From NCBI GenBank assembly GCA_965219575.1, contig OZ244779.1, positions 1,994,585 to 2,058,584 on the forward strand: a stretch of 64,000 nt of DNA, given 5' to 3'. The translations under genes and the position numbers were made by a program. Shown piece after piece: positions 1 through 64,000 of this stretch. The notes beneath the pieces were generated by a model that saw nothing but the letters and a program-made list of their open reading frames with translations, was not told the origin of the DNA and did not search any database. Origin of the DNA: Candidatus Oxydemutatoraceae bacterium (GTDB taxonomy: Bacteria > Pseudomonadota > Gammaproteobacteria > Poriferisulfidales > Oxydemutatoraceae). Positions within the stretch are counted from its first letter, which is position 1. Each line of letters starts with the position of its first letter.

Positions 1-2472
1 GCCTGAATCTGTATTTATACCGACCAACCCCCCTACTTTATCGTTCCCGTTAACATTTCCCGTCGCATAGCTATTCGTGATAGTGCCTAAAACCGTATTT
101 ATACCGACTAGACCGCCTATTTCATCGTTCCCATTAACATTTCCCGTCGCATAACTATTCGTGATAGAACCTAAAACCGTATTTATACCGACTAGACCGC
201 CTATTTCATCGTTCCCGTTAACATTTCCCGTCGCATAACTATTCGTGATAGTGCCTAAATTTGTGTTTATACCGACTAAACCACCTGTACTGTCAAAAGT
301 AGACCCGGTAAAATTTACTTTCGCATAGCTATGTGTGATGGCACCATGATTTTGACCGACTAGACCGCCTAAATTCAACAGACCCTCTGTAACATCTCCT
401 GTTGCATAGCTGTTTGTTATAGTGCCTTGATTCCAACCGACTAAACCTCCTACCACATTTTGCCCTTCAATGTCTACGTTTAGCAAACCCAGATTAGTAA
501 TTTCAGCCTCGGATTCGGTAATACCGAACAAGCCTACTTCATTCAAGCGATCTTTGTTGATCGTCAGATTGGAGATCGTATAGCCGTTGCCTTCAAATGC
601 TGCATCAAAAGCAGCAACAGAAGAATTCCCAATCGGTTGCCAGCCGTGGTCGGTCGTCCAGGCCGTTTTATTGGCTATTGTACGGTAGCTATCGTTATCC
701 ATGAAGTCCAAGCTTCGTGTTAATTCGAAACCTCGGCATCCATCGGGGGGACAGCCTGTCATTATTATCGGAATACTATCACTCATCTTATAACCGGTGC
801 CATCCAAGGCATAGCGCATTTCATCAACACCTTCCAAGTCGCAGATTTCTATCAAACCGTCGTTATCCTTATCAATATCCGTGTCTTCAAATATGCCGTC
901 GTTATCGTCGGCAAATCTTAACGAAGTAGTACATAACGGCAGATCCATTGCTAACGACGCAACGATGCTATAAGAAATGATACTGCCATCGGATTCGCCG
1001 ACCGTGATGTTCAGCATGGTGTTGTCGCCTATGGCGATAGGGTTGCTTGTGCCGCTGCCGCCCTTGCCGACAAAATAATCAATAGCGGGGTCCTCTCCTT
1101 GTTTGACGATTTCAATCGTCGCATCGGGGTGATAGGTTCTCAATCTCAAAACGATGCTCGGCGTGGTGCCGATAAGCGGGAAAAAAGCTATAACATAATG
1201 GGTCGTTGAAACCCCGAAAGTCGGACTCAATGTCATGCCGACTGTTAATAATTCCAGTTCTCTTAACCCCACGCCCTGATTCGGCAACAAAGTGTTGCTA
1301 TCCGCATCTTTGAGTACCGGGAATTGATCCGAAGTGCCGAAGTCCCATACCTCGGTACTCCAGTTGCTATAGATCCCGGTTGCCGTCGTCGGTGATTTGA
1401 GTGCCTCGGCGGTTTGTCTTACCTGTATAGGAACCCTGCTAATTGCCCGTCCCGTCGCATAGCTGTTCGTTATTGTGGCACCGAGACTATTTCGCCCGAC
1501 TAAACCACCTATATTAGGAACTGCTTGAAATGGATTATCGTCACGAGTGTTGATCTCCGGAACAGAACCTATCGCATAGCTGTTTGTTATTGTAGCAACG
1601 GAATCATTCAACCCGGCTAAACCACCTATGTTTTGTTTCCCGTTAACATTTCCGGTCGCATAGCTGTTCGTAACGGCACCTCGATTCAACCCGACTAAAC
1701 CCCCTATTTCATCGTTACCGTTAACATTTCCGGTCGCATAACTGCTCGTGATAATGCCTGAATCTGTATTTGTACCGACTAAACCCCCTATCTCATCGTT
1801 ACCGCCAACATTTCCGGTCGCATAGCTATGTGTGATGGCACCATGATTCCGACCGACTAAACCTCCTACTATATTTTGTCCTTCAATGTCTATGTTTAGC
1901 AAACCCAGATTAGTAATTTCAGCCTCGGATTCGGTAATACCGAACAAGCCTACTCCATTCAAGCGATCTTTGTTGATCGTCAGGTTGGAGATGGTGTAGC
2001 CGTTGCCTTCAAATGTTGCACCAAAAGAAGCAACAGAAGAATTCCCAATCGGTTGCCAGTCTTGGTCGGTCGTCCAGGCCGTTTTATTAGCTATTGTGCG
2101 GTAGCTATCGTTATCCATGAAGTCCAAGCTCCGTGTTAGTTCGAAACCTCGGCATCCATCGGGGGGACAGCCTGTCATTATTATCGGAATACTATCACTC
2201 ATCTTATAACCGGTGCCATCCAAGGCATAGCGCATTTCATCAATACCTTCCAAGTCGCAGATTTCTATCAAGCCGTTGTTATCTTTATCAATATCCACAG
2301 CTCGAGCTACGCCGTCGTTATCGTCGGGAAAGTTTATCGAAGTAGTACACGAAGGCAAAGTTATTTGCGCCGATACAACTTGCAAGCCCCCGAGCGCAAG
2401 TAAAAAAACGATATAGAGAAAACGGCCGATTTTGTTCGGGATGCTATCCGATTTTGCCGGCTTAAATTTCAT
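1..2472 (-). CDS. Large secreted GLUG-motif repeat protein. Start codon at complement 2470..2472; C-terminus runs off the window edge
   Basis: Manual translation of the minus strand gives one open frame from the ATG at 2472 to position 1. N-terminal signal-like sequence MKFKPAKSDSIPNKIGRFLYIVFLLALGGLQVVSAQ. Many IGGLVGxN..G.ITNSYATGNVNGNDE (GLUG) repeats. GGGGGAGG Shine-Dalgarno upstream of the ATG. Absent from the ORF track because the stop lies outside the window. Confidence 0.75.
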   Translation of the reverse strand, partial: MKFKPAKSDSIPNKIGRFLYIVFLLALGGLQVVSAQITLPSCTTSINFPDDNDGVARAVDIDKDNNGLIEICDLEGIDEMRYALDGTGYKMSDSIPIIMTGCPPDGCRGFELTRSLDFMDNDSYRTIANKTAWTTDQDWQPIGNSSVASFGATFEGNGYTISNLTINKDRLNGVGLFGITESEAEITNLGLLNIDIEGQNIVGGLVGRNHGAITHSYATGNVGGNDEIGGLVGTNTDSGIITSSYATGNVNGNDEIGGLVGLNRGAVTNSYATGNVNGKQNIGGLAGLNDSVATITNSYAIGSVPEINTRDDNPFQAVPNIGGLVGRNSLGATITNSYATGRAISRVPIQVRQTAEALKSPTTATGIYSNWSTEVWDFGTSDQFPVLKDADSNTLLPNQGVGLRELELLTVGMTLSPTFGVSTTHYVIAFFPLIGTTPSIVLRLRTYHPDATIEIVKQGEDPAIDYFVGKGGSGTSNPIAIGDNTMLNITVGESDGSIISYSIVASLAMDLPLCTTSLRFADDNDGIFEDTDIDKDNDGLIEICDLEGVDEMRYALDGTGYKMSDSIPIIMTGCPPDGCRGFELTRSLDFMDNDSYRTIANKTAWTTDHGWQPIGNSSVAAFDAAFEGNGYTISNLTINKDRLNEVGLFGITESEAEITNLGLLNVDIEGQNVVGGLVGWNQGTITNSYATGDVTEGLLNLGGLVGQNHGAITHSYAKVNFTGSTFDSTGGLVGINTNLGTITNSYATGNVNGNDEIGGLVGINTVLGSITNSYATGNVNGNDEIGGLVGINTVLGTITNSYATGNVNGNDKVGGLVGINTDSG
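330..2346. repeat. Internal tandem duplication inside the GLUG gene, period 1416 bp; copies about 330-930 and 1746-2346 are over 90 percent identical
   Basis: Plus-strand ORFs 717..929 and 2133..2345 are near-identical. Direct alignment of 445-575 with 1861-1990 is near-identical at offset 1416. Confidence 0.8.
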
Positions 2473-2695
2473 GACCTCCCCCCTTTCGGTCTAAAACTTA
2501 GATGAGATTTTTATTATATCATTTCCTTCTCCGATACCAATAAATCTTAAATCGTAAGGGCCGACCATTCCCTTTCATAGGAAGGAAATGGTCCACCACC
2601 ATAGGTAGTTTGCAAATATAATTATGGTAAACGGCAGTGGGATTGTAGATCGGCGACGATTAACTGATATACTGCTATTTTTTGAAACGCGAACG

Positions 2696-4369
2696 ATGGA
2701 CGATTTAAGCAAAGAACCACAATCCAATTTCATACGGCAGATCGTAGAGCAGGATATTGCTGCCGGCAAGAATGAAGGGCGTGTGCATACACGTTTCCCG
2801 CCGGAACCGAACGGACATTTGCATATAGGTCATGCAAAATCTATCTGCTTAAACTTCGGTATAGCCGAACAATACGAAGGACTCTGCAACCTGCGTTTTG
2901 ACGACACCAACCCCGAAAAAGAAAGCGAGGAGTATGTCGAAGCGATCAAAGACTGTGTTCGTTGGCTGGGATTTGACTGGCATAATATTCGTTATGCCTC
3001 GGATTATTTCGAACTTTTTTATCAATACGCGGTAGAACTGATAAACAAAGAATGTGCTTATGTATGTAGCCTCAGTGCCGAAGAGATTAGACACTACAGA
3101 GGCACACTAACCGAAGCCGGCACCGACAGCCCGTATCGCAACCGTAGCGTCGCGGAGAACTTGACTTTGTTCGAGCAAATGAAAGACGGTGTCTACAAAA
3201 ACGGTGCGCATGTGTTGCGCGCAAAAATTGACATGGCTTCGGCAAATCTCAATATGCGAGACCCGACTATCTATAGGATACGGCACACCGCACATCATAG
3301 AACCGGAACCCGGTGGTGCATCTATCCGACCTACGACTTTTCACATTGTTTGTCCGATGCCATAGAAGACATCACCCACTCCTTATGTACACTTGAGTTT
3401 GAAGACCACCGCCCGCTATACGATTGGTTTTTAGATAAATTGGGAACCGTACATCCTCAGCAGATTGAATTTGCGCGCCTGCAGTTGAACTATACGATCA
3501 CCAGCAAGCGCAATCTAAAGACTTTGATAGACCAAAACTTTGTCGAAGGCTGGGACGACCCGCGCCTGATGACCTTGGGTGGCATGAAAAGACGAGGCAT
3601 TCCGCCGGCGGCAATACACGATTTTTGTGAACGCATCGGCTTGACTAAAAAGGACAGCTGGATCGATTTCGCACTCTTCGAGAATTGTGTGCGCGATATA
3701 CTCAATAAAACATCGTTGCGTAAAATGGCAGTGATAGATCCCTTAAAAGTCGTCATCGTGAACTACCCCGAAGACGAAGTGGAATATCTAGATGCGGTCA
3801 ATAAGCCGAACGATGCTACAGCCGGCACCCGCCCGCTGGCTTTTTCGCGTGAACTCTATATAGAGCGCGACGACTTTATGGAGACCCCGGTCAAAAAATT
3901 CTTCAGGCTCGCACCGGGACGAGAAGTGCGGCTGAAATATGCTTATTACATTCGCTGTGAACAAATAATAAAAGACGAAAACGGAAAGATTACCGAACTC
4001 CACTGCCGCTACGACCCGCAAACTCGCGGCGGCGACAGCGCGGACAAGCGCAAGGTTAAGGGCACCTTACATTGGCTTAGTGCGAAACATGCACAACACG
4101 CCGAGATACGGCTTTACGATAGATTATTCAATGTCGAAAACCCGTTGGCACACGAGGACATTAAGCAAACACTCAACCCCGACTCGTTGGTCGTCAAAAA
4201 ACAATGCCTAGTTGAACCCGGTGCCTTAGAAATACCACACGACGATTGTATACAATTCGAGAGATTGGGTTATTTTTGTTTAGATCGTCGCGATCATTCA
4301 CCGACATATCCGGTATTCAATCGCACTATCACACTGCGCGATACTTGGGCAAAAATCTTGCGTGGGTAA
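2696..4369 (+). CDS. glnS: Glutaminyl-tRNA synthetase
   Basis: HTRFPPEPNGHLHIGHAKSICLNFG (class I HIGH motif region) and the N-terminal FIRQIVEQDIAAGK match E. coli GlnRS. Start moved to MDDLSK at 2696. Confidence 0.9.
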   Translation: MDDLSKEPQSNFIRQIVEQDIAAGKNEGRVHTRFPPEPNGHLHIGHAKSICLNFGIAEQYEGLCNLRFDDTNPEKESEEYVEAIKDCVRWLGFDWHNIRYASDYFELFYQYAVELINKECAYVCSLSAEEIRHYRGTLTEAGTDSPYRNRSVAENLTLFEQMKDGVYKNGAHVLRAKIDMASANLNMRDPTIYRIRHTAHHRTGTRWCIYPTYDFSHCLSDAIEDITHSLCTLEFEDHRPLYDWFLDKLGTVHPQQIEFARLQLNYTITSKRNLKTLIDQNFVEGWDDPRLMTLGGMKRRGIPPAAIHDFCERIGLTKKDSWIDFALFENCVRDILNKTSLRKMAVIDPLKVVIVNYPEDEVEYLDAVNKPNDATAGTRPLAFSRELYIERDDFMETPVKKFFRLAPGREVRLKYAYYIRCEQIIKDENGKITELHCRYDPQTRGGDSADKRKVKGTLHWLSAKHAQHAEIRLYDRLFNVENPLAHEDIKQTLNPDSLVVKKQCLVEPGALEIPHDDCIQFERLGYFCLDRRDHSPTYPVFNRTITLRDTWAKILRG

Positions 4370-4374
4370 AGGTG

Positions 4375-4632
4375 GGGCTGCTGAAAAAGTACCGTTTTGC
4401 ACGAATAATGTTTTGACCCTACCCAATTTATGTTTGCCTACCGTAGGGGCGGACTTATATGTCCGCCCGTAACGCGTTGCGCCTGCACGATTTATACATT
4501 TATTCATCCAATTTATGGAAACCAAAGCCATACAGCGCAGGCGGTTACGGTTATTCTGGACGGTATTTAAGGGCAGACATTAGAGTTGCCGATTGACCTA
4601 TCGGGCGGACATACAAGTCCGCCCCTACAAGC
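4375..4632. repeat. Mosaic intergenic palindromic-unit array (REP/BIME-like)
   Basis: Contains GGGGCTGCTGAAAAAGT, GGGCGGAC-N6-GTCCGCCC twice, and GCCGATTGACC..CAATCGGC modules shared with about 17 other intergenic regions. Confidence 0.85.
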
Positions 4633-4751
4633 TCAATCGGCGGTACTACGTTTAGCTTTTCTTTTTCTCACGGGGGTGTGCGCAACAAGAGAGGAAGTTG
4701 ACCACCAATAATCGGTTCTGGGGATCAAATGCATCGGAATTACACCGACAG

Positions 4752-5596
4752 TCAGTCCATTACTAAACTTACCTTCGATAATCTCCGGACTGATGTAGGT
4801 ATAATTAAGCAACGAACGCAACCAGCATAGTTTTCCCGGGCAATGTAGCCGGGATAAACTTGCTTTAATGCGGCGTAGCAACGAGGGTGCAGACCGCTGC
4901 CCCCATGCCAACGCAACACATAGTAGCGTCGGTATTTTTCGCTATTTTCCCCCAATTCTGCCTGTATCACTAAACCATACAGCCGGTTGATGTATTTGCC
5001 AGCGTGCCTCAGGATCGTTTGCGAGTATTATGTTCATACTCTCTTGGTCTAGTTGTTTCATTTCCACTACTTGCCGAAAATAGTTTTGCGTACGCACATT
5101 GGCACGGCAAAAAAAAGAAGCCTGCACAGAGAACGAAATGATAACGATCAAAATGCTCCTTCGGCGCGTGTGTTCCTTGAGACATAAGTAAGTCAAATTC
5201 GGTATGTTGCATTAACCAAGGCATTGGGTCTTGTAGCCAGAACGCATCGGCATCACTATGGATAAAGTCGCTCCCCGACCTGATGAGTGCGAGAAATAAT
5301 TTTTTGCGTAAACTAAAAAGTGTTGCCGGTAGAAGTTTGCCGGATGGTTCGGCTAGTTCGTGTATGCGTATATCCGGAAATAAATCACAGAAATAAACTG
5401 CACGATCACCGTGTCCGATTTCGTTTAGCCACGCAACCAATTCCCTATCCATGCAAACAATTCGCCAATGGTCGCAAGTCGACAAGGCGTGTTTAATCCA
5501 TTCATGAATAACATTTCGGTAATTAAAAGTCCCGAACACAATCGTAACGGGTGTGCCGTTGACCGGGTCAAACGACGAAAATCTATCTACGGTCAT
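4752..5596 (-). pseudogene. Probable disrupted nucleotide-diphospho-sugar transferase-like gene. A 195-aa ORF plus downstream fragments lie in other frames
   Basis: ORF 5009..5596 (FIHSDADAFWLQDP) is followed by overlapping minus-strand ORFs 4942..5196 and 4752..4970 that look like continuations after frameshifts. The family call is weak. Confidence 0.35.
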
Positions 5597-5637
5597 ATTT
5601 CTCTCCAGTGTAAATCCGGTATTTAAGCGAAGACATC

Positions 5638-7173
5638 TTAATTTTCCTCTAGCTTTTTCTTAGGGTGCATCAACGGGAATAAAATAACATCCTTGATGGC
5701 GTTGCAACCGGTGAGTATCATCACCAGTCTGTCTATACCGATACCGACACCGGCGGCAGGAGGCATTGCGTGTTCCAAGGCTTCTATATAGTCGGCATCG
5801 TAGTACATCGCTTCGTCGTCTCCGCCGCTTTTTCGGTCGGCTTGCATTTTCAATCGGCGAGCTTGTTCAATCGGGTCGTTGAGCTCCGAAAAGCCGTTGG
5901 CAACTTCGTAGCCCGATATAAATAATTCAAATCGTTCGGCTATCTCCGCATAGCCGCTTTTGGGACGGGCAAGCGGCGAGACGATACTTGGATAATCGCA
6001 AACAAAGGTAGGCCTTTGCAGTTGCGGTTCGACGCGTTTCTCGAATATCGCCAGCTGGAGCAGATAGGGGTTATCGGTGTTATCGACGGCGATGCCTTCG
6101 GCAGCAGCGTAGTCCTTGAGTAGCTTCGGATCATCCAGCGATTGTTCGTTCAAACCGTCGGTATATTTCGATAATGCTTGTCTAAAAGTGATACGCTCAA
6201 AGGGTTGACTCAAATCGTACAGGTCGTTGCGTGCAGTCTCCTCGGCTTTCGGCAACGACGGAAATTCTTCGTACAAAAGCGATTGACAACTACGCAACAG
6301 TTTCTCGGTTGTGTCCATCGCTTGCCGATAATCTATGTAGGCTTGATAAAACTCCAACATCGTAAATTCCGGGTTGTGATGGCTCGAGATACCCTCATTC
6401 CTAAAATTGCGATTCAATTCGTAGATTTTTTCAAAACCGCCGACGAGCAATCGCTTTAGATAAAGTTCCGGGGCAACACGCAGATACAAAGTCATATCCA
6501 GCGCGTTGTGATGCGTAATAAAAGGTTTAGCGGTTGCCCCACCCGGCAAGCTTTGCATCATCGGCGTTTCTACTTCCAGAAAACTCTGCCGATTGAGATA
6601 ATCGCGTAAATAGGCGATTATCCGTGAGCGCATTTTGAATACCGTGCGGCTGCCTTCGTTGATGATTAAATCCAAATAGCGTTTTCTATATCGGGTCTCT
6701 ATATCGGCTAAACCGTGAAATTTCTCGGGCATAGGTTGTAGAGACTTGGCAAGTATACGAAGTTCGCTCACCCGGATACTCAGCTCGCCGGTTTTGGTTT
6801 TGGTTAAGCTACCGCAGGCACCGATAATATCGCCGTTATCCAACAATGCTAAAGACCCGACCGACGCTTCGGCAGATCCGACAATCATCAACTGTAGGGT
6901 TCCACCGCGGTCGCGTAATTTAACAAAACTGGTCTTGCTCATTTGTCGCTTTGCCATCACTCGCCCGGCAACTGCCACCTGCACCTTGCGCGTTTCCAAT
7001 TCGTCGCGATCCAGATGTCGATACTGCGCGTGAAAATCGGCACTGCTGGTTTCAATCGCATGTGCCGTATCGTCGGTGGCTATGGTACGCCTAAAGTCGT
7101 TGGGGTACGCCTCACCCGACTGCGATAGCTTTTTGAGCTTTTTACGGCGGTCTGCGGCTTCGTCGCTCATCAT
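5638..7173 (-). CDS. lysS: Lysyl-tRNA synthetase, class II
   Basis: FRNEGISSHHNPEFTMLEFYQAY and GGATAKPFITHHNALDMTLYLRVAPELYLKRL. Lies immediately downstream of prfB as in E. coli. Confidence 0.92.
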   Translation of the reverse strand: MMSDEAADRRKKLKKLSQSGEAYPNDFRRTIATDDTAHAIETSSADFHAQYRHLDRDELETRKVQVAVAGRVMAKRQMSKTSFVKLRDRGGTLQLMIVGSAEASVGSLALLDNGDIIGACGSLTKTKTGELSIRVSELRILAKSLQPMPEKFHGLADIETRYRKRYLDLIINEGSRTVFKMRSRIIAYLRDYLNRQSFLEVETPMMQSLPGGATAKPFITHHNALDMTLYLRVAPELYLKRLLVGGFEKIYELNRNFRNEGISSHHNPEFTMLEFYQAYIDYRQAMDTTEKLLRSCQSLLYEEFPSLPKAEETARNDLYDLSQPFERITFRQALSKYTDGLNEQSLDDPKLLKDYAAAEGIAVDNTDNPYLLQLAIFEKRVEPQLQRPTFVCDYPSIVSPLARPKSGYAEIAERFELFISGYEVANGFSELNDPIEQARRLKMQADRKSGGDDEAMYYDADYIEALEHAMPPAAGVGIGIDRLVMILTGCNAIKDVILFPLMHPKKKLEEN

Positions 7174-7180
7174 ATGCTCA

Positions 7181-8279
7181 CTAGTAGCCTTGTTTGAGGC
7201 TTTCTTCTATAAAGGCGGTGATATCACCGTCCAATACCGCTTGGGTGTTGGTGTTCTCGTAGCGAGTGCGCAAATCCTTAATTCGTGATTGATCCAACAC
7301 ATAAGAACGGATTTGATTGCCCCAGCCTATATCGGATTTACTCTCTTCCATCGCTTGTTTCTCGGTCAGCTTTTTACGCATTTCCAGTTCGTACAATTTG
7401 GCTTTTAGTTGCTTCATCGCAATACTTTTGTTCTTGTGCTGGGAACGGTCGCTTTGACATTGCACCACGGTCGAGGTCGGTAGGTGCGTAATCCTGACTG
7501 CCGATTCGGTCTTGTTGACATGCTGCCCCCCCGCTCCGCTCGCTCTGTAGACATCTATGCGTAGATCGGCAGGGTTAATCTCTATATCCAATGCGTCGTC
7601 CACCTCGGGGTAGACAAACGCCGAAGCAAAGGAGGTGTGCCGCTTGTTGCCGGCGTTGAACGGCGACTTGCGCACCAAACGATGGATACCGGTTTCGCTA
7701 CGCAACCACCCGTAGGCATAATCCCCTTGTATGTAAACGGTTGCGCTTTTAATTCCGGCAACTTCACCCGGCGATATTTCGGTGATACCGGCCTTAAAAG
7801 ATTGTCGCTCCGCCCACCGCAAATACATGCGTAGTAGCATCTCCGCCCAATCTTGCGCTTCGGTACCACCCGAGCCGGCGTTGATATCCAGATAAGCATT
7901 ATTGGCATCCATCTCGCCGCCGAACATGCGCTGAAACTCAAGGGTTTCGACCTGCTCGCAGATCCGTTGCACATCGTCTCCCAGTGCCGCCAAAGTCTCG
8001 GCATCTTGCTCTTGCTCCACAAGTTCAAGTAAAGCACGGCTGTCGTTTAAACTTTGTTCTAGTGTGGTGAGGCTATTTATAATTTTCTCTAGGGTGCTAC
8101 GTTCTTTGTTTAGGCTACGTACGCGTTCTTGTTGGTTCCATACTGCGTTATCCTCCAGTTCCCTACACAAGACATCGTGGCGTTTTTGCTTTGCGTCAAA
8201 GTCAAAGATACCCCCTCAGCGCATCGCTACGGCGCGTTAGATCTTCTATTTTTTGCTTGATTGTGTTCAATTCTTCCAT
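7181..8279 (-). CDS. prfB: Peptide chain release factor 2 with programmed +1 ribosomal frameshift
   Basis: GGQ motif ([22 protein letters not shown]). The upstream frame [25 protein letters not shown] ends at CTT TGA C, preceded by AGGGGG; the +1 frame continues [10 protein letters not shown]... into ORF 7181..8170. Confidence 0.9.
8191..8206 (-). promoter_or_regulatory. prfB +1 frameshift site (internal SD-like AGGGGG, then UAU CUU UGA C)
   Basis: Reverse complement of 8191-8206 is AGGGGGTATCTTTGAC, the same heptamer as the E. coli prfB recoding site. Confidence 0.85.
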
Positions 8280-8448
8280 AATTAATCCATCAAAGCGATG
8301 ATTGTATCAAATATCGTGCCTAATGAATAGCCGCCGCTTGCTTCATTGGCTCAATCGGCGGAGATTGTATTTTGTAATGTGGGCATTGCTGATATGTTAG
8401 GTTCTGCCCAATGTCACGCCACTTGTGCTACTGCAACAAGTGGCGGTT

Positions 8449-17530: not shown

Positions 17531-17830
17531 ATTTCATATATTACACGGGGCTGTTGAAAAACAGCACCGCCGGTTGTTGCAGTAGCACAAACGGCGTGAT
17601 GTTGTGCAGAAACTTAGGGGCTGTTGAAAAAGTATCCACGAACCGTAGGGGCGGACATCAAAATTGCCGATTGATCTACTGACTCAATCGGCGGCTCTAT
17701 TCTGCCCGTAGCGCGTTGGTCGGCACGATTTATACATTCATCCACCCGATTTATGGAAACCAAAACCATACGGCGCAAGCGGTTGCAATTGTGCGAAACA
17801 GCACTTTTTCAACAGCCTGACCTCTTTGGT
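17531..17830. repeat. Mosaic palindromic-unit array
   Basis: Contains the hairpin CGCCGGTTGT-TGCAGTAGC-ACAAACGGCG (17568-17596), GGGCGGAC, and GCCGATTGA..CAATCGGC. Confidence 0.8.
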
Positions 17831-17974
17831 CGTTATAACCGGAACCTCCGATCCTATACTCCGCATTGATAACACAACATTGGGGTATTATAATAGCCCT
17901 TTTTGAAACAGACACTATTCGGATTGACTTTAATTATATAAACCAGTCTCGCCGCATTAAGCAAAGAATTCAAT

Positions 17975-18958
17975 ATGAAAGAAACACCCCTGCTAATCAT
18001 TATTTCCCCTTGCTATAACGAAAAAGCCACCTTGCGGTGGTCGGTAGAACAACTTGATATCAAACTTTCGCAATTAAAATCCGAGCAGAAAATTCATCGA
18101 GATAGTTTTATATGCCTAGTTGACGACGGCAGTACCGATAATACATGGGCACTTATTAGCGAATTGTCACAAAAGTATCCTATTACCGGTATTAAGCTCA
18201 GTGCCAATGTCGGACATCAGAATGCGCTGGCGGCAGGGTTGCACCACGCCACCGACAAATGCGATTGTAGTATTACCATAGACATCGATTTACAAGACGA
18301 TATAGAAATCATGGATACGATGTTAGACCGATATAAGACAGGTTGCCATTTGGTTCTGGGAGTTAAAGCCAATCACCCGCGGTATTTTTATAAAAAGATG
18401 CTCGCAAAACTCTACTACAAAGTGCTACATATTTTAGGCGTACATACCGTTGTTAATCACTCCGACTATCGTTTATTAAGCAAAAAAGTTATGAAGGCAC
18501 TTTCCAATATAAAAGAACGCCATCTTTATTTACGCGGTATTTTCACCAGTCTACCTTTAGCTTACAGCATTATCGAATATCAAATTAAAGAGAGACAATT
18601 CGACAAGACTCACTATACTATGAACAAACAACTCAACCTGGCATGGGACGGAATCTCGAGCTTCAGCATTGCACCGTTGCGTCTTATCACGATAACGGGA
18701 TTGGTGATATTTGTGCTGAGCCTACTATATTCGGTTTATGTTTTGGGGGTTAGACTATTTAGCGATACTGTCGTTCCCGGCTGGGCTTCCACCGTGATTC
18801 CTATTTACTTTCTGGGCGGACTGCTACTATTTTCTCTAGGCATAGTCGGAGAATATATCGGGAAGATTTACATGGAAATCAAACAAAGACCGCTTTATTT
18901 CATCGAAGAAACCATTAATGAGCGAGATTGCCGTAAAGACTCCGAAACAGAAAATTAA
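17975..18958 (+). CDS. gtrB: Family-2 glycosyltransferase; GtrB-like polyisoprenyl-phosphate hexosyltransferase
   Basis: LIIISPCYNEKATL...LVDDGSTDNT (GT2 N-terminal motifs) plus two C-terminal TM helices. Confidence 0.7.
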   Translation: MKETPLLIIISPCYNEKATLRWSVEQLDIKLSQLKSEQKIHRDSFICLVDDGSTDNTWALISELSQKYPITGIKLSANVGHQNALAAGLHHATDKCDCSITIDIDLQDDIEIMDTMLDRYKTGCHLVLGVKANHPRYFYKKMLAKLYYKVLHILGVHTVVNHSDYRLLSKKVMKALSNIKERHLYLRGIFTSLPLAYSIIEYQIKERQFDKTHYTMNKQLNLAWDGISSFSIAPLRLITITGLVIFVLSLLYSVYVLGVRLFSDTVVPGWASTVIPIYFLGGLLLFSLGIVGEYIGKIYMEIKQRPLYFIEETINERDCRKDSETEN

Positions 18959-19319
18959 CTCCCGCTTCTTCCGATTTTTAATTACCGGAGGCATTAACAC
19001 ATTCGTCGGGTTCGGTGTTATTTTCCTGCTGATGTTTCTTAATGTCACGCCGCAACTCAGCAATATCTGCGGCTATGCCGTAGGTCTAACGGTGTCTTTC
19101 GTACTCAACCGCAGTTGGGTCTTTCGGGCAAACGATGCCGAAGTAAAACGACAAATAGTCTATTTCGTGCTGGTATTTCTAATTGCTTTCGGCATCAATT
19201 TTCTTGTCTTGAATATACTGCTCATCGCATCAATCAATGCCTGGCTGGCGCAAATCTTGGCAGGTGTATGCTATACTTCGGTGTTTTATGTACTCAATAA
19301 AAGAATGGTTTTCTCCTAA
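18918..19319 (+). CDS. gtrA: GtrA-family small membrane protein (putative flippase component)
   Basis: RFFRFLITGGINTFVGFGVIFLL and four TM segments. Overlaps the gtrB end. Confidence 0.65.
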   Translation: MSEIAVKTPKQKINSRFFRFLITGGINTFVGFGVIFLLMFLNVTPQLSNICGYAVGLTVSFVLNRSWVFRANDAEVKRQIVYFVLVFLIAFGINFLVLNILLIASINAWLAQILAGVCYTSVFYVLNKRMVFS

Positions 19320-20787
19320 ACTACAAATCTCGGTTGCCGCACTCACATTAGCAAGCATTTATGCGCTGATGATTCCGTTTTACGGATTACACGGTGTAGA
19401 CGATGCTTGGACCTTATCTTACGATTATTATTACCTACAAGACGGGTACGAGTTCGGGATCTCGGGCGGCAACGGTGCGGTTGCATATTTCGGCAAGACA
19501 CAAGCGTTTTTGTATGGTTTGTGGGCTGAAATATGGGGATGGGAACGGCTACCGATGCGCGTACTATCGACGCTTTTGGTAGTTATCGGTGCGTTGCTAT
19601 GGGGAGCAGTCGCTTGGCATTTTACCCGCAACAAAAACTTCTGTATTGCGGTTGTCATTCTTTGCCTACTATTGGATTCCTTTGTCAGCATTGCAGTCAA
19701 GACTAGACCCGATGCATTGGTTTATATGCTCTCGGCTTTGGCAATCCTGCTTGCATGCAAGCGTAACTGGTTTCTAGCCGGGCTCGTGATAAGCATCGCC
19801 GTTGAAACACATCTAATAACAATTGTCGGTCTCGCTATAGTCATCTCCGTTTGGCTCAGCGAAAAATCTCGTTTCGACGGTTCGTATATTAAGAAATATC
19901 TGCCTCGACTGATTGCCGGTGGTCTACTCGGGATTGCCTATTACCTCAGCCTGCATTTCGAGCATTTACAAGAACTCATTCCGTTGATTCAAAATGCAAG
20001 CTCAAATAATTTCTTACATAGATCTTTTTTATATATGCATTTTTTTGAGGCTAGATATAATCGTTATATCGTTAACTTAGCGATATTTCTACTCGCCTAC
20101 GGACTATTCTATATAAAGTGCAGTAAAAATTCCCAACTATGGCGTTTCTTACATTACGCTACACTCGGCATAATTATCTCGGATCTTATCACCGGGCATG
20201 CAGGGCATTCAGGTGTTTCATACGCCATCCACGCTTATCCTATCTTTGTCCTTGTGTTATTGGTAGCTTGGCAACACCTGCGTAAGCCGAAGTCGTGGCT
20301 CATCGCAGGACTCTTCTGTTTTATGTTGCCGCAATATACCTATGTGTTCGTTAAGAGCCATGACTTTTATTTTCCTACTTATATATCACTGATAGAGCAA
20401 CATGCCAAACCGAAAACCGTACACATCGGTCATTTTGCACACTGGTTTGCGTTCAATCGTGAACAGACCGATGATTATTTCGATATGAAGATTTCAAGGA
20501 TACTCTCTAAAAACAAACAATTCGTATGGATTCGCGATAGCGTCTGGGAACCGATAAACGCAAGACCCTCTCCGAAGTTGAGACAATTAAGCAAAACATG
20601 TCCTATGGAATTGTTCTCCTCTTTCACTTACGCAGGTCGTACGGTTCGTTTTGAACATTACGATTGCCGTAATATTAATGTGGATGCAACTTTGCGCTAC
20701 GACAAAAGTGAGGCTGTTGAAAAAGTATTGGCATTGCATAAATCCAACCGCTTGCGCCATATAATTATGATAACCACAAAGTCGTAG
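19291..20787 (+). CDS. Polytopic membrane glycosyltransferase (ArnT/PMT-like; GtrC analogue)
   Basis: About 500 aa with more than 10 predicted TM helices, located after gtrA/gtrB. Start set at MYSIKEW; the family call is by context. Confidence 0.5.
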   Translation, partial: YSIKEWFSPKLQISVAALTLASIYALMIPFYGLHGVDDAWTLSYDYYYLQDGYEFGISGGNGAVAYFGKTQAFLYGLWAEIWGWERLPMRVLSTLLVVIGALLWGAVAWHFTRNKNFCIAVVILCLLLDSFVSIAVKTRPDALVYMLSALAILLACKRNWFLAGLVISIAVETHLITIVGLAIVISVWLSEKSRFDGSYIKKYLPRLIAGGLLGIAYYLSLHFEHLQELIPLIQNASSNNFLHRSFLYMHFFEARYNRYIVNLAIFLLAYGLFYIKCSKNSQLWRFLHYATLGIIISDLITGHAGHSGVSYAIHAYPIFVLVLLVAWQHLRKPKSWLIAGLFCFMLPQYTYVFVKSHDFYFPTYISLIEQHAKPKTVHIGHFAHWFAFNREQTDDYFDMKISRILSKNKQFVWIRDSVWEPINARPSPKLRQLSKTCPMELFSSFTYAGRTVRFEHYDCRNINVDATLRYDKSEAVEKVLALHKSNRLRHIIMITTKS

Positions 20788-21185
20788 GGGCAGTATAAAG
20801 CCGCCGATTGAGCCGGTAGGTCAATCGGCAACTCTGATGTCTGCCCAAAACGATACCGTTCTGTACAAACTCAACCGCTCGCGCCAACAAATAATGGTTT
20901 CCATAAATTGGATGGATGAATGTATAAATCATGCAGATACGACCGGGCTGTTGAAAAAGTGCGGCATCGTACGAATCCAATCACTTGCGCCATTTTGTTT
21001 TGGTTTCCATAAATTGGATGGATGAATGTATAAATCGTGTAGGCACAACGCGTTACGGGCGGACATGTTAGTCCGCCCCTACAGGTGGGTTGGATAATTA
21101 TGCGGCGCAAGCGGTTACGGTTTTGCAGAACAGTATTTTTTCAACAGCCCCTCGACACAACCACCCCGTCAGGCTTCGCCTGCCT
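20788..21185. repeat. Mosaic palindromic-unit array
   Basis: Shared modules. ORFs 20765..20980, 20871..21110 and 21085..21363 are translations of the repeats. Confidence 0.8.
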
Positions 21186-21878
21186 CTACGTATTTTGTAT
21201 CGGGTGGCGTAAATATACCGGCAAGGCTCGGTCGGCCGGTAACGTATCACCCGATGAAAGCGGTAGCATCGCCAAGCGTAGCAGTGTGGTCGCCCGAGGC
21301 AATTCGGACGCATCCCACCGTATCAATCGCTCACCCAAGGTTTGTTCTAATACGGTGCGATAGATCGGCGCGGCAGTACCTGCAACTATGCCTTTGAATG
21401 TATCGGGCACCACCAATTTCTCCGGCGTAGCGATGCCTTCATCGGCTATTGCTTTCACCAAATCACCGTCTTTTTCATAATAGCCGTAATAGACTTCTTC
21501 CATACGCGCATCCATGGCAACCAAGGCTTGTGTCTCCTCGCTTTGCGCCAACGCCTGCAAGGCAACCGCTTGTAGGTCGGAGATTGCCACCACCGGCAGA
21601 GTATGGGCATACGCTAAGCCCTGCACCAAAGATGCGGCGATGCGCACACCGGTAAAAGAGCCGGGTCCGCGTCCGTAGACCAATGCATCCAGTTCGACGG
21701 TATCTATTTTCGCCTCCTCCAAAACAGCCTGACACATCTCGAAGATTAAACTGTGATGTTGACGGGGTGCTATATCGAAACGTTGATGAACCACGCCGCT
21801 GCTCAATAACGCTGCCGAGCAGGCTTCGGTCGCAGTATCAACCGCTAAGATATTAGGATTGTCCGGGACTCCGTTCAT
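21186..21878 (-). CDS. tsaB: tRNA t6A biosynthesis protein TsaB (YeaZ)
   Basis: ILAVDTATEACSAAL...GRGPGSFTGVRIAASLVQGLAYA. Adjacent to a yoaA-like helicase as in E. coli. Confidence 0.85.
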   Translation of the reverse strand: MNGVPDNPNILAVDTATEACSAALLSSGVVHQRFDIAPRQHHSLIFEMCQAVLEEAKIDTVELDALVYGRGPGSFTGVRIAASLVQGLAYAHTLPVVAISDLQAVALQALAQSEETQALVAMDARMEEVYYGYYEKDGDLVKAIADEGIATPEKLVVPDTFKGIVAGTAAPIYRTVLEQTLGERLIRWDASELPRATTLLRLAMLPLSSGDTLPADRALPVYLRHPIQNT

Positions 21879-21886
21879 CGAGCGGA

Positions 21887-23833
21887 TTATTTCAGATAGG
21901 GTTCGAGCGATGCAAGATCGGAACACTGCTTCATGTCCGGCAGACTACGCAAAAAGATGCTCCCGTAATTCATTCTTTTTAGACGCGGATCGCCGATGAC
22001 AACGACTCCCGTATCGGTTTCGCTACGAATCAGGCGACCCACCCCTTGTCGTAGCGTAATAATCGCCTCCGGCAAAACATACTCCTTAAAAAAATCTCGC
22101 CCCACCTTTTGATAAAAAGCCTTGCGCGCTTGTAGCAACGGGTCGGGCACTCCGAAGGGCAAACGGTCTATGACCAAACAACGCAGGGTGTCTCCTTTCA
22201 AATCTATTCCGTTCCAAAAGCTACTGGTACCCAACAATACCGCTTTATCTGCTTCGATAAAACGACCGATGAGTGCCTGCTTGGGTGCTTTATTCTGCAC
22301 CAACAAGGTATATTGGTTGCCGGTCTCTAGAAGTTCTTCGGCTCGATACAGTGCCTTATAGCTCGTGAATAATAAAAGGGCACGACCCTCGGACATCGAT
22401 AGTATCGGAGCAACTCGCTCAATTAAGCGGTCGGTGTAATCTTTATCATCGGGTGGCGGCATTCGATCGGGCAAATACAGTGCTGCCTGCGCTTGATAAT
22501 CAAAGGGGCTTGCAAAAGATTTACACGGCTTGTTGTCATCGCCGCAGTCGGATAGAAAATACGAAAAATCGTCTTTCACCGAAAGCGTCGCAGAGGTATA
22601 CACCCAGTTGGCATCATACTGTTTGCTTTTTTCCGCCAGTAAACCGGAAACATCTACGGGACTCAAATAAATATGGAAAGTCTTAGTCTTAGGATGGCGA
22701 TTAATCCACGCCAGCCCGGCGACCTCTCCTACTTTGGCATCATCGCCGGACCTACATACCGACTCTATAAATTTAAACATCGTCGTGATGCGCTGTATGC
22801 AGTTTTCCCACTGCTCGGACTCTACCTTATACGGTGCGAGTGCTCGTATCAGTGCGTTGCCGTGCTCTACAAAATGTCGGTAGTATTCGGCAAAGGAAGA
22901 ATGCTCTCGCAAAGTCTTAACCGATGCCCGCTCGCCTAGCGTTTGAAAAATTTTGGAGAACTGTCCAAAACTTTTAGTGCACGAGCCCATTAAATCCGTT
23001 ATACGCACATCGGGTTCGGTTTCCTCCTTGATCAGCCCGTTGATTTCCTTCAGTAAGTCGGTGAACTGCCGGCTACTAAAGCTCTCGGTAAAATTCCTCT
23101 CGGCAAAATCTTTTAGCTGATGGGCTTCGTCTACGATTATTAATTCGGCTTGTGGCAAAAAATCTGCAAAGCCTTCTTCTTTGAGTGTCATGTCCGCCAT
23201 CAACAGCGCATGGTTGATAATGACTACATCGGCTTCCGCCGCTTTTTGGCGAGCGTTCAGGACATAGCAACTATCGTAATACTGGCAATCTTTTCTCAAG
23301 CAGTTTTCGGCAGTAGAAGTCAACCACGACCACAGCAAATCATCCTCCGCAATATCGGACATCGAACTAATGTCACCGTCGGTAGTTCCGAAAGACCATT
23401 GTTCCACTTGATTGATTTTAGCGGCGCGTGTTTTATCCAATACCGGTTGGGTCGTCGCCTGATTCATTCTTTCCATGCACAAATAATTCGCCCGCCCCTT
23501 GAGTAGTGCCGGCCGGCAATCGATCCCCAGCGCATCTATAACCACCGGCAAATCCTTAAAATAAATCTGGTCTTGCAAATGACGCGTTGCGGTGGAGACT
23601 ATGGTGCGCTTCCCGGACAACAGGGCGGGTATCAAATAAGCAAAAGTTTTACCGATGCCGGTGCCCGCCTCGCAAACCAAATCGTGTTGTGCCGAAATCG
23701 CCTCGGCAACCGCCGCTGCCATCTTTTGCTGTTCGCTACGAACATTGAAATTGCTAATCACTCCGGCGAGTTTACCGCGCTCGGATAATGCGTCGAAGCT
23801 CAAGTCTATCAATTTATGTTTTTGGTGATTCAT
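21887..23833 (-). CDS. yoaA: DinG-family ATP-dependent DNA helicase (YoaA-like)
   Basis: CEAGTGIGKTFAYLIPAL, VDEAHQL (DEAH box) and the C-terminal helicase domain. Start set at MNHQKHK. Confidence 0.8.
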   Translation of the reverse strand: MNHQKHKLIDLSFDALSERGKLAGVISNFNVRSEQQKMAAAVAEAISAQHDLVCEAGTGIGKTFAYLIPALLSGKRTIVSTATRHLQDQIYFKDLPVVIDALGIDCRPALLKGRANYLCMERMNQATTQPVLDKTRAAKINQVEQWSFGTTDGDISSMSDIAEDDLLWSWLTSTAENCLRKDCQYYDSCYVLNARQKAAEADVVIINHALLMADMTLKEEGFADFLPQAELIIVDEAHQLKDFAERNFTESFSSRQFTDLLKEINGLIKEETEPDVRITDLMGSCTKSFGQFSKIFQTLGERASVKTLREHSSFAEYYRHFVEHGNALIRALAPYKVESEQWENCIQRITTMFKFIESVCRSGDDAKVGEVAGLAWINRHPKTKTFHIYLSPVDVSGLLAEKSKQYDANWVYTSATLSVKDDFSYFLSDCGDDNKPCKSFASPFDYQAQAALYLPDRMPPPDDKDYTDRLIERVAPILSMSEGRALLLFTSYKALYRAEELLETGNQYTLLVQNKAPKQALIGRFIEADKAVLLGTSSFWNGIDLKGDTLRCLVIDRLPFGVPDPLLQARKAFYQKVGRDFFKEYVLPEAIITLRQGVGRLIRSETDTGVVVIGDPRLKRMNYGSIFLRSLPDMKQCSDLASLEPYLK

Positions 23834-24315
23834 GTTTTTTCTATTAATACGATGCCGTGTGCGGCAATTCCTTCTCGACGACCGATAAAACCCAATGTCT
23901 CGGTGGTCGTTGCCTTGATATTGACACACGCCTCGGGAACATCGATCACCTCGGCGACGGATCGTCTAATTTTTACGACGAACGGCGATAATTTGGGTGC
24001 TTGTGCAATCACCGTTGCATCGACATTGACGACCTGATAGCCTTTGTCCGCCACCATCAGGCACACTTGTTTTAGCAAATGTTTGCTGGCAATATTCTTG
24101 AAACGGTCGTCGTCGTCGGGGAAATGACCGCCGATATCGCCTAGGGCGGCAGCCCCGAGTAAAGCATCGCAAAGTGCGTGTAATAATACATCGCCGTCGG
24201 AGTGCGCTTTCAAACCGTACTGATAAGGAATTTTAAGACCTCCAATATACAGATGATCGCCCTCGCAAAAAGCGTGTACATCAAAACCGCTACCTATTCT
24301 TATGCCGGTTTTCAT
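23830..24315 (-). CDS. ispF: 2-C-methyl-D-erythritol 2,4-cyclodiphosphate synthase
   Basis: IRIGSGFDVHAF...HSDGDVLLHALCDALLGA. Confidence 0.9.
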   Translation of the reverse strand: MKTGIRIGSGFDVHAFCEGDHLYIGGLKIPYQYGLKAHSDGDVLLHALCDALLGAAALGDIGGHFPDDDDRFKNIASKHLLKQVCLMVADKGYQVVNVDATVIAQAPKLSPFVVKIRRSVAEVIDVPEACVNIKATTTETLGFIGRREGIAAHGIVLIEKT

Positions 24316-25019
24316 CGTTGCGTTTCACCGAACCATCGCCGAGCGTTTTCTATATCGGCAGGATAGGTAATTTTAATATTTTGCGCATCACCCAATACCA
24401 CTCGCACCTCGTGCTGTGCGTGTTGCATGGCAGCAGCTTCGTCGTCTATGCCGATGCCGTCGTTGAGTGCTTTATCCAAAGCGTCGCACAGCAAGCGATA
24501 ACGAAACATTTGCGGCGTTGCGGCGCGCACCCATAAATTGTCTCGGCTCAAGGTGTCGACGACGCATAAGCCATTGCGATCTGTGGTGCGTCGCACGCGT
24601 TTAATTGAATCGCTGACGGCAATTGCCAATATCGCACCGACAGGATTGTCCCAAGTAGATTTAATAAATTGTTCCAAGGTCTCGGCTTTAAGACAAGGTC
24701 TTACCGCATCGTGAACAACGACCCAGTCTTCTGCATCGGCTTTTAATTGTGCCAGTGCGTTGCGCACCGATTGCGCACGGCTCGACCCACCGCTGCATAC
24801 CGCTATGTGCGGGTCGTTTGAAATAGATGTGTGCTGCCAATAACTATCGTCTTCGCCGAGCGCAACAACTATCGTATCGACCGTAGTGCATCGTAGCAAT
24901 GGTGCAAGGCTATGTTCTATGATATGTTTGCCTGCCACCTTTATATATTGCTTAGGCCGGTTGACATCCATACGCTGCCCCACACCGGCCGCCGGCACGA
25001 TGCCCCAACACCTCGTCAC
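24312..25019 (-). CDS. ispD: 2-C-methyl-D-erythritol 4-phosphate cytidylyltransferase
   Basis: WGIVPAAGVGQRM. The ftsB-ispD-ispF order matches E. coli. Confidence 0.88.
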   Translation of the reverse strand: MTRCWGIVPAAGVGQRMDVNRPKQYIKVAGKHIIEHSLAPLLRCTTVDTIVVALGEDDSYWQHTSISNDPHIAVCSGGSSRAQSVRNALAQLKADAEDWVVVHDAVRPCLKAETLEQFIKSTWDNPVGAILAIAVSDSIKRVRRTTDRNGLCVVDTLSRDNLWVRAATPQMFRYRLLCDALDKALNDGIGIDDEAAAMQHAQHEVRVVLGDAQNIKITYPADIENARRWFGETQR

Positions 25020-25354
25020 TGCGGTATATCCTTTGCCGTATCTTGCTGCTCTATGACTTTGAAAAAAGTCTCACCGGGCTTAATCATACCTAAATCTTCA
25101 CGAGCAAGTTCTTCGAGAACGCTGCCACCGTGTTTCAAATCGGCAATCTCGCTCATCAGCCTTTGGTTACGCTCTCTCAATACTTCGTTGTTCGCTGCCT
25201 CGAGCGCATTGGCGCGCTTTAGTTCCCAAAGTTCCAATACACCGCGCTCACCGAACAACGAGACAAGCAGAGATAAAAGAACCATAAATAATCCGATACC
25301 GATTAGGCGCAATTTGATACTGTGATTTTGTTTAGGTCCGCTTTTTTTAACCAT
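25016..25354 (-). CDS. ftsB: Cell division protein FtsB
   Basis: TM region, then coiled coil, then ...LAREDLGMIKPGETFFKV. Confidence 0.85.
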   Translation of the reverse strand: MVKKSGPKQNHSIKLRLIGIGLFMVLLSLLVSLFGERGVLELWELKRANALEAANNEVLRERNQRLMSEIADLKHGGSVLEELAREDLGMIKPGETFFKVIEQQDTAKDIPQ

Positions 25355-25952
25355 GCTCGCTTTGCATCTTCAATAAACGTTCAATATAACGGGCAATCAA
25401 GTCCACCTCTATATTGACACAATCGCCGACTTTCTTATCCGCAAAACTTGTCTCCTGCAAAGTATGGGGAATAAGATTAACATGAAAATTATGGTCCGCA
25501 ACTTTATGCGACACCAAACTCGTACCGTTGACACATACCGAACCTTTGGGTGCGATGTATTTCATCAAACGCTCGGCGGCTTCTATTTGCAACCATCGGG
25601 TTTGATTTTCGGTTGTGATCTCCGATATGGTGCCGACCCCGTCGACATGACCACTGACCAAATGACCGTCAAAACGATCCGATACCGCCAGTGCTGATTC
25701 CAAATTAACCCGATCCCCTATGTTCAATTCTTTCAATGTAGTACACGATAAAGTCTCATCGGACGTTTCAACGCAAAAGGAATGTGAGTCAAGTGCCACT
25801 ACCGTCAAGCACACGCCGTCGACCGCAATACTCGCACCGATTGAAAGCTGGCGGCGCGCATCGAATTGGGTTTCAAAACAAAGACGGCGTGGGCTTCGTG
25901 ACACATCGCTTAGCGATAACTTGGCAACCGCTTCTATAATTCCACTAAACAT
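25347..25952 (-). CDS. ribE: Riboflavin synthase alpha chain
   Basis: MFSGIIEAVAKL... and GHLVSGHVDGVGTI (duplicated lumazine-binding halves). Confidence 0.85.
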   Translation of the reverse strand: MFSGIIEAVAKLSLSDVSRSPRRLCFETQFDARRQLSIGASIAVDGVCLTVVALDSHSFCVETSDETLSCTTLKELNIGDRVNLESALAVSDRFDGHLVSGHVDGVGTISEITTENQTRWLQIEAAERLMKYIAPKGSVCVNGTSLVSHKVADHNFHVNLIPHTLQETSFADKKVGDCVNIEVDLIARYIERLLKMQSEHG

Positions 25953-26027
25953 TACTGCATAGAGTACCACTGCTCGCCCAATAGAGCAAATAGAACCGCC
26001 CATGTGTTATATTAGTCAATCGTATGT

Positions 26028-26104
26028 GCGCCCGTAGCTCAGTTGGATAGAGTACCTGGCTACGAACCAGGGGGTCGGAGGTTCGAATCCTTTCGGGCGC
26101 GCCA
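26028..26104 (+). tRNA. tRNA-Arg (anticodon ACG)
   Basis: 77-nt cloverleaf GCGCCCGUAGCUCAGUUGGAUAGAGUACCUGGCUACGAACCAGGGGGUCGGAGGUUCGAAUCCUUUCGGGCGCGCCA, very close to E. coli tRNA-Arg(ACG). Confidence 0.9.
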
Positions 26105-26114
26105 CTTTAAGACC

Positions 26115-27968
26115 ATGAAGTTCGTATTGATAAAAATATTAATTGCCGTCTTCCTAATATGCCGGACATCGTTCTCTTTGTTGTCGGCAAACGAACACGA
26201 CACTTCCGCAGAGGCGCAGCCGCAATCCTCGGAGGTTTATGCGGAACAACTGCAACAAATGATCTCCGAACAGAATAACGCCATCGGGATTTATAAAAAA
26301 CAACTGGACAAACCGAAAATAACGGACTCCGATCTGTTGGTTTTAGCCGAACACCTGATAGCCGAATTGCAAGCATGGATTGAGCTAGACTTACCTTTCC
26401 TCCATTCGGAACGCAGCCTACGCATCAAAGGTTTGCGCAACATGATGACCGCAGCCGATTTAGATGCAACAGAAAAGATACGCCGCATACTAGAAGCCTA
26501 CCGAATCGAAGCCGAATACGGCTTTTCTTTTGAAAGCTATAGAGGAAAACTCGAAGAAGATGATGTGGTCGTCGATTTTATGCACATCGGTAGAAATATC
26601 TTGATCTATAAAAGTTTGGACGGTCGGCAAGTGGGGGCTTGGAACCGACATACATCCGATTGGCATGCGTTAAACAACAGGTATCGCTATCCGGTCGAGC
26701 AGGCTTTTAATGTTGCCCACAAAGGCGTGGCACCCGGGATTTTATTACTGCCCGTCCAGTTGACACAACCTGCCGCACGCAACATTCCTCCCGTAGAACA
26801 GGTCTCGGAAGACACGACGACACCTGCACAAACGCAGCAAACACCTACAGAAATAACGACTTTAGAAACACTGCTCGAAGACAAAAAGCAACAAGCCTCC
26901 GAACTGCAATCTGCGTATTATCGGAAGCTGGGACAAGCAAAAGAACTAATTGCGATCGTCCGCAATACCGCCGAAGAACTGCAAACAATGATCGCCGGAT
27001 CTTTTATACCCTTGTTACTACCCGACTATCGCACCAGCCTGAATCCGCTATTGCAAGACGATCAAATCGTCGACATAGTCCACATCGAAACCTTGCAAGC
27101 ATTATTCATAGAACTTTATAAGCTACAAGCGCAAACGAGTTTCTTCGACACCGAAATAATACTGGAAGACGGCACATCCGCTATGCGAGAAATCGTCCAC
27201 ATAGGACCTTTCAACTTGCTATACGACGACGAACTTCTAAGCTACGCCGCAGCTGTCAATCGCCCCGTCGTGCTAGCCAAATCCCCCAGCCCGTTCTTGT
27301 TGCTGATTGCCGACAGCATTAGCAAAGCCGATCTGGATGTCGGCTTCTTAAGAGCACCGGTAGATCTATCACAAGGTGCGGTGTTGACAACTTTGGATGC
27401 CTCGCTGAGCGTGATGGATCGTGTATGGCAAGGGGGGTGGGTCGCATATCTTATATCGGTACTGGGTATATACGGCATCCTATTGGTGGTGTACAAAATC
27501 GTTCTTTTACGACAATGCCTACGCTCGGTAGAAAAACAGAGATACGCTACCGAATATGACTCCGGCAATCCACTCGGACGAATCTTGAGTATCGCCGATC
27601 TAAGTAGCAATGCGGAAGAGGCAGAATGGCGGATCGAGCAAGCGGTGTTGAGAGAAACACCACTGCTGGAATGGGGCTTCAGTACGATCAAAGTGCTGAT
27701 CATCGCAGCCCCGTTGCTGGGTTTATTGGGAACCGTACTCGGTATGATAGAAACCTTCCAAGCGATTAGTTTATTCGGCACCAACGATCCCAAAATCATG
27801 GCGCAAGGCATCAGCCAAGCGTTGGTGACAACCCTGCTGGGTCTATATGTTGCAATCCCGCTACTATTGCTCTATACCTGGGCGATGTCGTACAACAAAG
27901 AAATACGCAACATACTGGAACACCAAAGCGCAGGGCTTTTAATACAACACGCAAATAGGATAACTTGA
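26115..27968 (+). CDS. TtpC-like long MotA/TolQ/ExbB-family protein with a large N-terminal periplasmic domain
   Basis: Signal peptide MKFVLIKILIAVFLICRTSFSLLSA. C-terminal LLGLLGTVLGMIETFQAI...ALVTTLLGLYVAIPLL (ExbB/TolQ TM2-3). The ORF-track start at 26043 overlaps the tRNA and was rejected. Confidence 0.7.
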   Translation: MKFVLIKILIAVFLICRTSFSLLSANEHDTSAEAQPQSSEVYAEQLQQMISEQNNAIGIYKKQLDKPKITDSDLLVLAEHLIAELQAWIELDLPFLHSERSLRIKGLRNMMTAADLDATEKIRRILEAYRIEAEYGFSFESYRGKLEEDDVVVDFMHIGRNILIYKSLDGRQVGAWNRHTSDWHALNNRYRYPVEQAFNVAHKGVAPGILLLPVQLTQPAARNIPPVEQVSEDTTTPAQTQQTPTEITTLETLLEDKKQQASELQSAYYRKLGQAKELIAIVRNTAEELQTMIAGSFIPLLLPDYRTSLNPLLQDDQIVDIVHIETLQALFIELYKLQAQTSFFDTEIILEDGTSAMREIVHIGPFNLLYDDELLSYAAAVNRPVVLAKSPSPFLLLIADSISKADLDVGFLRAPVDLSQGAVLTTLDASLSVMDRVWQGGWVAYLISVLGIYGILLVVYKIVLLRQCLRSVEKQRYATEYDSGNPLGRILSIADLSSNAEEAEWRIEQAVLRETPLLEWGFSTIKVLIIAAPLLGLLGTVLGMIETFQAISLFGTNDPKIMAQGISQALVTTLLGLYVAIPLLLLYTWAMSYNKEIRNILEHQSAGLLIQHANRIT

Positions 27969-27970
27969 CA

Positions 27971-28489
27971 ATGCATTGGTTCAACCTTGCCTACAGCCCG
28001 TTTTACGAACTCCAGGTGATTCGTGCCGAGGTACTCATCGTTCTGATAATCTCGGCGTTGATTATGTGGGTGCTGATTATAGAGCGTTATTTATATTTCA
28101 TCTTCGTCAACAAACACACACAGGCGCGATACCTACAAAAATGGCAAACAACGGGTAGCAGGGTCGTCGGCGAACGGTGGCTACTCAAATCGTATTACCT
28201 GTCGGAGTACCGCTCGCAAAGCGAGCGAGGCATCGGGTGGATACGGTTGTTCACCAGAATAAGTCTGCTGCTCGGACTATTGGGTACGGTACTCGGTTTG
28301 ATCTCGGTGTTTGAGATGCAACTGCTCGCTGCGTCCAATTTGAACTTAGAAATATCGGGTAACATCGCATTGGCAATCATCCCGACGACAACGGGGCTTT
28401 TAGTGAGCTTATCGGGGCTGCTCTTTGCAAGCCACCTGAGAAGTCTAGCGGACAATGCTATCTCCCGTCTGGACAGCCTATTTATCTGA
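27971..28489 (+). CDS. exbB: ExbB/TolQ-family proton channel
   Basis: SLLLGLLGTVLGLISVFEM...TTGLLVSLSGLLFAS. Confidence 0.75.
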   Translation: MHWFNLAYSPFYELQVIRAEVLIVLIISALIMWVLIIERYLYFIFVNKHTQARYLQKWQTTGSRVVGERWLLKSYYLSEYRSQSERGIGWIRLFTRISLLLGLLGTVLGLISVFEMQLLAASNLNLEISGNIALAIIPTTTGLLVSLSGLLFASHLRSLADNAISRLDSLFI

Positions 28490-28496
28490 TGCCATG

Positions 28497-28913
28497 ATTA
28501 GGAGTCGCCTGAACAAAGCCTATAGACCCGCGTCCGCCGAGGTTGAGATCAATTTGACGCCGATGTTGGATGTGGTTTTCATACTTTTAATCTTCTTTAT
28601 CATCACCGCCTCGTTCGTTCAGGAAACCGGCATCGAAGTCTCATTGTCGCAAGCAGAATCGGCAGTGCCACAAGAAGATAATCCTATCCGGATAAGCATC
28701 GATCGCTACGGCGAGATTCGGATTAAAGACCAAGCGATGGATATTAGAACATTACAAGGTATGCTACGAAAAATGCACCTTGAAAATCCGCAACGCGCAG
28801 TCGTCATACTTGCCGACAAAGCCTCCGACAATGCGAGTTTGGTTAAAGTACTGGACCGGGTTCATCGTGCCGGAATAGAAAACATTGCCATCGCCGCCGA
28901 GTTGGATGAATAA
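28497..28913 (+). CDS. exbD: ExbD/TolR biopolymer transport protein
   Basis: EINLTPMLDVVFILLIFFII (TM with conserved Asp). Confidence 0.8.
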   Translation: MRSRLNKAYRPASAEVEINLTPMLDVVFILLIFFIITASFVQETGIEVSLSQAESAVPQEDNPIRISIDRYGEIRIKDQAMDIRTLQGMLRKMHLENPQRAVVILADKASDNASLVKVLDRVHRAGIENIAIAAELDE

Positions 28914-29511
28914 AATACTACGCTGGCTTATCGCATTGACGATAGCATCGTTGATTAGCTATGCGCTGTTTGCCGCAGTCGGACAGCTTATAGGAACATT
29001 GCGCTATAACAATCCCTCAAATGATCGCCCTGCCGTATCGATAAATTTCCTGCCTATTTATAAAGATGAACCTAAACAGACCCCTAGTGATTCTCCTTCC
29101 GTGCCGGTGCCGGCGCAAACGCTCAACAATAATACCTATAAAGAACAAAGAGACAAATCGGCACCGATAGACGAAAAGCACAAGACCGAAACACCACCGC
29201 AACCCGAACCGCTATCTATCACTAGACATACTCCTGCAAACCGAGACCTTGGCGCAGTCAGCCTGCAACCGATATTTAGAGTAGAACCGATCTATCCGAT
29301 GTACGCAATCAAGCGAGGTATAGAAGGATGGGTGAGCATAGAGTTTGCGATCACCATGAACGGAAAAGTCGTCAACCCCAAGGTTACCGCATCCGACCCG
29401 CCTCGGATATTTGAAAAAACCGCCCTTAAGGCAATCTCTCAATGGCGTTATCCGCTCGGCAACAAAAGCAAATCAAGCGCACATATTAAGTTTGAACTAC
29501 GCGACCGATAG
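28906..29511 (+). CDS. tonB: TonB energy transducer
   Basis: N-terminal TM, a Pro-rich PPQPEP segment, and the C-terminal fold VEPIYPMYAIKRGIEGWVSIEFAI...NPKV. Confidence 0.75.
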   Translation: MNKILRWLIALTIASLISYALFAAVGQLIGTLRYNNPSNDRPAVSINFLPIYKDEPKQTPSDSPSVPVPAQTLNNNTYKEQRDKSAPIDEKHKTETPPQPEPLSITRHTPANRDLGAVSLQPIFRVEPIYPMYAIKRGIEGWVSIEFAITMNGKVVNPKVTASDPPRIFEKTALKAISQWRYPLGNKSKSSAHIKFELRDR

Positions 29512-29830
29512 AACCGCCGTTTGTTGCAGTAGCACAAATAGCATGACTTTGTGCAGAACCTCAATGTAAATTACGAAATGTAGGGGCGGACTTATCAAAA
29601 TTGCCGATTGACCTACTGGCTCAATCGGCGGCTGTATTCTGCCCGAAACCGTATCATGTTTGCACAATTAACGCGTTTACCATTAATATTATGGAAACCA
29701 TAATTAGGTGGCGCAAGCGGTTGCGGTCATGCAAAATGGTATTTTTTTCAATAGTCCCACGATGCAACCACCCCATGGAGAGGCTTTACATTTTGTAATA
29801 TCTACTAAGATTTTGCACAATGTCCCGCCG
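29512..29830. repeat. Mosaic palindromic-unit array
   Basis: Hairpin GCCGTTTGT-TGCAGTAGC-ACAAATAGC at 29516-29542; GGGCGGAC; GCCGATTGACCTACTGGCTCAATCGGC. Confidence 0.8.
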
Positions 29831-29999
29831 ATTGAACCAGTAGGTCAATCAAGGGCTTCTGCAAGTTCATCCATATTTTTGATACTGTTCGTCGGAAACG
29901 CGAAAAAGCACCCTCTAGCCGAATTTATAATCCGATTACGATTAGACGGCTTGCTATAACGCAGGCTCTTTCTTATAATTCAACTTAAAGAGGTTAAAA

Positions 30000-30671
30000 A
30001 TGGAAAATATAGAGAATGTAGATAACTTAACGATTGAAACTATTTACAAAATGGTGCTCGAAATGAAGTCAAAGCTGGACTTTCTAGAATCGGAAACACA
30101 TCCCCCACAATCGGACAAGGCAGGTTTGTACATGGAAAGTATAGACCTAAGACTAAACAATGTTGATACCGATATAGGAAGCATGAACCTAAGACTAAGC
30201 AATGTTGAAACTGATATCGTAGACATGAAAACCGAGATGGCAGACATGAAAGCCGATATAAAAAATATAGAGCTGAGACTAAACAATATTGATTCCGAAA
30301 TTGTAAATATCAAAGCCGATATAAAAGGTATAGAACTGAGACTAAGTAGCCTTGAAACCGGGCAGGTAAAAATGCAAGCCGACATAGAAAATATAGAACT
30401 GAGACTAAACAATGTCGAAGTTGAGATGGCGGCTATGAAAACCGATATTGTGAATATAAAAACCGATATTGTAGAAATGAAAAGGGACATTGCGACCATT
30501 GCAAGAGAACAATCTAAATTGAGAGATGACATCTTAAGAGAACAATCTAAATTGAGAGATGACATTTATAAATTGAGAGATAACATTTATAAGTGGGGTG
30601 TTGGGCTCGCTATCGGCATTTTTGTTTCGGTATGTTCTATTCTCAGTGTGGTCGTGCTCTTTGTGAACTAA
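30000..30671 (+). CDS. Coiled-coil repeat protein with a C-terminal TM anchor (DUF1640-like)
   Basis: Eleven-residue-type repeats IELRLNN(V/I)D.EIVNIKADI and a C-terminal TM WGVGLAIGIFVSVCSILSVVVLFV. Confidence 0.5.
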   Translation: MENIENVDNLTIETIYKMVLEMKSKLDFLESETHPPQSDKAGLYMESIDLRLNNVDTDIGSMNLRLSNVETDIVDMKTEMADMKADIKNIELRLNNIDSEIVNIKADIKGIELRLSSLETGQVKMQADIENIELRLNNVEVEMAAMKTDIVNIKTDIVEMKRDIATIAREQSKLRDDILREQSKLRDDIYKLRDNIYKWGVGLAIGIFVSVCSILSVVVLFVN

Positions 30672-31000
30672 TGCCAAGAGCACGGGCTATTGCGGCTGAC
30701 ACCCCTCCAGAGGAGGGGAATTAACTTGTGCAGATACTTTTGGGACCGTTGAAAAAGTATTGGCACTGCATAAATCCAACTGCTTGCGCCGTATGGTTTT
30801 GGTTTCCATAAATCGGATAGATGAATGTATAAATCGTGCCGACAAACGCGTTACGGGCAGAATAGAGCCGCCGATTGAGCCAGTAGTTCAATCGGCAATT
30901 TTGATGTCCGCCCCTACGGCGGTTTACAAATATTCACGGCGCAAGCGGTTACGGTTGCACGCTGGCGATACTTTTTCAACAGCCCCACGAGGCAACCACA
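30672..31000. repeat. Mosaic palindromic-unit array
   Basis: CCCCTCC..GGAGGGG, GGGCAGAA, GCCGATTGAGCC..CAATCGGC modules. Confidence 0.8.
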
Positions 31001-31026
31001 ATGAATTATGTGGACGCAGTGGCTGG

Positions 31027-31602
31027 CTAACGGCTTGCTCTCGCAATCGCTTCAAAATCTACGCCTTTATACATAAAGCTCTGTTTTTCAAACAGCTTCT
31101 CTCCGTATTGGGTAACCCAGTCTTTGTGGAAGCTCAAGGTATATTCCGGAGGCGGCATCACATTGAAAATCACATCGTATTTGTCGGTAATCTCGCCGGG
31201 TAATGCCATATTACGCGCATAGTGCAGATTATCAATCAAGTTGATATGCGGTACCAGATCCACATTCGCTATTGCACCGGTCCTCGGATTGATGACTTGC
31301 GCAGTAATAACTAAATACCCGACAAAGCCGCCCGCCGGGGTGCCCTCGGGAGTAGAATCTTCGTCGTCTGCCCAGTTAACTCGTGCCTCTATATGCACAT
31401 GCGTTTTACTTTCTTCCAGATGATAGTTTGCCGGTGTGATTGTATCCTTGACGGCACCTTCAAAGATGAATTGTATACCCGGCTCTATCATCTCTTCGCC
31501 GATGACCAATTCAAGCGCATGCGATTGGGTCATAAACAATACCGAAAGACACAATATAACGCCTCGGTAGAATTTAGTCATCGTTCCAGTTAAAGTTTTC
31601 AT
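31027..31602 (-). CDS. P19/FetP/Tp34-family periplasmic metal-binding (iron uptake) protein
   Basis: Signal peptide. THVHIEARVNW...GGFVGYLVITAQVINPRTGAIANVDLVPHINLIDNLHYARNMAL aligns with the Campylobacter P19 core as recalled from memory (IHLEADIHA...GFWMPYLTIAYEL..TGAIKRGTLMPM..GPHYGANIAM). Confidence 0.6.
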   Translation of the reverse strand: MKTLTGTMTKFYRGVILCLSVLFMTQSHALELVIGEEMIEPGIQFIFEGAVKDTITPANYHLEESKTHVHIEARVNWADDEDSTPEGTPAGGFVGYLVITAQVINPRTGAIANVDLVPHINLIDNLHYARNMALPGEITDKYDVIFNVMPPPEYTLSFHKDWVTQYGEKLFEKQSFMYKGVDFEAIARASR

Positions 31603-31644
31603 TTACTTATCTCCTCTATGTTGGTTTAATGATCCATGCTAATT

Positions 31645-32370
31645 TTATACCCTTTTAAGCCAAAGAAAGACGCCTGTAGCAGAAAGGAACAATAAAAGTA
31701 ACGCTGCGAAATCGGCAATAATAACACCTACGGTACCGAATAGACGACCGCTGTGGAAATCCAGCAATGTGCGTTCCCAGCTTATCAAATGATTATTGGC
31801 GTGCGTAATAATGGTTTCTTTCAAATACATCGGCACTTCCGTGCCGTCGACGGGTGCCGACCATGTTATCTGCTCTCCACTATAAACCTGCCAATCTTGC
31901 AGATATTTATCCACCTGCCAGTTGTTGCGTAGACCGCCGATGATAATAGCACCTTCTCGGTTGTATCCTATCCTACGCATCACGGAGGGCAATCCGTTTA
32001 GAACGGAAAGCCTGTCTACTATCTCGCCGCGTTGCGATAACAACCATAGTTTGTTATCTCCCACAATCCAAACATAGGTTTCACCCTCGACAACACCTTG
32101 TAAATTATTTAGTTCAATGTCGGAGACGGGGAGTCCGTCCATATAGAGGAAAGAGCCTGCTTGCGAAACCCAGCGCTTATCGGTTTTATAATTTACCGTA
32201 TCTTGGCCTTGGATCTTTGCACCGTATAAATAACCGGACAGCGAAGACGAAATATAACGCTGATCTAAATCAAACCACTCGGTATGTTGTATTGCCAATC
32301 CAGTCATCACGAAAATGAATAAAAATATGAAGCTCCCGATGCCTATGCTACGATGTAATTTGCGGTACAT
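31645..32370 (-). CDS. PepSY-associated TM (PiuB-like) membrane protein
   Basis: N-terminal LHRSIGIGSFIFLFIFVMTGLAIQH and C-terminal TVGVIIADFAALLLLFLSATGVFLWL helices typical of PepSY_TM proteins. Confidence 0.6.
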   Translation of the reverse strand: MYRKLHRSIGIGSFIFLFIFVMTGLAIQHTEWFDLDQRYISSSLSGYLYGAKIQGQDTVNYKTDKRWVSQAGSFLYMDGLPVSDIELNNLQGVVEGETYVWIVGDNKLWLLSQRGEIVDRLSVLNGLPSVMRRIGYNREGAIIIGGLRNNWQVDKYLQDWQVYSGEQITWSAPVDGTEVPMYLKETIITHANNHLISWERTLLDFHSGRLFGTVGVIIADFAALLLLFLSATGVFLWLKRV

Positions 32371-32393
32371 AATCGGCTATCATATTACACGGG

Positions 32394-32924
32394 TTATGGT
32401 ACGACCGATTTGTGTAGCATCAGAGCAAGCCTTGCCAGTTTGGTGACCGCACGCACCGACAAAGTGGCACCCGAGATATTGTCTATATTGCGATCGAGTT
32501 TCAAACTGCCGGTTAACTTTGCATCGGTAAATTGATCGGCAAACGAATCATAACGCACTTCCCAGCCACGACTCTCACGAAAAATTAATACTTTGACCTC
32601 TTTGATACGATCTGCATCGATAGAAAAACCACTGGTGATCGGCCGCTCTTTGCCGATCTCTTCCAATATCCAAACACTGCGATTATCTTTAAGCCAATAA
32701 CGGATCCTAAATTTACTATATTTATGACCGAGTATGTTTTTGATGGAGTCTTTAATGGGTTGGTCGGGATAAAGCATAGAAGGCTCGGGAGGATTATCGT
32801 CGAAGTGGCGAGACACAAATGCATCCGGTGCCTCGTAAATACTCTCTATTGCCAAAAGCGGCGCGCGAGGTTGAACGAGTAATAACGCCGCACACAAATA
32901 GAAAGCCCACTTCGATCGGTTCAT
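32394..32924 (-). CDS. FMN-binding domain protein (extracytosolic; predicted ApbE flavinylation substrate)
   Basis: Signal peptide and DNISGATLSVRAV (FMN_bind [S/T]GAT flavinylation motif). Confidence 0.65.
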   Translation of the reverse strand: MNRSKWAFYLCAALLLVQPRAPLLAIESIYEAPDAFVSRHFDDNPPEPSMLYPDQPIKDSIKNILGHKYSKFRIRYWLKDNRSVWILEEIGKERPITSGFSIDADRIKEVKVLIFRESRGWEVRYDSFADQFTDAKLTGSLKLDRNIDNISGATLSVRAVTKLARLALMLHKSVVP

Positions 32925-32943
32925 CTCCCAAGCCTCCGTAAAA

Positions 32944-33279
32944 TCAAATTCGCGTCTTAGCTCTTAAAATACCGAGGGTCTCGGAAACTTCGCGCCGACC
33001 CTGCATCGTGTTACAATGACCGCTGCGGCGAGCGAGAAACTCGGTTTGTTGCCGAGACCCATACGAGTAAACCGTCTCATTATCGCCGGTATCAAAGGTT
33101 TTGAAGGCAAGTCGCTCCAAATGACTCGATACAAAAGACATAAAAGTATCTATCGTTTTCCGTGTCAAAGTAGCACACTTAACGTGGAGGATTGAAATAC
33201 AACTACTGTTGAACACCGGAAAACTCATTGAAGTCGACTCGCCCGCAAAACCCGAAGAGAAGTTATAGTTGAACGCCAT
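32944..33279 (-). CDS. Hypothetical protein
   Basis: ORF only. Lies between the FMN-binding gene and the porin gene; no recognisable motif. Confidence 0.3.
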   Translation of the reverse strand: MAFNYNFSSGFAGESTSMSFPVFNSSCISILHVKCATLTRKTIDTFMSFVSSHLERLAFKTFDTGDNETVYSYGSRQQTEFLARRSGHCNTMQGRREVSETLGILRAKTRI

Positions 33280-33288
33280 TTCCCTGTA

Positions 33289-34662
33289 TCAGAACTCATA
33301 ACCGACACCTAAGTTGAAACCGTCGAAATCTTTGTTGCGATCATCTGCATTGTCGTGTTCACGATCTACGAGGTCCATTTTTAGAACCGCACTCTCGTTT
33401 AAGTAATAATTGAAACCCACGCTATATTGGTCAAATTCATCTTGCGAACGTCCACCCTCAACATCTTCGTAGCGCGCAAAGATGCCAAAATTGGGAGTCA
33501 ACTCAAAAGAAGGTTCTACATACCAACCCTGTTGCCGGTCATAGTCGGCAACTTTTATCGGGTTGGGAATCATGGTCCCGGAATTAATAGGATCGTCTAT
33601 TTGGGAGTCCACATCTACATCCCAGGCGGCGTATAAAGCCCTAAGACCGAATGGTCCTCGACCGTAGACAATATGTGCCTCATAAAGTATGGCATCGTCT
33701 ACGGTGTCACGACCGATAGCACCAGTACTCCCTTGGGTGATATCCGATTGATACTGCACACTTGCTGCCAGCTCGAGACCCGGCATCCCGGTGTATTTGA
33801 TACGACCGGTAAACGCAAGGTCGTTGGCAGTGGCATTGGCAGTTTTTTGCCTTCCCGAGCGAAAACGTAATTGAGGACTAGGTACAATCTCAGTATTCGG
33901 TAGAATTGTAACACTACCATCAGGATTGTTAATAATTCTAGAGGTATCTCTGTCATCGTTATCTTCAATAACCCTTGTGTTATAAGCTCTGGCAGGAACT
34001 TCTAATCCTTCGTGCAACGCAAGATCGATGGTGAATCCGTTGTCCATGCGGTGTGTGAAACCGACACCGCCTGCCCACCAGGTCGTCGGAACGATAATGT
34101 TTTCAACGGTATTGCGTTCAACACCGTAAAAAGTCGGGGGTTCATGGGTTTCATTTAGAATACCGACCGGCAACAGAAAAACACCTGCACGAGCGGTATT
34201 GCGTTCATCGAAATCATATTCTATAAAAGCTTGCTCCAGTTCGACTTCTCCCGGTTGACCTTCTCCGGCGAGTGCATGTTCTATCTCAACTTCGGAAAAA
34301 AACCTCAACCTGTCGGTGAACTCATGACCGAAGAATAGCACGAAACGATGAAAGTCTAATTGCCTAAAATTATCACCTTCGTCGCGGCTCCAGTTATTAT
34401 AGTGCAGTTCGCCGTAACCTCCCAGTGAGGTTCTGTCCCAGAAAGAAGATTGAGCACCACTGTACGATTCAACTGCTTCCGCAGTCACTTCAACCGCCTG
34501 TTTATTCTCTTCGACATCTTGATCAATTGCTTCTAATTTCTGTTGCATCGATTCTAATTGTGCTTGCAACGCTTCCATCTGTTGTTTCAGTATACTAAGC
34601 TCATCCGTTTGAGCAGTAACTTGGCAGGGTGCAATCATTAACAATAAAAACAGACTGCTCAT
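33289..34662 (-). CDS. Outer-membrane beta-barrel porin with an N-terminal coiled-coil (DcaP-like)
   Basis: Signal peptide MSSLFLLLMIAPCQVTA. Coiled coil LSILKQQMEALQAQLESMQQKLEAI. Alternating amphipathic strands ending ...FNLGVGYEF. Confidence 0.55.
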   Translation of the reverse strand: MSSLFLLLMIAPCQVTAQTDELSILKQQMEALQAQLESMQQKLEAIDQDVEENKQAVEVTAEAVESYSGAQSSFWDRTSLGGYGELHYNNWSRDEGDNFRQLDFHRFVLFFGHEFTDRLRFFSEVEIEHALAGEGQPGEVELEQAFIEYDFDERNTARAGVFLLPVGILNETHEPPTFYGVERNTVENIIVPTTWWAGGVGFTHRMDNGFTIDLALHEGLEVPARAYNTRVIEDNDDRDTSRIINNPDGSVTILPNTEIVPSPQLRFRSGRQKTANATANDLAFTGRIKYTGMPGLELAASVQYQSDITQGSTGAIGRDTVDDAILYEAHIVYGRGPFGLRALYAAWDVDVDSQIDDPINSGTMIPNPIKVADYDRQQGWYVEPSFELTPNFGIFARYEDVEGGRSQDEFDQYSVGFNYYLNESAVLKMDLVDREHDNADDRNKDFDGFNLGVGYEF

Positions 34663-34867
34663 AAAGCAATAAATTTTTGTTCGCTTTTCATTAAATAGCT
34701 TTTCATAAATATAGACTCCTTTTCTAAATCTAAACAATAATAATAATAATTCTAATTAAAGTTATAAGTAGTGTTATTATTATGGTTATTATTTAGATGT
34801 CAATACCTTTATGAAAATATTTTTTTATAGATATTCAAAGGAGTTTTGGGGGCTTATTTCAAGGATG

Positions 34868-34950
34868 TGACGTTGCCCCATTTTTAGGACCACTTGCAAT
34901 GTCAGTTTTCATGCTGTTGTTTGCGCAAATACACTGGGGGGTTTATTTAA
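34868..34950. mobile_element. Solo terminal fragment (about 85 bp) of the IS3-family element found intact at 55178-56391
   Basis: TGACGTTGCCCCATTTTTAGGACCACTTGCAATGTCAGTTTTCATGCT...AATACACTGGGGGG is about 80 percent identical to the left end 55178-55262. Confidence 0.6.
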
Positions 34951-35008
34951 GGTTACGATTTCTCAGTTATAATGGCTATAATAGCAAATCTTATAAATAT
35001 AGGAGTAA

Positions 35009-35281
35009 ATGAAGATGTCAGAAATCGCACTATACAACGCATTGACTAAATTAGGACTAAAGCACGACGAAGCAAAGGAGGCTGTTGCCGATGTTGCTAG
35101 TTCAAAGGATGTGGCAACTAAGGCAGATTTAGCAAAGTTAGAAACAAGGCTAATAGAAAGAATGGCAGAACAAGAAACAAAGCTAACGCGGCAAATGTAT
35201 GCTATGGCAGGGGTAATCATTGGAGCGATTGGGGCAATAATAGCCGTCGCTGGATTGATGATAAGGGTTTTTATGATGTGA
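35009..35281 (+). CDS. Small coiled-coil protein with a C-terminal TM (DUF1640/XhlA-like). Another copy starts right at the window end
   Basis: KADLAKLETRLIERMAEQETKLTRQMYAMAGVIIGAIGAIIAVAGLMI. The upstream promoter/RBS ATTTCTCAGTTATAAT.GCTATA....CTTATAAATATAGGAGTA is repeated at 63941-64000. Confidence 0.55.
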   Translation: MKMSEIALYNALTKLGLKHDEAKEAVADVASSKDVATKADLAKLETRLIERMAEQETKLTRQMYAMAGVIIGAIGAIIAVAGLMIRVFMM

Positions 35282-35766
35282 AGCACATATGGGGCTATTG
35301 AAAAAGTATTGGTAGCGCAAAAATCCACCCGCTTGCGCCATGAATTTATAATAACCACCAAGCCGTAGGGACAGACCTGTGTGTCTGCCCTAAAGTACCG
35401 TTCTGCACGGCTGGAACCGCTTGCGCCGTATGGTTTTGGTTTCCATAAATCGGGTGGATGAATGTATCAATCGTGCCGACCAACGCGCTACGGGCGGACA
35501 TGCTAGTCCGCCCCTACAACTTTATGAAATACTTTTTCAACAGCCCCACGACACAACCACCCCGTCAGGCTGAATAGAACCGCCGATTGAACCAGCAGGT
35601 CAATCGGCGTGACTTTGTTCAGAACCTCAACATGACTGCTAAACGCATGCATTGCAAAATGCATAGGCCACCCCTCCATAGGAGGGGAATGTACTAGTAC
35701 TACACTTGTGCAAATTTTCCACGACCACCCGTCGGGCTATGCCTACCGCCCCTACAAGGAGGGGAA
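35282..35766. repeat. Mosaic palindromic-unit array
   Basis: Shared modules (GGGACAGAC..GTCTGCCC, GGGCGGAC..GTCCGCCC, CCCCTCC..GGAGGGG twice). Confidence 0.8.
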
Positions 35767-37341
35767 TTAGCTGTCAAAAATTATTCTAAAGCCTAAATAC
35801 GGTGCCTTGAACGAAGCAGGAAGAGGATTTTCAAAATCAATGCGGGCGGTTGCTTCTCCCGGCAGTATGTAATTGCCGCCTTTGGCAATAATCGCAAAAC
35901 CCTGTCCGGCAGTGCTTAGGCTTTGCGTCCATTCCGAAACATTGCCGCCCATATTGATGACACCGGCAGCATTGATATCGCCGTTCTGCTCCAAAGCGGA
36001 GAGCGGTTTCATCAGTTGTCTCTCGGCGGTAGCCACATAGTCGGGATTGAAGGTGTTGCCCCAAGGATAAGAATAGTTACCCATCGAAGAAGCAGCAATC
36101 CATTCGAAACTATTCGGCAATCGTCCGCCGGCCCAATTCGCAAATGCATAAGCCGACCACCAATCTATATCGGTTGCCGGCAAGTCGTCGTTTTGATAAT
36201 CGTCCAACCACGGCGGACTATAATCGTGATCTTCGGGTTCCTTCTCGTTTGCGTAAAGCCCGAAGCGCACTAAAGGGTCGTTGACGAAGCGTCTGTATTG
36301 CGCTCGGGTCACCTCGTGGCGCAATATCCGAAAATCGTTATGGCGATGTTTTTTATCAACCAGTTTTTCGACGATATCGAGTTGTTTGCGGGATAACCCC
36401 GACCCCAATAGTCCCGGTATCTTAGCGTCGTCGGGGAGACCGATACGATACTGCCCTGCATCTACACGTACCGTTTGCGGATGTTTTTCGGTCCACGGTA
36501 TTTTCTTCGGTTGCTCGTCGTAGACACATCTGAAACTCACATAAGGAGAACGATAGTTCGCTTCTACGGTACGATAAAAATTGTTCAAGCCATAAATCTC
36601 GTAGGGTTTGTTATATGCGTTGCCACCGTGTATACTCGGTTTCGCTTCTGCGTCGATACCTTGCGCCCATTCGGATGCAACATTGCCCAGATTGTGTATA
36701 CCCTGCGGTGTATCCATCTCCTTATGCAAACCGCAGCGTTGTGCGGCATTGAGCCTAGGATCCAAATAAGGCCAGCCCTCGGAGTTGAAGTCGTTACCCC
36801 ACGGATAAAGCCGACCTTCGGAACCGCTTGCAATCGCAATCCACTCCGTACGCGTCGGCAGTCGCCCACCGCCCGCTTGACAATAAGCATACGCGTCGTA
36901 ATAGCTAACTCCGTTTGCAGGCGCATCCAAACGACCGCTAATTTTGTGGTCTCGGCTTATGCTTCTATAAGACCAATTTTCAGGTTGTTCGGGATGTGCT
37001 ATATCGGTCGGTTTATAAAGTGCATACCACTTTTCAAAAGTGTAGAAATCTTTTTGCCGCACTTCGCATCGATCGACCCATAAAGGAGGCAATTGCACAC
37101 TGCGCTCGGACTCCTTTAATATCGGATCAAAAGAGCGTATGCGCCCGAAGGCATATAGATAATCGCTCAAAATTGCATCGAGTTGCTCACCACGTGCCTC
37201 AATGGTTTGATCTTGGGATATATCAACCTGCACCGTATCAAATTGATAAAAAGCGGTACGCAGTTCATATAAACTGAATACCGACAGTGCAATGATTATT
37301 GCTGCTACGAATAGACTCCCTAGTAGAGGGGTTAGCTTCAT
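35767..37341 (-). CDS. Tandem FGE-sulfatase/SUMF1-domain protein (formylglycine-generating-enzyme family; GldJ-like), N-terminal TM/signal
   Basis: Two FGE-type modules: YDAYAYCQAGGGRLPTRTEWIAIASGSEGRLYPWGN and WSAYAFANWAGGRLPNSFEWIAASSMGNYSYPWGN, ending APYLGFRIIFDS. Confidence 0.7.
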   Translation of the reverse strand: MKLTPLLGSLFVAAIIIALSVFSLYELRTAFYQFDTVQVDISQDQTIEARGEQLDAILSDYLYAFGRIRSFDPILKESERSVQLPPLWVDRCEVRQKDFYTFEKWYALYKPTDIAHPEQPENWSYRSISRDHKISGRLDAPANGVSYYDAYAYCQAGGGRLPTRTEWIAIASGSEGRLYPWGNDFNSEGWPYLDPRLNAAQRCGLHKEMDTPQGIHNLGNVASEWAQGIDAEAKPSIHGGNAYNKPYEIYGLNNFYRTVEANYRSPYVSFRCVYDEQPKKIPWTEKHPQTVRVDAGQYRIGLPDDAKIPGLLGSGLSRKQLDIVEKLVDKKHRHNDFRILRHEVTRAQYRRFVNDPLVRFGLYANEKEPEDHDYSPPWLDDYQNDDLPATDIDWWSAYAFANWAGGRLPNSFEWIAASSMGNYSYPWGNTFNPDYVATAERQLMKPLSALEQNGDINAAGVINMGGNVSEWTQSLSTAGQGFAIIAKGGNYILPGEATARIDFENPLPASFKAPYLGFRIIFDS

Positions 37342-37559
37342 GGCTTTTTTTTGCCTCCTTTACCTAGGAGCTTACCGCCTTTCATTAGACCGCCGCCTTT
37401 CATCAGACTGCCGCCTTTCATCAGACCGCCGCCTCTCATCAGACCACCGCCTCTCATCAGACCACCGCCTCTTCTCAGACCGCCGCCCATCAATCCACCA
37501 CCACCGGATCTGCCTAGAAACCTAGATAGCAAACGAAATAACATAAACATTCCTCTCAT
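37338..37559 (-). CDS. Gly/Met-rich repeat peptide (GGGLM[RK] x7), translationally coupled to the FGE-domain gene
   Basis: GGAGGA Shine-Dalgarno 7 nt upstream of the ATG. Its stop overlaps the FGE start (ATGA). 18-bp tandem DNA repeats. Confidence 0.45.
   Translation of the reverse strand: MRGMFMLFRLLSRFLGRSGGGGLMGGGLRRGGGLMRGGGLMRGGGLMKGGSLMKGGGLMKGGKLLGKGGKKKP
37381..37500. repeat. 18-bp tandem repeat x about 7 (TTTCATCAGACCGCCGCC consensus)
   Basis: Direct inspection. Open in two frames on opposite strands (Gly-rich on the minus strand, Pro-rich on the plus strand). Confidence 0.85.
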
Positions 37560-37599
37560 AATTTTTCCTCCGCGCTTTTATCGTAAATCTATTGTAAAC

Positions 37600-37807
37600 A
37601 GATTGGCAGCAAAAGAGTGACTGCACAAACTGCCACTTCGTCAGGCGAAGCCTGCCACCCTAAGGGCGGACATACAAGTCCGCCCCTACAGGTGGATTGG
37701 ATAATTATACGGCGCATAGCGGTTGGGTTCGTGCAGAACGGTACTTTTTCAACAGCCCCAATGTACCGACACTGTACTTGTGCAGACACACCACAACCGC
37801 CTCGTAT
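37600..37807. repeat. Mosaic palindromic-unit array
   Basis: GGGCGGACATACAAGTCCGCCCCTAC plus the GGTACTTTTTCAACAGCCCC junction motif. Confidence 0.8.
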
Positions 37808-39550
37808 TTATGCGGTATTTCCGATGAATCTGCGCAACACGCCGAACAGTAGCAACAACGCGGCAAAACCATAGAATAGGAGTGCTTCGTTTTCCTTTCT
37901 ATAAGGGACGCTGGGATAATGCGTCATCACCTGCGTTTGGGCAACGGTTACGCTGTTTTGATCGGCTGCAAACCGCAAACTACCGTCTCGATTGATCGCC
38001 GCATAAACGAAAGCGAGCAGATAATCGTCCCTTTGCGGTGATACGATAGTTGCAATACGCCACCGATATTGATCGGGGTCGGCTTGTTTGCGAGGCAACA
38101 AAATAATACCGTCCTTGTCTAGGTTTATTTTTAAGCCCTTGTAAATTGCCGGATAAAGTCCCACATGCATTCTAACGACGGCATCCCCGGGCAATTCGGG
38201 AAAAGGCATTTGTTGCGGATTATTCAACAGCAAGGCATTTTCCAGCAGTTGGTTCGGATGCACCGCCAGTGCCGTCACATCGTTATCCTCGGTTTGCTGC
38301 TCCACATACAAAGGATTTTTATCGGCACCGGATGTCGGGAACATCACGCTTTTAAGATACTCGTAGAAGTTGAGCTCCTCGTCACTCAATGCCGGCATCA
38401 TTGCCGCAGGTAGCAATATGTCGTCTGCAAACTTGAAATTTTGTAGCATTAAATAATTTCCCTCACCGACAGCGCGTTGTGCTTTTTCCATAAATTGAAA
38501 GAGTGCCGCTAAAATGTTTACATATTCTAGTTCCTCGCCGCTTTCGTCGCCCTCCGACATATTGAGATATACATATTCCTGTTCTTTCTCCGAAGACGAC
38601 TTTGCCGAAGACGGCGTTGCGGTTCTAAACCGCATAACGCTCGGGAAATCACTACTTTGGTTGCCTCGCCCCAAGCTCTCGGCCATCATTTTCGATAACG
38701 CATCGAACATCTCGTCGGCAGGTTCGTCCGATCCTTCCCCACTATACTCTTCGCTTTGAGAGTCGGCATTCTCGGCATCGTAAGCGAGATCGTCGAAGGG
38801 ATAATTTTCATCGCTGGTCACCGCACCGAGCGAAATATCGGCAGGCATATCCTCCCATATATTCTCGTTATTGCCTCCCTCGCCTTCGTTTTCGTTTTCT
38901 CTAAACTGCTCGGAGTTGCCCGGTTGTTCCGAGGCATTTTCGCTTGTTTCATCGGATGCGGCAATGGCTTCTCCCGGACCGGGTTCGCTCTTGTTGTCAT
39001 CTTCTACGGCATTACCGTCATAACCGATGAAGTGCCAATGGCGAGGCATCGGCCCGTAATCTCCGATGATAGACATAGTCAAATAAAACGTACGGATATC
39101 GTAAATATCTATGCGTATATAACTTCTTTGTATAGGATTCATCTTTGCCAAAAATTCATCGAACGCATTATCGGGTTGCAGTAACTCATCGCGACTGAAT
39201 CTCTGCTTGGTGTAATAGTCCTGTATATAATTGGAGTGCAGTTCGATAATCGGCATAATAGAAGGATGCGGATTGGCATCCATAGGACTGTTGACATAAT
39301 CGTGTAGCCTGGCCGGCTGAGAAGTGGGCAGACCGTTCATCACCACCGAGGTTGCCAAATCGCGGCTGAGCAATACCGATATATCTTCTACTTCGCTGAT
39401 ACGCGCCTCTTCTTGTTCGTGCTCGATCATCATCGTAAGCACGATCAAGATGATGATCATCGCAACGCTGTTTGCCAGAATGTCGGCCAATGCAATGCCG
39501 GCAAAGCCGGGAAGTAGGCTTCCTTTTCGTGATTGCGCCGCCGTTGCCAT
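37808..39550 (-). CDS. Large hypothetical membrane protein with N- and C-terminal TM segments and an acidic low-complexity centre
   Basis: N-terminal GFAGIALADILANSVAMIIILIVL (TolR/MotB-like TM with Asp). Central stretch of E/D/S/N-rich low complexity. C-terminal LLFYGFAALLLLFGVL. Confidence 0.5.
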   Translation of the reverse strand: MATAAQSRKGSLLPGFAGIALADILANSVAMIIILIVLTMMIEHEQEEARISEVEDISVLLSRDLATSVVMNGLPTSQPARLHDYVNSPMDANPHPSIMPIIELHSNYIQDYYTKQRFSRDELLQPDNAFDEFLAKMNPIQRSYIRIDIYDIRTFYLTMSIIGDYGPMPRHWHFIGYDGNAVEDDNKSEPGPGEAIAASDETSENASEQPGNSEQFRENENEGEGGNNENIWEDMPADISLGAVTSDENYPFDDLAYDAENADSQSEEYSGEGSDEPADEMFDALSKMMAESLGRGNQSSDFPSVMRFRTATPSSAKSSSEKEQEYVYLNMSEGDESGEELEYVNILAALFQFMEKAQRAVGEGNYLMLQNFKFADDILLPAAMMPALSDEELNFYEYLKSVMFPTSGADKNPLYVEQQTEDNDVTALAVHPNQLLENALLLNNPQQMPFPELPGDAVVRMHVGLYPAIYKGLKINLDKDGIILLPRKQADPDQYRWRIATIVSPQRDDYLLAFVYAAINRDGSLRFAADQNSVTVAQTQVMTHYPSVPYRKENEALLFYGFAALLLLFGVLRRFIGNTA

Positions 39551-39554
39551 CGCG

Positions 39555-40079
39555 TTACTGCCGCTTGATAACGCGATCTATATAAGGCGGGATATCGTCG
39601 AGCGAAACCGACTTTAATAATTCGCGATCGGCGATAATCCAGCCTATGGTCAATCTATCTCGTATCGTAGGCATTGTCAGACGCATACATTCTCGGGCTA
39701 TTGCCATCGTTCTGACACTGCCTTCCATGATGATAAAGATGAGTTGCTGTTTGGGCTTACCGTAAATCTTTCTGGCGTAGCTCGCAAAAGGACTGTTGGG
39801 CGCGCAAATCTGGTCTTGTTTTAAGACATCGCCGCTCTCTACGATGCGCAACTCGTCGGGAAAAGTCAGTATGGAATAACCGGTGCCTTGCACACCCCAA
39901 CTCACTTTGTAATCCCCTTCGTTGTTTATCCCTTCCAAACGCTCCTGCAACGAGAGCTGAGAAAAAGTGTTTATCAGTATAAATAAAACCAATAGCAGAG
40001 CAAAAACACCGCCGAAAATCTCAACCATCGGCGCGTTGTTCTTCTCTTGATCTTTGAGGCTATCGTGACGACGAATCAT
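39555..40079 (-). CDS. ExbD/TolR-like small membrane protein
   Basis: PMVEIFGGVFALLLVLFILI (TM with an acidic residue), then a periplasmic domain. Operon position between the MotA-like gene and the large protein. Confidence 0.45.
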   Translation of the reverse strand: MIRRHDSLKDQEKNNAPMVEIFGGVFALLLVLFILINTFSQLSLQERLEGINNEGDYKVSWGVQGTGYSILTFPDELRIVESGDVLKQDQICAPNSPFASYARKIYGKPKQQLIFIIMEGSVRTMAIARECMRLTMPTIRDRLTIGWIIADRELLKSVSLDDIPPYIDRVIKRQ

Positions 40080-40085
40080 TTCATC

Positions 40086-41126
40086 TTAAGGTCTAACGGC
40101 GAGTATCCGGTTTTCGTAGTTCGTTAGCAGATTGTTCTCCCATCGCTGTATGATGGTTTGTAACAAGGTCAGCACGATGCTCAAAGACAATGCAATCAAT
40201 GTTGTATCAAACGCAATTCCCAGCGGGGCTATCGCATCGCCCAACTGATTAGAGAGATTGGCCAAGCCTTGCTGCTCGCCGATAATCTTTTGTATGCCGT
40301 CGGATGCAAGCGAGATACCATAGACAGTGCCTATAAAACCCAAAATAGGAATAGACCAATTGAAATAACGAGGCAAAATATAGAAATCCGCCGACTTTTT
40401 CCAGATCAAATCGATATAGGTATCCTTCGTTACGGCATTCCGATCATCGAGCAAGCGATGGTAAGTGCGCATCAACAACGAGCGGTCGGGCTTGTTGATC
40501 AGTCGCTGCTCGTTCCATAGCGTATAGCTCTTGCTTAGCAACAGGATCAGACCCCAGCAGAACAATAAAATAGTGAGCGGCGGTATAAATCCACGATCTA
40601 AGAACTTATTCGTCACTACTATTAGATCCGGATAACGAACCGCAGTGTTATAAATCATCAGCAGTATCGTCGTAGATAAGATAGTTGCAACCGCCAATGT
40701 CAGCACTAGGGGGGGACCCGAGAGTATCGATTCAAGTTTGCGCACCAAATCCTGCTGATATTCGGAGGAGGTGTTATGGTTGAGTAATATATAAAATATA
40801 TACAAACCAATGACCGAACTCAATAACGGCAAAGACTTCTCGGGCGTATAACCGTCGGATAGCAAAACCTGATTATTGAGCAACGGGATAAATACCTGAT
40901 AAGTAACGATCAGGCTGATAGCAATCAAAGACAATAATATTAAAAAGCTCAACAGCTTGAGCATCGTCTGTTGTTTTAACATCAGTCCGACAACCGACAA
41001 TAGAGCAATCGCTAGACCTACTCCCAAACCGTTGTTCGCAGAGTAGCCTATGTTAATGCCCAAACTGACAAACGCGGCGGGGAATAGTACAAACGATGTG
41101 ATAATAATGATAATTTGGTTCAACAT
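40086..41126 (-). CDS. MotA/TolQ/ExbB-family proton-channel protein with extra N-terminal TM segments
   Basis: C-terminal IPILGFIGTVYGISLA...LGIAFDTTLIALSLSIVLTL matches the conserved MotA/TolQ/ExbB TM pair. Confidence 0.6.
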   Translation of the reverse strand: MLNQIIIIITSFVLFPAAFVSLGINIGYSANNGLGVGLAIALLSVVGLMLKQQTMLKLLSFLILLSLIAISLIVTYQVFIPLLNNQVLLSDGYTPEKSLPLLSSVIGLYIFYILLNHNTSSEYQQDLVRKLESILSGPPLVLTLAVATILSTTILLMIYNTAVRYPDLIVVTNKFLDRGFIPPLTILLFCWGLILLLSKSYTLWNEQRLINKPDRSLLMRTYHRLLDDRNAVTKDTYIDLIWKKSADFYILPRYFNWSIPILGFIGTVYGISLASDGIQKIIGEQQGLANLSNQLGDAIAPLGIAFDTTLIALSLSIVLTLLQTIIQRWENNLLTNYENRILAVRP

Positions 41127-41194
41127 AGCAATACAAGTATTTTATATAAAGTTTCGGATGGGAAACTAGATTATAATACATTCTATGGCTATCG

Positions 41195-41797
41195 GTGTGC
41201 GTTATGATAAAAATTATTCCCTTAAAAAATTTAACTAATCATTTTATTAAAGGGTATGCTCTGTATCCGCCTTTTCCTGAGGATACCCGAACGGCAATTT
41301 TCGCACTCGGGTGCTTTTGGGGCGCAGAGCGTTGCTTCTGGCAAAAACCGGAAGTTCATCTAACCGCAGTGGGCTATGCCGGCGGAGCGACTGCCAACCC
41401 CGACTATCGGGCGGTGTGTGGCGGTAATACCGGACATACCGAGAGCGTGCTGGTCGTGTATCACGACAATCAAAACACCGATACGCATAGTGTCTACGAA
41501 AAACTGCTCAAGATTTTTTGGGAAACTCACGACCCGACCCAAGGCATGCGACAAGGCAACGACATCGGTAGTCAATACCGCTCCGCGATATTTTGCTTCG
41601 ACGACCCGCAATACCAACTAGCACTAAAAACATGTGAAGCCTATCAAGCCCGTCTAAACCGATCGGGCTACGGACAGATTACAACCGAAATCATTCGCAC
41701 CGCAGATTTTTACTACGCAGAAGATTACCACCAACAATATCTCGCCAAGAACCCCGGCGGCTATTGCGGCTTGGGCGGCACCGGCGTTTGCTTGTAA
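41195..41797 (+). CDS. msrA: Peptide methionine sulfoxide reductase A
   Basis: [16 protein letters not shown] (GCFWG active site). Confidence 0.88.
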
Positions 41798-41817
41798 ATT
41801 GGGTCTTTCACAAAGCA

Positions 41818-42876
41818 TTAGCCGCAGCGAACGCTATATTTAAGATAGTGATATGTAGTATGCGCACAAGGTGGAGTAACTACTCGCAGCTTCATTCGCC
41901 GATATTTGTATAGCACCCAGGGAATCTGGTCTATTGCCAGAATGTGCGGGGCAAGTGCCGCGTACTTCCATTTCATTGCAGACGCTTGATTTACCAAATA
42001 GGCCGTAGCCGAGTAAGGTATATATATCGGTTCGCCGATACGATGATTCTCGTTTATCGGTTGCAAACTAGTTTTGCGAGGTGCTGCACCGAGCTGAATC
42101 AAACTATGAAGTATTAGAGGTCCGTACAGTATTCTATACGTCTTCCTAAAATATCTACTTTCAGTCCGAGGTGAAAAGAGTTTATTTGAAATGATTGTTT
42201 TTATAATCTCCTCTTGTTTTGTTTCATACTCTTCAAGAATTTGTTCGATTCTTTGCGACTGCTTAGGGTATAGATCGGAATCGATACTATAATGCTCTAA
42301 TAGTTGTTTTATTTGGTGAACTCTTTTTCGACTTTTCAATGATAATAAAGATCCGATAGCCGTACTTAAAAATGATAAATAATTGAACTTAGGCTTTCTC
42401 TCTACTAATCTTTCTAAATAAGACCAGTTGGTGGGTTGACTAACAAGCAGCAATATATCCCATTCCAACTTGGGAGCCATTTTGAGAACCTCGGGGAAAG
42501 TCGGCAATAACACCGCATCGTCTTCTAGTATGCATGCCTGCTCAATACCATTTTTGACCATCGAGTCATAAATTTTAATATGGCTTAATATGATAGCAAT
42601 CTGACCTAGGTTGGCACTTTTCCAGTTTTTGTCTTCCTCGGTTTTCGCATGATCGATGATTGCAGTATATTTGTTTTCTAAAAGAGATTCGTCAATGTCT
42701 AATGATTGCGCAATCCGCATGCGATATGCTTTTGATTCCAGCTCATATTTATCAATATCGTCTACCTCTACAAATTCATACTTCAGACCAAAAGGATCTA
42801 ATTGTCTTTGTATATGTAACCTACGCTCGGGGTTACGCTTTAGATTGATAACATAGATAGGAAGAGAAGTTGTCAT
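41818..42876 (-). CDS. Family-25 glycosyltransferase (LPS/LOS beta-1,4-galactosyltransferase-like)
   Basis: IYVINLKRNPERRLHIQRQL, the GT25 N-terminal signature. Confidence 0.65.
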   Translation of the reverse strand: MTTSLPIYVINLKRNPERRLHIQRQLDPFGLKYEFVEVDDIDKYELESKAYRMRIAQSLDIDESLLENKYTAIIDHAKTEEDKNWKSANLGQIAIILSHIKIYDSMVKNGIEQACILEDDAVLLPTFPEVLKMAPKLEWDILLLVSQPTNWSYLERLVERKPKFNYLSFLSTAIGSLLSLKSRKRVHQIKQLLEHYSIDSDLYPKQSQRIEQILEEYETKQEEIIKTIISNKLFSPRTESRYFRKTYRILYGPLILHSLIQLGAAPRKTSLQPINENHRIGEPIYIPYSATAYLVNQASAMKWKYAALAPHILAIDQIPWVLYKYRRMKLRVVTPPCAHTTYHYLKYSVRCG

Positions 42877-43520
42877 TATGATTGTTCAAAATTAGAATTC
42901 GCTTTGCATTATAAAATATCTCCGACAGTAAGTGCTACATAAAAGGCGATATTCCCCTCCTTTGGAGGGGTGGCAGGCGCAGCCTGACGGGGTGGTCGTG
43001 GCGTGGGGGCTGTTGAAAAAGTATCCACGAACCGTAGGGGCGGACTTGCATGTCCGCCCATGACGCGTTGGTCGGCACGATTTATACATTCATTCACCCG
43101 ATTTATGGAAACCAAAACCATGCGGCGCAAGCGGTTGGTGTCGTGCAGAACGGTACTTAAGGGCAGACACACAGGTCTGCCCCTACAGGTGGGTTGGATA
43201 ATTATGTGGCGCAAAGCGGTTGCAATTGTGCAAACACAGTACTTTTTCAACAGCCCCCGGGGTCTTGCACAATGTCACGCCAATTGACCTACTGGCTCAA
43301 TCGGCGGCTCTGTTCTACCTGTAACGCGTTGCGCCTGTACAATTTATACATTTATTCATCCAATTTATGGAAACTAAAACCATACGGCGTAAGCGATTAC
43401 GGCTGTGAAGAACGACACTTTAGGGCAGACACATAAGTCTGCTCCTACAGGTGGGTTGGATAATTATGCGGCGCATAGCGGTTGGGTTCGTGCAGAACAG
43501 TACTTTTTCAACAGCCCCAG
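42877..43520. repeat. Mosaic palindromic-unit array (long)
   Basis: Multiple GGGCGGAC/GGGCAGAC hairpins, CCCCTCC..GGAGGGG, GCCAATTGACC..CAATCGGC. Confidence 0.8.
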
Positions 43521-43547
43521 CGTGCCTGTACTGATCGAATTCATTTT

Positions 43548-43609
43548 TACTCAATGTAATGAGTATTTTTACTCAATATATTGAGTATTTTTACTCAATG
43601 CATTGAGTA
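43548..43609. promoter_or_regulatory. Three tandem 18-bp palindromes TACTCAAT-NN-ATTGAGTA at 22-bp spacing, 30-90 bp upstream of the ATPase gene
   Basis: 43548-43565 (imperfect), 43570-43587 and 43592-43609 (both perfect), each preceded by TTTT(T). Confidence 0.6.
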
Positions 43610-43638
43610 TTTTTATATTTCTGTGCTATGCTTAGCTC

Positions 43639-44826
43639 ATGGAAGGATTAAAACATAGAAGACCTCAATTTAAGACCTTAAAAAACCGCCTCAGAGAACC
43701 TAGGCGATTTATACAATGCCTTTTAGGTCCTAGACAAATAGGAAAAACTACACTCATCCGACAAATCCTAAAAACCTTCTCCTCTAAAAGTTCCCTTTAT
43801 TTCAGTGCCGACGACCCCGCCATGCAAAGCCACGAGTGGATTCGTCAAAAATGGCTGGAAGCTAGGCTTTTAGAAAAGCAATATAAAAAGGATATCGTGC
43901 TCGTCTTTGACGAGATTCAAAAAATCGCTTCGTGGTCGGATGTGGTGAAATCTCTTTGGGACGAGGACACACGAACACGGACGAAAATCAAAGTTGCCAT
44001 CTTAGGTTCATCTCCCCTGCTACTACAAAAAGGTCTCACCGAAAGTCTTGCCGGACGCTTTGAGGTTTTAAGGCTGGGGCATTGGTCTTTTGCCGAAATG
44101 AAAAAAGCTTTCGGCTTCGGCATCGACGAATACATCTATTATGGAGCCTACCCGGGTGCTGCCGCCTTGATTGACGACGAAGTACGATGGCGAGACTATA
44201 TCGTCAACGCCTTAGCCGAAACCGTTTTATCGAAAGATATCTTATTGCATCATCAAATCAATAAGCCTGCTTTGTTGAGACAACTCTATGCCCTCGCCAC
44301 CCAATACTCGGGACAAATTCTCTCTTTTCAAAAAATGCTGGGGCAGCTTCACGACGCAGGCAATACCACAACCCTCGCACACTACTTGGAGCTACTTTCT
44401 ATGGCCGGTCTCGTCTCGGGACTTCAAAAATTCTCTTCCAACACATTGAGAAAAAGACTCTCAAGCCCCAAACTTCAAGTCCAAAATACTGCCCTTATAA
44501 CAAGCTCGCTGGGAGAAAATTTTAGTAACATAAAAGAAACCACGCACTGGGGACGAATAGTAGAGTCTTGCGTGGGGGCTTACCTTTGGAACCTATGCTT
44601 TGAGGAGGGCGGAGAGCTTTACTATTGGAATGAGCAAGCCAAAGAAGTCGACTTCGTACTGAAGAGAAACAACAAAGTAATTGCAATAGAAGTGAAAAGC
44701 GGACACAAAACCGGGCACCTCAAAAGTTTAGAAACCTTTCGCAAAAAACACACACCCGACGAAACACTCGTCGTAGGTGGAGAGGGAATCCCGCTTACAG
44801 ACTTTCTGAACGGGAGAGCATTTTAG
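43639..44826 (+). CDS. AAA-domain ATPase (DUF4143 family)
   Basis: LLGPRQIGKTTLIRQIL (Walker A), LVFDEIQKI (Walker B), and a C-terminal DUF4143-like region. Confidence 0.7.
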   Translation: MEGLKHRRPQFKTLKNRLREPRRFIQCLLGPRQIGKTTLIRQILKTFSSKSSLYFSADDPAMQSHEWIRQKWLEARLLEKQYKKDIVLVFDEIQKIASWSDVVKSLWDEDTRTRTKIKVAILGSSPLLLQKGLTESLAGRFEVLRLGHWSFAEMKKAFGFGIDEYIYYGAYPGAAALIDDEVRWRDYIVNALAETVLSKDILLHHQINKPALLRQLYALATQYSGQILSFQKMLGQLHDAGNTTTLAHYLELLSMAGLVSGLQKFSSNTLRKRLSSPKLQVQNTALITSSLGENFSNIKETTHWGRIVESCVGAYLWNLCFEEGGELYYWNEQAKEVDFVLKRNNKVIAIEVKSGHKTGHLKSLETFRKKHTPDETLVVGGEGIPLTDFLNGRAF

Positions 44827-45088
44827 CCTTTTCATGGGATGGTCGCAGTGTGGGGCTGTTGAAAAAGTGCAGGCATTGCACAAATCCAACCGCTGTGCGC
44901 CATTAAATTTATGATAACCACCTGTAGGGGCAGTATAAAGCCGCCGATTGAGCCGGTAGGTCAATCGGCAGTTTAATGAAGTCCGCCCCTACAACTTTAT
45001 GGAATATTTTTTCAACAGCCCCAGCGTATCTGCACAAGCTAATTCCCTTCCTTTGGAGAGGAATGTGCGCCCGACGCTAATGGCTGTT
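44827..45088. repeat. Mosaic palindromic-unit array
   Basis: GCCGATTGAGCCGGTAGGTCAATCGGC, GTCCGCCCCTAC, TTCCCTTCCTTTGGAGAGGAA. Confidence 0.8.
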
Positions 45089-46063
45089 TTATAACCCTGC
45101 CTGTATTAGGTCGTGCATGTTGATGGCACCGACGAGTTCGGTGTCTCGGTCAAAGACCGGCAGTGCATTGACTTTCTTTGCTTGCATCAGTTGCAGGGCT
45201 TCTATCGCCAAGGTGTTCGGTTTGACCGATTGGTAGGGGTGGGTCATGAGTTGGTCTATGGGGGTTTTCAAGAGTTCGGTGTTGCGGTTTAGTGTGCGCC
45301 TTAAATCGCCGTCGGTGAAAACACCGACGACTTGATCCGCCTCACCGATAACGAGCGTCATGCCCATACCTTTAGCCGATATTTCGTATAAGGCATCCAC
45401 CAACAGGGTTGACGAAGCCACCTTAGGGACGGCATCACCGGTGCGGACTAGGTCGCCGACTTTGAGCAGTAACTTTCTACCCAAATGACCGCCGGGATGT
45501 GCGCGGGCAAAATCTTGGGTGGTAAAGCCTTTATTCTGCAATAGTGCTATTGCAAGCGCATCACCCATCGCAAGGGCGGCAACGGTGCTTGCGGTAGGTG
45601 CCAAACCCAACGGACACGCTTCTTGTTCTACGCGAGTATTCAAACAAACATCGACGGCGCGTCCCAATGTAGAGTCCGGCGTGCCGGTCAAGGCGATCGT
45701 TTTGATTGCGATGTGCTTAAACGAGGGTAGCAAATTATTGATCTCTTCGGTCTCCCCCGAATAGGAAATGATGACGGCAACATCTTGGCTATCGATCATA
45801 CCCAAGTCGCCGTGACTTGCTTCGGCAGGATGCAGATAAAATGCTTTGCTGCCGGTGCTGGATAAAGTAGAGCTGATTTTGTTTGCGATATGACCGGATT
45901 TGCCGATGCCGATTAAGATAATACGTCCGCGACATTCTATTAGGCAGCGACACGCAGCGACAAACTTTTGGTCGATTTGTGAACGAAGTTTTTGTATTGC
46001 GCCCGCCTCTATATCCAATACCTCTAAGGCAAGTTGTTTAATTTTGTCCGAGTTGAGTTCCAT
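45089..46063 (-). CDS. kdsD: Arabinose-5-phosphate isomerase (SIS plus two CBS domains)
   Basis: GIGKSGHIANKISSTLSSTGSKAFYLHPAEASHGDLGMI; near-collinear with E. coli KdsD. Confidence 0.88.
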   Translation of the reverse strand: MELNSDKIKQLALEVLDIEAGAIQKLRSQIDQKFVAACRCLIECRGRIILIGIGKSGHIANKISSTLSSTGSKAFYLHPAEASHGDLGMIDSQDVAVIISYSGETEEINNLLPSFKHIAIKTIALTGTPDSTLGRAVDVCLNTRVEQEACPLGLAPTASTVAALAMGDALAIALLQNKGFTTQDFARAHPGGHLGRKLLLKVGDLVRTGDAVPKVASSTLLVDALYEISAKGMGMTLVIGEADQVVGVFTDGDLRRTLNRNTELLKTPIDQLMTHPYQSVKPNTLAIEALQLMQAKKVNALPVFDRDTELVGAINMHDLIQAGL

Positions 46064-46550
46064 TCGATTAGCCTATCTTGTCGCTGGATTTTATCATAAT
46101 GAGGCAGATGTAGGTTTTTGAAAGAATACTGTTTGCAAGGATAATGTGTTTACCCACCAAATTTATTTTAACTACCGTAGGGGAATGTGCTTGTGCAAAT
46201 ACGCGGGGACTGTTGAAAAAGTATCCACGAACCGTAGGGGCGGACTGGCATGTCCGCCCGTAGCGCGTTGGTCGCCACGATTTATACATTCATCCACCCG
46301 ATTTATGGAAACCAAAACCATACGGCGCAAGCGGTTCCAGCCGTGCAGGACGGTACTTTAGGGCAGACATCACAGTTGCCGATTGACCTACCGGCTCAAT
46401 CGGCGGCTTTATACTGCCCCTACGGCTTGGTGGTTATTATAAATTCACGGCGCAAGCGGTTACGGTTGCACGCTGACGATACTTTTTCAACAGCCTCACG
46501 CCGCGACCACCCCGTCAGGCTGCGCCTGCCACCCCTCCAAAGGAGGGGAA
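46064..46550. repeat. Mosaic palindromic-unit array
   Basis: Shared modules. Confidence 0.8.
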
Positions 46551-47564
46551 TTATTCTAGTACCGCACTCACTTCTTGTTGGTAGAGCAAACCGATATAGG
46601 CGGAGAAAAAGAGCAATATCAAAACGCCTTTGACGCGATACAAACAATAACGTTGCGGGATTAAAAACAGTATCAGCAATAATAAGGTGATCATCGCATT
46701 AACAAAAAAATCTCTATACAGAACTTCATTTCTCATCTGTGCATCGCCGACCATCGCAATCGCACCGATAACGCCCAAACCGTTGAACAAATTAGAACCT
46801 AAGATATTACCGACTGCGATATCCTCGCGTTTTTTCCATGCACTCACCAACGATGTGACGATCTCGGGCAGACTGGTGCCCAATGCGGTCATTGTCAAAC
46901 CAACCAATAATTCGCTAACCCCGAAGTGATTGGCGATGCCGATTGCCGACCATACAATTAATTCCGCTGCGCCGACCAATACTGCGGTACCTATGAGTAT
47001 ATGTAGCCATCCTTCCCGATGACGGCTTTGCCCGTCGTCTTCGTATTCGTCGGCGGTGCGTATCATCCAATACATCAATGCAACCAAAACCAACAACAAG
47101 AGCAATCCGTCTACGAAATCAAGCTCAAAGTTCGCTTGCACTTGTGTCGTTTGTCCCAGCGTGCCGAACAATGCAAGGACATCTTTGAAGTCAAGTTGCC
47201 AATCCATTGCCAACAACCATACCGCCAAGATGGCGATGCCCAGCATGCTAAACTTCTTAAGAAAGATATGCCGTTTGATGTGGATCGGTATGACCAACGC
47301 CGCCAATCCCAACCCCAAACCTATGTTGGCGATATTGGAACCGATCGCATTGCCCAGCGCAACTTCGGTCGCGCCGCGCAGTGCTGCCAGCATAGAGACA
47401 AAAAACTCGGGTGCCGATGTGCCCAAGCCGACGATAACCATGCCGATAATCAACTGCGATATTCTATAGCGTTGGGCGATACCTACGGCACCTTTGACTA
47501 GAAGGTTTGCCGACCAAATGATTAAAGCCAAGCCGGCAAAAAAAGCAATTAATTGGATTAGCAT
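46551..47564 (-). CDS. yrbG: CaCA-family cation/Ca2+ antiporter (YrbG)
   Basis: GTSAPEFFVS...GNAIGSNIANIGLGLG and a second GTSLPEIVTS...GNILGSNLFN alpha-repeat. Adjacent to kdsD as in E. coli. Confidence 0.8.
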   Translation of the reverse strand: MLIQLIAFFAGLALIIWSANLLVKGAVGIAQRYRISQLIIGMVIVGLGTSAPEFFVSMLAALRGATEVALGNAIGSNIANIGLGLGLAALVIPIHIKRHIFLKKFSMLGIAILAVWLLAMDWQLDFKDVLALFGTLGQTTQVQANFELDFVDGLLLLLVLVALMYWMIRTADEYEDDGQSRHREGWLHILIGTAVLVGAAELIVWSAIGIANHFGVSELLVGLTMTALGTSLPEIVTSLVSAWKKREDIAVGNILGSNLFNGLGVIGAIAMVGDAQMRNEVLYRDFFVNAMITLLLLILFLIPQRYCLYRVKGVLILLFFSAYIGLLYQQEVSAVLE

Positions 47565-47617
47565 ATTATGAATTCTAAAATAGTGCCCTGTTTGTTAAAA
47601 GTATATGTGTTAATATA

Positions 47618-49066
47618 TTGTACATGGAACAAGCACTCGATATTGCAAAAAGCGACCTGCTCGCACCCGCCGAAATAGACGAACATCATTTGCAAAAAGT
47701 GCTATCCTCTCTGATGGTTCCGGGCGTAGACGACGCGGAACTTTATTTCCAACATAGCCGCCGAGAAGCATGGTCTTTAGAGGACGGCATTGTCAAAGAA
47801 GCGGACTTTAGTCTGGATAGAGGGGTCGGCGTTCGGGCGGTCAGCGGCGAGAAAACCGGTTTTGCTTATGCCAACGAAATCGTCATGCCGGCATTGACTA
47901 CGGCAAGCGAAACGGTACGATATATCGCTCGCTCCGGAAACACTCATGCACTCCAGAATTGGCAATCCCATAACATGCAAAGGCTCTATGACTTTGACGA
48001 CCCGTTGGCGGGCATGGCGGCACAAGACAAAACCGATTTGCTCTATGCCGTAGATGCACAAGCAAGGCAATCGGATCCTCGCATCAAGCAAGTGATGGCA
48101 TCCTTATTAGCCAGCTACGATGTGGTTTTAGTCGTCTCTTCCGACGGTACTTTTGCAGCCGATATACGACCTTTGGTGAGACTCAATGTCGCGGTCGTGG
48201 TTGCCGACAAAGAGAGGAGAGAATCGGGCTATGCCGGTGCCGGCGGACGTTTTAGCTACCAAGAGTTATTGCAAAAGCATACATCCAAAAGCGTGGTTGA
48301 CGAAGCGGTCAGGCTCGCACTACTCAACCTAGAGGCGGTGCCGGCACCGGTCGGCGAGATGGTCGTCGTTTTAGGGCCGGGTTGGCCGGGCGTTTTGTTG
48401 CACGAAGCCATCGGGCATGGGCTAGAAGGTGATTTTTGCCGCAAACGCACCTCGGCGTTTTCAGACCGCATCGGCGAGCGCGTCGCAGCTTCGGAAGTGA
48501 CGGTTGTCGACGACGGCACGCTTAACGGACGACGCGGTTCGCTCAACATAGACGACGAAGGCACTGCCACGCAATGCACCACATTAATAGAAAAAGGCAT
48601 ACTCAAAAATTATATGCAGGATAAAACCAATGCCCGCCTAATGAATGTTCAACCCACCGGCAACGGACGCCGGCAATCGTATGCCCATCTGCCGATGCCG
48701 CGTATGACCAATACTTATATGCTCAACGGGCAACACAGCCCCGACGAGATCATCCGCTCGGTGGATAAAGGCATCTACGCAGTTAACTTCGGCGGCGGGC
48801 AAGTTGATATCACCTCCGGCAAATTCGTTTTTTCGGCAAGCGAAGCCTACCGCATAGAAAACGGTTCCGTGGGTGCGCCGGTCAAAGGGGTATCGCTGAT
48901 AGGACACGGTCCCGACATCCTCACTAAGGTCTCAATGGTCGGCGACGATATGAAACTGGACAACGGCATCGGTTCTTGCGGCAAGCACGGCCAGCTGGTG
49001 CCGGTCGGCGTAGGTCAACCGACGCTACGCGTAGACGGGATGACGGTGGGAGGAACCGATATTTGA
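47618..49066 (+). CDS. tldD: Metalloprotease TldD
   Basis: HEAIGHGLEGDF. Confidence 0.88.
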   Translation: MYMEQALDIAKSDLLAPAEIDEHHLQKVLSSLMVPGVDDAELYFQHSRREAWSLEDGIVKEADFSLDRGVGVRAVSGEKTGFAYANEIVMPALTTASETVRYIARSGNTHALQNWQSHNMQRLYDFDDPLAGMAAQDKTDLLYAVDAQARQSDPRIKQVMASLLASYDVVLVVSSDGTFAADIRPLVRLNVAVVVADKERRESGYAGAGGRFSYQELLQKHTSKSVVDEAVRLALLNLEAVPAPVGEMVVVLGPGWPGVLLHEAIGHGLEGDFCRKRTSAFSDRIGERVAASEVTVVDDGTLNGRRGSLNIDDEGTATQCTTLIEKGILKNYMQDKTNARLMNVQPTGNGRRQSYAHLPMPRMTNTYMLNGQHSPDEIIRSVDKGIYAVNFGGGQVDITSGKFVFSASEAYRIENGSVGAPVKGVSLIGHGPDILTKVSMVGDDMKLDNGIGSCGKHGQLVPVGVGQPTLRVDGMTVGGTDI

Positions 49067-50412
49067 AACCCGAACATTCCGATTTGGTAACGGCAAAAAC
49101 GCCGCAACAGCTAAAAGAAATAGTCGCCGAAATTCTGGAAAAAGCACAGGGATGCGGTGTGAGCGCAGCCGAAGTGTCGGCGTCGGTAAGTCAAAACCTG
49201 TCGGTCTCGGTGCGCATGGGAGACATAGACATATTAGAGCGCGGTAGCGATCAGGGCATGGACCTGACCGTTTATTTAGGAAAACGCAGCGGAAGTTCGG
49301 CTGCAACCGGTTTGACGCATGCGGATATCGCAAAGCTCGTAGAGGAAGCCGTGAACATCGCAAAATATACCGGCGAAGATGACTATGCGGGTCTCGCCGA
49401 TGCCGACGACATGGCAACCGAAATACCCGATTTACAGCTTCATCATCCGTGGACGATCGATACTGCGAGTGCGATTGAACTGGCAACCGAATGCGAGGAT
49501 GCAGCACGTGCCGAACCGTTGATAGTTAATTCCGAAGGCGCGCAACTATCCACGGTTCAAGGCACCTATTGCTACGGCAACACGCACGGTTTTAATGCCG
49601 CCTACCGAGGCACACGGCATAGTATCTTGTGTTCGGTGGTTGCCGGGAAAAACGGTGCGATGCAACGCGACATGTGGTTTGATAGCAATCGCAATGCCGA
49701 AACACTGCAATCGGCGAAGACCATAGGTCGGCGCGCCGCAGAACGCGCCGTGCAAAGATTAGGGGCAAGCAAAGTACAAAGCTGCAAGATTCCGGTTTTA
49801 TTTGTTCCGGAAACGGCAGCCTCGTTGATCGGACATTTCACCGCCGCAATCAGCGGTAGCGCGTTATATAAGGGAACCTCGTTCTTGCCGGACTCCCTGA
49901 ATAAAGCGATATTTCCCGCTTTCATGCAACTGTCCGAACAACCTCGCCTGCCGTGCGGTTTATATAGCGCGCCGTTCGACGGCGAGGGCGTTGCCACACG
50001 CGATCAAATTATCGTCGCCGACGGTGTGGTACAGAACTATATACTCAACAGCTATGCTGCGCGTCGCTTGTCTATGAAAACAACCGCAAACGACGGTGGT
50101 TTGCGGAATGTGATTTTATCCGGCGAACAGAAAAGTTTTGACGAACTACTCAAAGACATGGACAAGGGATTAGTCGTCACAGAACTTATCGGCATGGGGG
50201 TTAACCCAGTAACCGGCGATTACTCGCGAGGGGCTTCGGGCTTCTGGGTGGAGAACGGAAAGATAGACCATCCGGTCGAGGAAATCACCATCGCCGGCAA
50301 CTTGAGTGCAATGTATTCGAACATCGTAGCACTCGGCAACGATATAGACCAACGCTACAATATCCGCTGCGGTTCTATACTGATAGGAGAAATGGCTATC
50401 TCAGGGATGTAG
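49063..50412 (+). CDS. pmbA: Metalloprotease PmbA/TldE; probable TTG start overlapping the tldD stop
   Basis: PmbA-like length and order after tldD. The frame is open from 48976; the first in-frame candidate after the tldD stop is TTG 49063. Confidence 0.7.
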   Translation: MKPEHSDLVTAKTPQQLKEIVAEILEKAQGCGVSAAEVSASVSQNLSVSVRMGDIDILERGSDQGMDLTVYLGKRSGSSAATGLTHADIAKLVEEAVNIAKYTGEDDYAGLADADDMATEIPDLQLHHPWTIDTASAIELATECEDAARAEPLIVNSEGAQLSTVQGTYCYGNTHGFNAAYRGTRHSILCSVVAGKNGAMQRDMWFDSNRNAETLQSAKTIGRRAAERAVQRLGASKVQSCKIPVLFVPETAASLIGHFTAAISGSALYKGTSFLPDSLNKAIFPAFMQLSEQPRLPCGLYSAPFDGEGVATRDQIIVADGVVQNYILNSYAARRLSMKTTANDGGLRNVILSGEQKSFDELLKDMDKGLVVTELIGMGVNPVTGDYSRGASGFWVENGKIDHPVEEITIAGNLSAMYSNIVALGNDIDQRYNIRCGSILIGEMAISGM

Positions 50413-50800
50413 ATCTGCCAACTATTCCCCTCCTTTGGAGGGGTGGCAGGCGCAGCCTGACGGGGTGGTTGTATCGTGGGGCTGTTGAAAAAGTATCCAC
50501 GAACCGTAGGACGGTACATTCCCCTCCTTCGGAGGGGTGGCAGGCGCAGCCTGACGGGGTGGTCGCCGGGGTCTTGCACAATGTCACGCCGATTGACCTA
50601 CTGGCTCAATCGGCGGCTTTATACTGCCCCCACCACTCTATGAAATACTTTTTCAACAGTCCCATCGTATCTGCAAGATTTATACATTACATCCAACCAA
50701 TTTATGGAAACCATTATTTGTTGGCGCAAGCGGTTGGATTTTTGCGCTACCAATACTTTTTCAACAGCCCCACATTACTACTTTGTGCTTACAGTACGAC
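50413..50800. repeat. Mosaic palindromic-unit array
   Basis: CCCCTCC..GGAGGGG three times; GCCGATTGACC..CAATCGGC. Confidence 0.8.
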
Positions 50801-51415
50801 CATAACTTATTGAAAATCATATGCAGTTTCATTAAACTATCAGACACAAACAACAACGGTACCACCGCATAAAGGGTGTGCCGGAGCTAACGTATCAAAA
50901 TACTCAACTATAAGGTTTGTAAAACATGAAAATACCCTCGATGACAACATTCGCAACCGTAATGTTAGATGTTTATGTGGCTCACTATCACAAAGATTTC
51001 ATAGCGGATGGATTAGAAGACACAACGGATACTGCATTTTACGACAAAGTAATTGAACTACATCCTAAGTTGGTTGCTGCTTACTATTGCAGGGCCCTAG
51101 TCAGGGGTAAATTAAGAGATGATGCCGGCGCACTTGCAGATTTTGACCATGTAATTAAGTTAGATAAGAAGAATCAAGATGTTTATCATATGAGAGCTTT
51201 CACCAAGAATAAATTAGGAAATTTTCAAGGAGCGATTGTGGACTTAAATAGATTCCTTAAAAAGAACCCTCAGAATAGTTCCGCCTACAATATCCGAGGT
51301 TTTTCTAAATTTAAATTAAGAGACTACAAAGGGGCAGCCAAGGACTTCGACAAAATGATCGAACTAGAACCGAATTATGCTACCGGCTATGATTTTAGAG
51401 GCCTTAATAAAGTTA

Positions 51416-52168
51416 GGTACTTGACTAGTTTAGGGAGTACGATTTGATAAAATAACTAGTAATGACAACACCTAACAGACATTTTAGAAGGGCACATATT
51501 TCAAACAGGAAAATAAGGCAAATTGTGAGGTATTTTGCCCTTGATCTGAGTGCAACCCAAATCGCACAAGCAGCCGGGGTCAATAGAAATACCGCGAATA
51601 GATATGTCAATATAATCCGAGAAAGAATTGCACAACACTGCGAGCAGACGAGCCTATTCTCTGGCGAGGTAGAGTTCGATGAGTCCTACTTCGGTGGTCG
51701 CAAAAAGGGAGACAAAAGAGGTAGAGGTGCACCGAACAAAGTACCGGTATTCGGCATATTAAAAAGAGATGGGAAGGTCTATACGCAGGTGATACGCAAT
51801 GCTTCAAAGAGCGAGATACGACCTATTATCAAGCGTTTAGTGGGACACAGGAGTACTATATACACAGATAAATGGAGAGCTTATGACGGGTTGGTGTTGA
51901 ATGGATACAAACACTACCGCATCAATCATTCAAAGACACTGGGCAGTGGTACTAGACATATCAATGGCATTGAAAACTTCTGGGAATGGGCCAAAAGGAG
52001 ATTAACAAAGTTCTGCGGCGTGTCGAGAAAACATTTCCACCTTCATCTAAAAGAATGCGAGTGGCGATTCAATCACAGACACCTTTCAGCCTCCCAAAAG
52101 TATGAGATGCTAATGAAGATGGTAAGGGATATTTGAGTGGGACTTTGTCCCTAAACTAGTCAAGTACC
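51416..52168 (+). mobile_element. IS1595-family (ISXO2-like) insertion sequence, 753 bp, 8-bp target-site duplication TAAAGTTA
   Basis: Terminal inverted repeats GGTACTTGACTAGTTTAGGGAG / GTCCCTAAACTAGTCAAGTACC. Direct repeats TAAAGTTA at 51408-51415 and 52169-52176. Confidence 0.8.
51462..52136 (+). CDS. IS1595-family transposase
   Basis: N-terminal HTH (LSATQIAQAAGVNRNTANRYV) and DDE region ...TIYTDKWRAYDGL...HSKTLGSGTRHINGIENFWEW. Confidence 0.8.
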   Translation: MTTPNRHFRRAHISNRKIRQIVRYFALDLSATQIAQAAGVNRNTANRYVNIIRERIAQHCEQTSLFSGEVEFDESYFGGRKKGDKRGRGAPNKVPVFGILKRDGKVYTQVIRNASKSEIRPIIKRLVGHRSTIYTDKWRAYDGLVLNGYKHYRINHSKTLGSGTRHINGIENFWEWAKRRLTKFCGVSRKHFHLHLKECEWRFNHRHLSASQKYEMLMKMVRDI

Positions 52169-52805
52169 TAAAGTTATATTGGGAGACTATGAGGCCGCAA
52201 TCGCAAACTTTAGCAAAGCAACCGAACTAGACCCGAAGCATACTACTGCCTTCTATAATAGAGGTATAGTTAAAGACGGATTAGAAGACCATAAGGGAGC
52301 CATTGCGGACTTTGACAAAGCCATCAAACTAAGCCCGGAGTATGCTAACGTTTATAGCAGTAGAGGCATTGTTAAAGAAAATTTGGGGGACGTTGAGGAT
52401 GCTATTGCAGACTTTAACAGAGTAATTGAACTAAATCCCGAAGATGTCGATGCTTACCATAACAGAGGCTTTGCTAAAAAGGTATTAAAAGGCTACGAGG
52501 AAGCTATTGCAGACTTCAACAAAGCAATTGAACTAAACCCTGAATCTGCTTATGCATACGGCAAAAGAGGTACTGTTAAGGAGAAATTGGCGGACTTTGG
52601 GGGGGCGATTGCAGACTTCAACAAAGTGATTGAACTGAACCCGGAATATACAGAGGCTTATCATAACCGAGGCTTTGCTAATGAAAACTTAAAGAACTAT
52701 AAAGCGGCTGTTGCCGACTACGACGAAGCCATTAAACTAGAACCATCTAATGAGATTTTTAGACAGGCAAGGCAGGAGGCGCAACAAAAACTCGATAATT
52801 CCTAA

Positions 52806-53128
52806 TCCGTAGGGGCTAACCATTCCCTTCCCCTATATATATCCGATTTTTGCATAACTCCAACCGCTTGCGCCACTTAATTTACGATAACCCCCTGACG
52901 GACAATTCTCCTCCTTCGGAGAGGTGGCCTACGCATTTTGCAATGTATGCGTTTAGCAATCATGTTGAAGTTCTGAACAAAGTCACGCCGATTGACCTAC
53001 TGGTTCAATCGGCAGTTCTATTCAGCCTGACGGGATGGTCGCAGAAGTGGGGCTGTTGAAAAAGTACCGTTGCGCACGAATTCAATCGCTTTGCGCCACA
53101 TAGTTATGATAACCACAAAGTCGCAGTG
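52806..53128. repeat. Mosaic palindromic-unit array
   Basis: Shared modules. Confidence 0.8.
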
Positions 53129-54094
53129 TTATCCGAGCTGTTTAATCTCCTCAGCGGATAAACCCGTCACTTCGGAAATCAACGAAACCTCCAGACCCTT
53201 TTGCAACATATTCAAGGCGATATTTCGGGCTTTTTCAACCTCACCTTTTTCAATACCTTGTTCAATGCCCCTTTCAATGCCTTGTTCAATACCTTCCTCT
53301 ATCAGCCCTTCCCTTTCCAAGTTGTATTCCAGCTTGTATCTATCGTGGGCTATAGAATCCCACAGCTCTATCTCCTCTTCCGATACCTTCTCTAAATGCT
53401 CTAATGCCATCTTTATCTCTCCGTCTTGTGATAAATGCGCTACCTGCTCGGGTGTCAAGTCCTTTGAATGTTTCATAATATAGCACCACCTATCGGCCAT
53501 ATCAACTAGTTCTAAATGGTGCTTATTAAATTTGTTTAGTTCCACTATCATTATCGTTAAATCCATCTTGAGTTTCTTATTCAGACGCTTAATCGATTTG
53601 ATTTCTAGCTGATCTATATGTTCGTCCGTGTCGCCAAATACCGTGAAATCGGTGAATGCCAGCAAGTAGGTCGGACTAATCTTGCTATACTTTTGTCCAC
53701 GATTTACGACATGGGTATGCAACTGTGCCCAATAGAGCAACATTCTCCCCAGAAAGTGTTTCTCACGATAGACCTGCATTTCTATGCTAACACTCTCGCC
53801 ACTATTCAATTTGACATTGAGGTCTAGTACGACTTGCTTGCCGTCCGGCGTGTTCGGTGAGATGACACTATCTTCCAGATGCAACTTATCGTCCGATTGA
53901 CTCTGTGGTTGCTTTGCAGACTCGGACTCTGTGTTGTCTTTGTTGGGGTTCAGTATCACCATATCCGAGGCACTATCGGAGATCGGCAGGAAGCTCTTGA
54001 TCAGCGAGAGCAGTACCTGTTTATTAGTTGAGAAGCATCGTTTGAATACTCGGTCTTTGGTCAGTGGCAAATATTTTCTCTGTTCTTTGTTCAT
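53129..54094 (-). CDS. Rpn-family (YhgA-like, PD-(D/E)xK) recombination-promoting nuclease / putative transposase
   Basis: N-terminal KYLPLTKDRVFKRCF, and C-terminal EGLIEEGIEQGIERGIEQGIEKGEVE repeats typical of Rpn proteins. Confidence 0.65.
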   Translation of the reverse strand: MNKEQRKYLPLTKDRVFKRCFSTNKQVLLSLIKSFLPISDSASDMVILNPNKDNTESESAKQPQSQSDDKLHLEDSVISPNTPDGKQVVLDLNVKLNSGESVSIEMQVYREKHFLGRMLLYWAQLHTHVVNRGQKYSKISPTYLLAFTDFTVFGDTDEHIDQLEIKSIKRLNKKLKMDLTIMIVELNKFNKHHLELVDMADRWCYIMKHSKDLTPEQVAHLSQDGEIKMALEHLEKVSEEEIELWDSIAHDRYKLEYNLEREGLIEEGIEQGIERGIEQGIEKGEVEKARNIALNMLQKGLEVSLISEVTGLSAEEIKQLG

Positions 54095-54199
54095 GAAACC
54101 TCCTATGAGTTTTGGTTAAAACTCATAGGGTGAGCGAATATTTAGGGTGTGGGGAAACATTTCGATGAACGGTAGCAGATATTAGATAAACGGTAAGAT

Positions 54200-54533
54200 G
54201 TCGTGCAGATACACGAGGCTATTGAAAAAGTGCCGTGCTGTATGAACTCAACCGCTTGCGCCGGATGGTTTTGGTTTTATGAATTAGATGACGTACGATT
54301 TTATTATGCAAACACGACGCGTGTTCGGGCGGATATCATAATGGCCGATTTACCTACCGGCTCAATCGGCGGTGTTATTGCGCCTGCCACCCCTCTACAG
54401 GAGGGGAATGATCCGCTCCTACACATGTCGGTTACATTGCAGTTCTATTTTTCAACAGCCCCCCTTAGCGACCACCCCGTCAGGCTGCGCCTGCCACCCC
54501 TCCACAGGAGGGGAATAAAAAGATTGGCCTTGA
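54200..54533. repeat. Mosaic palindromic-unit array
   Basis: GCCGATTTACCTACCGGCTCAATCGGC and CCCCTC..GGAGGGG twice. Confidence 0.8.
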
Positions 54534-55175
54534 TTATTTTGAATAGTTATTCGGGGGATCTATATCTGCAACCCCCGCCGCAGATTTCCGAGTTTGTGAA
54601 TCAGTATTACTAACGGATATGTCACAGGCTTTCAATACTTGGTCTCTTAGTATCAGTCCTAAAACCCGCATTAAATCCCTTATCTGAATACCTTCGTTAA
54701 AAGCTACATTAGCCAACTTATCGTATTGCTCTTTATAATTTTTTTCTAAGTCCTTGGGGATTTGGTTTTGCGCAAAATCAAAACAGCTTTGCTGTATTTG
54801 ATAAGCATTCATTTCCCGCTTTTTAGCTTTCTTAGTAAGTTGCTTTTCATATTTATCAGTTATGAACTTTACATCTATCTTTTTAGACAGTGATTCTCCA
54901 TATTCACTCAATGACACCGGGCTATCGCTTTGATATATTGCTTTACCCCTAGAGGCAATCACTTCATCAGAAAGAGTATCTACTCTTCCAATAAGAACAT
55001 TTATTTTTTCACGAATTTCCTCTATTGACTTAAGTCCTTTGAGAAGACCTTGTGCGTTTTTTCTAATATCTTCTAAATCTTTCAATTTTGAGTTCGCTGT
55101 GACAAACCACGCGATAATACCAAAGAGGATTACGAAAGATAAGATATTCTCTAATATATAATTGACTACAATCAT
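54534..55175 (-). CDS. Hypothetical membrane-anchored coiled-coil protein
   Basis: N-terminal TM ILSFVILFGIIAWFV. Its start codon lies 2 bp from the IS3 end. Confidence 0.4.
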   Translation of the reverse strand: MIVVNYILENILSFVILFGIIAWFVTANSKLKDLEDIRKNAQGLLKGLKSIEEIREKINVLIGRVDTLSDEVIASRGKAIYQSDSPVSLSEYGESLSKKIDVKFITDKYEKQLTKKAKKREMNAYQIQQSCFDFAQNQIPKDLEKNYKEQYDKLANVAFNEGIQIRDLMRVLGLILRDQVLKACDISVSNTDSQTRKSAAGVADIDPPNNYSK

Positions 55176-55218
55176 TTTGACGTTACCCCATTTTTATTAC
55201 CATCTGCAAAGTTAGTTT

Positions 55219-56043
55219 TCATGCTATAGCCTCCGAAAATACACTCGGGGGTTGATAACCCAACGCGCTGTGCGGACGCACTTCATTATAATCTATTCGC
55301 CAGGCTTCTATAATCTCTCTGGCCTCTTTTATTGAACGAAACCAGAACTGGTTCAGGCAACCGTCTCGGAACTTACCGTTGAAACTTTCTACAAAGGCAT
55401 TCTGGGTCGGTTTGCCGGGTTGGATAAAGTCCAATTCCACCTGCTGATCTCGACTCCAGTGAAACATCGCCTTGCATCTAAACTCGGTGCCATTGTCGCA
55501 GACGATGCGTACCGGCTTTACACCGAGCCGTTCTATCAATTCGGATAGATAGTTTGCTACGCGTTGACCGGTGATCGAAACATCAACAATCTGTCCGACA
55601 CATTCACGGCTGAAGTTATCTACTATGTTCAATACCCGAAAGCATCTGCCGTCGCTAAACTGGTCATGCACAAAGTCCATTGACCAGCACTCATTCACCG
55701 TTGCCGGTGTTTTCGGCACGCCACGCGGATGACACAGCTTCTTGCGCTTCTTGGTTCTCAATTCAAGCCCGAGCTTCTTATAAAGCCTATAGGTGCGCTT
55801 CACATTGACGACCCGGCCTTCGCTCTTCAAAAGCGCATGCAACATCTTATAGCCATAATGTGGATACTGCTTTGCCTTCTCCAATAACGCCGCTTCCAGT
55901 TGACGATCTTTATCAGCTTGGTTGCCCTGATAGCGATATGCAGTGCGACTAATACTGGCAAGGGCACACGCAGTGCGTTCACTATGCCGACCCCCACTCA
56001 CTAGATCTTTGACAATCTGCTTGCGTTGCGCCGGCTTTACCAC
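55219..56043 (-). CDS. IS3-family transposase OrfB (DDE integrase core)
   Basis: rve-type core ...WSMDFVHDQ...IVCDNGTEF... Confidence 0.8.
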   Translation of the reverse strand: MVKPAQRKQIVKDLVSGGRHSERTACALASISRTAYRYQGNQADKDRQLEAALLEKAKQYPHYGYKMLHALLKSEGRVVNVKRTYRLYKKLGLELRTKKRKKLCHPRGVPKTPATVNECWSMDFVHDQFSDGRCFRVLNIVDNFSRECVGQIVDVSITGQRVANYLSELIERLGVKPVRIVCDNGTEFRCKAMFHWSRDQQVELDFIQPGKPTQNAFVESFNGKFRDGCLNQFWFRSIKEAREIIEAWRIDYNEVRPHSALGYQPPSVFSEAIA

Positions 56044-56303
56044 TTTTTTGATAATACCTCCTTGAGTGTTTCACACTGCATCACCGTTTCAGCCAATAGC
56101 TTCTTGAGCTTGCTATTCTCGGCTTCAAGCTCTCGCAGGCGTTTAGCTTCTGACACTTCCATGCCATTATACTTGCTGCGCCAGCGATAAAATGTCTGTT
56201 CGGCGATATCTAACTCACGACAGATATCTATTACTTTCCTGCCGGCTTCGTTTGACTTTAATGCCTTAATGATTTGTTCTTCACTAAAACGTTTTCTCTT
56301 CAT
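56037..56303 (-). CDS. IS3-family transposase OrfA (HTH plus leucine zipper)
   Basis: MKRKRFSEEQIIKALK...TFYRWRSKY...ELEAENSKLKKLLAE. Overlaps orfB at the AAAAAAG heptamer, about 56043-56049. Confidence 0.8.
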   Translation of the reverse strand: MKRKRFSEEQIIKALKSNEAGRKVIDICRELDIAEQTFYRWRSKYNGMEVSEAKRLRELEAENSKLKKLLAETVMQCETLKEVLSKKW

Positions 56304-56391
56304 GTTAAGTTCTCCTGTAATGTTTTTAACTTCTCTAGTTTATCGGAAAAACTAACTTTAAGCATTGGTGATAAATTTAGGGAGAACGTCA

Positions 56392-56760
56392 ATTTGATTA
56401 TCCCTTAATTAACTTTAATTTATATGCAATTATATAATAAATTACTTTGCCCTTCCCTTATTTTTAAGGTCACTTTTGTACTGGTGCAGATACGACGGGG
56501 CTGTTGAAAAAATACTGTTCTGCAAAACTGTAACCGCTTGCGCCATTTGGTTTTGGTTTCCATAAATTGAATAAATAAATGTATAAATTGTGCAGGCACA
56601 ACGCGTTACGGGCGGACATGCAAGTCCGCCCCTACAGCGGTTTATAGATATTCACGGCGCAAGCGGTTGCGGCTATTCTGGAACGGTACTTTAGGGCGGA
56701 CACACAGGTCCGCCCCTACGGGTGGTTTGTAAATATTCGTGGCGCAGAGCAGTTCTAATT
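56392..56760. repeat. Mosaic palindromic-unit array
   Basis: Two GGGCGGAC-N6-GTCCGCCC hairpins and CGGCGCAAGCGGTTGCGG modules. Confidence 0.8.
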
Positions 56761-56828
56761 ATGCTATTACTAAAATTTAAGGAGGGCATAGTATAATGAA
56801 GTCTCATTAATCAACTTGAGTGTAAAAG

Positions 56829-64000: not shown

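Follow-up and report, generated by a model that had tools for sequence, protein, structure and literature searches.

The window analysed here, a 64-kb stretch of DNA, contains four exact matches to the 9-mer GCTACTGCA, at 8427 (+), 12231 (+), 17578 (-) and 29525 (-), versus 0.30 expected, and none of 100 shuffled sequences reached four. The first-pass annotation had described this motif as shared by hairpins at four loci, and the hairpin context was borne out for every match, with a correction to the second copy, which lies at 12222-12248 and not at 12212-12238. As had also been described, three copies are located 4-24 nt past stop codons and the remaining one 38 nt upstream of the start of the GLUG gene, and the identities given for the neighbouring genes TonB_C and GLUG are correct. 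Copy 1 is a 53-nt H unit (8400-8452, +) of the GCCAC subfamily, consisting of GGTTCTGCCCAATGTCAC, the hairpin at 8418-8444 with a perfect stem and GGTTCTAT (75.8 bits, E 2.7e-18), and its 3' flank supplies the stop codon of the ORF 8449..9831, CTA at 8449-8451 being TAG on the - strand. Copy 2 (12204-12256, +; GTTCC subfamily, 55.4 bits) likewise has a perfect stem and interrupts an older GCCAC-type hairpin, of which the 3' arm TTGCAACAAGTGGC remains at 12255-12268 (+), 4 nt from the stop codon (12273-12275) of the ORF 12273..13952. Copy 3 (17561-17613, -; hairpin 17569-17595; GCCGT subfamily, 60.8 bits, z -2.6) has one unpaired stem position, with the arm ACAACCGGC in place of the master ACAAACGGC, and is fused to an IS1182-type terminal repeat, GGGGCTGTTGAAAAA (17547-17561), while the repeat of the next element follows at 17617-17631. 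In copy 4 (29508-29560, -; hairpin 29516-29542; 67.7 bits), one arm carries two changes (GCTATTTGT versus GCCGTTTGT) and the minimum-energy fold differs from the hairpin (z -2.1); the TonB_C gene 28885..29511 ends in a TAG stop (29509-29511) that the ATAGAACC tail of this copy supplies. Compensated stems had been claimed for all four loci, which holds for the perfect stems of copies 1 and 2 only; copies 3 and 4 belong to the GCCGT subfamily and are decaying.

In the ViennaRNA folds of copies 1 and 2, a 1-nt bulge separates the 9-bp stem from two further base pairs, which close a TACT tetraloop (z -4.9 and -4.7, respectively; -13.6 kcal/mol for the DNA fold of copy 1). The supposed 9-nt loop more plausibly comprises these two pairs (GC/GC), the TACT tetraloop and a 1-nt 3' bulge. 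The 2-bp inner element covaries with that of a sister class, class II (CC/GG). Rather than invariant, the loop is conserved: among the collected copies with a TAC[TC] loop only CTAC and one G are invariant, and a loop-agnostic scan together with a covariance model added the variants GCAACTGCA, CCTGCTGGA, CCAACTGGA, GCCACCGCA and GCCACTGCA, with CCTGCTGGT carried by the window copy at 35574-35626. The conserved unit spans ~53 nt, namely GGTTCTGCACAAAGTCAC, the 27-nt hairpin and GGTTCTAT, and the 5' flank of the hairpin reads NGTYAC, which yields CGTC in a minority of copies only. Integron attC sites were considered and dropped on inspection, the flanks being at odds with RYYYAAC/GTTRRRY. A scan of the window for Rho-independent terminators made no call on the hairpin register and found as many sites as in shuffled sequences (11 versus 9.5), confirming the earlier statement that this is no canonical intrinsic terminator, and the flanks GGTTCTAT and GTGACTTTGTGC contain no U-tract. 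At gathering scores, Rfam 15 did not match the hairpin, the sole match in the window being a tRNA at 26028-26101.

A covariance model trained on related genomes, with the window excluded, detected 18 full copies in the window (E<=8.7e-6), including all four hairpins described above. These four are a minor subfamily of a bigger family, accounting for four of ~19 family copies in the window, and the other ~15 belong to class II, with the sequence GCCGATTGA-CC-TACT-GG-C-TCAATCGGC. Several class II copies lie within repeats of ~140 nt, namely 10071-10123 (-; with the class II sequence just given; repeat 10051-10187; 79.6 bits), 35574-35626 (-; the loop variant mentioned above; repeat 35555-35698; 71.1 bits), 52969-53021 (+; bulge T; repeat 52896-53039; 73.4 bits), 63373-63425 (+; repeat 63309-63445; 74.9 bits) and 63790-63842 (+; repeat 63726-63861; 74.9 bits). 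Others are nested in REPs: 17648-17700 (+; inner pair TC/GA; 52.5 bits) in the loop of a GTAG-type REP (GTAGGGGCGGAC...TCTGCCCGTAG), 20795-20847 (-; TACC loop; 48.2 bits), 29588-29637 (+; ~50 nt from copy 4; 47.7 bits), 30862-30914 (-; 50.5 bits) and 46360-46412 (+; TACC loop; 45.9 bits), the last in a REP of the GGGCAGAC type. Further copies were found at 43261-43313 (+; one stem mismatch; 67.4 bits), 44935-44987 (-; TACC loop; 47.2 bits), 50570-50622 (+; 75.2 bits) and, in diverged form with the stem GCCGATTTA and a TACC loop, at 54330-54378 (+; 30.1 bits, E 8.7e-6), complemented by a partial or degenerate copy at 29830-29850 (-; model positions 22-42, 24.4 bits), whose hairpin (29827-29853) has a decayed outer stem.

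Extending the sample to 576 kb from four genomes, the window itself and 512 kb contributed by three 'Candidatus Porisulfidus' genomes, gave 143 copies, a sample of related loci that is biased to class I because these loci were fetched with a class I 17-mer. In a genome scan, multi-copy matches were confined to the three Ca. Porisulfidus genomes; in control loci from other taxa the match was limited to the searched 17-mer (19.8 bits, with one outlier at 31 bits), and a scan of viral contigs with a class-spanning pattern returned three matches, none of them a hairpin. The stem variants form discrete multi-copy subfamilies that are perfectly palindromic and common to the four genomes. There are at least eight such perfect-palindrome subfamilies, including GCCGT (32 copies), GCCAC (13), GTTCC (8), ACCAC (5) and GCCAT (3) in class I and GCCGA (46) and GCCAC (5) in class II. 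Across 38 distinct copies, 96.4% of the cells are paired and both sides have changed in eight of 11 pairs, a result matched by none of 500 shuffles. The conserved loop with covarying stems, which had been taken as a structural signature, is real in this respect; the stem covariation is genuine and is located between discrete multi-copy subfamilies, while the loop core and the bulge position are conserved across classes despite eight of 11 variable stem pairs. That four unrelated hairpins share a 9-mer by accident has a negligible probability, since nothing but the small number (four) in the original observation speaks for it and it is already refuted by the shuffles, by flank homology over 53 nt and by the family size, with 18 model matches in the window at E<1e-5 and 143 copies in four genomes.

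The copies are unevenly distributed among spacers, occupying 36 of 59 convergent, 48 of 249 tandem and 10 of 44 divergent ones. Seven copies provide a TAG or TGA stop codon, 3-4 nt from the ORF end and overlapping T(A)GAACC. Copies scored as inside ORFs (30) are mostly in ORFs of 91-190 aa that cross repeat clusters, or within ~30 nt of a predicted start, and only six copies are intra-ORF once ORFs shorter than 150 aa are disregarded. Relative to transcription, orientation shows no net bias overall (55:49). Within 70 nt of gene 3' ends, 26 of 29 copies have the same polarity (26:3), such that the mRNA would carry the AGUA strand, and beyond 150 nt from gene ends the ratio is reversed (14:31). 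As only 7 nt separate the hairpin from the right end of units of 115-150 nt, only right-end-first copies can approach a gene; the gene-end bias was for this reason rejected as an RNA-level signal, being geometric according to the distance stratification and the flank asymmetry. Compared with GC skew per 8-kb block, orientation showed no replication-strand bias (Fisher p 0.64-1.0). The absence of such a bias counts against simple lagging-strand insertion of single-stranded DNA, which would predict one.

These data bear on the readings of the hairpin as an RNA motif or RNA-binding site. A cis-acting RNA element at mRNA 3' ends, under selection as an exonuclease barrier, as a site for an RNase or RNA-binding protein or as a stop-codon-proximal regulator, would be expected to combine conserved loop contacts with a covarying stem, and significant stem covariation, stable stems (z about -4.8), the enrichment of copies in convergent spacers and the shared polarity of three of the four window copies and of 26 of 29 copies near gene 3' ends are all consistent with it; in addition, transcribed REPs have been proposed as RNA elements (PMC3733652). 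However, the near-gene polarity follows from geometry, and the excess of G-T over A-C mismatches (16:9) is not meaningful, since the filter counts G-T as paired and so favours it. Moreover, decayed copies such as copy 4 persist at gene ends, copies are gained, lost and inverted in orthologous spacers and occur also in 5' regions and within other repeats, and U-tract, terminator call above background and Rfam family are all missing. Considering the orientation, the mismatches, the rapid turnover of orthologous sites, the decayed copies and the Rfam result together, we regard the RNA readings as unsupported and selection for a cis-acting RNA element as quite improbable.

The immediate surroundings of the copies point to DNA instead. 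That copies sit within larger mobile repeats, which had been named at first as grounds for rejecting a recognised structured element, proved largely correct: beyond the 53-nt unit, repeated DNA flanks at least one side of 140 of the 143 copies. Both sides are repeated in 107 copies, only the right flank is unique in 30 and only the left in three, and for three copies neither flank is repeated at the threshold used. Several larger composite repeats have the hairpin unit as their right-hand end, with unique DNA beginning directly past GGTTC(TA), and the 27-nt core with its right flank recurs in at least five recurrent carrier contexts, each subfamily having its own conserved one. Among these carriers are 'V+H' units of ~115 nt, which have a different hairpin near either end and no terminal inverted repeats. 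Some copies are nested within the loops of GTAG-type REPs, and in related genomes an older GCCGT hairpin carries the element of the GTTCC subfamily within its loop. As its canonical GTAG-REP, this genome has a separate module, GTAGGGGCGGAC-N6-GTCCGCCCCTAC. Neither a solo 53-nt unit nor an empty site for the unit alone was found convincingly among the copies, the three with unique flanks retaining fragments of neighbouring modules, so that independent movement of the hairpin may never occur. Loop flips and the symmetric flanks TAGAACC[hairpin]GGTTCTA indicate strand-switching within the palindrome. GGTTCT as the target duplication of a 45-nt element was discarded, being contradicted by REP-nested copies that have no GGTTCT on the left.

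Part of the family travels with a recognisable transposable element. The sampled DNA includes a complete insertion sequence of the IS1182 family, 1815 bp in length (NF033551, 379 bits; cut-off 270 bits), whose terminal repeats of 15-17 nt also bound units of 141-257 nt. Some hairpin carriers are IS1182-type MITEs of this sort, with lengths of 141-250 nt. An IS1182-type terminal inverted repeat directly abuts 31 of the 143 copies, including 22 class I copies of genomes A and B; most window copies have none nearby, and among the four hairpins first described it adjoins copy 3 only. The MITE carriers and the full insertion sequence are located in loops of REP hairpins, those of the GTAG type in the case of the MITEs, and ACAT flanks both the MITE and the insertion sequence in L101 on either side. 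Sister genomes with 85-95% identity differ at the same sites: a REP loop with a 277-nt insert in L086 is empty in L054, the same unit is inverted in L091 relative to L108, and orthologous spacers measure 49, 289 and 681 nt. Such presence, absence and inversion between sister genomes identify the carriers as mobile DNA.

These associations could be explained if the hairpin were pure cargo that contributes nothing to its spread, picked up in one event by an IS1182-derived MITE and by other composite repeats, its palindromy being kept or restored by mutation alone (template switching within quasi-palindromes), and if subfamilies marked different amplified carriers. The copies at terminal repeats, the insertion sequence with the same ends, the subfamily-specific carrier contexts, the lack of a solo unit, the strand-switching signatures and the absent replication-strand bias would all fit. 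Nevertheless, we judge this improbable, as the same 27-nt core and right flank in at least five unrelated carriers, always as the right end, are hard to square with a single capture, the conserved loop core and bulge position amid varying stem pairs point to constraint on specific features, and class II copies adjoin RAYT genes in three of four loci.

The gene concerned encodes a RAYT-like Y1 protein that matches PF01797 (Y1_Tnp) above cut-off (E 9.6e-7) and has as its best NCBIfam match NF047646 (REP_Tyr_transpos) at 47.6 bits, under the equivalog cut-off of 80 bits; several homologues are named RayT by JGI. A tblastn search of the 576 kb of Porisulfidus DNA with E. coli RayT gave only a weak match (E 0.72), which led to the Y1 gene in L011, and no second copy of a Y1 gene was found in this sampled DNA. 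In three of the four RAYT-like loci compared (L011, L110, L111 and L112), a class II copy lies 16-52 nt past the stop codon of the gene, and further hairpin copies occur 300-380 nt upstream, both hairpins being in direct orientation. The inverted repeats that bracket the gene are T modules and GTAG-REPs, which are distinct from the hairpin family. The link between RAYT and hairpin is circumstantial. Of the three interpretations offered at first, the RAYT recognition hairpin, in the sense of a REP-type DNA element, comes closest, RAYT-like Y1 genes indeed existing in the lineage.

Taken together, these results make it probable that a DNA repeat of the REP/MITE kind, extragenic, present in high copy number and specific to this lineage, has the hairpin as its palindromic core, and that the hairpin is not a free-standing RNA motif; as a short palindromic repeat between genes that forms the end-piece of larger mobile units, it would not constitute a new RNA motif. 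Copies may have spread partly as passengers on IS1182-type MITEs, with the DDE transposase doing the moving, while carriers without terminal repeats would have spread as folded single-stranded DNA via the RAYT-like HUH/Y1 transposase. By analogy with E. coli TnpA-REP, this enzyme would recognise the stem with its bulge, the loop with its CTAC and the adjoining GGTTCT motif; as only the fold and the enzyme contacts would be needed, master copies could change both arms, and strand-switching within the palindrome may also restore symmetry. Effects on RNA, e.g., of a stable hairpin 3-4 nt past a stop codon, would be secondary to where copies land. We infer both mobilisation steps, the passage on IS1182-type MITEs and the RAYT-like route, from sequence, and neither was observed directly. 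It is further conceivable, if doubtful, that a family of tiny, still-active single-stranded-DNA transposons is recognised at its right end through the hairpin and its GGTTCT flanks. These transposons would be moved in trans by the RAYT-like enzyme and would prefer the exposed loops of other hairpins, both REP loops and their own. If so, the intergenic mosaic arrays would grow by hairpin-in-hairpin nesting, the T(A)GAACC end would rebuild a stop codon whenever a copy lands in one, and Porisulfidus would be a natural system in which sister genomes still record a recent, RAYT-driven spread of REP-like repeats.

Our findings provide a cautionary case, because a conserved loop with covarying stems, a seemingly special signature of RNA, also arises from DNA palindromes: when each subfamily is a separately copied master, amplified DNA palindromes mimic RNA covariation. 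Furthermore, they document an unusually dense and modular intergenic repeat system in a little-studied lineage of sponge symbionts, which we take to be related to SUP05, a placement that also rests on papers mentioning the genus. No paper on Porisulfidus repeats was found in our literature search, and the system is undescribed in the literature searched. It comprises three interacting layers, namely the GTAG-REPs with the RAYT-like gene, the IS1182-type MITEs that target REP loops and the hairpin module. The differences between sister genomes at the same sites could be used to reconstruct mosaic growth. For annotation, the repeats account for spurious ORFs, altered gene ends and assembly-prone regions in genomes of the Porisulfidus lineage.

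Several known systems share features with this family. PATEs of the IS200/IS605 type are palindrome-associated elements that are moved as single-stranded DNA by Y1 transposases. The V+H units resemble them in having a distinct hairpin near each end without terminal inverted repeats, and unique DNA begins a few nt past the right-end hairpin, as at a right end cleaved just 3' of the hairpin foot. However, no IS200/IS605 tnpA or tnpB with V+H ends was found, neither a left boundary nor a target motif could be defined for the V+H units, and the family shows no bias of orientation relative to replication.

IS1272 is a member of the IS1182 family. Its 'IR-replacing' transposition uses inverted-repeat structures as targets and produces no target duplication (PMC5678879). 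Our carrier units and the insertion sequence lie in REP-hairpin loops, echoing this targeting, whereas here the 4-nt ACAT flanks the inserts. As in MITEs of this family, about one-fifth of the hairpin copies are in units of 141-257 nt bounded by the terminal repeats of the full insertion sequence, yet the hairpin is joined to one terminal repeat as internal cargo and is not itself that repeat, and no terminal repeat is near most window copies, including three of the four hairpins first described.

In REPtrons and REPINs, RAYT genes are paired with cognate REPs (Nunvar 2010, PMC2817692; Bertels & Rainey 2011, PMC3116915). Similarly, this lineage has a RAYT-like Y1/HUH gene within a modular repeat cluster, with family copies shortly downstream of its stop codon in three of the four loci, and hairpin-forming repeats with subfamilies within a genome. 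In contrast to REPtrons, the gene is bracketed by inverted T modules and GTAG-REPs, and the copies of the hairpin family are direct and not inverted (four loci); the doublet organisation of REPINs was not established for the family.

Finally, REPs fall into GTAG- and CGTC-tagged superfamilies (Di Nocera et al. 2013, PMC3733652), from which our hairpins differ by lacking a terminal GTAG or CGTC tag, the tail of the AGTA strand being ATAGAACC in 89 of 97 copies and GTAGAACC in eight of 97; the CTAC/GTAG motif is instead conserved in the loop. Unlike REPs and BIMEs, the family is nearly never solo and always one end of a larger repeat, and the canonical GTAG-REP of the host is a different module. 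On the other hand, the 27-nt hairpin falls within the 20-40 nt of a REP palindrome able to form a stem-loop, and high copy number, extragenic location, subfamilies with alternative complementary stem residues and inner GC/GC versus GGC/GCC-type loop closures (compare GTAG-3 loops) are shared. Preference for convergent spacers and ORF 3' ends and the supply of stop codons have been described for REPs (PMC3733652), and our family likewise prefers convergent and unidirectional spacers near ORF 3' ends and provides TAG stop codons from its termini. Its bulged stem recalls the E. coli REP, in which a bulged stem and a flanking motif are read by TnpA-REP (PMC8266576), and it also clusters in mosaic arrays and nests inside other palindromes. 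Overall, the hairpin family is probably a REP/MITE-like mobile DNA palindrome, a lineage-specific example of a familiar kind of bacterial repeat.

The hairpin is a multi-copy, lineage-restricted extragenic palindrome that ends mobile composite units and whose subfamilies keep its fold, and we consider a general account of its nature and spread in these terms likely to be right. The window contains four occurrences of its loop sequence GCTACTGCA (8427 and 12231 on the plus strand, 17578 and 29525 on the minus strand) where 0.30 are expected, none of the shuffles contained four, and an inverted repeat surrounds all four. The resulting hairpins (copies 1-4) lie at 8418-8444, 12222-12248, 17569-17595 and 29516-29542, the second 10 bases away from where the first-pass annotation had placed it. 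That annotation also described stems kept paired by compensatory change, which agrees with the perfect stems of copies 1 and 2 (DNA fold z -4.9 and -4.7) but not with copy 3, in which one position is unpaired (z -2.6), or copy 4, in which one arm carries two changes and the hairpin is no longer the best structure (z -2.1). The neighbouring genes are as described, with the TonB_C gene ending at 29511 and the GLUG gene starting at 17530, and the ORF ends at 8449 and 12273 belong to two unannotated ORFs.

In the window a geometric scan detected about 17 instances of this architecture, most commonly as GCCGATTGA-CC-TACT-GG-C-TCAATCGGC, the form of copies 1-4 being GCCnnTTGT-GC-TACT-GC-A-ACAAnnGGC. 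In the common fold a 9-bp stem with a 1-nt 3' bulge carries a 2-bp helix capped by a tetraloop, TACT or sometimes TACC, and the inner helix covaries too, being GC/GC in class I and CC/GG in the sister class II. The flanks are conserved as well, and the unit measures about 53 nt (GGTTCTGCACAAAGTCAC, hairpin, GGTTCTAT). Variant loops occur, namely GCAACTGCA, CCTGCTGGA, GCCACCGCA, GCCACTGCA and, for window copy 35574-35626, CCTGCTGGT, and the loop, formerly called invariant, is therefore conserved rather than invariant.

Scanning TTGTGCTACTGCAACAA against 185,579 species genomes gave at least 108 blocks, 64 of which, among the matches listed, fall in three 'Candidatus Porisulfidus' MAGs with many matches in each, while the other blocks listed occur one each in unrelated taxa, approximately the chance level for a 17-mer. 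The window represents a fourth genome of the Porisulfidus group (best match OZ244052.1, 90.7% identity over 6.3 kb). From 512 kb of the three Porisulfidus genomes and the window we collected 143 copies with 38 distinct 27-mers, which group into discrete, perfectly palindromic subfamilies, most of them found in several genomes: GCCGT (32 copies), GCCAC (13), GTTCC (8), ACCAC (5) and GCCAT (3) in class I, and GCCGA (46) and GCCAC (5) in class II, in a sample skewed towards class I because the loci were fetched with a class I 17-mer. Across the distinct copies, pairing is present in 96.4% of cells and both-side changes occur at 8 of 11 pairs, a pairing and covariation score approached by no shuffle and no slid register. 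The covariation reported earlier is thus real but is located between amplified subfamilies, and the window contributes only GCCAC versus GTTCC (relative to the GCCGT master). A covariance model trained on the other genomes only, with the window excluded, identified 18 full window copies (E<=8.7e-6), copies 1-4 among them, and matched nothing but the searched 17-mer in control loci (328 kb) taken from other taxa.

The intergenic DNA of the window is a patchwork of repeat families, and repeated DNA continues beyond the 53-nt unit on both sides in 107 of the 143 copies. Only the right flank is unique in 30 copies and only the left in three, and for three further copies the threshold used gave no repeat on either flank, with fragments of neighbouring modules still present by inspection. 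These flank counts identify the hairpin as the right-hand terminal module of composite units, unique DNA beginning after GGTTC(TA). Its recurrent carriers are (a) a unit of 150 nt bounded by terminal inverted repeats, GGGRCTGTTGAAAAA...TTTTTCAACAGCCCC, where two genomes have most of their GCCGT copies; (b) 'V+H' units, which have another hairpin, GGACAAGCC-TTA-GCTTGTCC, towards the left end; (c) 135-140-nt units, frequent in the window (10051-10187 and four others) and in its closest relative; (d) copies nested in GTAG-type repetitive extragenic palindromes (REPs; host REP GTAGGGGCGGAC...TCTGCCCC), a kind to which a regular expression assigned 6 of the 13 class II copies that it classified in the window; and (e) the GTTCC subfamily, inserted in the loop of an older GCCGT hairpin whose 5' arm precedes and 3' arm follows the insert. 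Copy 1 is a type (c) unit of the 135-140-nt class adjoining a gene end, copy 2 is a nested GTTCC copy of type (e) with only the older 3' arm left (12255-12268, beside the stop codon), copy 3 forms a fusion with a terminal inverted repeat, and copy 4 is a unit adjoining the tonB stop.

The most abundant long repeat of the window is a 'T module' (..CCGCTTGCGCC..GGTTTTGGTTTCCAT..) with 16 + 9 copies, e.g., 63221-63289 and 12034-12131. A 300-nt duplicate of 95% identity (9733-10032 and 11820-12119) spans the 5' ends and upstream regions of the neighbouring ORFs 8449..9831 and 10509..11918, both with the same repeat cluster upstream. ORFs of 90-280 aa read through repeat clusters (9868..10254, 50469..50813, 63167..63997 and others similar); they are likely to be spurious, and automatic annotation would be misled by them.

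The canonical GTAG-tagged REPs of the window (GTAGGGGCGGAC-N6-GTCCGCCCCTAC) lie at 4440-4479, 4596-4635, 12141-12180, 21050-21089, 35485-35524, 37657-37696, 43031-43070, 46231-46270, 56603-56642, 63148-63187, 63477-63516 and 63600-63639; a compensated variant has GGGCAGAC/GTCTGCCC, and two relatives (A and B) have arms GGGAGGGC/GCCCTCCC instead. Their loops receive insertions of the hairpin module and of IS1182-type MITEs. One relative contains two copies of a complete 1815-bp insertion sequence (L101:2396-4210, L030:119-1933) with the same terminal inverted repeats as the hairpin carriers, and the 576-aa protein it encodes is a transposase of the IS1182 family (NF033551 at 379 bits against a cut-off of 270; DUF772 and DDE_Tnp_1_6). 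The terminal repeat GGGRCTGTTGAAAAA has 25 matches in the window (e.g., 10218/10412, 30742/30972, 35291/35533, 43006/43243, 44852/45008, 50478/50649), and since inward-facing pairs other than the full element are 141-257 nt apart, the short units bearing them are MITEs. At L086 a 277-nt block with a hairpin-bearing MITE occupies a REP loop, the REP being intact at the orthologous L054 site; ACAT stands on both sides of this MITE and of the full element in L101, and both kinds of element occupy REP loops. At another orthologous site the same 150-nt MITE is inverted between two genomes (L091:2643-2762 versus L108:1421-1541), which could reflect terminal-repeat recombination or independent insertion in opposite orientation, and a third orthologous spacer has lengths of 49, 289 and 681 nt across three genomes. 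Such insertion, inversion and spacer-length differences characterise mobile DNA rather than a conserved regulatory site.

The proposed role as an RNA motif or RNA-binding site has to be weighed against the position of the copies relative to genes. Among ORFs of at least 150 aa, 36 of 59 convergent, 48 of 249 tandem and 10 of 44 divergent spacers are occupied, and of the 29 copies lying no more than 70 nt from the 3' end of a gene, 26 share the same orientation, as a strand-specific RNA element might. However, the ratio is 14:31 beyond 150 nt and 55:49 overall, and the near-gene excess is geometric, the units being 115-150 nt long with the hairpin 7 nt from one of the two ends; the chief reason to propose a strand-specific RNA role thereby falls away. 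Seven copies, including copies 1 and 4, lie 3-4 nt from an ORF end, the T(A)GAACC terminus supplying TAG or TGA. The collected copies have no meaningful excess of G-T mismatches, Rfam holds no matching family and, as had been noted, there is no terminator signal at the hairpins, leaving an RNA role unsupported. Hairpin orientation is also unrelated to GC skew, so that a simple lagging-strand insertion mode is unsupported.

Separately, a release-factor gene (ORF 7181..8170, PCRF and RF-1 domains) has a TTG start and lacks its N-terminus, and just upstream on the minus strand (8201-8216) lies AGGGGGTATCTTTGAC, which we take to be the classic RF2 (prfB) +1 programmed-frameshift site, with its SD-like AGGGGG and then CUU UGA C. 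In the surroundings of the GLUG and Calx-beta genes, large ORFs contain long in-frame tandem repeats (14754-15320, 63-nt; 14105-14434, 66-nt; 13092-13706, 123-nt units; 13-450 and 1613-1868, 84-nt units) and look like adhesin-type proteins of variable repeat number.

The window contains no RAYT-like gene (RAYT, REP-associated Y1/HUH transposase), but the lineage does. A weak tblastn match of E. coli RayT led to the ORF L011:6487-6975, whose product has HUH and Y motifs (PF01797, E 9.6e-7) and whose apparent N-terminus is translated repeat sequence; together with L110:3001-3567, L111:3001-3552 and L112:3001-3564 it forms a set of 72-98% mutual identity. Among NCBIfam models, REP_Tyr_transpos matches a full-length homologue best, with a score under the cut-off, and several homologues are named RayT by JGI. 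The four loci have different genomic neighbourhoods, and inverted T modules and GTAG-REPs bracket each gene, as in classical REPtrons or TIRtrons (PMC2817692; PMC3733652). At three of these loci a class II hairpin lies 16-52 nt past the stop codon, with a second one in the same orientation 300-380 nt upstream of the gene. The idea of a RAYT recognition hairpin gains from this proximity, which is suggestive but is not the defining REPtron arrangement, the brackets being other repeats, and hairpins adjoin the 3' ends of many other genes too.

As for spread, copies probably travel in part as cargo of IS1182-type MITEs that target REP loops, for which IS1272, with inverted-repeat structures as targets (PMC5678879), offers an analogue. 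Carriers without terminal repeats might spread as folded single-stranded DNA processed by the RAYT-like enzyme, for which the determinants would be the bulge, the CTAC-containing loop and the GGTTCT flanks, much as E. coli TnpA-REP requires a bulged palindrome after a conserved motif (PMC8266576); we hold this enzymatic step specifically to be tentative, at somewhat under an even chance. Strand switching within the palindrome probably also helps maintain arm complementarity, as loops are flipped relative to the flanks and symmetric TAGAACC-hairpin-GGTTCTA flanks occur. The loop is flipped in a few copies, and others have GGTTCTA-type flanks on both sides, giving a longer perfect palindrome (L112:3580-3606, L087 near 3399 and two rows of alignment A2).

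The literature searched held no description of this genus's repeats, a dense, layered and apparently recently active system of modest specialist interest. There are precedents for REPs nested in other palindromes, mosaic multi-family arrays and subfamilies with complementary stem changes (PMC3733652). We rejected identity with the GTAG-REPs, as the hairpin has no GTAG/CGTC terminal tag, and a role as the cognate REP of a REPtron, as other repeats bracket the RAYT-like gene. In most descriptive features, the hairpin nevertheless behaves like a REP within a BIME-like mosaic.

Follow-up and report, generated by a model that had tools for sequence, protein, structure and literature searches.

A conserved four-gene operon, carried almost entirely by sponge- and coral-associated bacteria, that may encode a variant MotA/ExbB/TolQ-type proton motor

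Proton-driven membrane motors of the MotA/ExbB/TolQ kind, which serve flagella, TonB and Tol, are described with several sets of partners. In ExbB-ExbD-TonB and TolQ-TolR-TolA, which are 5:2 motors that act through a periplasmic force transducer, the genes are packed tightly in one operon, the channel subunit has two channel helices with a Gly-Thr / Thr-Thr / Pro signature, and the small ExbD or TolR protein, which bears the essential Asp, consists of an N-terminal TM helix and a TolR-fold domain. The Myxococcus gliding motor AglR-AglQ-AglS has a single TolQ/MotA-like protein and two TolR-like partners that differ from each other, AglQ and AglS, both small and both retaining Asp. In GldK-GldL-GldM-GldN (PorKLMN)/GldJ of the Bacteroidota, the gene of the proton motor lies together with those of an FGE-fold protein and of a long periplasmic partner with a single membrane pass, and the charged pair of GldLM consists of Glu on GldL and Arg on GldM. 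Zorya ZorA-ZorB form a non-flagellar MotAB-like pair that occurs sporadically across genomes, with ZorA characterised by a long tail. Finally, TolQ-like genes are accompanied by heterologous proteins in which an Asp-bearing 'transpore helix' is joined to a globular domain, and which have been proposed to be direct force transducers; in the TPH-vWA pair an N-terminal helix with a proton-binding Asp is followed by a linker and the globular domain, and these proteins are proposed to rotate inside the pentamer, transmitting force directly (PMC12204202, section 8).

The locus presented here lies in a window, i.e. the whole stretch of DNA analysed, of 64,000 nucleotides. All five minus-strand ORFs (5/5) were found exactly where the original prediction had placed them:

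40086..41126, minus strand: gene A, 346 aa, predicted distant MotA/ExbB/TolQ-type channel subunit with ~8 predicted TM helices
39555..40079, minus strand: gene B, 174 aa, one predicted N-terminal TM helix and a periplasmic TolR-like-fold domain
37808..39550, minus strand: gene C, 580 aa, predicted TM helices at both ends, the first with Asp, and between them a TolR-like domain, an acidic linker and a novel globular domain
37338..37559, minus strand: ORF of a Gly-Met-rich basic peptide, 73 aa, lineage-specific and coupled to D
35767..37341, minus strand: gene D, 524 aa, predicted N-terminal membrane anchor and two non-catalytic FGE-fold (SUMF1-like) domains

Genes A and B are separated by 6 nt and B and C by 4 nt. 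A is the third MotA/ExbB-family protein within the window, as had been correctly predicted, the other two belonging to a TonB2-type cluster at 26043-29511. Among 80 related loci from GTDB species the order A-B-C-D is retained in ~68, with the genes mostly overlapping or abutting, and it also held in all gene-called contexts examined in distant genomes. The pairwise-identity matrices of A, B, C and D correlate at r = 0.93-0.97 (67 loci), indicating co-divergence; A-B-C-D are all co-inherited. Thus, of the five-gene order that had been put forward for checking in relatives, the four genes A to D stood, together with the claimed linkage of the FGE gene to the motor genes (~68/80 loci), while the peptide ORF did not. 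No fifth conserved gene was found in the flanks of the 80 loci, where the best candidate occurs in 15. In the close relatives L001/L006 and L005, A-B-C are present and D is not adjacent, and four genomes retain A alone. The carriers are Proteobacteria and Spirochaetes, nearly all of them known from MAGs and belonging to several lineages of sponge or coral symbionts. Searches of phage and plasmid collections gave zero matches to the system, and no published description of the operon was found in the literature.

The peptide had been regarded as part of the operon and as translationally coupled to D. Its Shine-Dalgarno sequence (GGAGG, 7 nt upstream of the ATG) and the overlap of its TGA with the ATG of D (ATGA) were both observed, while its operon membership could not be upheld. 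The ORF contains an 18-nt tandem repeat of 6.3 copies (37375-37487), and the 97%-identical relative L007 retains the frame, the start and the overlap with D, with fewer repeats. The remaining 86 loci have no such ORF; the peptide is confined to one lineage and is not a component of the conserved system. A further element outside the system is found between C and the peptide ORF in this window only:

37664..37686, minus strand: core of a dispersed hairpin repeat (GGGGCGGAC-N6-GTCCGCCC)

This core gave 23 matches at ~15 sites in the window, with 0 expected by chance, and the ~150-nt insertion that bears it (~37658-37805) is missing from the collinear relative L007.

Protein A, with more than 543 homologues, has the following regions:

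40671..41114, minus strand: A residues 5-152, five additional hydrophobic helices at the N-terminal end (hydropathy segments 5-23, 32-50, 56-74, 98-116 and 134-152)
40113..40349, minus strand: A residues 260-338, the predicted pair of canonical channel helices (PILGFIGTVxG ... PLGIAFDTTLIAL), corresponding to positions 57-126 of Pfam MotA_ExbB

The Pfam MotA_ExbB match to the window protein is restricted to residues 260-338 and, at E = 0.0027 and 17.9 bits, lies below the cut-off of 22.9 bits; of 24 members of the family, 21 are hit by the profile, the best at E = 3.4e-5. Eleven residues are shared without exception by the homologues (84/84): P260, G263, G266, T267, G270, P301, G303, F306, D307, T308 and T309. 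The hydropathy scan revealed seven strong segments and a weaker helix at 258-280, so that ~5 TM segments precede the canonical core; residues 5-152 are poorly conserved in alignment A1. Searching PDB chains with the A-family profile gave zero matches. Judging from its sequence, A is a distant MotA/ExbB/TolQ-type channel protein with the channel helices of the motor family and their invariant Thr, Pro and Gly residues, and the Pfam core match and hydropathy agree with the C-terminal channel and extra N-terminal TM segments first proposed.

Protein B has a single TM helix:

39960..40028, minus strand: B residues 18-40, TM helix with the motif NNAPMVEIFGG (alignment A3)

Invariant residues of this helix in alignment A3 are I21, F22, G23, G24, F26, A27 and L28, and it matches, weakly, the register of ExbD 'INLTPMLDV' and the ZorB TM. 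B belongs to no described sequence family, PF02472 included, and no sequence method succeeded in linking B or C to ExbD/TolR. The Glu at position 20, which had been taken to replace the usual Asp, is present in 51 of 81 homologues, with Ala in 28 and Ser in 2. The position is not conserved, and the TM carboxylate of B is probably dispensable; since the Glu is missing from 30/81 homologues, the essential carboxylate would reside on C rather than on B.

The layout of protein C, an N-terminal Asp-bearing TM, an acidic domain and a second TM at the C-terminus, proved to be as originally described, although 'giant' is an overstatement at 580 aa:

39416..39505, minus strand: C residues 16-45, TM helix 1, a candidate 'transpore' helix with the invariant motif L-A-D-I-L-A-N
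39026..39253, minus strand: C residues 100-175, predicted alpha/beta domain of TolR-like fold with an invariant H-W-H at its end
38654..39025, minus strand: C residues 176-299, acidic low-complexity linker, predicted disordered (pLDDT < 50, AF2 model)
37916..38653, minus strand: C residues 300-545, confidently predicted helical and beta-sandwich domain for which solved structures offer no detectable relative
37814..37900, minus strand: C residues 551-579, C-terminal TM helix followed by basic residues (hydropathy 554-572; AF2 helix 551-579)

Whether the Asp of the first helix is invariant had been posed as a check: L21, Asp23, I24 and N27 are invariant in 77/77 homologues, and L25 and A26 in alignment A2. 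The helix contains Asp and Asn and no His. Residues 180-330 comprise 38 D+E and 8 K+R; the linker differs in length among homologues, and its columns in alignment A2 are gappy and unconserved. The C-terminal hydrophobic stretch followed by R/K is present in 29/29 homologues of alignment A2 and in gene calls from 5 other loci. C matched nothing in Pfam, NCBIfam, PADLOC or PDB sequences, and a fold search against the PDB gave no structural match, GldM/PorM included. A TonB_C or TolA C-domain is absent by Pfam and by fold search, and the peptidoglycan-binding domain that was to be looked for in C is not present.

For protein D, the two FGE-sulfatase/SUMF1 domains named at the outset correspond to two stretches of match to Pfam FGE-sulfatase (E = 2e-48):

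37270..37326, minus strand: D residues 6-24, N-terminal hydrophobic anchor by hydropathy, with no lipobox Cys in this window
36502..37089, minus strand: D residues 85-280, FGE-fold domain 1, with invariant Cys 92, 154, 203 and 272 (conservation profile of 67 homologues)
35779..36480, minus strand: D residues 288-521, FGE-fold domain 2, Cys-free, the best Pfam stretch (profile positions 3-254 of 255)

PDB matches to FGE, SUMF2 and CalU17 were obtained at E ~1e-8. The core shared with SUMF1 (formylglycine-generating enzyme) and SUMF2 (its non-catalytic paralogue) reads 'AYC..G.RLPTE.EW...YPWG', and 'AYC..GGRLPT..EW' of domain 1 aligns with 'AYCTWAGKRLPTEAEW' of human FGE. However, D differs from SUMF1 in lacking the catalytic Cys pair (no CxxxxC), its only four Cys being invariant and all in domain 1, and from both proteins in that its domains are in tandem, membrane-anchored and encoded in a motor operon. 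In six D homologues the N-terminus has a hydrophobic helix and, after it, the conserved motif L(R/Y)PLW..(F/Y)DT; a lipobox-like VASC is seen in one of the six only. D is, by these features, a putative membrane-anchored, non-catalytic tandem FGE-fold protein. It seems very improbable to us that D is instead an active FGE/EgtB/PvdO-type oxidase or maturase, with the proton-motive force coupled to its activity or to the delivery of its substrate. The strength of its two FGE-sulfatase domains, partial matches to SenA and EgtB and the richness of sponge symbionts in sulfatases would fit a periplasmic enzyme system; the wide spacing of the four Cys in domain 1 and their absence from domain 2 do not, the SenA/EgtB matches, limited to the FGE-fold part, reach 63-70 bits where the cut-offs are 360-420, and the flanks contain no conserved gene for a sulfatase or a DinB-domain protein.

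Concerning the system as a whole, the best NCBIfam and PADLOC matches of A and B are to ZorA-ZorB, though sub-threshold: A to ZorA_2 in 13 of 24 members (best E = 9.5e-4) and to PADLOC ZorA1 (E = 0.006), and the B TM, weakly, to ZorB (PADLOC E = 0.04; PDB 8qyd_F E = 1). Together with the patchy distribution across lineages and the restriction, toxin-antitoxin, methyltransferase, AAA or transposase genes near some copies (L002, L004, L001 and the window), these matches could indicate a Zorya-like anti-phage or abortive-infection module, in which envelope perturbation would be sensed via the periplasmic FGE-fold and C domains and answered by an inward signal or by collapse of the proton-motive force through channel opening. 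We regard this as unlikely. All Zorya scores are far under the cut-offs (12 bits vs 100), ZorC, ZorD and ZorE are missing, the flanks contain no conserved effector gene such as a nuclease or helicase, a peptidoglycan-binding domain could not be detected in B, other copies are surrounded by housekeeping genes, and the lack of phage or plasmid matches also argues against it. Moreover, the cytoplasmic parts of A are short (~60 aa between the core helices, ~20 aa after them) and thus leave no space for the long ZorA tail. It appears quite improbable that the operon encodes a trans-envelope apparatus like T9SS or a gliding machinery, in which A, C and D would stand for GldL/AglR, GldM and GldK/GldJ and power secretion or surface motility. 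The gene set does recall gldK (FGE fold), gldL (motor) and gldM (N-terminal TM and long periplasmic protein), its make-up resembles AglRQS, D matches GldK faintly (E = 6.4e-4), and a short motif of A resembles HpsJ of the cyanobacterial hormogonium polysaccharide system in 10/24 members. Nevertheless, the GldJ/gliding analogy first drawn reduces to a shared FGE fold: D reaches 19 bits with GldK, where 350 are required, D is a tandem FGE fold with a TM anchor in this window rather than a single-domain lipoprotein, A, B and C match GldL/GldM neither by sequence nor by fold, and the carboxylate is on the single-TM partner, unlike in the GldLM pair. GldN-like, secretin, beta-barrel or other outer-membrane components are not conserved in the flanks, and the carriers are not Bacteroidota. 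In contrast to AglQ and AglS, C is long and alone keeps the carboxylate in all genomes, and Glt-type envelope complex genes are absent at this operon.

Equally improbable is a divergent Ton/Tol paralogue, with ExbB/ExbD-like A and B and a TonB/TolA-like C energising an outer-membrane receptor or an envelope-integrity function encoded elsewhere. C shares with TonB/TolA a TM helix, long linker and globular C-domain, B and C each resemble ExbD/TolR in their N-terminal organisation, a porin gene lies ~1 kb downstream in the window, and a TonB-dependent receptor is near the L087 copy. However, C has neither the C-domain of TonB/TolA nor the His-containing SHLS motif that marks these proteins (PMC12204202), and has a second, C-terminal TM helix. 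No receptor gene is conserved in the flanks, a complete TonB2-type set is already in the window, A exceeds ExbB/TolQ/MotA by its extra N-terminal helices and has a short cytoplasmic loop, the essential Asp would be on the long transducer-like C, not on a small ExbD-like protein, and the operon has a dedicated FGE-fold protein. TPH-vWA motors are alike in pairing a TolQ-like gene with two heterologous proteins, but here a globular domain without detectable relatives stands in place of vWA, only one partner, C, is extended and keeps the carboxylate in all genomes, and there are a C-terminal TM helix, a fourth gene and an almost exclusively sponge-associated distribution. The operon as a whole lacks a TonB/TolA C-domain, a peptidoglycan-binding domain, GldL/M/N, Zorya effectors and outer-membrane components. 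The view of an uncharacterised MotA/TolQ-type module unlike Tol-Pal, ExbBD-TonB, MotAB and Zorya, with one MotA-like protein and two TolR-like partners, is thus supported, since A to C were not placed in a known Tol/Exb paralogue family with a conventional TonB/TolA C-domain and the FGE gene is linked in other genomes.

We therefore favour, with modest confidence, the reading that A-B-C-D form a self-contained inner-membrane machine on the MotA/ExbB/TolQ '5:2' proton-motor principle with an undescribed partner set. A would form a pentameric ring, which the Asp-bearing helix of C would enter as a proton-carrying axle. This axle would be a C-C dimer or, as the two genes occur 1:1, a heterodimer of B and C. 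Proton flow would drive rotation or a conformational cycle, and the motion would pass directly via the long, flexible acidic linker of C to its novel C-terminal domain, which would act with the lectin-like FGE-fold D on a periplasmic or envelope target. The C-terminal TM helix of C would re-anchor the transducer in the inner membrane, possibly outside the ring, where the TonB/TolA TM helices bind. Several observations count against this reading: the sub-threshold Pfam score of the window A and the lack of a PDB match for its family, the lack of a sequence link of B and C to ExbD/TolR, the absence of D beside A-B-C in L001/L006 and L005, and the solitary A of four genomes. In addition, all four proteins seem to be anchored in the inner membrane, with no outer-membrane or peptidoglycan-binding part encoded, and we know of no other motor of this kind whose transducer has both its ends fixed in the same membrane.

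The operon appears to be a new proton-motor variant, in which the Asp-bearing axle subunit would itself be the periplasmic transducer and two partners fall outside described families. As it is found almost only in sponge-associated bacteria, it may act at the host-symbiont interface or help to maintain the envelope in the sponge habitat.

The five ORFs of the locus were found at exactly the coordinates given in the original prediction:

40086..41126, minus strand, gene A, MotA/ExbB/TolQ-type channel protein, 346 aa
39555..40079, minus strand, gene B, small single-TM protein, 174 aa
37808..39550, minus strand, gene C, long Asp-bearing protein with an acidic linker and a C-terminal TM helix, 580 aa
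37338..37559, minus strand, Gly-Met peptide ORF, 73 aa
35767..37341, minus strand, gene D, tandem FGE-fold protein, 524 aa

A and B are separated by 6 nt and B and C by 4 nt, and a 248-nt gap lies 3' of C. Scanning the operon for promoters and terminators was uninformative, as the numbers were no higher than expected from shuffled sequence. The msrA gene (PMSR) is divergent and lies immediately upstream of A in the window (41195-41797) and in the related loci L001 (9318-9923) and L085 (6246-6818).

One genome per GTDB species was scanned with a pattern combined with tblastn, and relatives of A were detected in 148 species; 80 loci were kept, and B, C and D were sought in their six-frame ORFs. 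The four genes are co-inherited. The order A-B-C-D occurs in approximately 68 of the 80 loci, with genes mostly abutting or overlapping, and the exceptions include loci that lack D or carry A alone. Gene calls in seven other contexts placed the four genes in order in six cases and gave A-B-C without D in one. When matrices of pairwise identity were compared between the four proteins (67 loci), r was 0.93-0.97, and the cassette therefore diverges as a single unit. Neighborhoods vary from restriction and toxin genes through to glutamine synthetase and polyprenyl synthase. All-against-all BLAST of the flanking ORFs revealed no conserved fifth gene, since no extra family occurs in more than 15 of the 80 flanks; one upstream opposite-strand ORF family is common to 15 loci. 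The proposed five-gene operon thus stands for A, B, C and D and falls for the Gly-Met peptide, which beyond the window is present only in L007, a 'Candidatus Porisulfidus' MAG (OZ244052.1) collinear with the window and 93-97% identical to it, and is absent from every other locus. With tblastn, C had no match in plasmids and A none in phages.

In two Porisulfidus species (L001/L006 and L005) D is absent beside A-B-C, and gatCAB comes next. The synteny of the window with these 92%-identical genomes stops exactly at the stop codon of C (L001 13321, window 37806), and its end adjoins a hairpin-containing element, which suggests that a rearrangement breakpoint at this codon separated or removed D. 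An A-type gene alone, with no B, C or D downstream, is carried by four high-GC Azotimanducaceae or Pseudomonadales genomes (L018, L038, L041, L048); these are orphan or decayed copies. The hairpin, GGGGCGGAC-N6-GTCCGCCC, is a dispersed intergenic repeat that matched 23 times in the window, at about 15 sites, where chance alone predicts 0:

4446-4625, 10330-10353, 12147-12170, 21056-21079, 35491-35514, 37664-37686, 43037-43183, 46237-46260, 56609-56716, 63154-63629, hairpin repeat sites

One copy lies in the gap between C and the peptide ORF and another approximately 250 nt downstream of D. Elsewhere in the window, a complete TonB2-type cluster occupies 26043-29511, composed of a protein with DUF3450 and MotA_ExbB (641 aa), ExbB (174 aa), ExbD (152 aa) and TonB (208 aa), and it is located upstream of an Fe2+-transport/PepSY_TM/FMN-binding set (31027-32924) and a porin (33289-34737). 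In the region 50926-52805, an IS1595-family transposase ORF (51462-52136) is found between two TPR-repeat ORFs (50926-51447 and 52179-52805), and one TPR gene may have been split by its insertion.

The peptide ORF has GGAGG 7 nt 5' of its ATG, and its TGA overlaps the ATG of D. An in-frame 18-nt tandem repeat (37375-37487) is present in 6.3 copies, compared to approximately 3-4 in the 97%-identical relative L007 (~11478-11585), in which the frame, the start and the ATGA overlap are unchanged. Codons 1-28 differ between the two sequences by two synonymous changes and nothing else. No match to the peptide was found in Pfam, NCBIfam or PADLOC. We treat it as a lineage-specific small ORF outside the system, which may restore translational coupling to D after an intergenic insertion.

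Concerning A, the last two helices of the window protein match Pfam MotA_ExbB (PF01618) with 17.9 bits, below the cut-off of 22.9. The same model matches 21 of 24 diverse A relatives (best E = 3.4e-5). NCBI names some relatives MotA/TolQ/ExbB. The A-family profile found no chain in the PDB. The motifs PILGFIGTVxG and PLGIAFDTTLIAL, with residues P260, G263, G266, T267, P301, D307, T308 and T309 among them, are invariant in all 84 A homologues, and we take the Thr and Pro residues to correspond to those found along the proton path in ExbB, TolQ and MotA (equivalents of ExbB T148/T181). A hydropathy scan predicted about eight TM helices, five of them N-terminal to the canonical three-helix core, of which helices 1 and 2 are just ~60 residues apart. 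Judged by its motifs, A is therefore probably a member of the motor family, and a highly divergent one. The hhalign comparison with the ExbB of the window gave the correct register at a probability below 6%, which, given the weak single-sequence template, is not counted as evidence. Matches to SpoIIIAC and SMP_2 in the Pfam, NCBIfam and PADLOC scans were discarded as noise from TM composition. A conserved helix region with the pattern K..RGIIPPLT, around residues 147-194 (window ~40545-40688), showed weak matches to NCBIfam HpsJ, a hormogonium polysaccharide biosynthesis protein, in 10 of 24 A members including P0058, P0083, P0116 and P0120 (best E = 0.0025, ~17 bits against a cut-off of 260), and a literature search on HpsJ gave unrelated papers only.

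B and C are families that no database names. No relevant family in Pfam, NCBIfam or PADLOC and no sequence in the PDB matched either protein or any of 28 B and 29 C homologues, and ExbD/TolR (PF02472) in particular matched 0/28 and 0/29, respectively. Alignment with hhalign to the ExbD of the window gave probabilities of 2.7% for B and 0.2% for C in the right register, again with a weak single-sequence template and not counted as evidence. The B-family profile retrieved just 51 relatives from 1.84 billion representatives and, in a Pfam scan that covered the NHL-repeat matches and two long proteins, no bridge to ExbD was found among them. Around B residues 44-86 (window ~39822-39950), this profile weakly matched many repeats in large beta-propeller proteins of the NHL-repeat type (E 1e-4 to 1e-7 summed across 5-8 stretches), which was rejected as probably the likeness of a short beta-hairpin motif. 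The predicted structure of C (pLDDT 70 overall, >85 within domains) has five parts, including a TM helix, a 124-residue acidic disordered linker and a C-terminal TM helix. In the models, a putative TolR-like fold domain is predicted in C, and also in B as a second such protein.

The original prediction regarded a Glu in B as a substitute for the usual Asp. Glu20 of B is found in 51 of 81 homologues (Ala in 28, Ser in 2) and is thus not fixed, whereas the Asp in the TM helix of C, Asp23 in L-A-D-I-L-A-N, proved to be invariant in 77/77. The carboxylate defining MotB, ExbD and TolR, invariant near the cytoplasmic end of the N-terminal TM helix, is therefore fixed on C and not on B. This helix of C (FAGIALADILANSVAMIIILIV) is His-free. 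In C, no TonB_C or TolA domain was detected with Pfam, nor any fold match or SHLS/His motif; the true TonB of the window was detected at E = 2.3e-16. An OmpA-like or other peptidoglycan-binding domain, which had been considered for the 580-aa protein, was found neither in C nor in B. In a single clade of 28 loci (L053-L084 and L024), B has Ala20 and A has Arg174, Leu206 and Leu323 replacing Lys, Glu and Gln, all four positions being predicted close to the cytoplasmic membrane face. This co-variation could reflect a B-A contact or one clade-level event; it splits two clades and was thus rejected as evidence of contact.

D starts with a hydrophobic anchor, after which come two FGE-sulfatase stretches (PF03781, E = 2e-48), and its similarity to the solved FGE (SUMF1), SUMF2 and CalU17 structures is confined to the core motif (E ~1e-8). 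It has four Cys residues (92, 154, 203 and 272), all invariant, widely spaced and located in domain 1, while domain 2 has none. No two Cys are five residues apart, and the FGE active-site pair (Cys336/Cys341 in human FGE) is absent from D. Since the catalytic pair is missing, D is best read from its sequence as a non-catalytic, lectin-like binding module. The suggested likeness to GldJ or GldK did not survive comparison: D scored 19.1 bits against the TIGR03525 GldK equivalog (cut-off 350), the window protein has no lipobox, its first 91 residues being Cys-free, and a lipobox-like motif is present in one of six D homologue N-termini.

We lean, on balance, towards A-B-C-D being a proton-motor machine with C as both axle and transducer and D as a partner. 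A would form a pentameric ring, and the first TM helix of C would be the axle that carries protons, working as a C-C dimer or, in view of the 1:1 gene pair, as a B-C heterodimer. Proton flux would drive rotation or a conformational cycle, and the motion would pass via the flexible linker of C to its novel C-terminal domain, which together with D may act on a target in the periplasm or the envelope. By the positive-inside rule, the charges of B and C are consistent with an N-in orientation, with the basic C-terminal tail of C also cytoplasmic, and the invariant Cys pairs, which in B are Cys92 and Cys131, fit a periplasmic location for the bulk of B and D. All cassette proteins look inner-membrane anchored, and no peptidoglycan-binding or outer-membrane element is encoded in the cassette. 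We know of no precedent for a transducer with both ends in the membrane.

Among the alternatives, a Zorya-like defence module would account for the sub-threshold ZorA and ZorB matches and for the mobile or defence-type genes in some neighborhoods. However, the scores are low (ZorA_2 12.4 bits against a cut-off of 100; PADLOC ZorA1 E = 0.006 and ZorB1 E = 0.04), no ZorC/ZorD/ZorE-type effector gene is kept in the flanks, A has too little cytoplasmic sequence to form a long tail like that of ZorA and housekeeping genes fill many neighborhoods, so we regard this function as unlikely. Slightly less probable still is an apparatus for gliding or type IX secretion (T9SS), as first envisaged for the locus, to which the gene set bears an apparent analogy and nothing else. 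All features tested for membership failed, from GldK/GldJ to partners of the GldL, GldM or GldN type; none of the latter was found when A, B and C were compared to the NCBIfam and Pfam Gld families, C has no PDB fold match and there is no conserved extra gene.

A Ton/Tol paralogue is about equally improbable, as C lacks both the His motif and a C-domain of the TonB or TolA type, and the window already encodes a complete TonB2-type set elsewhere. An active FGE-type enzyme is very improbable, given the missing active-site Cys pair of D. In the published idea that comes nearest to the cassette, TolQ-like genes are proposed to be partnered by heterologous Asp-bearing 'transpore-helix' (TPH) proteins fused to vWA domains, force being transmitted by their rotation in the pentamer (PMC12204202). 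The layout of these TPH-vWA transducers is analogous; however, no vWA family was found in B or C, the C-domain is different, and the cassette has a C-terminal TM helix, only one extended partner and a fourth, FGE-fold gene.

All 80 kept loci originate from uncultured organisms and nearly all are labelled MAGs; the carriers are Gammaproteobacteria of several orders, Deltaproteobacteria and one Spirochaetales MAG. Most of the bins without Candidatus names presumably come from sponge or coral studies, judging by their names (SB06xx, COS, IRC, RHO, STY, PNG, Langseth, LS_SOB, Plut). At least 28 of the 80 carry Candidatus names, namely Porisulfidus, Oxydemutator(aceae), Azotimanducaceae, Poriferihabitaceae and Spongiihabitans. 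The literature places these taxa in sponge metagenomes, as for 'Candidatus Porisulfidus' (PMC12988363), save Oxydemutator(aceae), for which no paper was found; Azotimanducaceae have been reported from non-sponge samples too. Sponge-associated MAGs are almost the only carriers of the cassette, a pattern seen in a motif-biased scan and not to be read as a tested enrichment. No paper describing the cassette was found in the literature.

The cassette would be a machine of known general type in a new form, with two of its four proteins in no named family. To our knowledge, the 5:2 proton motors described so far fall into few functional classes, namely flagellar stators, Ton, Tol, the motors of gliding and T9SS, and Zorya. 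Every new class has shown another route for exporting inner-membrane energy, and the cassette would add a further one. Its unusual features would be a channel subunit of about eight TM helices, a proton-carrying residue on the long transducer-like protein and not on the small partner, an output domain without known relative, and a non-catalytic FGE-fold protein as an obligatory fourth gene. A broader and more tentative reading, which we consider possible and hold at well below even confidence, is that of a new class of 5:2 proton-driven envelope machine, with a doubly anchored new-fold transducer as the axle itself and a lectin-like tandem FGE-fold partner, whose cassette has been passed on by horizontal transfer between unrelated symbionts of sponges and corals, being useful inside the animal host, e.g., by remodelling or sensing the surface met by host cells. 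With its 5.4 kb and all parts in one place, the cassette is compact enough for synthesis and heterologous testing. We know of very few testable molecular determinants of sponge symbiosis, and the near-restriction of the cassette to sponge-associated MAGs of several lineages therefore makes it a candidate marker of, and mechanistic handle on, this symbiosis.
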